From NCBI GenBank assembly GCA_965261025.1, contig OZ253438.1:630001-662000 (forward strand): 32,000 nucleotides of DNA, given 5' to 3'. Below are positions 1 to 32,000 of this stretch, piece after piece. How positions within the stretch are numbered: the stretch's first letter is position 1; every line of letters begins with the position of its first letter. Source of the DNA: Chlamydiales bacterium. Lineage in GTDB: Bacteria > Chlamydiota > Chlamydiia > Chlamydiales > SM23-39. Made by a program: the position numbers and the translations under genes. The notes below the pieces were generated by a model. That model was not told where the DNA came from. It searched no databases and saw only the letters and a program-made list of their open reading frames with translations.

Positions 1-1165
1 CTTCCGTTTTATAAGAGATTTCTGAATGTATAAATGAAATACCCCGAGCTACAGCCAAAAGCTCCATAGAAGTTTGACCACCTGATCGGGTCAAGGTAAT
101 GTCACTTCGAAAAAAAAGAGGGGCTATTACCTCGTCGGGTTGAAACGAAAGCGGGATTATGGTTAGATTAGAAGGAAAGTCTTTTTTCTTCGATACCTCC
201 TTACAAACCATAGAAAAAAGCGTCTTCTTCTCGCTCGGAGAGTGGGGACAAAAAGAAGCCACATAGAGGTTTTTCTCTGGGAATTTCGAAGCTACTTCCA
301 TAATAATCTTTAAATATTTGATCTTAGCCAAATAAGCAGACTGAGAACCCAAAAGCACCGTAATCAGTATGTCGGAAGGAGCAATCTCGAAACGAAATGA
401 TCTTTGGGAAAAAAAGCCTATTTTTTTTCTCTTTTCTACAATCCTCTGAACTTCTTCTTTCTCCCTTTCCGAGGGAAAAGAAAAAGAGAAAGAAAAAGGA
501 ACTTCTCTTCTTTTCCGCCTTTGATACTCTAAAAAAGGCTTCCGGATCACAAAATTTTGGTAGTTTACCTCTTCTTTAGAAAGCTTACAGTATTTTTCCC
601 AAAACTCCCCTTCTGTTTTTTCCTCTTCTAGGAGAGGCTCTACTGTGATAAGCTTTAAATACTTCTGGTTTTTTTTTGAAAGTCTACGAATAGGGAATAA
701 GATAGAACTGGCCTGCTTAGTAGGAAACTCTAACAAAATCTTTTCCAAAACAAGCTCTTTTTTCTGCCAAAAATTATACACCCGGATGGCTCTTATAATC
801 CCTGCAGTTGCCAGAGGCTGTGTGTCAAAAACTCTATCAGGACTCTGCTTTTTTAAATGATATAAGGTCCAAAAAAAAACATAAGGCCAAAAAACTACAT
901 CAAACCACTGCAGCTTGCTCGCCATCCATTCTAATCTTTTTGTACTTCCTCTTTTTTGATAGGTATTCCAAAAATGGGGAATAATCCTACCCAAAAAACT
1001 CAATCCTTGCAGTAAAAGATCTATCTTTGCAATTTTTGCCTTTGGATAATCCTCCTTAAGCTGCTGCTCTTTAGCAATAGCAGCCTGCAAATTTCCATTT
1101 CCTCCAGAAGTAGTAATCAATAAAAAGGAGTGCTCTTTTAAAGAAAGGCTGAGGTTTTCTTTCAT
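1..1165 (-). CDS. GT-B fold glycosyltransferase, UgtP/MGDG-synthase-like (GT28-type). Partial: the C-terminus lies beyond the left edge of the window.
   Basis: Absent from the supplied ORF track because it has no stop in the window. My own translation of the minus strand from the ATG at 1165-1163 stays open for ~388 codons to nt 2: MKENLSLSLKEHSFLLITTSGGNGNLQAAIAKEQQLKEDYPKAKI...FRSDITLTRSGGQTSMELLAVARGISFIH. 'LLITTSGGNGNLQAA' resembles the N-terminal Gly-rich loop of UgtP/MGDG synthases. 'TRSGGQTSMELLA' resembles the C-terminal 'T(K/R)xGG.T..E' nucleotide-sugar motif of GT28/MurG-type enzymes. An AAGGA sits 8 nt upstream of the ATG. The gene starts 9 nt after the stop of the upstream gene. 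Confidence 0.6.
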   Translation of the reverse strand, partial: MKENLSLSLKEHSFLLITTSGGNGNLQAAIAKEQQLKEDYPKAKIAKIDLLLQGLSFLGRIIPHFWNTYQKRGSTKRLEWMASKLQWFDVVFWPYVFFWTLYHLKKQSPDRVFDTQPLATAGIIRAIRVYNFWQKKELVLEKILLEFPTKQASSILFPIRRLSKKNQKYLKLITVEPLLEEEKTEGEFWEKYCKLSKEEVNYQNFVIRKPFLEYQRRKRREVPFSFSFSFPSEREKEEVQRIVEKRKKIGFFSQRSFRFEIAPSDILITVLLGSQSAYLAKIKYLKIIMEVASKFPEKNLYVASFCPHSPSEKKTLFSMVCKEVSKKKDFPSNLTIIPLSFQPDEVIAPLFFRSDITLTRSGGQTSMELLAVARGISFIHSEISYKTE

Positions 1166-1174
1166 AGGTATCCT

Positions 1175-1573
1175 TTAAGCAGCAATAATCGCCCCCATAG
1201 CCACAAGATTCACAAACCAAAAAAAAGAGTCAATGAGAAAAAGCCTAACTCTCGCTTTTAACCATATAACAGGATACAAAAGAACAGGCGCTACCAAACC
1301 TATCCAAATCCCTACTCCTACATAAACTCCGTCTAAAGCAGAAGTTGCCCCCAAAAAGGCTAAGAAAACTGCTAAAAAAAAAGCTGTAACAAAAGAAAGA
1401 AGCACCGTAAGGACCCAAGAAAGCTTCCAAAGGGATCCCTTTCTAGAGTCAATACGATGCTCTTTTTTCCAAAGTTCTCCAAAAAGTAGAGAGGAATACC
1501 AGATCCCTCCTATTATACAAGAGGTTAAGGCAGCTACTAAAACAGTTAGTATATCAATATCTATGATTTCCAT
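1175..1573 (-). CDS. Small polytopic membrane protein, DUF1761-like
   Basis: 132-aa ORF with about 4 hydrophobic helices. The N-terminal 'LTVLVAALTSCIIGGIWYSSLLFGELW' resembles the conserved start I remember for DUF1761 proteins (G.lWY..l.Fg..W). An AGGA lies 7 nt upstream. The start is 2 nt from the stop of the upstream lipoprotein gene, suggesting translational coupling. Confidence 0.6.
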   Translation of the reverse strand: MEIIDIDILTVLVAALTSCIIGGIWYSSLLFGELWKKEHRIDSRKGSLWKLSWVLTVLLSFVTAFFLAVFLAFLGATSALDGVYVGVGIWIGLVAPVLLYPVIWLKARVRLFLIDSFFWFVNLVAMGAIIAA

Positions 1574-1575
1574 TT

Positions 1576-2673
1576 TTATCCTAAAGGTAGAGTTAACACA
1601 GGAGGAGGAGCTTTTCTATCTTCCGATTGAAGATTATATAGCTGTAAAAGCAAAAGAAAAGTTTGTTTGGACTGCATATCTGTATCTTTTATGTAGAACC
1701 AGTACCCTTTGTATTTTGTTGCTACATAGGCTCCTTTGGGACGGTAAAAAGAACAGTATATGTGCATCAATTGAGAAGTAATCTGCTTCCAATCAAAAAA
1801 GCTTCCCTTTTCTACAGTTAAAGCCACTATCTCCTTTTCCATATGTTCTTCAGGAATTCGAATTCCTGTAGAGAGATAATACATACAAGATAGAAGAGAC
1901 CTTGGCATAATTCCCACTCTTGCCTTGGTGTTATACCCAAGCTCTACAGTAAGCAATCTATGCCCATTTTCCGTTTTTACTCCAGGGAGAAGTTCTGCTA
2001 ACCTCTCAGATTCCTTTCCTTGTTCTGGAAAGATAACCTGCAAGATTTGTTTTTCTTCTTTTCCTTCTTTACATTCTTCGATACGCACTCCTAAGTGAAG
2101 CTCCGATCTTTTCTGAAAATAACGAAGAAGCTCTGTAACCTCAAAAAAAGACTCATATCTGGGAACATATTCGGGAATAGGACCCGAAGCCTCCGGGGCA
2201 TTAAGATGCTCATCAAAGCTTTGGACTACCAAACGAAAGACTAGATCTATATTCCAGCCTGAAAGAACTAGCTGCTGCATAACTCTTAAATCAATAGGGT
2301 GCAAAAGCTGTCTTGCAAAAGCCTGTCCTTGCAAAGGGACATACTGAACAGTAGGCTGATTTTGCCAAGAAACATCTCCTCCTACAGAAACAGGATTTGG
2401 CATAGTAAACCCAGGAATCTTAAAAGCAGCATTTCCCGAAGTTTTGAAAGTAAACTGCGTAGTGATATTTCCCACATTTAAGAAAAAAGGCGTATCGTAG
2501 TAGCGAAGCCTGACCAAATTGAGAAGCATCTGCTCACTACCTGTCTCTTGTAGCACCGTGTTATAAGCAGTTCTTCCTCCACTTCCTTCCACAGCATATT
2601 TGCTAGAAATTTGACAGCTACAAAGAAAAAAAAGAGGGAGAAGAAAGAAGGAAAAAACAAAAAATCTCTTCAT
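1576..2673 (-). CDS. Putative lipoprotein of unknown function
   Basis: 365-aa ORF. The N-terminus MKRFFVFSFFLLPLFFLCSCQ has a basic n-region, a hydrophobic core and a lipobox-like L-C-S-C. The rest is soluble-looking with no motif I can name. It is first in a tightly packed three-gene minus-strand string. Confidence 0.7.
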   Translation of the reverse strand: MKRFFVFSFFLLPLFFLCSCQISSKYAVEGSGGRTAYNTVLQETGSEQMLLNLVRLRYYDTPFFLNVGNITTQFTFKTSGNAAFKIPGFTMPNPVSVGGDVSWQNQPTVQYVPLQGQAFARQLLHPIDLRVMQQLVLSGWNIDLVFRLVVQSFDEHLNAPEASGPIPEYVPRYESFFEVTELLRYFQKRSELHLGVRIEECKEGKEEKQILQVIFPEQGKESERLAELLPGVKTENGHRLLTVELGYNTKARVGIMPRSLLSCMYYLSTGIRIPEEHMEKEIVALTVEKGSFFDWKQITSQLMHIYCSFYRPKGAYVATKYKGYWFYIKDTDMQSKQTFLLLLQLYNLQSEDRKAPPPVLTLPLG

Positions 2674-2746
2674 GAGGACCCACCAAAAAACAAAGAGCCA
2701 AGATACCGAAATCTTTAAAAAAGGGCCAGGGATCTTTTAAATATTC

Positions 2747-2775
2747 TTGTAGAGAAAAAAAAAGATTCTTATAAG
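2747..2775 (+). promoter_or_regulatory. Candidate sigma70/66-type promoter for the histidine kinase operon
   Basis: TTGTAG (2747-2752), a 17-nt spacer, then TATAAG (2770-2775), about 25 nt upstream of the ATG at 2801. It lies in the 127-bp divergent intergenic region. Motif match only. Confidence 0.25.
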
Positions 2776-2800
2776 CAAGGAAAGTAACAAAAGCTTTCTT

Positions 2801-5281
2801 ATGCTCTCGTTCTGGAAAAGAAGTGTACCCCTTTTTTTTGCGGGAATCCCCCTCCTTGTATCCCTTATGGTACTCGTGGGATGGTATATAAAAAACATAG
2901 CTCTGATCCGAGTTCTCCCTCATTTTACGGGTATGCAATACAACACAGCGCTTTGTATATTTCTCTTAAGTGCTGCCATTATCCTCTTTTTATTTGAAAA
3001 ATCTTGGATACCAAGGGCTCTTTGTCTTTTTGTGGCTGTTCTGACTTTTTTTACTGCAATTCAAGATATTGCACAGACTGATTTTGGCATCGACAACTTC
3101 TTTTTCACTTATAATTTAGAAACTACCATGAATCATCCAGGGAGAATGGCCTTAAATACAGCCTTCTGCCTCTTTTTTCTCGGCTTGATTATAATAACCC
3201 TTTCTTTCAATACTGAAATTTTTGATCTCATTGCGTTAATCCTCTCTGCTATCGTCCTTAGCTTTGCTATAGTTAGCTTCTTAAGCTACTTAACAGGCTT
3301 AGAATCTTTAGCAGGATGGAAAAACTTTTCTAGGATGGCTGTCCATACTGCCTTTTGTGTTATCTTTCTGAGTTTTTCTATTGGTTTACACATCGTTATA
3401 AAATCGCTAACTTCTTCTACTCAACTAATTACTCTTCCTCTAACAGCTGCTATGCTTGCCCTGACCAGTTCAGTAGCTGTATGGCAGGCCTTCAAAGCAC
3501 AGGAATTTTTTTTCGCAGAAAAAGAAGCTAGAGATGTCCTGGAATATTTAAAGGCAGATATGGAAGACTCTTTACGAGAGGAAATTGGGATCTTAAGAAG
3601 ATTAGCAGAGAGATGGGAAATCTTGGAAGGATATCCAGAAGCTCTGTGGCAAAAAGATACACAGAATTACCTTAATGATTTAAAAGGTTTAGCTTTTATC
3701 TCTGTAGTTGATAAAAACTTTCAGATCCTAAAACAAGCAGGAAAGGCAGATAATGTCTTATCCCAGCTTTACGAAGAAGAAAAAACCCTTCAAGCTCTAC
3801 AGAAAAAAGAGACCACAATCAAGTTAGATAAAACCACAAAAAAGCTTCTTGTTTTTATTCCTCTATTCTTTCAAAGCTCTTTCAAAGGCGCCCTTATTTC
3901 TGAATTAGATCCTAAAGTTTTCTTTGAAAAATCCCTCCGCTCTTTGGGAAAAAGCCATTATCTGATCTTATTACTTTCTAAAAATACCATCCTCTTCTCT
4001 TCTGGTGAAGATCTTCCCGTTGTGGTAGGCTCTCCCCTTTCTGTAAACTTTAGCTATATTCCCTGGGTTTTAGAAATCTACATTACCAAAGATAGTTTAA
4101 AAGGGGGATTTTGGCAGCTTACCTTCTTCCTTATTTTAGGAGGCCTTTTGATTACCACCCTATCTTTTGCCGCAACTTACCTAGCCGTTTCCATAAGGAT
4201 GAAGAAAAAGGCCATAGAAAAACAGAATCAAGAACTTGCTTCAGCTAAACAAAAAGCAGAAGAAGCCACTGTTGCTAAAAGTACTTTTTTAGCTACCATG
4301 AGCCATGAAATTAGAACCCCTTTAAACGCAATCATAGGAACCATCCAGTTAGTAACAGAAACCAATCTAGATGAAATACAAAAGAAATACGTAAAACGTA
4401 TTAACCTTTCCAGCCGCTCTCTTTTAAATCTCTTAAATGACATCCTAGATTTTTCCAAGATGGAGTCTGGCACTTTAAAAATAGAAAAAGCGCCCTGCAA
4501 CCTCCTAGATATAGCAAGGCAGTCAAGTCAAGATCTACTCTTCAAAGCAAAGGAAAAAGGGCTCGATCTCCTACTGGATTTTCCTTCCTTTTCTATGCCT
4601 GATATAGAAACAGACCCCTACAGACTCCAGCAAATCATAACGAATTTTATTAATAATTCCTTAAAATTTACCGAAAAAGGCTCCATTACTACCCGGATTT
4701 CGTATAAGGAGAAAGAGAATAAACAGCTTCTTACAAAAATAGAGGTCATTGACTCTGGAATAGGAATTTCCCCAGAAAATCTCCAAAAACTCTTTCAAAA
4801 GTTTTCTCAAGTAGAAGTCTCCCATGCAAGAAAATCAGGCGGAGTAGGCCTTGGTCTTTCTATCTGTAAACACTTAGTAGAAGCCATGCAAGGCTCTGTC
4901 GGGGTAGAAAGTGAACCGGGAAAAGGCTCTTGTTTTTGGGCAGAAATCCCTTTTTATCTAGCTTCTAACCAGCCCCCTTCCTCTAACTACTCCCTAGAAG
5001 GGAAGAAAATAGAGCTGCAAAGCTCTTGTGCAAAAGAGCAAGATATCTTATCAAGGTACTTAAGAGACTGGAAAGTTTTTTTAACGACAGAAGCAGATAA
5101 AAACCTTTCTATTTTTTCTTCTGATTTAAAGGAGAAAATAGAGGAGGCAAAAAAAGGGAAAAAAACTATTGCCCTCATTAAAAATGAAGAAGGACAGGAA
5201 GAAGGGATCGCAGCCTGTTTTATAAGACCTATTGGCGTTAAGGATTTCTTTTCCTCCCTACAGAAAATTTTAAACCCATAA
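2801..5281 (+). CDS. Membrane sensor histidine kinase: polytopic N-terminal sensor, HisKA and HATPase_c, then a degenerate receiver-like tail
   Basis: 826 aa. H-box '[18 protein letters not shown]' (His502, nt 4304-4306). N-box '[14 protein letters not shown]'. G1 '[11 protein letters not shown]'. G2 '[34 protein letters not shown]'. The first ~235 aa are multi-pass membrane. A further TM segment ([26 protein letters not shown]) sits just before a coiled-coil and the HisKA domain. Confidence 0.92.
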
Positions 5282-5289
5282 AGGTTTCT

Positions 5290-5688
5290 ATGGATTACAA
5301 GACTTGTTTTGCAGGAAAAAAAATTCTTCTAGCAGAAGATGACACCACTAACCAAGAAATGATGAAAGATATCCTAGGAGGAATGCAGTGCCAAATAGAA
5401 ATAGCAAAGGATGGAAATGAGGCGGTAACTAAGTTTTCTCAAGGAAGTTTTGACCTTATTTTAATGGATATCAGAATGCCTAATAAAGATGGTATTCAGG
5501 CTACTAGAGAGATTAGAGCGTTAGAAAAAGGCAATAAAAAAATCCCCATACTCGCTCTTACTGCTAGTACATTAAATTCAGAAAGAGAAAGTATCATATC
5601 GGCAGGGGTTGATGACTTTTTACAAAAACCTATTAACTTAGAAGAACTTAGAAAAAAAATGGCGCAGCATCTTTTGGGAAGCACATGA
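5290..5688 (+). CDS. Stand-alone CheY-like response-regulator receiver domain protein
   Basis: 132 aa. Acidic pocket 'LLAEDD' (D17/D18). Phospho-acceptor 'LILMDIRMP' (D60, nt 5467-5469). 'LALTAS' (T91). 'FLQKP' (K113). No output domain. Starts 8 nt after the kinase stop, with an AAGG upstream. Confidence 0.92.
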   Translation: MDYKTCFAGKKILLAEDDTTNQEMMKDILGGMQCQIEIAKDGNEAVTKFSQGSFDLILMDIRMPNKDGIQATREIRALEKGNKKIPILALTASTLNSERESIISAGVDDFLQKPINLEELRKKMAQHLLGST

Positions 5689-7103
5689 AATCATTTCGTC
5701 CTTTTTTATTCTTTCTCATCTTTTTTTTCTTAATAGGACTTAGCGTATCCTGGTTTGTCTTTCAAAAAGCTCTAAAGCAAGAAAATCAGCTATCTCAGAA
5801 AAAATTTGAGGAGAAAGTTCAGGGGTTTTTGTACGCTATTCAAGAGCGTTACTCTAGAAATCAGCTCGTATTAGAAGGTATAAGAGGGTTTTTTGCTGCT
5901 TCAAATTATGTCTCTTCAGAAGAATGGAATTTATACATAGAAGGCCTGAACCTCAAGGAAAAATTTCCTGGAATCCGGTGGGTCTCCGTCATTCAGTATA
6001 TCCCTTCCTTTGAGGAGGATTCTTTTCTTTCTTCTTTTCGCCAAAAAGAAAACTCTTCTTATCAAATATGGCCGAAGAGTACAGAAGGACATCTTTTCCC
6101 GATAACTTACATCTACCCTCATTACTTTAACCCTTGGCTCGGCTTTAATCTTGCCAGCAAGCCAGAACAAAAAACAAAATTACAAAATTCTATACGAAGT
6201 AAGGAAATTGAGGTCTCTAAGGCTTTTTCTCTCCATTCTTTGGAAAAATCTCCCTCAAGTTTTTTTTTCTTCCTTCCTATATTTAAAGGAAAAGAATCCA
6301 TTTTTGGATGGGCCGGTGCCTTCATTGATTTTTCCATTCTTTTAGAAGGGGTTGTCGAAGGAACTTCTTTAAAAGAGATTAACCTACAAGTTTTTTCAGG
6401 AAAAGAAGAAATAGCAAAAAACTTAATCTTCCAAAAGATAAATAGAAAAATCTCTCCTTCCTGGAAAACTACCAAAGACCTCAAATTAGGAGATCTTTAC
6501 TGGACGCTATCTTTTTCTAGCTTCAAAACTTCAGAAACAAAAAGCCTCTACCCTTTTCTTATTTTATCTTTTACTTTGATTTTTACGGTAGTTTTAGTCT
6601 TTTTGTTTTACTTCATAGTAAAGAAAACCGCTTCGTATCAAAATCTGGACAACAATGAAAAAGATCTTTTTTTAAAAACTCATTTACAAGATCACCTAAA
6701 ACAAGCCTTATTTGCTACAGATACTCAAGGCCTTTTTATCTTATTTAATTCCACGGCAGAAGGGCTTTTAGGATATCGAGCAGAAGATCTTATAGGAAAA
6801 GAAAAATTAACTCTTCTATGTGATCTAGAGGAGTTGAAGAAAAAAGCCGAAGAGCTTTCTTCTATTTTGAAAAGAAAAATAGAACCGGGATTTGCTGTAT
6901 TCCAGGCTTTTTTAGAAAAGGAAATCGCACCTTACCAAGAATTTTCTCTTTTAAAGAAAAATCGGTCAAAAATTTCCCTATCACTTCACCTTTCTGTTAT
7001 CTTAGACCCAGCTAAAAATCTGATAGGATACCTCTTCCTAGTTTTAGAGAAAAATCCCCCTTCTTCTACGCCGCCACCCTCCTCTGGTCAAAATCAAAAA
7101 TAA
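5685..7103 (+). CDS. CHASE domain, TM segment, PAS-like domain protein with no transmitter or output domain
   Basis: 472 aa. N-terminal TM (FLFFLIFFFLIGLSVSWFVF). The extracytoplasmic region follows the CHASE pattern: '...SSEEWNLYIEGLNLKEKFPGIRWVSVIQYIP...FPITYIYPHYFNPWLGFNLASKPEQKTKLQNSIRSKEIEVSKAF...FFFFLPIF'. A second TM follows (LYPFLILSFTLIFTVVLVFLFYFIV). Then a PAS-like 'LFATDTQGLFILFNSTAEGLLGYRAEDLIGKE'. Its ATG overlaps the receiver gene stop (ATGA at 5685-5688). Confidence 0.8.
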   Translation: MKSFRPFLFFLIFFFLIGLSVSWFVFQKALKQENQLSQKKFEEKVQGFLYAIQERYSRNQLVLEGIRGFFAASNYVSSEEWNLYIEGLNLKEKFPGIRWVSVIQYIPSFEEDSFLSSFRQKENSSYQIWPKSTEGHLFPITYIYPHYFNPWLGFNLASKPEQKTKLQNSIRSKEIEVSKAFSLHSLEKSPSSFFFFLPIFKGKESIFGWAGAFIDFSILLEGVVEGTSLKEINLQVFSGKEEIAKNLIFQKINRKISPSWKTTKDLKLGDLYWTLSFSSFKTSETKSLYPFLILSFTLIFTVVLVFLFYFIVKKTASYQNLDNNEKDLFLKTHLQDHLKQALFATDTQGLFILFNSTAEGLLGYRAEDLIGKEKLTLLCDLEELKKKAEELSSILKRKIEPGFAVFQAFLEKEIAPYQEFSLLKKNRSKISLSLHLSVILDPAKNLIGYLFLVLEKNPPSSTPPPSSGQNQK

Positions 7104-7181
7104 GCAAAAAGCTACAAAGACGGCATGCCCTTTTACACAGATTCTTTAACGCTCTAAGAGCAGAAAACTCTCGTTTCTAAC

Positions 7182-7505
7182 CTATCCTTTCCGAGAAAAA
7201 TTCTCTTTTAGTTTTTGTAAAAATCCCTCTAGTTCTTTAGGAAGAGAGGAAAGATCTTTTCCTTGGGAAAGATTTTCCTTTGCTTCTTTGAGTTTTTGAT
7301 CCCATTCTCTACACAGATTCGTAACAGACATATAACCAAAGGATCCAGCTGTGCCTGCCGTTTTGTGAACCAAAGCTTGTAGTGAATGAAGCGTTTCTTC
7401 TTTCATTTCCTTTTGTAAAGAAGAAATAAGCTCCTCGACTTGCTTTATCTTCTCTGGAATATTTTTTTCATATTCTTTGGAAAAATCTGCTAGATTATCT
7501 GTCAT
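7182..7505 (-). CDS. Histidine phosphotransfer (HPt) domain protein
   Basis: 107 aa. 'ALVHKTAGTAGSFGY' aligns residue for residue with the canonical HPt motif (for example ArcB 'AHKIKGAAGSVGL'). The phospho-His candidate is H47 (nt 7365-7367). The gene starts 18 nt downstream of the valS stop on the same strand. Confidence 0.8.
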   Translation of the reverse strand: MTDNLADFSKEYEKNIPEKIKQVEELISSLQKEMKEETLHSLQALVHKTAGTAGSFGYMSVTNLCREWDQKLKEAKENLSQGKDLSSLPKELEGFLQKLKENFSRKG

Positions 7506-7523
7506 AAAAACTCCTTTTATCCG

Positions 7524-10331
7524 TCATAATAAAGAAAGCTTATCTCTTATTTTTTTCACAGCTTCTTTTGCCTCTTTTACCTGTTTTTGAAATTCTTCTA
7601 CTACTTTTTTAGGAGCTTTTTCCAAAAAAGCTTGATTATTTAGTTTGCTTTCGGATATTTCTATCCTTTTTTGTAATTTTTCCTCTTCTTTCAAAAGGCG
7701 TTTTTTTTCTCTCTGCTTCAACTCTTCTGGAAGAGGAAGAAAGACTTTTACTCCTTCCACAATACAAAAGGACCCGAAAGCCTCCGGCTCTTTCTTGGTA
7801 AAAAAAATCTGCTCTACAGGAAGAAGAGCCTCAAAAATCCCCTGATTTTCCCTTAAAAAGGCCTCTTCTTTTTTCCCTAAGAAAAAAAGTTCTGTCTTCT
7901 CTGCAAGAGAAAGCCCCATTTCCCCTCTTAACTTTCGAATTTCATACAAAATTCTTTCTATCTTAGAAAACTCTTGTAAGGCTTTTTCCTCTATCTTCTC
8001 CTTTTCTTGCTTAGGGTAAGAAGAGCTAGCGCAAGCTATAGACGCAAGACTTTCTAAAAAGTCTTTTGCATACGAATCTTTTGGATCTTTAGAAAAAACA
8101 GGATAGGCCTTTTTTATATAAGAAAAGAGCTCTTCTGTAATGAAAGGAAGTAAAGGATGCATTACACGAATCATCCTCTGAAGACAAAAAAGTAAAATTT
8201 TCTGTTTGTTTTTTCTCTGTTGTCTCTCTCCCTTTTTTTGAAAAAGATAAGGCTTTACCATTTCCAAGTACCAAGAACAGAAACGATCCCAATAAAAAGT
8301 ATAAGCAAGATGAGCTGCTTTATCAAAGGCATAGTCTTCTAAGGCCCTTTCTACTTTTCCTATATTCTGTTCCATTTCCGATAAAAGCCACCTATCTTCT
8401 AGAGTGTATATAGAAGTTTCAAGCCCTTCTGAAAGGTCTGTTTCTATTAAAGGATCTCTTCCTTCGACACAATGGAGAAAAATAAAACGAGCCCCATTCC
8501 AGATTTTGTTGATAAAGTTCTTAAATTCTTCAAACCTTCTAGGATCTAAATCAATTTGCCTTGCATAAGTTGTGGAAAAAGCAAGAGTCATCCTCAAAGC
8601 ATCCGCACCATATTCTTCAATAACTTCTATAGGATCAATTACATTTCCCTTGGATTTAGACATTTTTTCCCATCTTGCCTGAACTTGATTGGGAAGAGGT
8701 TTTCCCTGATCATAGGCCCTTTTTTCCAAGCTAGATACGTAGGAAACTCCTTCTGGGGTTTGAACAAAATAAGATTTCCCATAGATTAATCCGTGAATGA
8801 AAGTCTTTTTAAAAGGCACCTTATCTTCTAAAAAGTCTCCCATAAGAATCATCCTGGCTACCCAAAAAAATAAGATATCATGCCCTGTTACCAAAACAGC
8901 GGTAGGATAAAATTTTTCTAAAAGAGGGGTTTTTTCAGGCCAGCCTAAAACCGTCAAGGGCCAAAGAGCAGAAGAAAACCACGTATCTAATACATCTTCC
9001 TCTTTTTGCCAAAGATCTGGCTCTTTTTGTACCTCAGAAGGTATAGCCTCTTCAGAACAGAGAATTTTTTCTTCCTTTTTATGATACCACACAGGAATCG
9101 TATGTCCCCACCAAAGCTGCCTAGAAACACACCAATCCCGTAAATTCTCGATCCAATGAAAATAGGTGTTTTCCCAATGACTTGGGAGAAGTTCTATCTT
9201 TTTCTCTTTTACTAAAGAAAGAAGCCTTTCTTTAAAGGGTTTCATCCGAATAAACCACTGCTTGGAAAGATACGGTTGAATTACTGCTTTCGAACGGTAG
9301 GAAACCCCGAGTCGTATCTTGTAAGGCTCTGCTTTTTCCAAAAGATCTCTCTTACTAAGCTCTTCTATGATCTTTTTTCTCGCTTCTTCTATAGTAAGTC
9401 CTTCAAAAAGGAGTCCTCCTACTTCGTTAATTTTGGCCTCTTTGGTAAGTAAGTTGATTCTAGAAAGGTTATGCCTTAGCCCCATCTCATAGTCATGAAA
9501 ATCGTGGGCTGGGGTAATTTTCACTACCCCTGTTCCAAATGCCGGATCTACAAAGCTATCCTGCAAGATAGGAATTTCCCGGTTTGCGAAGGGAACTACG
9601 GCCTTTTTCTTTATAAAACGTAGGTACCTTTTATCTTCTGGATGAATGGCAAGCGCTGTATCCGCTAAAATTGTCTCTGGGCGCGTAGTTGCTATAACAA
9701 GGGGATTTTTCTCTCCTCTTACTGGGTATCTTATATACCAAAGATATCCTTCTTTTTCTTCCCATTCTACCTCATCATCGGATAAAGCAGTCTGGCTTAC
9801 AGGATCCCAATTTACTAGATAGTCTCCTCTGTATAATAAACCTTTATCGAAAAGGATTTTAAAAGCCTTCTTTACCGCTTGAGAACTCTTTTCATCCATC
9901 GTAAAGCGGTACTTACTCCAGTCAAGACTACAACCTAGTCTCTTCAGCTGATCTTGGATCCTTTTTTCGTGTTCTTCCTTAAACTTCCAAATCTGCTCTA
10001 CAAAAAAGAATCGGGAAAAATCCCTTCTCCTTTTCCCCGTTTCTTTGTACAGTTTATTTTCTACCACAGTCTGAGTGGCAATTCCTGCATGATCTGTTCC
10101 GGGAAGCCATAGAGCAGAAAATCCTTCCATTCTTTTCTTTCGAATTAAAATGTCCTGCAAAGTATCTACCAAGGCATGCCCCATATGAAGAACCCCTGTT
10201 ACGTTAGGAGGAGGGAGAACTAGGGAAAAAGGTTTTTTAGAAGAATGAGGGTCTACTTGAAATAGGTTCTTTTCTTTCCAAAATTCAAGCCATTTTTTTT
10301 CTATTTCTAAAGGGGAATAATTCTTTTCCAT
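7524..10331 (-). CDS. valS: Valyl-tRNA synthetase
   Basis: 935 aa. Class I HIGH region 'PPPNVTGVLHMGHAL'. KMSKS loop 'KMSKSKGN'. Typical ValRS blocks ('TRPETILADTA', 'DWCVSRQLWWGH'). C-terminal Lys/Glu-rich coiled coil. Confidence 0.97.
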   Translation of the reverse strand: MEKNYSPLEIEKKWLEFWKEKNLFQVDPHSSKKPFSLVLPPPNVTGVLHMGHALVDTLQDILIRKKRMEGFSALWLPGTDHAGIATQTVVENKLYKETGKRRRDFSRFFFVEQIWKFKEEHEKRIQDQLKRLGCSLDWSKYRFTMDEKSSQAVKKAFKILFDKGLLYRGDYLVNWDPVSQTALSDDEVEWEEKEGYLWYIRYPVRGEKNPLVIATTRPETILADTALAIHPEDKRYLRFIKKKAVVPFANREIPILQDSFVDPAFGTGVVKITPAHDFHDYEMGLRHNLSRINLLTKEAKINEVGGLLFEGLTIEEARKKIIEELSKRDLLEKAEPYKIRLGVSYRSKAVIQPYLSKQWFIRMKPFKERLLSLVKEKKIELLPSHWENTYFHWIENLRDWCVSRQLWWGHTIPVWYHKKEEKILCSEEAIPSEVQKEPDLWQKEEDVLDTWFSSALWPLTVLGWPEKTPLLEKFYPTAVLVTGHDILFFWVARMILMGDFLEDKVPFKKTFIHGLIYGKSYFVQTPEGVSYVSSLEKRAYDQGKPLPNQVQARWEKMSKSKGNVIDPIEVIEEYGADALRMTLAFSTTYARQIDLDPRRFEEFKNFINKIWNGARFIFLHCVEGRDPLIETDLSEGLETSIYTLEDRWLLSEMEQNIGKVERALEDYAFDKAAHLAYTFYWDRFCSWYLEMVKPYLFQKKGERQQRKNKQKILLFCLQRMIRVMHPLLPFITEELFSYIKKAYPVFSKDPKDSYAKDFLESLASIACASSSYPKQEKEKIEEKALQEFSKIERILYEIRKLRGEMGLSLAEKTELFFLGKKEEAFLRENQGIFEALLPVEQIFFTKKEPEAFGSFCIVEGVKVFLPLPEELKQREKKRLLKEEEKLQKRIEISESKLNNQAFLEKAPKKVVEEFQKQVKEAKEAVKKIRDKLSLL

Positions 10332-10381
10332 GTCATTTCTTCCTATAAAGAAGGGAGGGTAGCAAAAAAAAGAGTAAGCTT

Positions 10382-10915
10382 CTAGCTTGAAAGAAACTTT
10401 TTATAAAAAAAAGCGGAATGAATACTTGTATCAAAAAGCTCTTTACCTTGCATTTTAGCAAAAATAAGCTCCTCTTCTAAAAAAATTACTTCCATGAACT
10501 CAAAAGACTCTCTTTTAGGAGAAGCGCTTTTTTCTATTTCTGAAGAATAAAACAGGTGAATCCTATGTTGGGAAATCGAAGGCAAGGGAAGATAAAACCC
10601 CAAATATTGTAAAGAAGAGACTTTATAACCAGTCTCCTCTAAAAATTCCCTTTGTGCATTTTGTTTTAAAGACTCTCCTTCCTCTACTCTCCCTCCTGGG
10701 AGGCCATAGATATACTGCCTTAAAGGGTGTCTATATTCTTTTAAAAGAAGATATTTTCCTTTGTTACGGGCTAAAACTACCACACCATCTGCTTTAATAT
10801 CTAAAACCAGATAGCTCATCTTCTTTTCTTCTCTTTGCAAATGATCTAACTGTAAGCTAAAAAAACCCTCATAAAGGATCTCTTTTTTTTCTATTAGGGG
10901 ACTCTCTTCAGACAT
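10382..10915 (-). CDS. Nudix hydrolase (ADP-ribose pyrophosphatase-like)
   Basis: 177 aa. Nudix box 'GLPGGRVEEGESLKQNAQREFLEETGY' fits G-x5-E-x7-R-E-U-x-E-E-x-G-U. Its start overlaps the 3' end of pknD by 22 nt. Confidence 0.85.
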   Translation of the reverse strand: MSEESPLIEKKEILYEGFFSLQLDHLQREEKKMSYLVLDIKADGVVVLARNKGKYLLLKEYRHPLRQYIYGLPGGRVEEGESLKQNAQREFLEETGYKVSSLQYLGFYLPLPSISQHRIHLFYSSEIEKSASPKRESFEFMEVIFLEEELIFAKMQGKELFDTSIHSAFFYKKFLSS

Positions 10916-13608
10916 TCCAACCTCTTACGGAAAAAAGTTTCTTTTTCTTTTTCTTTTGTACAGTAAAAAAATAAGATGAGCCTTTCAAAAAGGATCTTTT
11001 TTTCGTAATAAAAAGCACTTTTTATCCAGCCCTTTTCCTCCTCTATCTTTCCACAAAGATAAGCACTTGCTAAAGCGTGAAGAGGGGGATATCTTTTCTC
11101 CTGTAAAGTAGTAAAATGGAGCGTAGCTTTTTCCTCCGATTCTTCCAAAGATAAAAAACATCCATAGGCCGTGTGCAGCGGAGTAAAAGCAGAACTAAGC
11201 ATTTTTTCTGAATATCTTTTTACTAAGTTTTTTGCTGCTTTGCGCTTACCTTGTGCTAAAAGAGCCCACAGAAGCATCTCATCTAAATAGGAAAGATCTT
11301 CTTTAGATACCTCAAAACTAGGGAGCAAAGAAAAGAATTTTTGTACCTCTTCAAACTGGCTTTTCAGTAGCTTTTCCTTCAAAAGGAAATACAAAATACG
11401 AATCTGTTTTCTATCTAATTTGGGCCCTTGTTTTTCCAACAAAGAAATAACTCCAGGTAAATTTCCCAATAAAAGCTCTTTTAACCCCCAAGGAAGATTA
11501 TTTTGCACAGTTTTTTCTTGCATTAACTCTTCTAGCTCTTCTACAAAATCAAGCTCAAAAAGCCCCATTAATGCGTTCTGTATCGTTTTTTCCTCTATTT
11601 CTTTCATCTTAGAAAATACTTGAGATATCTCCACCAGAATAGCTCTATTTCTCACCCAAAAAGCCAATATGATAGCAATTCTTGCCTGGAGACTCTCTTT
11701 TGGAGCTTCTTCCATGAAAAAAGGAAATTCCCAGTGTTTTTTAAGCCCTTCAAGAAGATTTTTTGTATCTCTTTGATGAAATATCTTAGGAAAGTACCGG
11801 ACCGCTAAAAGGATTAGATGATAAGCAGCTTGTCTTTTGGTATGAGAGCTTTCATGCATACGAAATAAAATGTATTCCTCAAATAGAGAAAGTAAAGGAT
11901 GTTTGGGATACTTTCTCAAAGCAAATTCTAAACATTTTACCTCTTCCTCATAATCCTCTAAGGCTTCATAAACCATGGCCTTTCCCAAAAGCTGTAAAGG
12001 AGCTCCAGCTGCTGTAAGATGCTCAAATTCCTCTAAAGCTTGATGAAAAAGCTGTTTTTTTTCTTTTCTTACCTGTTCTTCTTTTGCCTTTTGTAAAAGA
12101 GTAAGCCCAGCTCGAAAAAAAGCCTCCCTCCCCTCTTCTCTTCCTGGGAAAGACCTGCCTATCTTTCGATACTCTAAAAGGGCATGCTCATAATCTTTAT
12201 AAGCATAAAAAGCATCCGGTACAGCAAGGCAGTTTATCATAGCATTATAAGAGCTGGTGTATACTCGAAGCGGTTTTATTTCAAATTCTGCATCCTTGTG
12301 AAGCATCCCAATATGAGTCCCAGAAAGAGGAAAGTGCGAGCTATAAGAAATCAGTGGAACTTCATCTAGAAAAACCTTCACAAAAGATACGGTTTTCTCT
12401 AAGCAAATTTGATGCCACTTTCCTTTTTGTAAAAAAGGAACTTCTGTTTCTGCTACTAAAACATTGCAGCGAAAGAGCTGACAACCTTGGGGCCCCAGCC
12501 AAAGACAGTAGCCTTGTTCTAAGCTTTTTCTTTGGGAAAGCTCTGGTATGCTCAATAAAAAACCGGCTCCTCCCCCTTTTTCCTTGATTTTCACTTTGGT
12601 TTCTATGCGAATATTCCCAGGAAACATTTGCTGCGAAACCATTAAGCTTACCCACTCCATAAATTCTACATGCCTTGTAATAGCAATGTGTTTAGCTAAA
12701 AAAACATTTTCCTGAAATTCCCAATCTTCCTTCTTTTCTATCTTCAATTCTGCTGCAAAAACCCAGCTAGATTGTCCCTCCACTACCTTCTTGATCTCTT
12801 CAATTAAATCAGAGACAAAAGCAAATCTTTTCTCCTCCTCATTAGCAAGACACTTTTGCAAAATGGCTTCTATTTCCTGGGGAATTTCTCTATAAGGAGC
12901 TAACTCTATAGGAGAAATCCATTTCTCTTTTCCCGCTACTTTCCGAAAAGCCGCTAAATTTCCTCTATGAAAAGGGAGTTCTAAGGTTAAAATTTGATAC
13001 AAAATGATACCTAAAGCATAAATCTCTGTTCTGATGGAACTGGGATTTCCCATGACTCTTTCAGGAGCCATGTAGGAGATAGTGCCTGCTACTTTTCCTC
13101 TTCGGGAAACAGACTCTTCTAAAAACTCGGCAATCCCCCAGTCTAAGATCATAACTTCCCCATATTTTCCGATGATGATATTTTCTGGCTTTAGATCTCT
13201 GTGGATAATTTTCTTAGAATGAGCGTAGGAGATAGCTTCACAAATCTGTAGAAAAATACGAAGTAAAGAAGCTACAGAACCTCCTACAGGAGGGAGAATC
13301 TTTCCCCTTTTTTGTCCTTCTTTCGTCTCTTTCAAAACTTGACGAAGTGTTTCCCCCTCCACATAAGGCATCGTGTAATAAAAAAGTTCTTCATTAATGG
13401 TAAAGATAGGCACAATCGAAGGATGGGTAAGCTGGGAGGCTATCTGCGCTTCCCTTAGAAAACGAACTTGAATAGATTTCTTCTCTTTTAGCTCAGGTTT
13501 GATCCTTTTTAGAGCAACTTCTCTTTTACAAACAGGATCATAAGCAAGAAAAACCTCCCCCATTCCTCCTTTACCCAAGCTCTGCTTTATCGTATAGCGA
13601 TCTATCAT
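10894..13608 (-). CDS. pknD: Ser/Thr protein kinase, chlamydial PknD type, with a long non-kinase C-terminal region
   Basis: 904 aa. Gly loop 'LGKGGMGEVF'. 'VALKRI' (catalytic Lys). 'HRDLKPENI'. 'ILDWGIA' in place of DFG. 'ISYMAPE'. As I recall, chlamydial PknD also carries DWG and sits next to valS. The C-terminal ~450 aa are helical-repeat (TPR-like). The middle ~170 aa look beta-rich. Confidence 0.9.
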   Translation of the reverse strand: MIDRYTIKQSLGKGGMGEVFLAYDPVCKREVALKRIKPELKEKKSIQVRFLREAQIASQLTHPSIVPIFTINEELFYYTMPYVEGETLRQVLKETKEGQKRGKILPPVGGSVASLLRIFLQICEAISYAHSKKIIHRDLKPENIIIGKYGEVMILDWGIAEFLEESVSRRGKVAGTISYMAPERVMGNPSSIRTEIYALGIILYQILTLELPFHRGNLAAFRKVAGKEKWISPIELAPYREIPQEIEAILQKCLANEEEKRFAFVSDLIEEIKKVVEGQSSWVFAAELKIEKKEDWEFQENVFLAKHIAITRHVEFMEWVSLMVSQQMFPGNIRIETKVKIKEKGGGAGFLLSIPELSQRKSLEQGYCLWLGPQGCQLFRCNVLVAETEVPFLQKGKWHQICLEKTVSFVKVFLDEVPLISYSSHFPLSGTHIGMLHKDAEFEIKPLRVYTSSYNAMINCLAVPDAFYAYKDYEHALLEYRKIGRSFPGREEGREAFFRAGLTLLQKAKEEQVRKEKKQLFHQALEEFEHLTAAGAPLQLLGKAMVYEALEDYEEEVKCLEFALRKYPKHPLLSLFEEYILFRMHESSHTKRQAAYHLILLAVRYFPKIFHQRDTKNLLEGLKKHWEFPFFMEEAPKESLQARIAIILAFWVRNRAILVEISQVFSKMKEIEEKTIQNALMGLFELDFVEELEELMQEKTVQNNLPWGLKELLLGNLPGVISLLEKQGPKLDRKQIRILYFLLKEKLLKSQFEEVQKFFSLLPSFEVSKEDLSYLDEMLLWALLAQGKRKAAKNLVKRYSEKMLSSAFTPLHTAYGCFLSLEESEEKATLHFTTLQEKRYPPLHALASAYLCGKIEEEKGWIKSAFYYEKKILFERLILFFYCTKEKEKETFFRKRLECLKRVP

Positions 13609-13927
13609 AAGTTAACCCGGATCTATTCCCAGTTAAATTGCCCATAGCAACTCAAGGAGAATAGATTTGCCTCTGTCACATGAATAAAAGCAATTTCTCC
13701 TTTATCCTTCAATGCTGAAAAAATAAGGCCCTGGAAAAATTTGATACAAGAGCCTCTCTCTTAAATTTTTAAACCATTGACTATCTAATATATTGTCTTG
13801 GAATCTCTGAAAACTAGACCCTCCTACTCAAACCTAAAGTCTCCTTCAATCAAGTTAGCTTCAAAAACAGCCCTCAAATCTAATAAAATAAGGTAAAGAT
13901 GCCCTTATCTTTCTCTTCTTAAATCAT

Positions 13928-13957
13928 TTGACTTTAACATAGACTGAGCTCTAGAAT
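13928..13957 (+). promoter_or_regulatory. Candidate sigma70/66-type promoter for trpS
   Basis: TTGACT (13928-13933), an 18-nt spacer, then TAGAAT (13952-13957), about 75 nt upstream of the trpS ATG. An AGGGA Shine-Dalgarno-like sequence sits just before the ATG. Motif match only. Confidence 0.3.
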
Positions 13958-14032
13958 CGGGCTTTTGAGTAATCAAGAAGATATTTTAATACAAGCACAA
14001 ATTGAATAAGTTTTTTCTCATACAGGGAACCT

Positions 14033-15052
14033 ATGGAAGATCTTTTTACCTCTTATGAAGGAAAGGTTATTTTGACGGGGGACAGGCCCACAGGCCCTCT
14101 TCATTTGGGGCACTTTGTTGGCTCATTAAAAGCCCGAGTTTCTCTACAAGAGAGAAACAACCAATTTGTCATGATTGCAGACATGCAGGGATTGACTGAC
14201 CATGCTGAAAATCCACAGGTCCTGCGTACCTATGTGAGGGAGGTTGTTTTGGACTACCTCTCTGTAGGGATTGATCCCGAAAAAACTACGCTTTTCCTTC
14301 AGTCAAAAATTGCGGCTCTTTCAGAGCTTACCCTTTTTTATCTAAATCTGGTTACCTGGAACCGCCTCAAACATAACCCCACCGTAAAAGCAGAAATCTT
14401 ACAAAAAGGATTTAAAGAAAGCGTCCCCGCAGGTTTTATGATCTACCCTATTTCTCAGGCAGCAGATATCACAGCTTTCAAAGCAGAGCTTGTCCCCGTG
14501 GGGGAAGACCAAATTCCTATGATAGAGCAAACAATAGAGTTAGTTAGAAAATTCTCTCAAACCTATTCGAAAGGGGTTTTGGTAGAGCCGAAAGCACTTC
14601 TTTCTTCTTCAAAAAGACTAGCTGGAACGGATGGGAAACCTAAAATGAGTAAAACGACAGGCAATGCAATCTTCTTATCTGATGAAATAGATCTAGTAGC
14701 TAAAAAGGTAAAGAAAATGTATACAGATCCCACTCACCTAAAGGTAGAAGATCCAGGAAAAGTGGAAGGAAATCCTGTATTTGATTATCTAGATGCTTTT
14801 GATTCAAACAAAAAAGAAGTGTCTAGACTAAAAGAGCATTATCAAAGAGGGGGGCTTGCTGATTCTAAGGTAAAGGGTTATCTTCTAGAGATTTTAGAAG
14901 CTTTCTTATCTCCTATAAGAAAGAAAAGAAAAGAGTACGAAAAAGATCCTACCTATATAGCAAAGATTATCCGAGAAGGCTCTAACAAAGCCTCCTCAGT
15001 AGCAGAAAAAACCCTTTCTGAAGTAAAAGAAGCTATAGGTATCTGGAAATAA
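14033..15052 (+). CDS. trpS: Tryptophanyl-tRNA synthetase
   Basis: 339 aa. '[15 protein letters not shown]' (HIGH). 'KMSKTTGN' (KMSKS). TrpRS-typical '[12 protein letters not shown]'. Confidence 0.95.
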
Positions 15053-18000
15053 GAGGATTTTCAATTTGTTCTTGCATTCTCTCCAGATGAATGAGTAAGG
15101 CGTTGTTGCTATCTTCTACCCCTTTTAGCTTTCCTACTTGCTTCATTGCTTTAATTAGGTCTAATAAAGAAGCCGCCTCGGTTTCTATGATTTCCTTTAC
15201 TTTTTCTTCGAAAATCTTTAGCTCCCATTTGTGCAATATAGGAGGAAAATGAAAAATTCTCCAAAGAGCTTTTTTCCTCTGAAAATCTTGCTGAGAGACC
15301 ACTTTTCTAAAGCAGTCATAATCGGTAAAGCAAAAAGAATACCGGTCCTCTTCTACGTGTAAGATGGCATAGGCAAATGGATTTTCGGAAGAACTTGCCT
15401 CCCGTATTTTCTTTTGCCAAAATAAAGCATCAGGTCCGCTTAGCCCTACAGTAGAATATTGCTCTGGCTTTGACTTATCAGGAACTACCAATAGTATATG
15501 AGTAGCCTGTTTTCCCCAATTTCTTGACAGAGTAGAAAAACGCTGCCAGGAAGGAAAAAACCCTTTTGAAAAAGGCAATAAATTGTGGGTTGCCTCCATT
15601 TTCTCTTCGAAGAAATAGGAAAAAATCCTCCAGGCTTGCTCGGAAGAGCCTTGCAGGATCTCTGTTAAAGGCTTTACAAAAGCAAGCTCTTTTGTAAGGT
15701 CTAAATCTTTTTTCCAAGGGATATAAGGATCTTTCTTAAATCTGGGAACAACAGGTGAAAAATTTTGCTTTTCTTGCTGTTTTTCCTGCTGTTTTTCTTG
15801 CTGTTTTTCTTGTGTCTTCGAACTAGTCTTCTGCTTTACCCTATTTGTCCCTCTTGCCCTTATGTCTTCAGTAAGCACTTTTTCGGGCAGTAGTTTTTGC
15901 TTAAAACCGATAAAAAGCTCTTGCATTCTTTGCTTTTCCTCTATAGAAAAACAGGTAGCTTTTTCTATTCTTTCCCCCCAAGAAGCCTTCCATCCTAAGA
16001 TTATCTTTTCCGGATCTATCTCCTCTCTTTTTCCTCCAAAAAACACTCCTCCCTCAAAGCATTTTTTGGAAACAAACAAATCGGAAAATTCTTTAAAAAT
16101 CCTATCTCTTTTGCGAGAAGAGCTTTCCAAAAGCTTTAACATCACCTCTTTTCGTAAAATAGCAAAAAACTTTTGAGAAGCGGCTTGTAGAGAAAGTCTT
16201 TGTAATTTCTCTTTTTCTTGCTCGGTAAGATATCGAACTAATTCAGGTAAAGAAATTCTTTCCTCTTCTAAGGGGATTTGTGGCATAACATGTACTGCTA
16301 AGCTTTGCTCTTTCTCTTTAATTCCTCTAAGTCTAAGAATTGCCTGAAAAGAATCTGAGAGAGTATTAAAGCCTACTGTAACATGGGATCGAGCTCTTTG
16401 TTTTTGAGAGATATCTATTCCGTAAAAATGTCCTCCATCCAAATAACAAACCCTTTCTTCTTCTGAAAGACCACAGCTTTCCAAGGCAGCTATTCCCGTT
16501 TCTGTCAATACCTTCAGTTCGTTATCTTCTCCAAAAAAGACAACTCCTTTGATCTTTTTTCTGTTAGACAAGGCAAGCTTATTCCAAATTTCAGAAGCTA
16601 CTTTTTGATTTTGCATCCCATAAAATAGGTTCCCTAAATCGACGATCATCATGCCTTGTTCATCTCGAACAAATTGGTCTAAAAATTGCTCTCTAAGCCT
16701 TCCTTCTGGCTCTTTCTTTAATTTTACAAGCTTTCCCCTTTCAAGGGCTTTTTCTGCTAACAGTAACGAATTTGCTGTGGTTCCTTCCATTTTTTGGGAG
16801 GAGAAATCTTCAGGGTATAAATCTTCGTTATAAATAGTCCCTGAAAGGCCCTTTACTACGGGAGCCATAAGAGCAAAATCAGAAGAGTTACAGTCTATGG
16901 AAGCAGGATAAAAAGGAATGCTAGGGCCTACTACTCGTTCAACAAAGAAAAGAATTACTTCTGGATTCTTTTGCATTTCTTCTAAAGAAAAATCCTCCAG
17001 CTTAGTTTGCTTACTGTTTAAAGCTCTTTGTAAAAATTGAATTACCTCTGTTTCTTCTTCCTCACAAACTAGCTCTTTTCTTTCCTTTTCTATTCCTTCT
17101 TGCAGGATTTGAATTACCTGCTTTACTTGTCTTTTCTCTAGTCCTTTCTGCAAATAATAGCTGAAGGAACGGACTAATGCTTCATAAGGCAACTCAGAGC
17201 TACTTCCCTCTTCTGGGTTATTATTTCCTGCATAAGGAATCATATATTCTTTTTTTCTTTCTTGTTTTGATCTGCCGTAGCTTACATCTATTCCCCCTTC
17301 TCTTGCTAAAGAAGGAAGACACTGCAACAAGGCCCCTCTTGCAGAGGCCACAGCAGAAAAATAAGAGGTTCTTTTTAAAAATTCAGGAGATTCCTTTTTA
17401 AAAGAGGAAAAGTACAGGGCTAATTCTATTTTCTGCTCTCGGGAAAAAATAGGAAAAGAAGAAGCCACCTTTTCTGGTATTAGCGAAAAACAACTTTCCA
17501 ATGCTTTCCTATCACGAAGTAATTCTTCTACGGGGATCCCTTTTTCTCTTGCTATCTCTACTAAGGCTTCAAACACTTTTTTTACTCCATAAATATCTAC
17601 TTTTGTCAAATTTTCCTCTTCTCCTATAGGAAATTTTTCCACCTGCTCTGGAGAAAAAGCCTCATGACATTCATCCACTACCATAGAAGCTGAATTGTAT
17701 AAGATAGATAAAATCTCTTTGGAAAGAAGCCATTTTTGCTCTATATTTTCCCCTTTTTCAGAGGATAAATAAGCAAGTTCCACTAGGGAAAGCCATAGAC
17801 ACTGCAAGTCTTCCTTGGTAGTAAAAATTCCCTGTCCCAGCTCTTGCGCTTTTTTTATTTTTAATAAAGCATGCCTTAAATAGGCTCTGCTGTTTTCTCT
17901 TTCAAAACCTATATAAGAACATTCCTTTCCAAAAGCCTCAAAAAGAGTGCTTCCTATTTTTTCTTTACTAGAATCGATCAAAGCTTTGGTAAAAACTAAC

Positions 18001-32000: not shown

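Follow-up and report, generated by a model that had tools for sequence, protein, structure and literature searches.

The closest described counterparts of the genes analysed here are the hybrid and unorthodox kinases BarA/GacS, TorS, ArcB and EvgS, in which the same three phosphotransfer modules lie in the same order on one chain: histidine kinase (HK), receiver (REC) and HPt. Other relays are divided among several proteins. In LuxQ/LuxN–LuxU–LuxO of Vibrio, the hybrid HKs–HptB–HsbR of Pseudomonas and Sln1–Ypd1–Ssk1 of yeast, a small monomeric HPt protein carries phosphate between the receiver tied to the kinase and a terminal receiver on another protein, and in KinA–Spo0F–Spo0B–Spo0A of Bacillus the His–Asp–His–Asp logic is fully split, with a free single-domain receiver in second place. 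The AHK2/3/4 cytokinin receptors (CHASE–HK–receiver-like–REC, with AHP and ARR partners) combine CHASE input with a free HPt downstream and hold a degenerate receiver-like domain between kinase and true receiver; in CikA-type kinases the HK is followed by a receiver-fold domain without phospho-acceptor chemistry. To our knowledge, the CHASE domain is a ligand-binding module in all characterised cases. In the Chlamydiae, histidine-kinase signalling has been described as 'sparsely (if at all) encoded' (PMC4989314), and HPt domains are rare in sequenced members, occurring in 1.85% of 108 genomes (PMC4558063).

We analysed a 32-kb stretch of a Chlamydiales genome (32,000 nucleotides, hereafter the window) with four neighbouring genes that encode a membrane HK, a stand-alone REC, a CHASE–TM–PAS protein (CHASE-PAS) and an HPt protein (Table 1). 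We think it reasonably probable that these genes form a conserved chlamydial multistep phosphorelay, in effect a BarA/TorS-type hybrid kinase broken into genes. An earlier note on this DNA had proposed such a relay, and its coordinates for all four ORFs were reproduced, as were both of its junctions: 8 nt separate the HK stop from the REC start, and an ATGA overlap joins REC and CHASE-PAS. The residues it had named (H502, D17/D18, D60, T91, K113 and H47) are all present, along with E16, and every one of its domain calls scores above the curated Pfam cut-off. The CHASE-PAS and HPt genes converge, their stops lying 78 nt apart. HPt is on the strand opposite to the HK operon and downstream of valS, with 18 nt on the minus strand between the valS stop and the HPt start, and in this genome it is apparently part of a pknD–NUDIX–valS transcription unit. 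Promoter and terminator scans of positions 2400-7700 gave matches at or below shuffle expectation and are no guide to operon structure.

Table 1. Features of the four-gene cassette, in window positions
Feature	Positions	Strand	Remarks
HK, membrane sensor histidine kinase	2801-5281	+	826 aa ORF
HK N-terminal multi-pass membrane region	2801-3484	+	aa 1-228; hydropathy scan
HK extracytoplasmic domain	3485-4120	+	aa 229-440; distantly CHASE-like
HK predicted phospho-acceptor His502 codon	4304-4306	+	in the H-box; invariant in all orthologues
HK C-terminal pseudo-receiver	4979-5278	+	aa ~727-826
REC, stand-alone receiver	5290-5688	+	132 aa ORF
REC phospho-Asp D60 codon	5467-5469	+	
CHASE-TM-PAS protein	5685-7103	+	472 aa ORF
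HPt protein	7505-7182	-	107 aa ORF
HPt H47 codon	7365-7367	-	

Compared with BarA/GacS, TorS, ArcB and EvgS, the window has its modules in separate genes with HPt on the opposite strand, its HK retains only a degenerate receiver, and an extra gene, the transmitter-less CHASE-PAS, is inserted. The matching segments of TorS and BarA give the best alignments of the window HK core, REC and HPt, but these kinases are not orthologues, because the scores fall far below the equivalog cut-offs (285 versus 676 bits for TorS). Whereas the intermediate receiver is fused to the kinase in the LuxU, HptB and Ypd1 relays, that of the window is a protein in its own right, with no terminal regulator nearby. The Bacillus relay differs in having kinases that are not of the hybrid type, dispersed genes, and in Spo0B a dimeric DHp-like phosphotransferase where the window HPt is of the monomeric four-helix type. 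Unlike in AHK2/3/4, the CHASE domain proper is on a kinase-less protein and the HK ectodomain is only distantly CHASE-like; the likeness is one of architecture, without sign of orthology or cytokinin binding. CikA, for its part, is a soluble kinase of clock output and signals straight to RpaA, with no HPt relay. Split multistep phosphorelays are thus a known kind of system, of which this chlamydial cassette is, on its predicted domains, a new form.

The HK contains a HisKA domain (aa 492-557, 78.9 bits; Pfam cut-off 26.9) and a HATPase_c domain (aa 605-718, 100.8 bits; cut-off 26.4), with the H-box histidine in the DHp domain and intact N, G1, F and G2 boxes (NxxxN..KF, DSGIG, FQKF and GVGLGL), as in HisKA-type sensor histidine kinases. 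In NCBIfam it scores best against the transmitter cores of TorS, BarA, LuxQ, LetS, RcsC and ArcB, and it is 33–42% identical to its full-length orthologues. By sequence, then, its transmitter is of the hybrid/unorthodox-kinase type (BarA/TorS/ArcB/RcsC-like), and the protein would work like that family without being a member: it has no fused phosphorylatable receiver or HPt, the functional REC and HPt being separate ORFs. No Pfam match at E≤1 was found for aa 1-470. The multi-pass membrane region, which belongs to no known family, has repeated (G/S)RM-x-x-(N/H)TA motifs and is conserved in orthologues. The ectodomain appears distantly CHASE-like on the basis of one 77-column profile match to the CHASE domain of the partner family (hhalign probability 90.8%, E 1.2e-6; six unrelated control profiles, ≤1.5%); its AlphaFold2 model was poor (pLDDT 47) and was left out of the fold search.

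The last 100 or so residues of the HK adopt, in prediction, a receiver fold from which the chemistry has gone. In the pocket, QSS stands in place of DD, the Thr/Ser at the end of β4 is missing, and the Lys has become Arg. By hhalign, this segment aligned end to end with the REC family (probability 83.8%, E 7.9e-6; controls ≤2.7%), and a confident AlphaFold2 model (pLDDT 87.5, pTM 0.80) retrieved from the PDB by Foldseek a top 50 made up almost entirely of receiver domains (TM 0.63–0.79), among them the CikA pseudo-receiver (5jyu), one of the top matches, and the plant ARR1 and ETR1 receivers. A profile search of the segment against PDB sequences gave nothing significant. The earlier description of the relay as 'fully split' holds for the functional REC and HPt, which are separate ORFs, but is slightly overstated, because the HK retains this degenerate built-in receiver, which had been missed. 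Outside the family, the kinase core is most closely related to fused CHASE/PAS–HK–REC–HPt proteins, and the nearest fused relatives have the architecture HK–REC1–REC2(–HPt). Given that architecture and the pseudo-receiver on the HK, the cassette looks like a fissioned hybrid/unorthodox kinase.

The stand-alone REC scores 94.5 bits as Response_reg (Pfam cut-off 30.2) and has the acidic pocket, Asp, Thr/Ser and Lys of CheY-like receiver domains; E16/D17/D18, D60, T91 and K113 are invariant across 8 related receivers. It is the best-conserved member of the cassette (56–64% identity to orthologues), and in NCBIfam it comes closest to receiver domains from hybrid kinases (BarA, PRK15347, HrmK and TorS). 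From these matches and its synteny with HPt, we predict that it is a relay intermediate. Intermediate receivers (Rec_inter) are not monophyletic and the FATGUY motif tags only a subset of them (PMC9981736); the window REC has ALTAS in its place.

The HPt protein scores 40.6 bits for the Hpt domain (Pfam cut-off 24.6), and its profile matched CheA P1 (E 5e-6), the BarA HPt, AHP, LuxU and YPD1 in the PDB with the histidine aligned, the LuxU and YPD1 matches being weak. Orthologues share IPEKI...HKxAGNAGSFGY...LCxEWDxKL, and H47, A50, G51 and G57 are invariant in 5 of them. The window motif, HKTAG, has its Lys at +1 and not, as in an HxxKG-like motif, at +3. The Pfam and profile matches mark a predicted monomeric HPt domain. 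HMM searches, a check that the earlier note had proposed, thereby upheld both the REC and the HPt assignments (Pfam, NCBIfam and PDB profiles). A word-indexed search with the window HPt returned only the query itself; its orthologues were recovered through synteny and home-made HMMs.

The CHASE-PAS protein has a CHASE domain flanked by TM segments (aa 76-249, 94.2 bits; Pfam cut-off 25) and a PAS domain (aa 333-451, 31.1 bits; cut-off 22.6), and its chain stops about 20 residues past the PAS domain, without a transmitter or other output. Pfam thus bore out the earlier claim that a transmitter is absent, and the protein lacks the coupled cytoplasmic output of CHASE-domain receptors, an atypical architecture. 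An exhaustive profile search found end-to-end homologues of 443–476 aa in about 20 cluster representatives, which establishes the output-less CHASE–TM–PAS protein as a genuine family at the sequence level. A metagenome scan with a 5-member subset yielded mostly PAS-only matches in high-GC, non-chlamydial kinases; the loci from that scan (L008-L011, L029 and L037) were used only as fused comparators. One of these, the non-chlamydial L009, is partly fused, with CHASE-PAS–HK–REC followed by REC and then HPt. In one lineage, L005-7, HK, REC and HPt are kept without CHASE-PAS, which indicates that CHASE-PAS is not needed for the core circuit. Its earlier listing as a relay component was right as to domains; it is better seen as an accessory input protein that would take no relay step and is dispensable in L005-7.

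The HK–REC–CHASE-PAS order recurs in nine other chlamydial lineages at 26–43% identity and in unrelated neighbourhoods. HK and REC are adjacent in all 10 other lineages examined, and CHASE-PAS directly follows REC in 9 of them. Because the gene set recurs in independent neighbourhoods across many lineages, the arrangement is more than chance, and the co-conservation that the earlier note had asked about extends across divergent chlamydial genomes. HPt lies just downstream and convergent in five lineages; one has it on the same strand, and in another it is part of a fusion with a multi-receiver protein, a tally from which L045 and L046 (contig edges) were left out. A free HPt gene is within the cassette in the window, L003, L004, L005-7, L042 and L043, and the genes flanking such cassettes differ each time (valS, lepB/CT021, rpsD or cox). 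No HPt was detected within 10 kb in L044. Two ORFs of L045 were rejected as HPt candidates: the 115-aa ORF after CHASE-PAS encodes a small basic protein, and a 69-aa ORF at the edge shows no match to the HPt of L043. L002 lacks a free HPt gene, and a protein of this locus joins receiver domains to an HPt domain of the cassette type (33% identical across 108 aa with the window HPt, E 2e-9); the L004 homologue of this fusion has lost the histidine, and L004 retains a free HPt. As a sequence-level link, the L002 fusion is Rosetta-stone evidence for a phosphorelay.

The surroundings are those of a chlamydia-like genome, as had been suggested. The window has pknD–valS and ileS–lepB–CT021 synteny, all source-named relatives are Chlamydiales/Parachlamydiales MAGs, a chlamydial MurC–Ddl fusion is present at one related locus, and the rarity of HPt domains cited above was weighed with these. 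An origin in a genomic island was not supported: GC is uniform along the window, and the large ORFs include no evident integrase. By Pfam, the other large ORFs encode ValRS, a NUDIX protein, a PknD-like kinase, a TrpRS/TyrRS-class synthetase, a giant DUF3638 protein, CT021, a signal peptidase and IleRS, in agreement with the earlier statement that the window has no output or effector domain. When the window ORFs of ≥50 aa were searched with a cassette-derived REC HMM, no further receiver came up, and the 32 kb hold no terminal receiver that would complete a His–Asp–His–Asp relay, nor homologues of the REC2, HEAT, GT2, TPR, GT4, MASE3-like or multi-REC proteins of related loci. The terminal acceptor, earlier called unknown, is indeed absent from the window, but related loci offer specific candidates among receiver proteins: REC2 (L043/L045), REC131/119 (L002/L003) and multi-REC proteins (L002/L004). 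In L043, another intact REC comes immediately after HPt, with HEAT and GT2 next in line, all on one strand and in a single block with the cassette, and L045 has the orthologous REC2–HEAT–GT2 directly upstream of HK. In relatives with larger genomes, the genes linked to the cassette and regarded as candidate outputs encode another single-domain receiver, a HEAT protein, a PgaC-like GT2 synthase and a TPR protein; the GT2 module is also absent nearby in L005-7 and L042, where the cassette is kept. A degenerate GGDEF domain considered in the 753-aa protein of L004 was dropped, Pfam at E≤1 giving no support.

These genes recur side by side in at least ten lineages of uncultured chlamydiae, which indicates a functioning multistep phosphorelay; its phosphotransfer steps, the role of CHASE-PAS and the output we infer from sequence. 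The HK would sense its signal through the multi-pass membrane region and the CHASE-like ectodomain and autophosphorylate on H502. The phosphoryl group would pass to D60 of the free-standing REC, which would stand in for the HK's own receiver, decayed to a pseudo-receiver that probably has only a docking or regulatory role, then to H47 of HPt, and from there to a terminal receiver encoded outside the window. The most likely role of CHASE-PAS, which is translationally coupled to REC, is that of a co-sensor without a transmitter. It would modulate the HK, probably where the two CHASE-type ectodomains or the membrane helices touch, and would have no phosphotransfer step of its own. In the larger-genome relatives, the likely acceptor is the second single-domain receiver or a multi-receiver protein. 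PhoB/ChxR-type and AtoC/CtcC proteins are phylum-wide chlamydial receiver proteins, and the acceptor in the window genome could be one of these or a protein similar to that of the relatives, encoded elsewhere.

A simpler circuit would be a plain two-component pair, with REC as the output by protein contact (like CheY, DivK or CpdR) and HPt as a phosphate sink, a reverse-transfer buffer or part of another pathway. Single-domain receivers are often terminal, and REC could be an endpoint because no motif reliably tells relay-intermediate from terminal receivers, Rec_inter domains being indistinguishable by sequence (PMC9981736). The strong conservation of REC and its translational coupling to CHASE-PAS would suit a binding partner, and HPt is on the other strand, behind valS. 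We nevertheless regard such a pair as unlikely: HPt stays with the cassette across at least six genomic contexts, the best matches of REC are hybrid-kinase receivers that feed HPt domains, and HPt is fused to, or directly before, further receivers, which implies onward transfer.

A very unlikely variant has phosphorylated REC bind to and act on CHASE-PAS in the manner of DivK and DivL. CHASE-PAS, as target or feedback element, would in that case set the HK to act as kinase or as phosphatase, and would not be an independent ligand sensor. The ATGA overlap, the invariable adjacency of the two genes and a cytoplasmic PAS domain on a protein without output would all fit, and Caulobacter offers an established precedent in pseudo-kinases and PAS proteins that respond to single-domain receivers (discussed in PMC9981736). 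Against it, CHASE-PAS has a full extracytoplasmic CHASE domain and L005-7 do without the protein. Signs of decay raise a further question, whether the window copy is a transient, functionless remnant in a reduced 1.4-Mb genome that has lost its output module (REC2/HEAT/GT2/TPR). No homologue of that module is in the window. Of the pseudo-receivers, the window's has decayed furthest and has lost every acidic residue of the pocket; the window's CHASE-PAS is the family outlier, with a low-complexity tail and departures at two near-invariant PAS positions (W420F and D426N). Yet all four ORFs are full length and free of frameshifts with every catalytic residue intact, L005-7 and L042 keep the cassette without a GT2 module nearby, and the module may lie elsewhere, since the view is of 32 kb of the genome; a remnant is highly improbable. 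A multistep phosphorelay remains our preferred reading.

Because the acceptor candidates adjoin HEAT, PgaC-like GT2 and TPR genes, they point to post-translational control of a polysaccharide synthase. Control by c-di-GMP is typical of synthase-dependent exopolysaccharide systems, and we know of no c-di-GMP signalling in the phylum Chlamydiae. A speculative and distinctly unlikely extension of the phosphorelay reading would have a two-subunit receptor, the CHASE-like kinase with CHASE–TM–PAS as co-receptor, act through the split His–Asp–His–Asp relay on a single-domain receiver that directly controls the PgaC-like processive synthase via its HEAT-repeat partner, the phosphorelay replacing c-di-GMP control; in the reduced genome of the window, sensor and relay would have been retained and redirected to a different acceptor.

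A predicted membrane-sensor relay that is conserved and survives in a 1.4-Mb genome, as four small genes whose point mutants are predictable, offers a testable handle on how these obligate intracellular bacteria sense conditions in the host or during the extracellular phase. For two-component biology, the cassette would show how a hybrid kinase can come apart in nature while its kinase part retains a vestigial receiver, and its output-less CHASE-PAS protein suggests that sensing may be possible in trans. The PgaC-like synthase module linked to the cassette in the relatives hints that environmental chlamydiae make a regulated polysaccharide that has so far gone unrecognised.

The four genes of the cassette lie exactly where the earlier note had placed them, and each domain that it had assigned exceeds the curated Pfam cut-off: HisKA and HATPase_c in HK (78.9 and 100.8 bits), Response_reg in REC (94.5 bits), CHASE and PAS in the CHASE-TM-PAS protein (94.2 and 31.1 bits) and Hpt in the HPt protein (40.6 bits). 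The residues listed there were likewise all seen: H502 in HK, with intact N, G1, F and G2 boxes, D17/D18 with E16, D60, T91 and K113 in REC, and H47 in HPt. The junctions are also as claimed, with 8 nt between the HK stop and the REC start and an ATGA overlap joining the REC and CHASE-PAS ORFs; 78 nt separate the convergent stops of CHASE-PAS and HPt, and 18 nt separate the valS stop (minus strand) from the HPt start.

Genes of the relay cassette in the window
Gene	Coordinates	Strand	Product
HK	2801-5281	+	826 aa ORF
REC	5290-5688	+	132 aa ORF
CHASE-TM-PAS	5685-7103	+	472 aa ORF
HPt	7505-7182	-	107 aa ORF

All orthologues conserve a stretch of ~100 residues (aa 727-826) beyond the HK ATPase domain. 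The profile built from it aligned end to end with the cassette receiver family (hhalign, 83.8% probability, E 7.9e-6), with a probability of ≤2.7% for each of six unrelated control profiles. Its AlphaFold2 model is confident (pLDDT 87.5, pTM 0.80), with alternating β and α elements, and Foldseek searches of the PDB returned receiver domains almost exclusively (TM 0.63-0.79), including RR468, ARR1, DivK, Spo0F, CheY, ETR1 and the CikA pseudo-receiver. The window protein has QSS for the acidic pocket, no Thr/Ser at the end of β4 and Arg for Lys. Because receiver-type profile and fold matches are combined with these altered positions, the HK tail is a pseudo-receiver. The description of the relay as fully split thus stands for the functional REC and HPt, which are separate proteins, but not for HK, which retains this C-terminal domain. 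As its functional receiver and HPt are separate proteins, HK does not qualify as a hybrid kinase.

On the input side, HK aa 1-470 matched no Pfam family even at E≤1. This N-terminal half comprises a multi-pass membrane region and a domain of ~210 residues bounded by TM segments, which aligned with the CHASE domain of the partner family (90.8% probability, E 1.2e-6, 77 columns; controls ≤1.5%). The CHASE likeness of the HK ectodomain suggested by this alignment is specific but partial, the structure model being too poor to corroborate it. The CHASE-TM-PAS protein has no output domain. When 1.84 billion representatives were searched exhaustively with its profile, ~20 clusters (443-476 aa) matched end to end and long fused sensor proteins ranked only below them, so the output-less architecture is a conserved family rather than a truncation. 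Since the gene is dispensable in one of the related lineages (L005-7), we infer that its product acts on HK in trans as an accessory co-sensor; the main alternative is that it serves as a DivL-like target of REC~P. The PAS domain of this family (window 6681-7037) belongs to a subtype with the motifs NPAAEKLLGY and RWTYIRKDQSRV, which shares ~40-48% identity with the PAS modules found in numerous long sensor kinases of metagenomes (L011-L041); the fused loci that were checked (L008-L010) are high-GC and non-chlamydial. In the window PAS two positions that hardly vary in the family are substituted (W420F, D426N), and the window protein ends in a Pro/Ser-rich tail.

Starting from the HK and CHASE-PAS proteins, we recovered the flanking DNA of 10 further lineages. 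HK and REC are adjacent in 10/10; CHASE/PAS directly follows REC in 9 (L001/L002, L003, L004, L042, L043, L044, L045, L046) and is absent in L005-7 only. A free, convergent HPt gene lies just downstream in the window, L003, L004, L005-7 and L042, and in L043 HPt is on the same strand as the cassette, after an inserted TPR gene. The neighbours change from one case to the next (valS in the window; elsewhere lepB/CT021, rpsD, cox genes or a dcw cluster), and linkage is therefore a property of the cassette rather than of its neighbourhood. Pairwise identity to the window proteins is 33-42% for HK, 56-64% for REC, 31-38% for CHASE-PAS and 29-42% for HPt, and the HPt orthologues share the signature IPEKI...HKxAGNAGSFGY...LCxEWDxKL, with H47 invariant. 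The co-conservation that the earlier note had proposed as a check is thus found among these lineages, amid differing neighbours and with a common HPt signature. In L001 (417-802), a short metagenome contig, the receiver gene is broken into two overlapping ORFs of 77 and 70 aa, the cause being a frameshift or an assembly error, or else pseudogene formation; it is intact in the near-identical L002. In L044 a DDE transposase (11649-12481) occupies the exact place of the convergent HPt gene of other lineages and no HPt was detectable within 10 kb, which may mean that an insertion moved or eliminated the gene.

The window is assigned to the Chlamydiota on four grounds: its pknD-valS and ileS-lepB-CT021 gene pairs; the only relatives with a named source (a Parachlamydiales MAG, L002, and a 'Chlamydiales bacterium' MAG, L044); in related loci, CT021/lepB and the chlamydia-typical MurC-Ddl fusion inside a dcw cluster; and the 1.42-Mb contig to which its proteins belong. 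To date the cassette is confined to uncultured chlamydiae. The kinase core finds its best matches outside the family in fused hybrid kinases, of which some (P0008, P0084) carry CHASE, HK, REC and HPt in a single chain. Fused relatives from metagenomes usually have two tandem receivers after the kinase, and the cassette REC matches the second better than the first. A non-chlamydial locus of 53% GC (L009) encodes CHASE-PAS(x3)-HK-REC, after which REC and HPt stand as genes of their own, and the window HK core, REC and HPt align to successive segments of TorS and BarA (NCBIfam). The simplest reading is descent from a tandem-receiver hybrid or unorthodox kinase, in which REC1 would have degenerated in place while REC2 and HPt became separate genes.

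The other window ORFs encode ValRS, a NUDIX protein, a PknD-like Ser/Thr kinase, a class-I (Trp/Tyr-type) tRNA synthetase, a 3376-aa DUF3638 protein, CT021, a signal peptidase and IleRS, and an HMM built from cassette receivers found no second receiver there; the window accordingly has no output domain, as had been claimed. The pknD-like gene (904 aa) and NUDIX (177 aa), which overlap by 22 nt, run in the same direction as valS and HPt, all at close spacing (7182-13608, minus strand). In this genome HPt may share a transcript with the genes of a eukaryote-like kinase and a tRNA synthetase; related loci do not keep this gene order. The giant ORF (15033-25163, minus strand) has DUF3638 as its sole Pfam match (aa 2342-2520, E 5e-10), and in the Chlamydiales MAG L044 a similar ORF (>2863 aa; 18523-21350, plus strand) lies ~7 kb away from the cassette. 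Directly upstream of HK and divergent from it (1175-2673, minus strand) are a 365-aa ORF, lipoprotein-like at its N terminus and matching no family, and the gene of a DUF1761 membrane protein; neither is near the cassette in other loci.

Candidate acceptors come from the relatives. L002 has no free HPt gene. A gene 5 kb upstream encodes a protein of at least 518 aa in which receiver domains are fused with a cassette-type HPt domain (E 2.9e-15, cassette HMM; 33% identity over 108 aa with the window HPt). L004 retains a free HPt and encodes a 753-aa homologue of the fusion protein (E 4e-27) in which the His is lost. Together these loci provide a Rosetta-stone-type link between HPt and a multi-receiver protein. 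In L043 a same-strand block reads HK-REC-CHASE/PAS-TPR-HPt-REC2-HEAT-GT2, and in L045 an orthologous REC2-HEAT-GT2 lies immediately upstream of HK, the two REC2 proteins (second single-domain receivers) being 56% identical with intact phospho-acceptor residues. In L002, L003 and L004, too, the cassette adjoins GT2, TPR and/or GT4 genes, as well as a divergent single-domain receiver. The nearest matches of GT2 are PgaC/IcaA-type processive synthases, and the TPR protein is similar to PgaA/BcsC-type components; in both cases the scores are far below the equivalog cut-offs. Given the HPt fusion, the REC2-HEAT-GT2 linkage and the GT2/TPR likeness, the relay in relatives probably ends on a single- or multi-domain receiver controlling a synthase-dependent polysaccharide system. 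The GT2, TPR, HEAT and sometimes GT4 genes beside the cassette (L002 3217-6533; L004 5623-8585; L043 9171-14083; L045 684-3195) resemble a synthase-dependent exopolysaccharide module of uncultured chlamydiae. Adjoining the HPt/multi-receiver proteins are homologous MASE3-like multi-pass membrane proteins (L002 1563-3122 and L004 3955-5463, both minus strand; E 6e-25). The L002 protein has a weak HisKA match, the H-box His is Asn in both (LLSNELNIPL and MTNILKVPI, respectively) and no ATPase domain was detectable in either protein. Both are apparent pseudo-kinases.

The accessory genes of the related loci have no homologue in the window, and in the window genome the acceptor may be encoded outside it. 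It may be AtoC/CtcC or PhoB/ChxR, receiver proteins conserved across the chlamydial phylum, of which PhoB/ChxR keeps its Asp outside Chlamydiaceae (PMC4652624, PMC4989314).

By its sequence, the cassette is a predicted multistep His-Asp-His(-Asp) phosphorelay of a well-known kind, which would work like the tripartite kinases BarA, TorS and ArcB and the free-HPt relays LuxU, HptB and Ypd1. Bacillus Spo0 offers a fully split precedent, but with a phosphotransferase of a different fold; plant AHK receptors resemble the cassette in their CHASE input, their receiver-like domain and their use of free HPt proteins, a likeness without evidence of orthology. We found no paper describing a chlamydial phosphorelay, and a 2015 census recorded HPt domains in 1.85% of 108 chlamydial genomes (PMC4558063). 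The earlier interpretation of a multistep relay in a chlamydia-like genome is thus supported, with refinements. What appears to be new is a split hybrid-type relay whose kinase bears a vestigial receiver and whose CHASE-PAS partner has no output. The class of mechanism is a familiar one; noteworthy and testable are its occurrence and conservation in a phylum where such signalling is considered all but absent and, likewise, the lead towards a regulated polysaccharide synthase.
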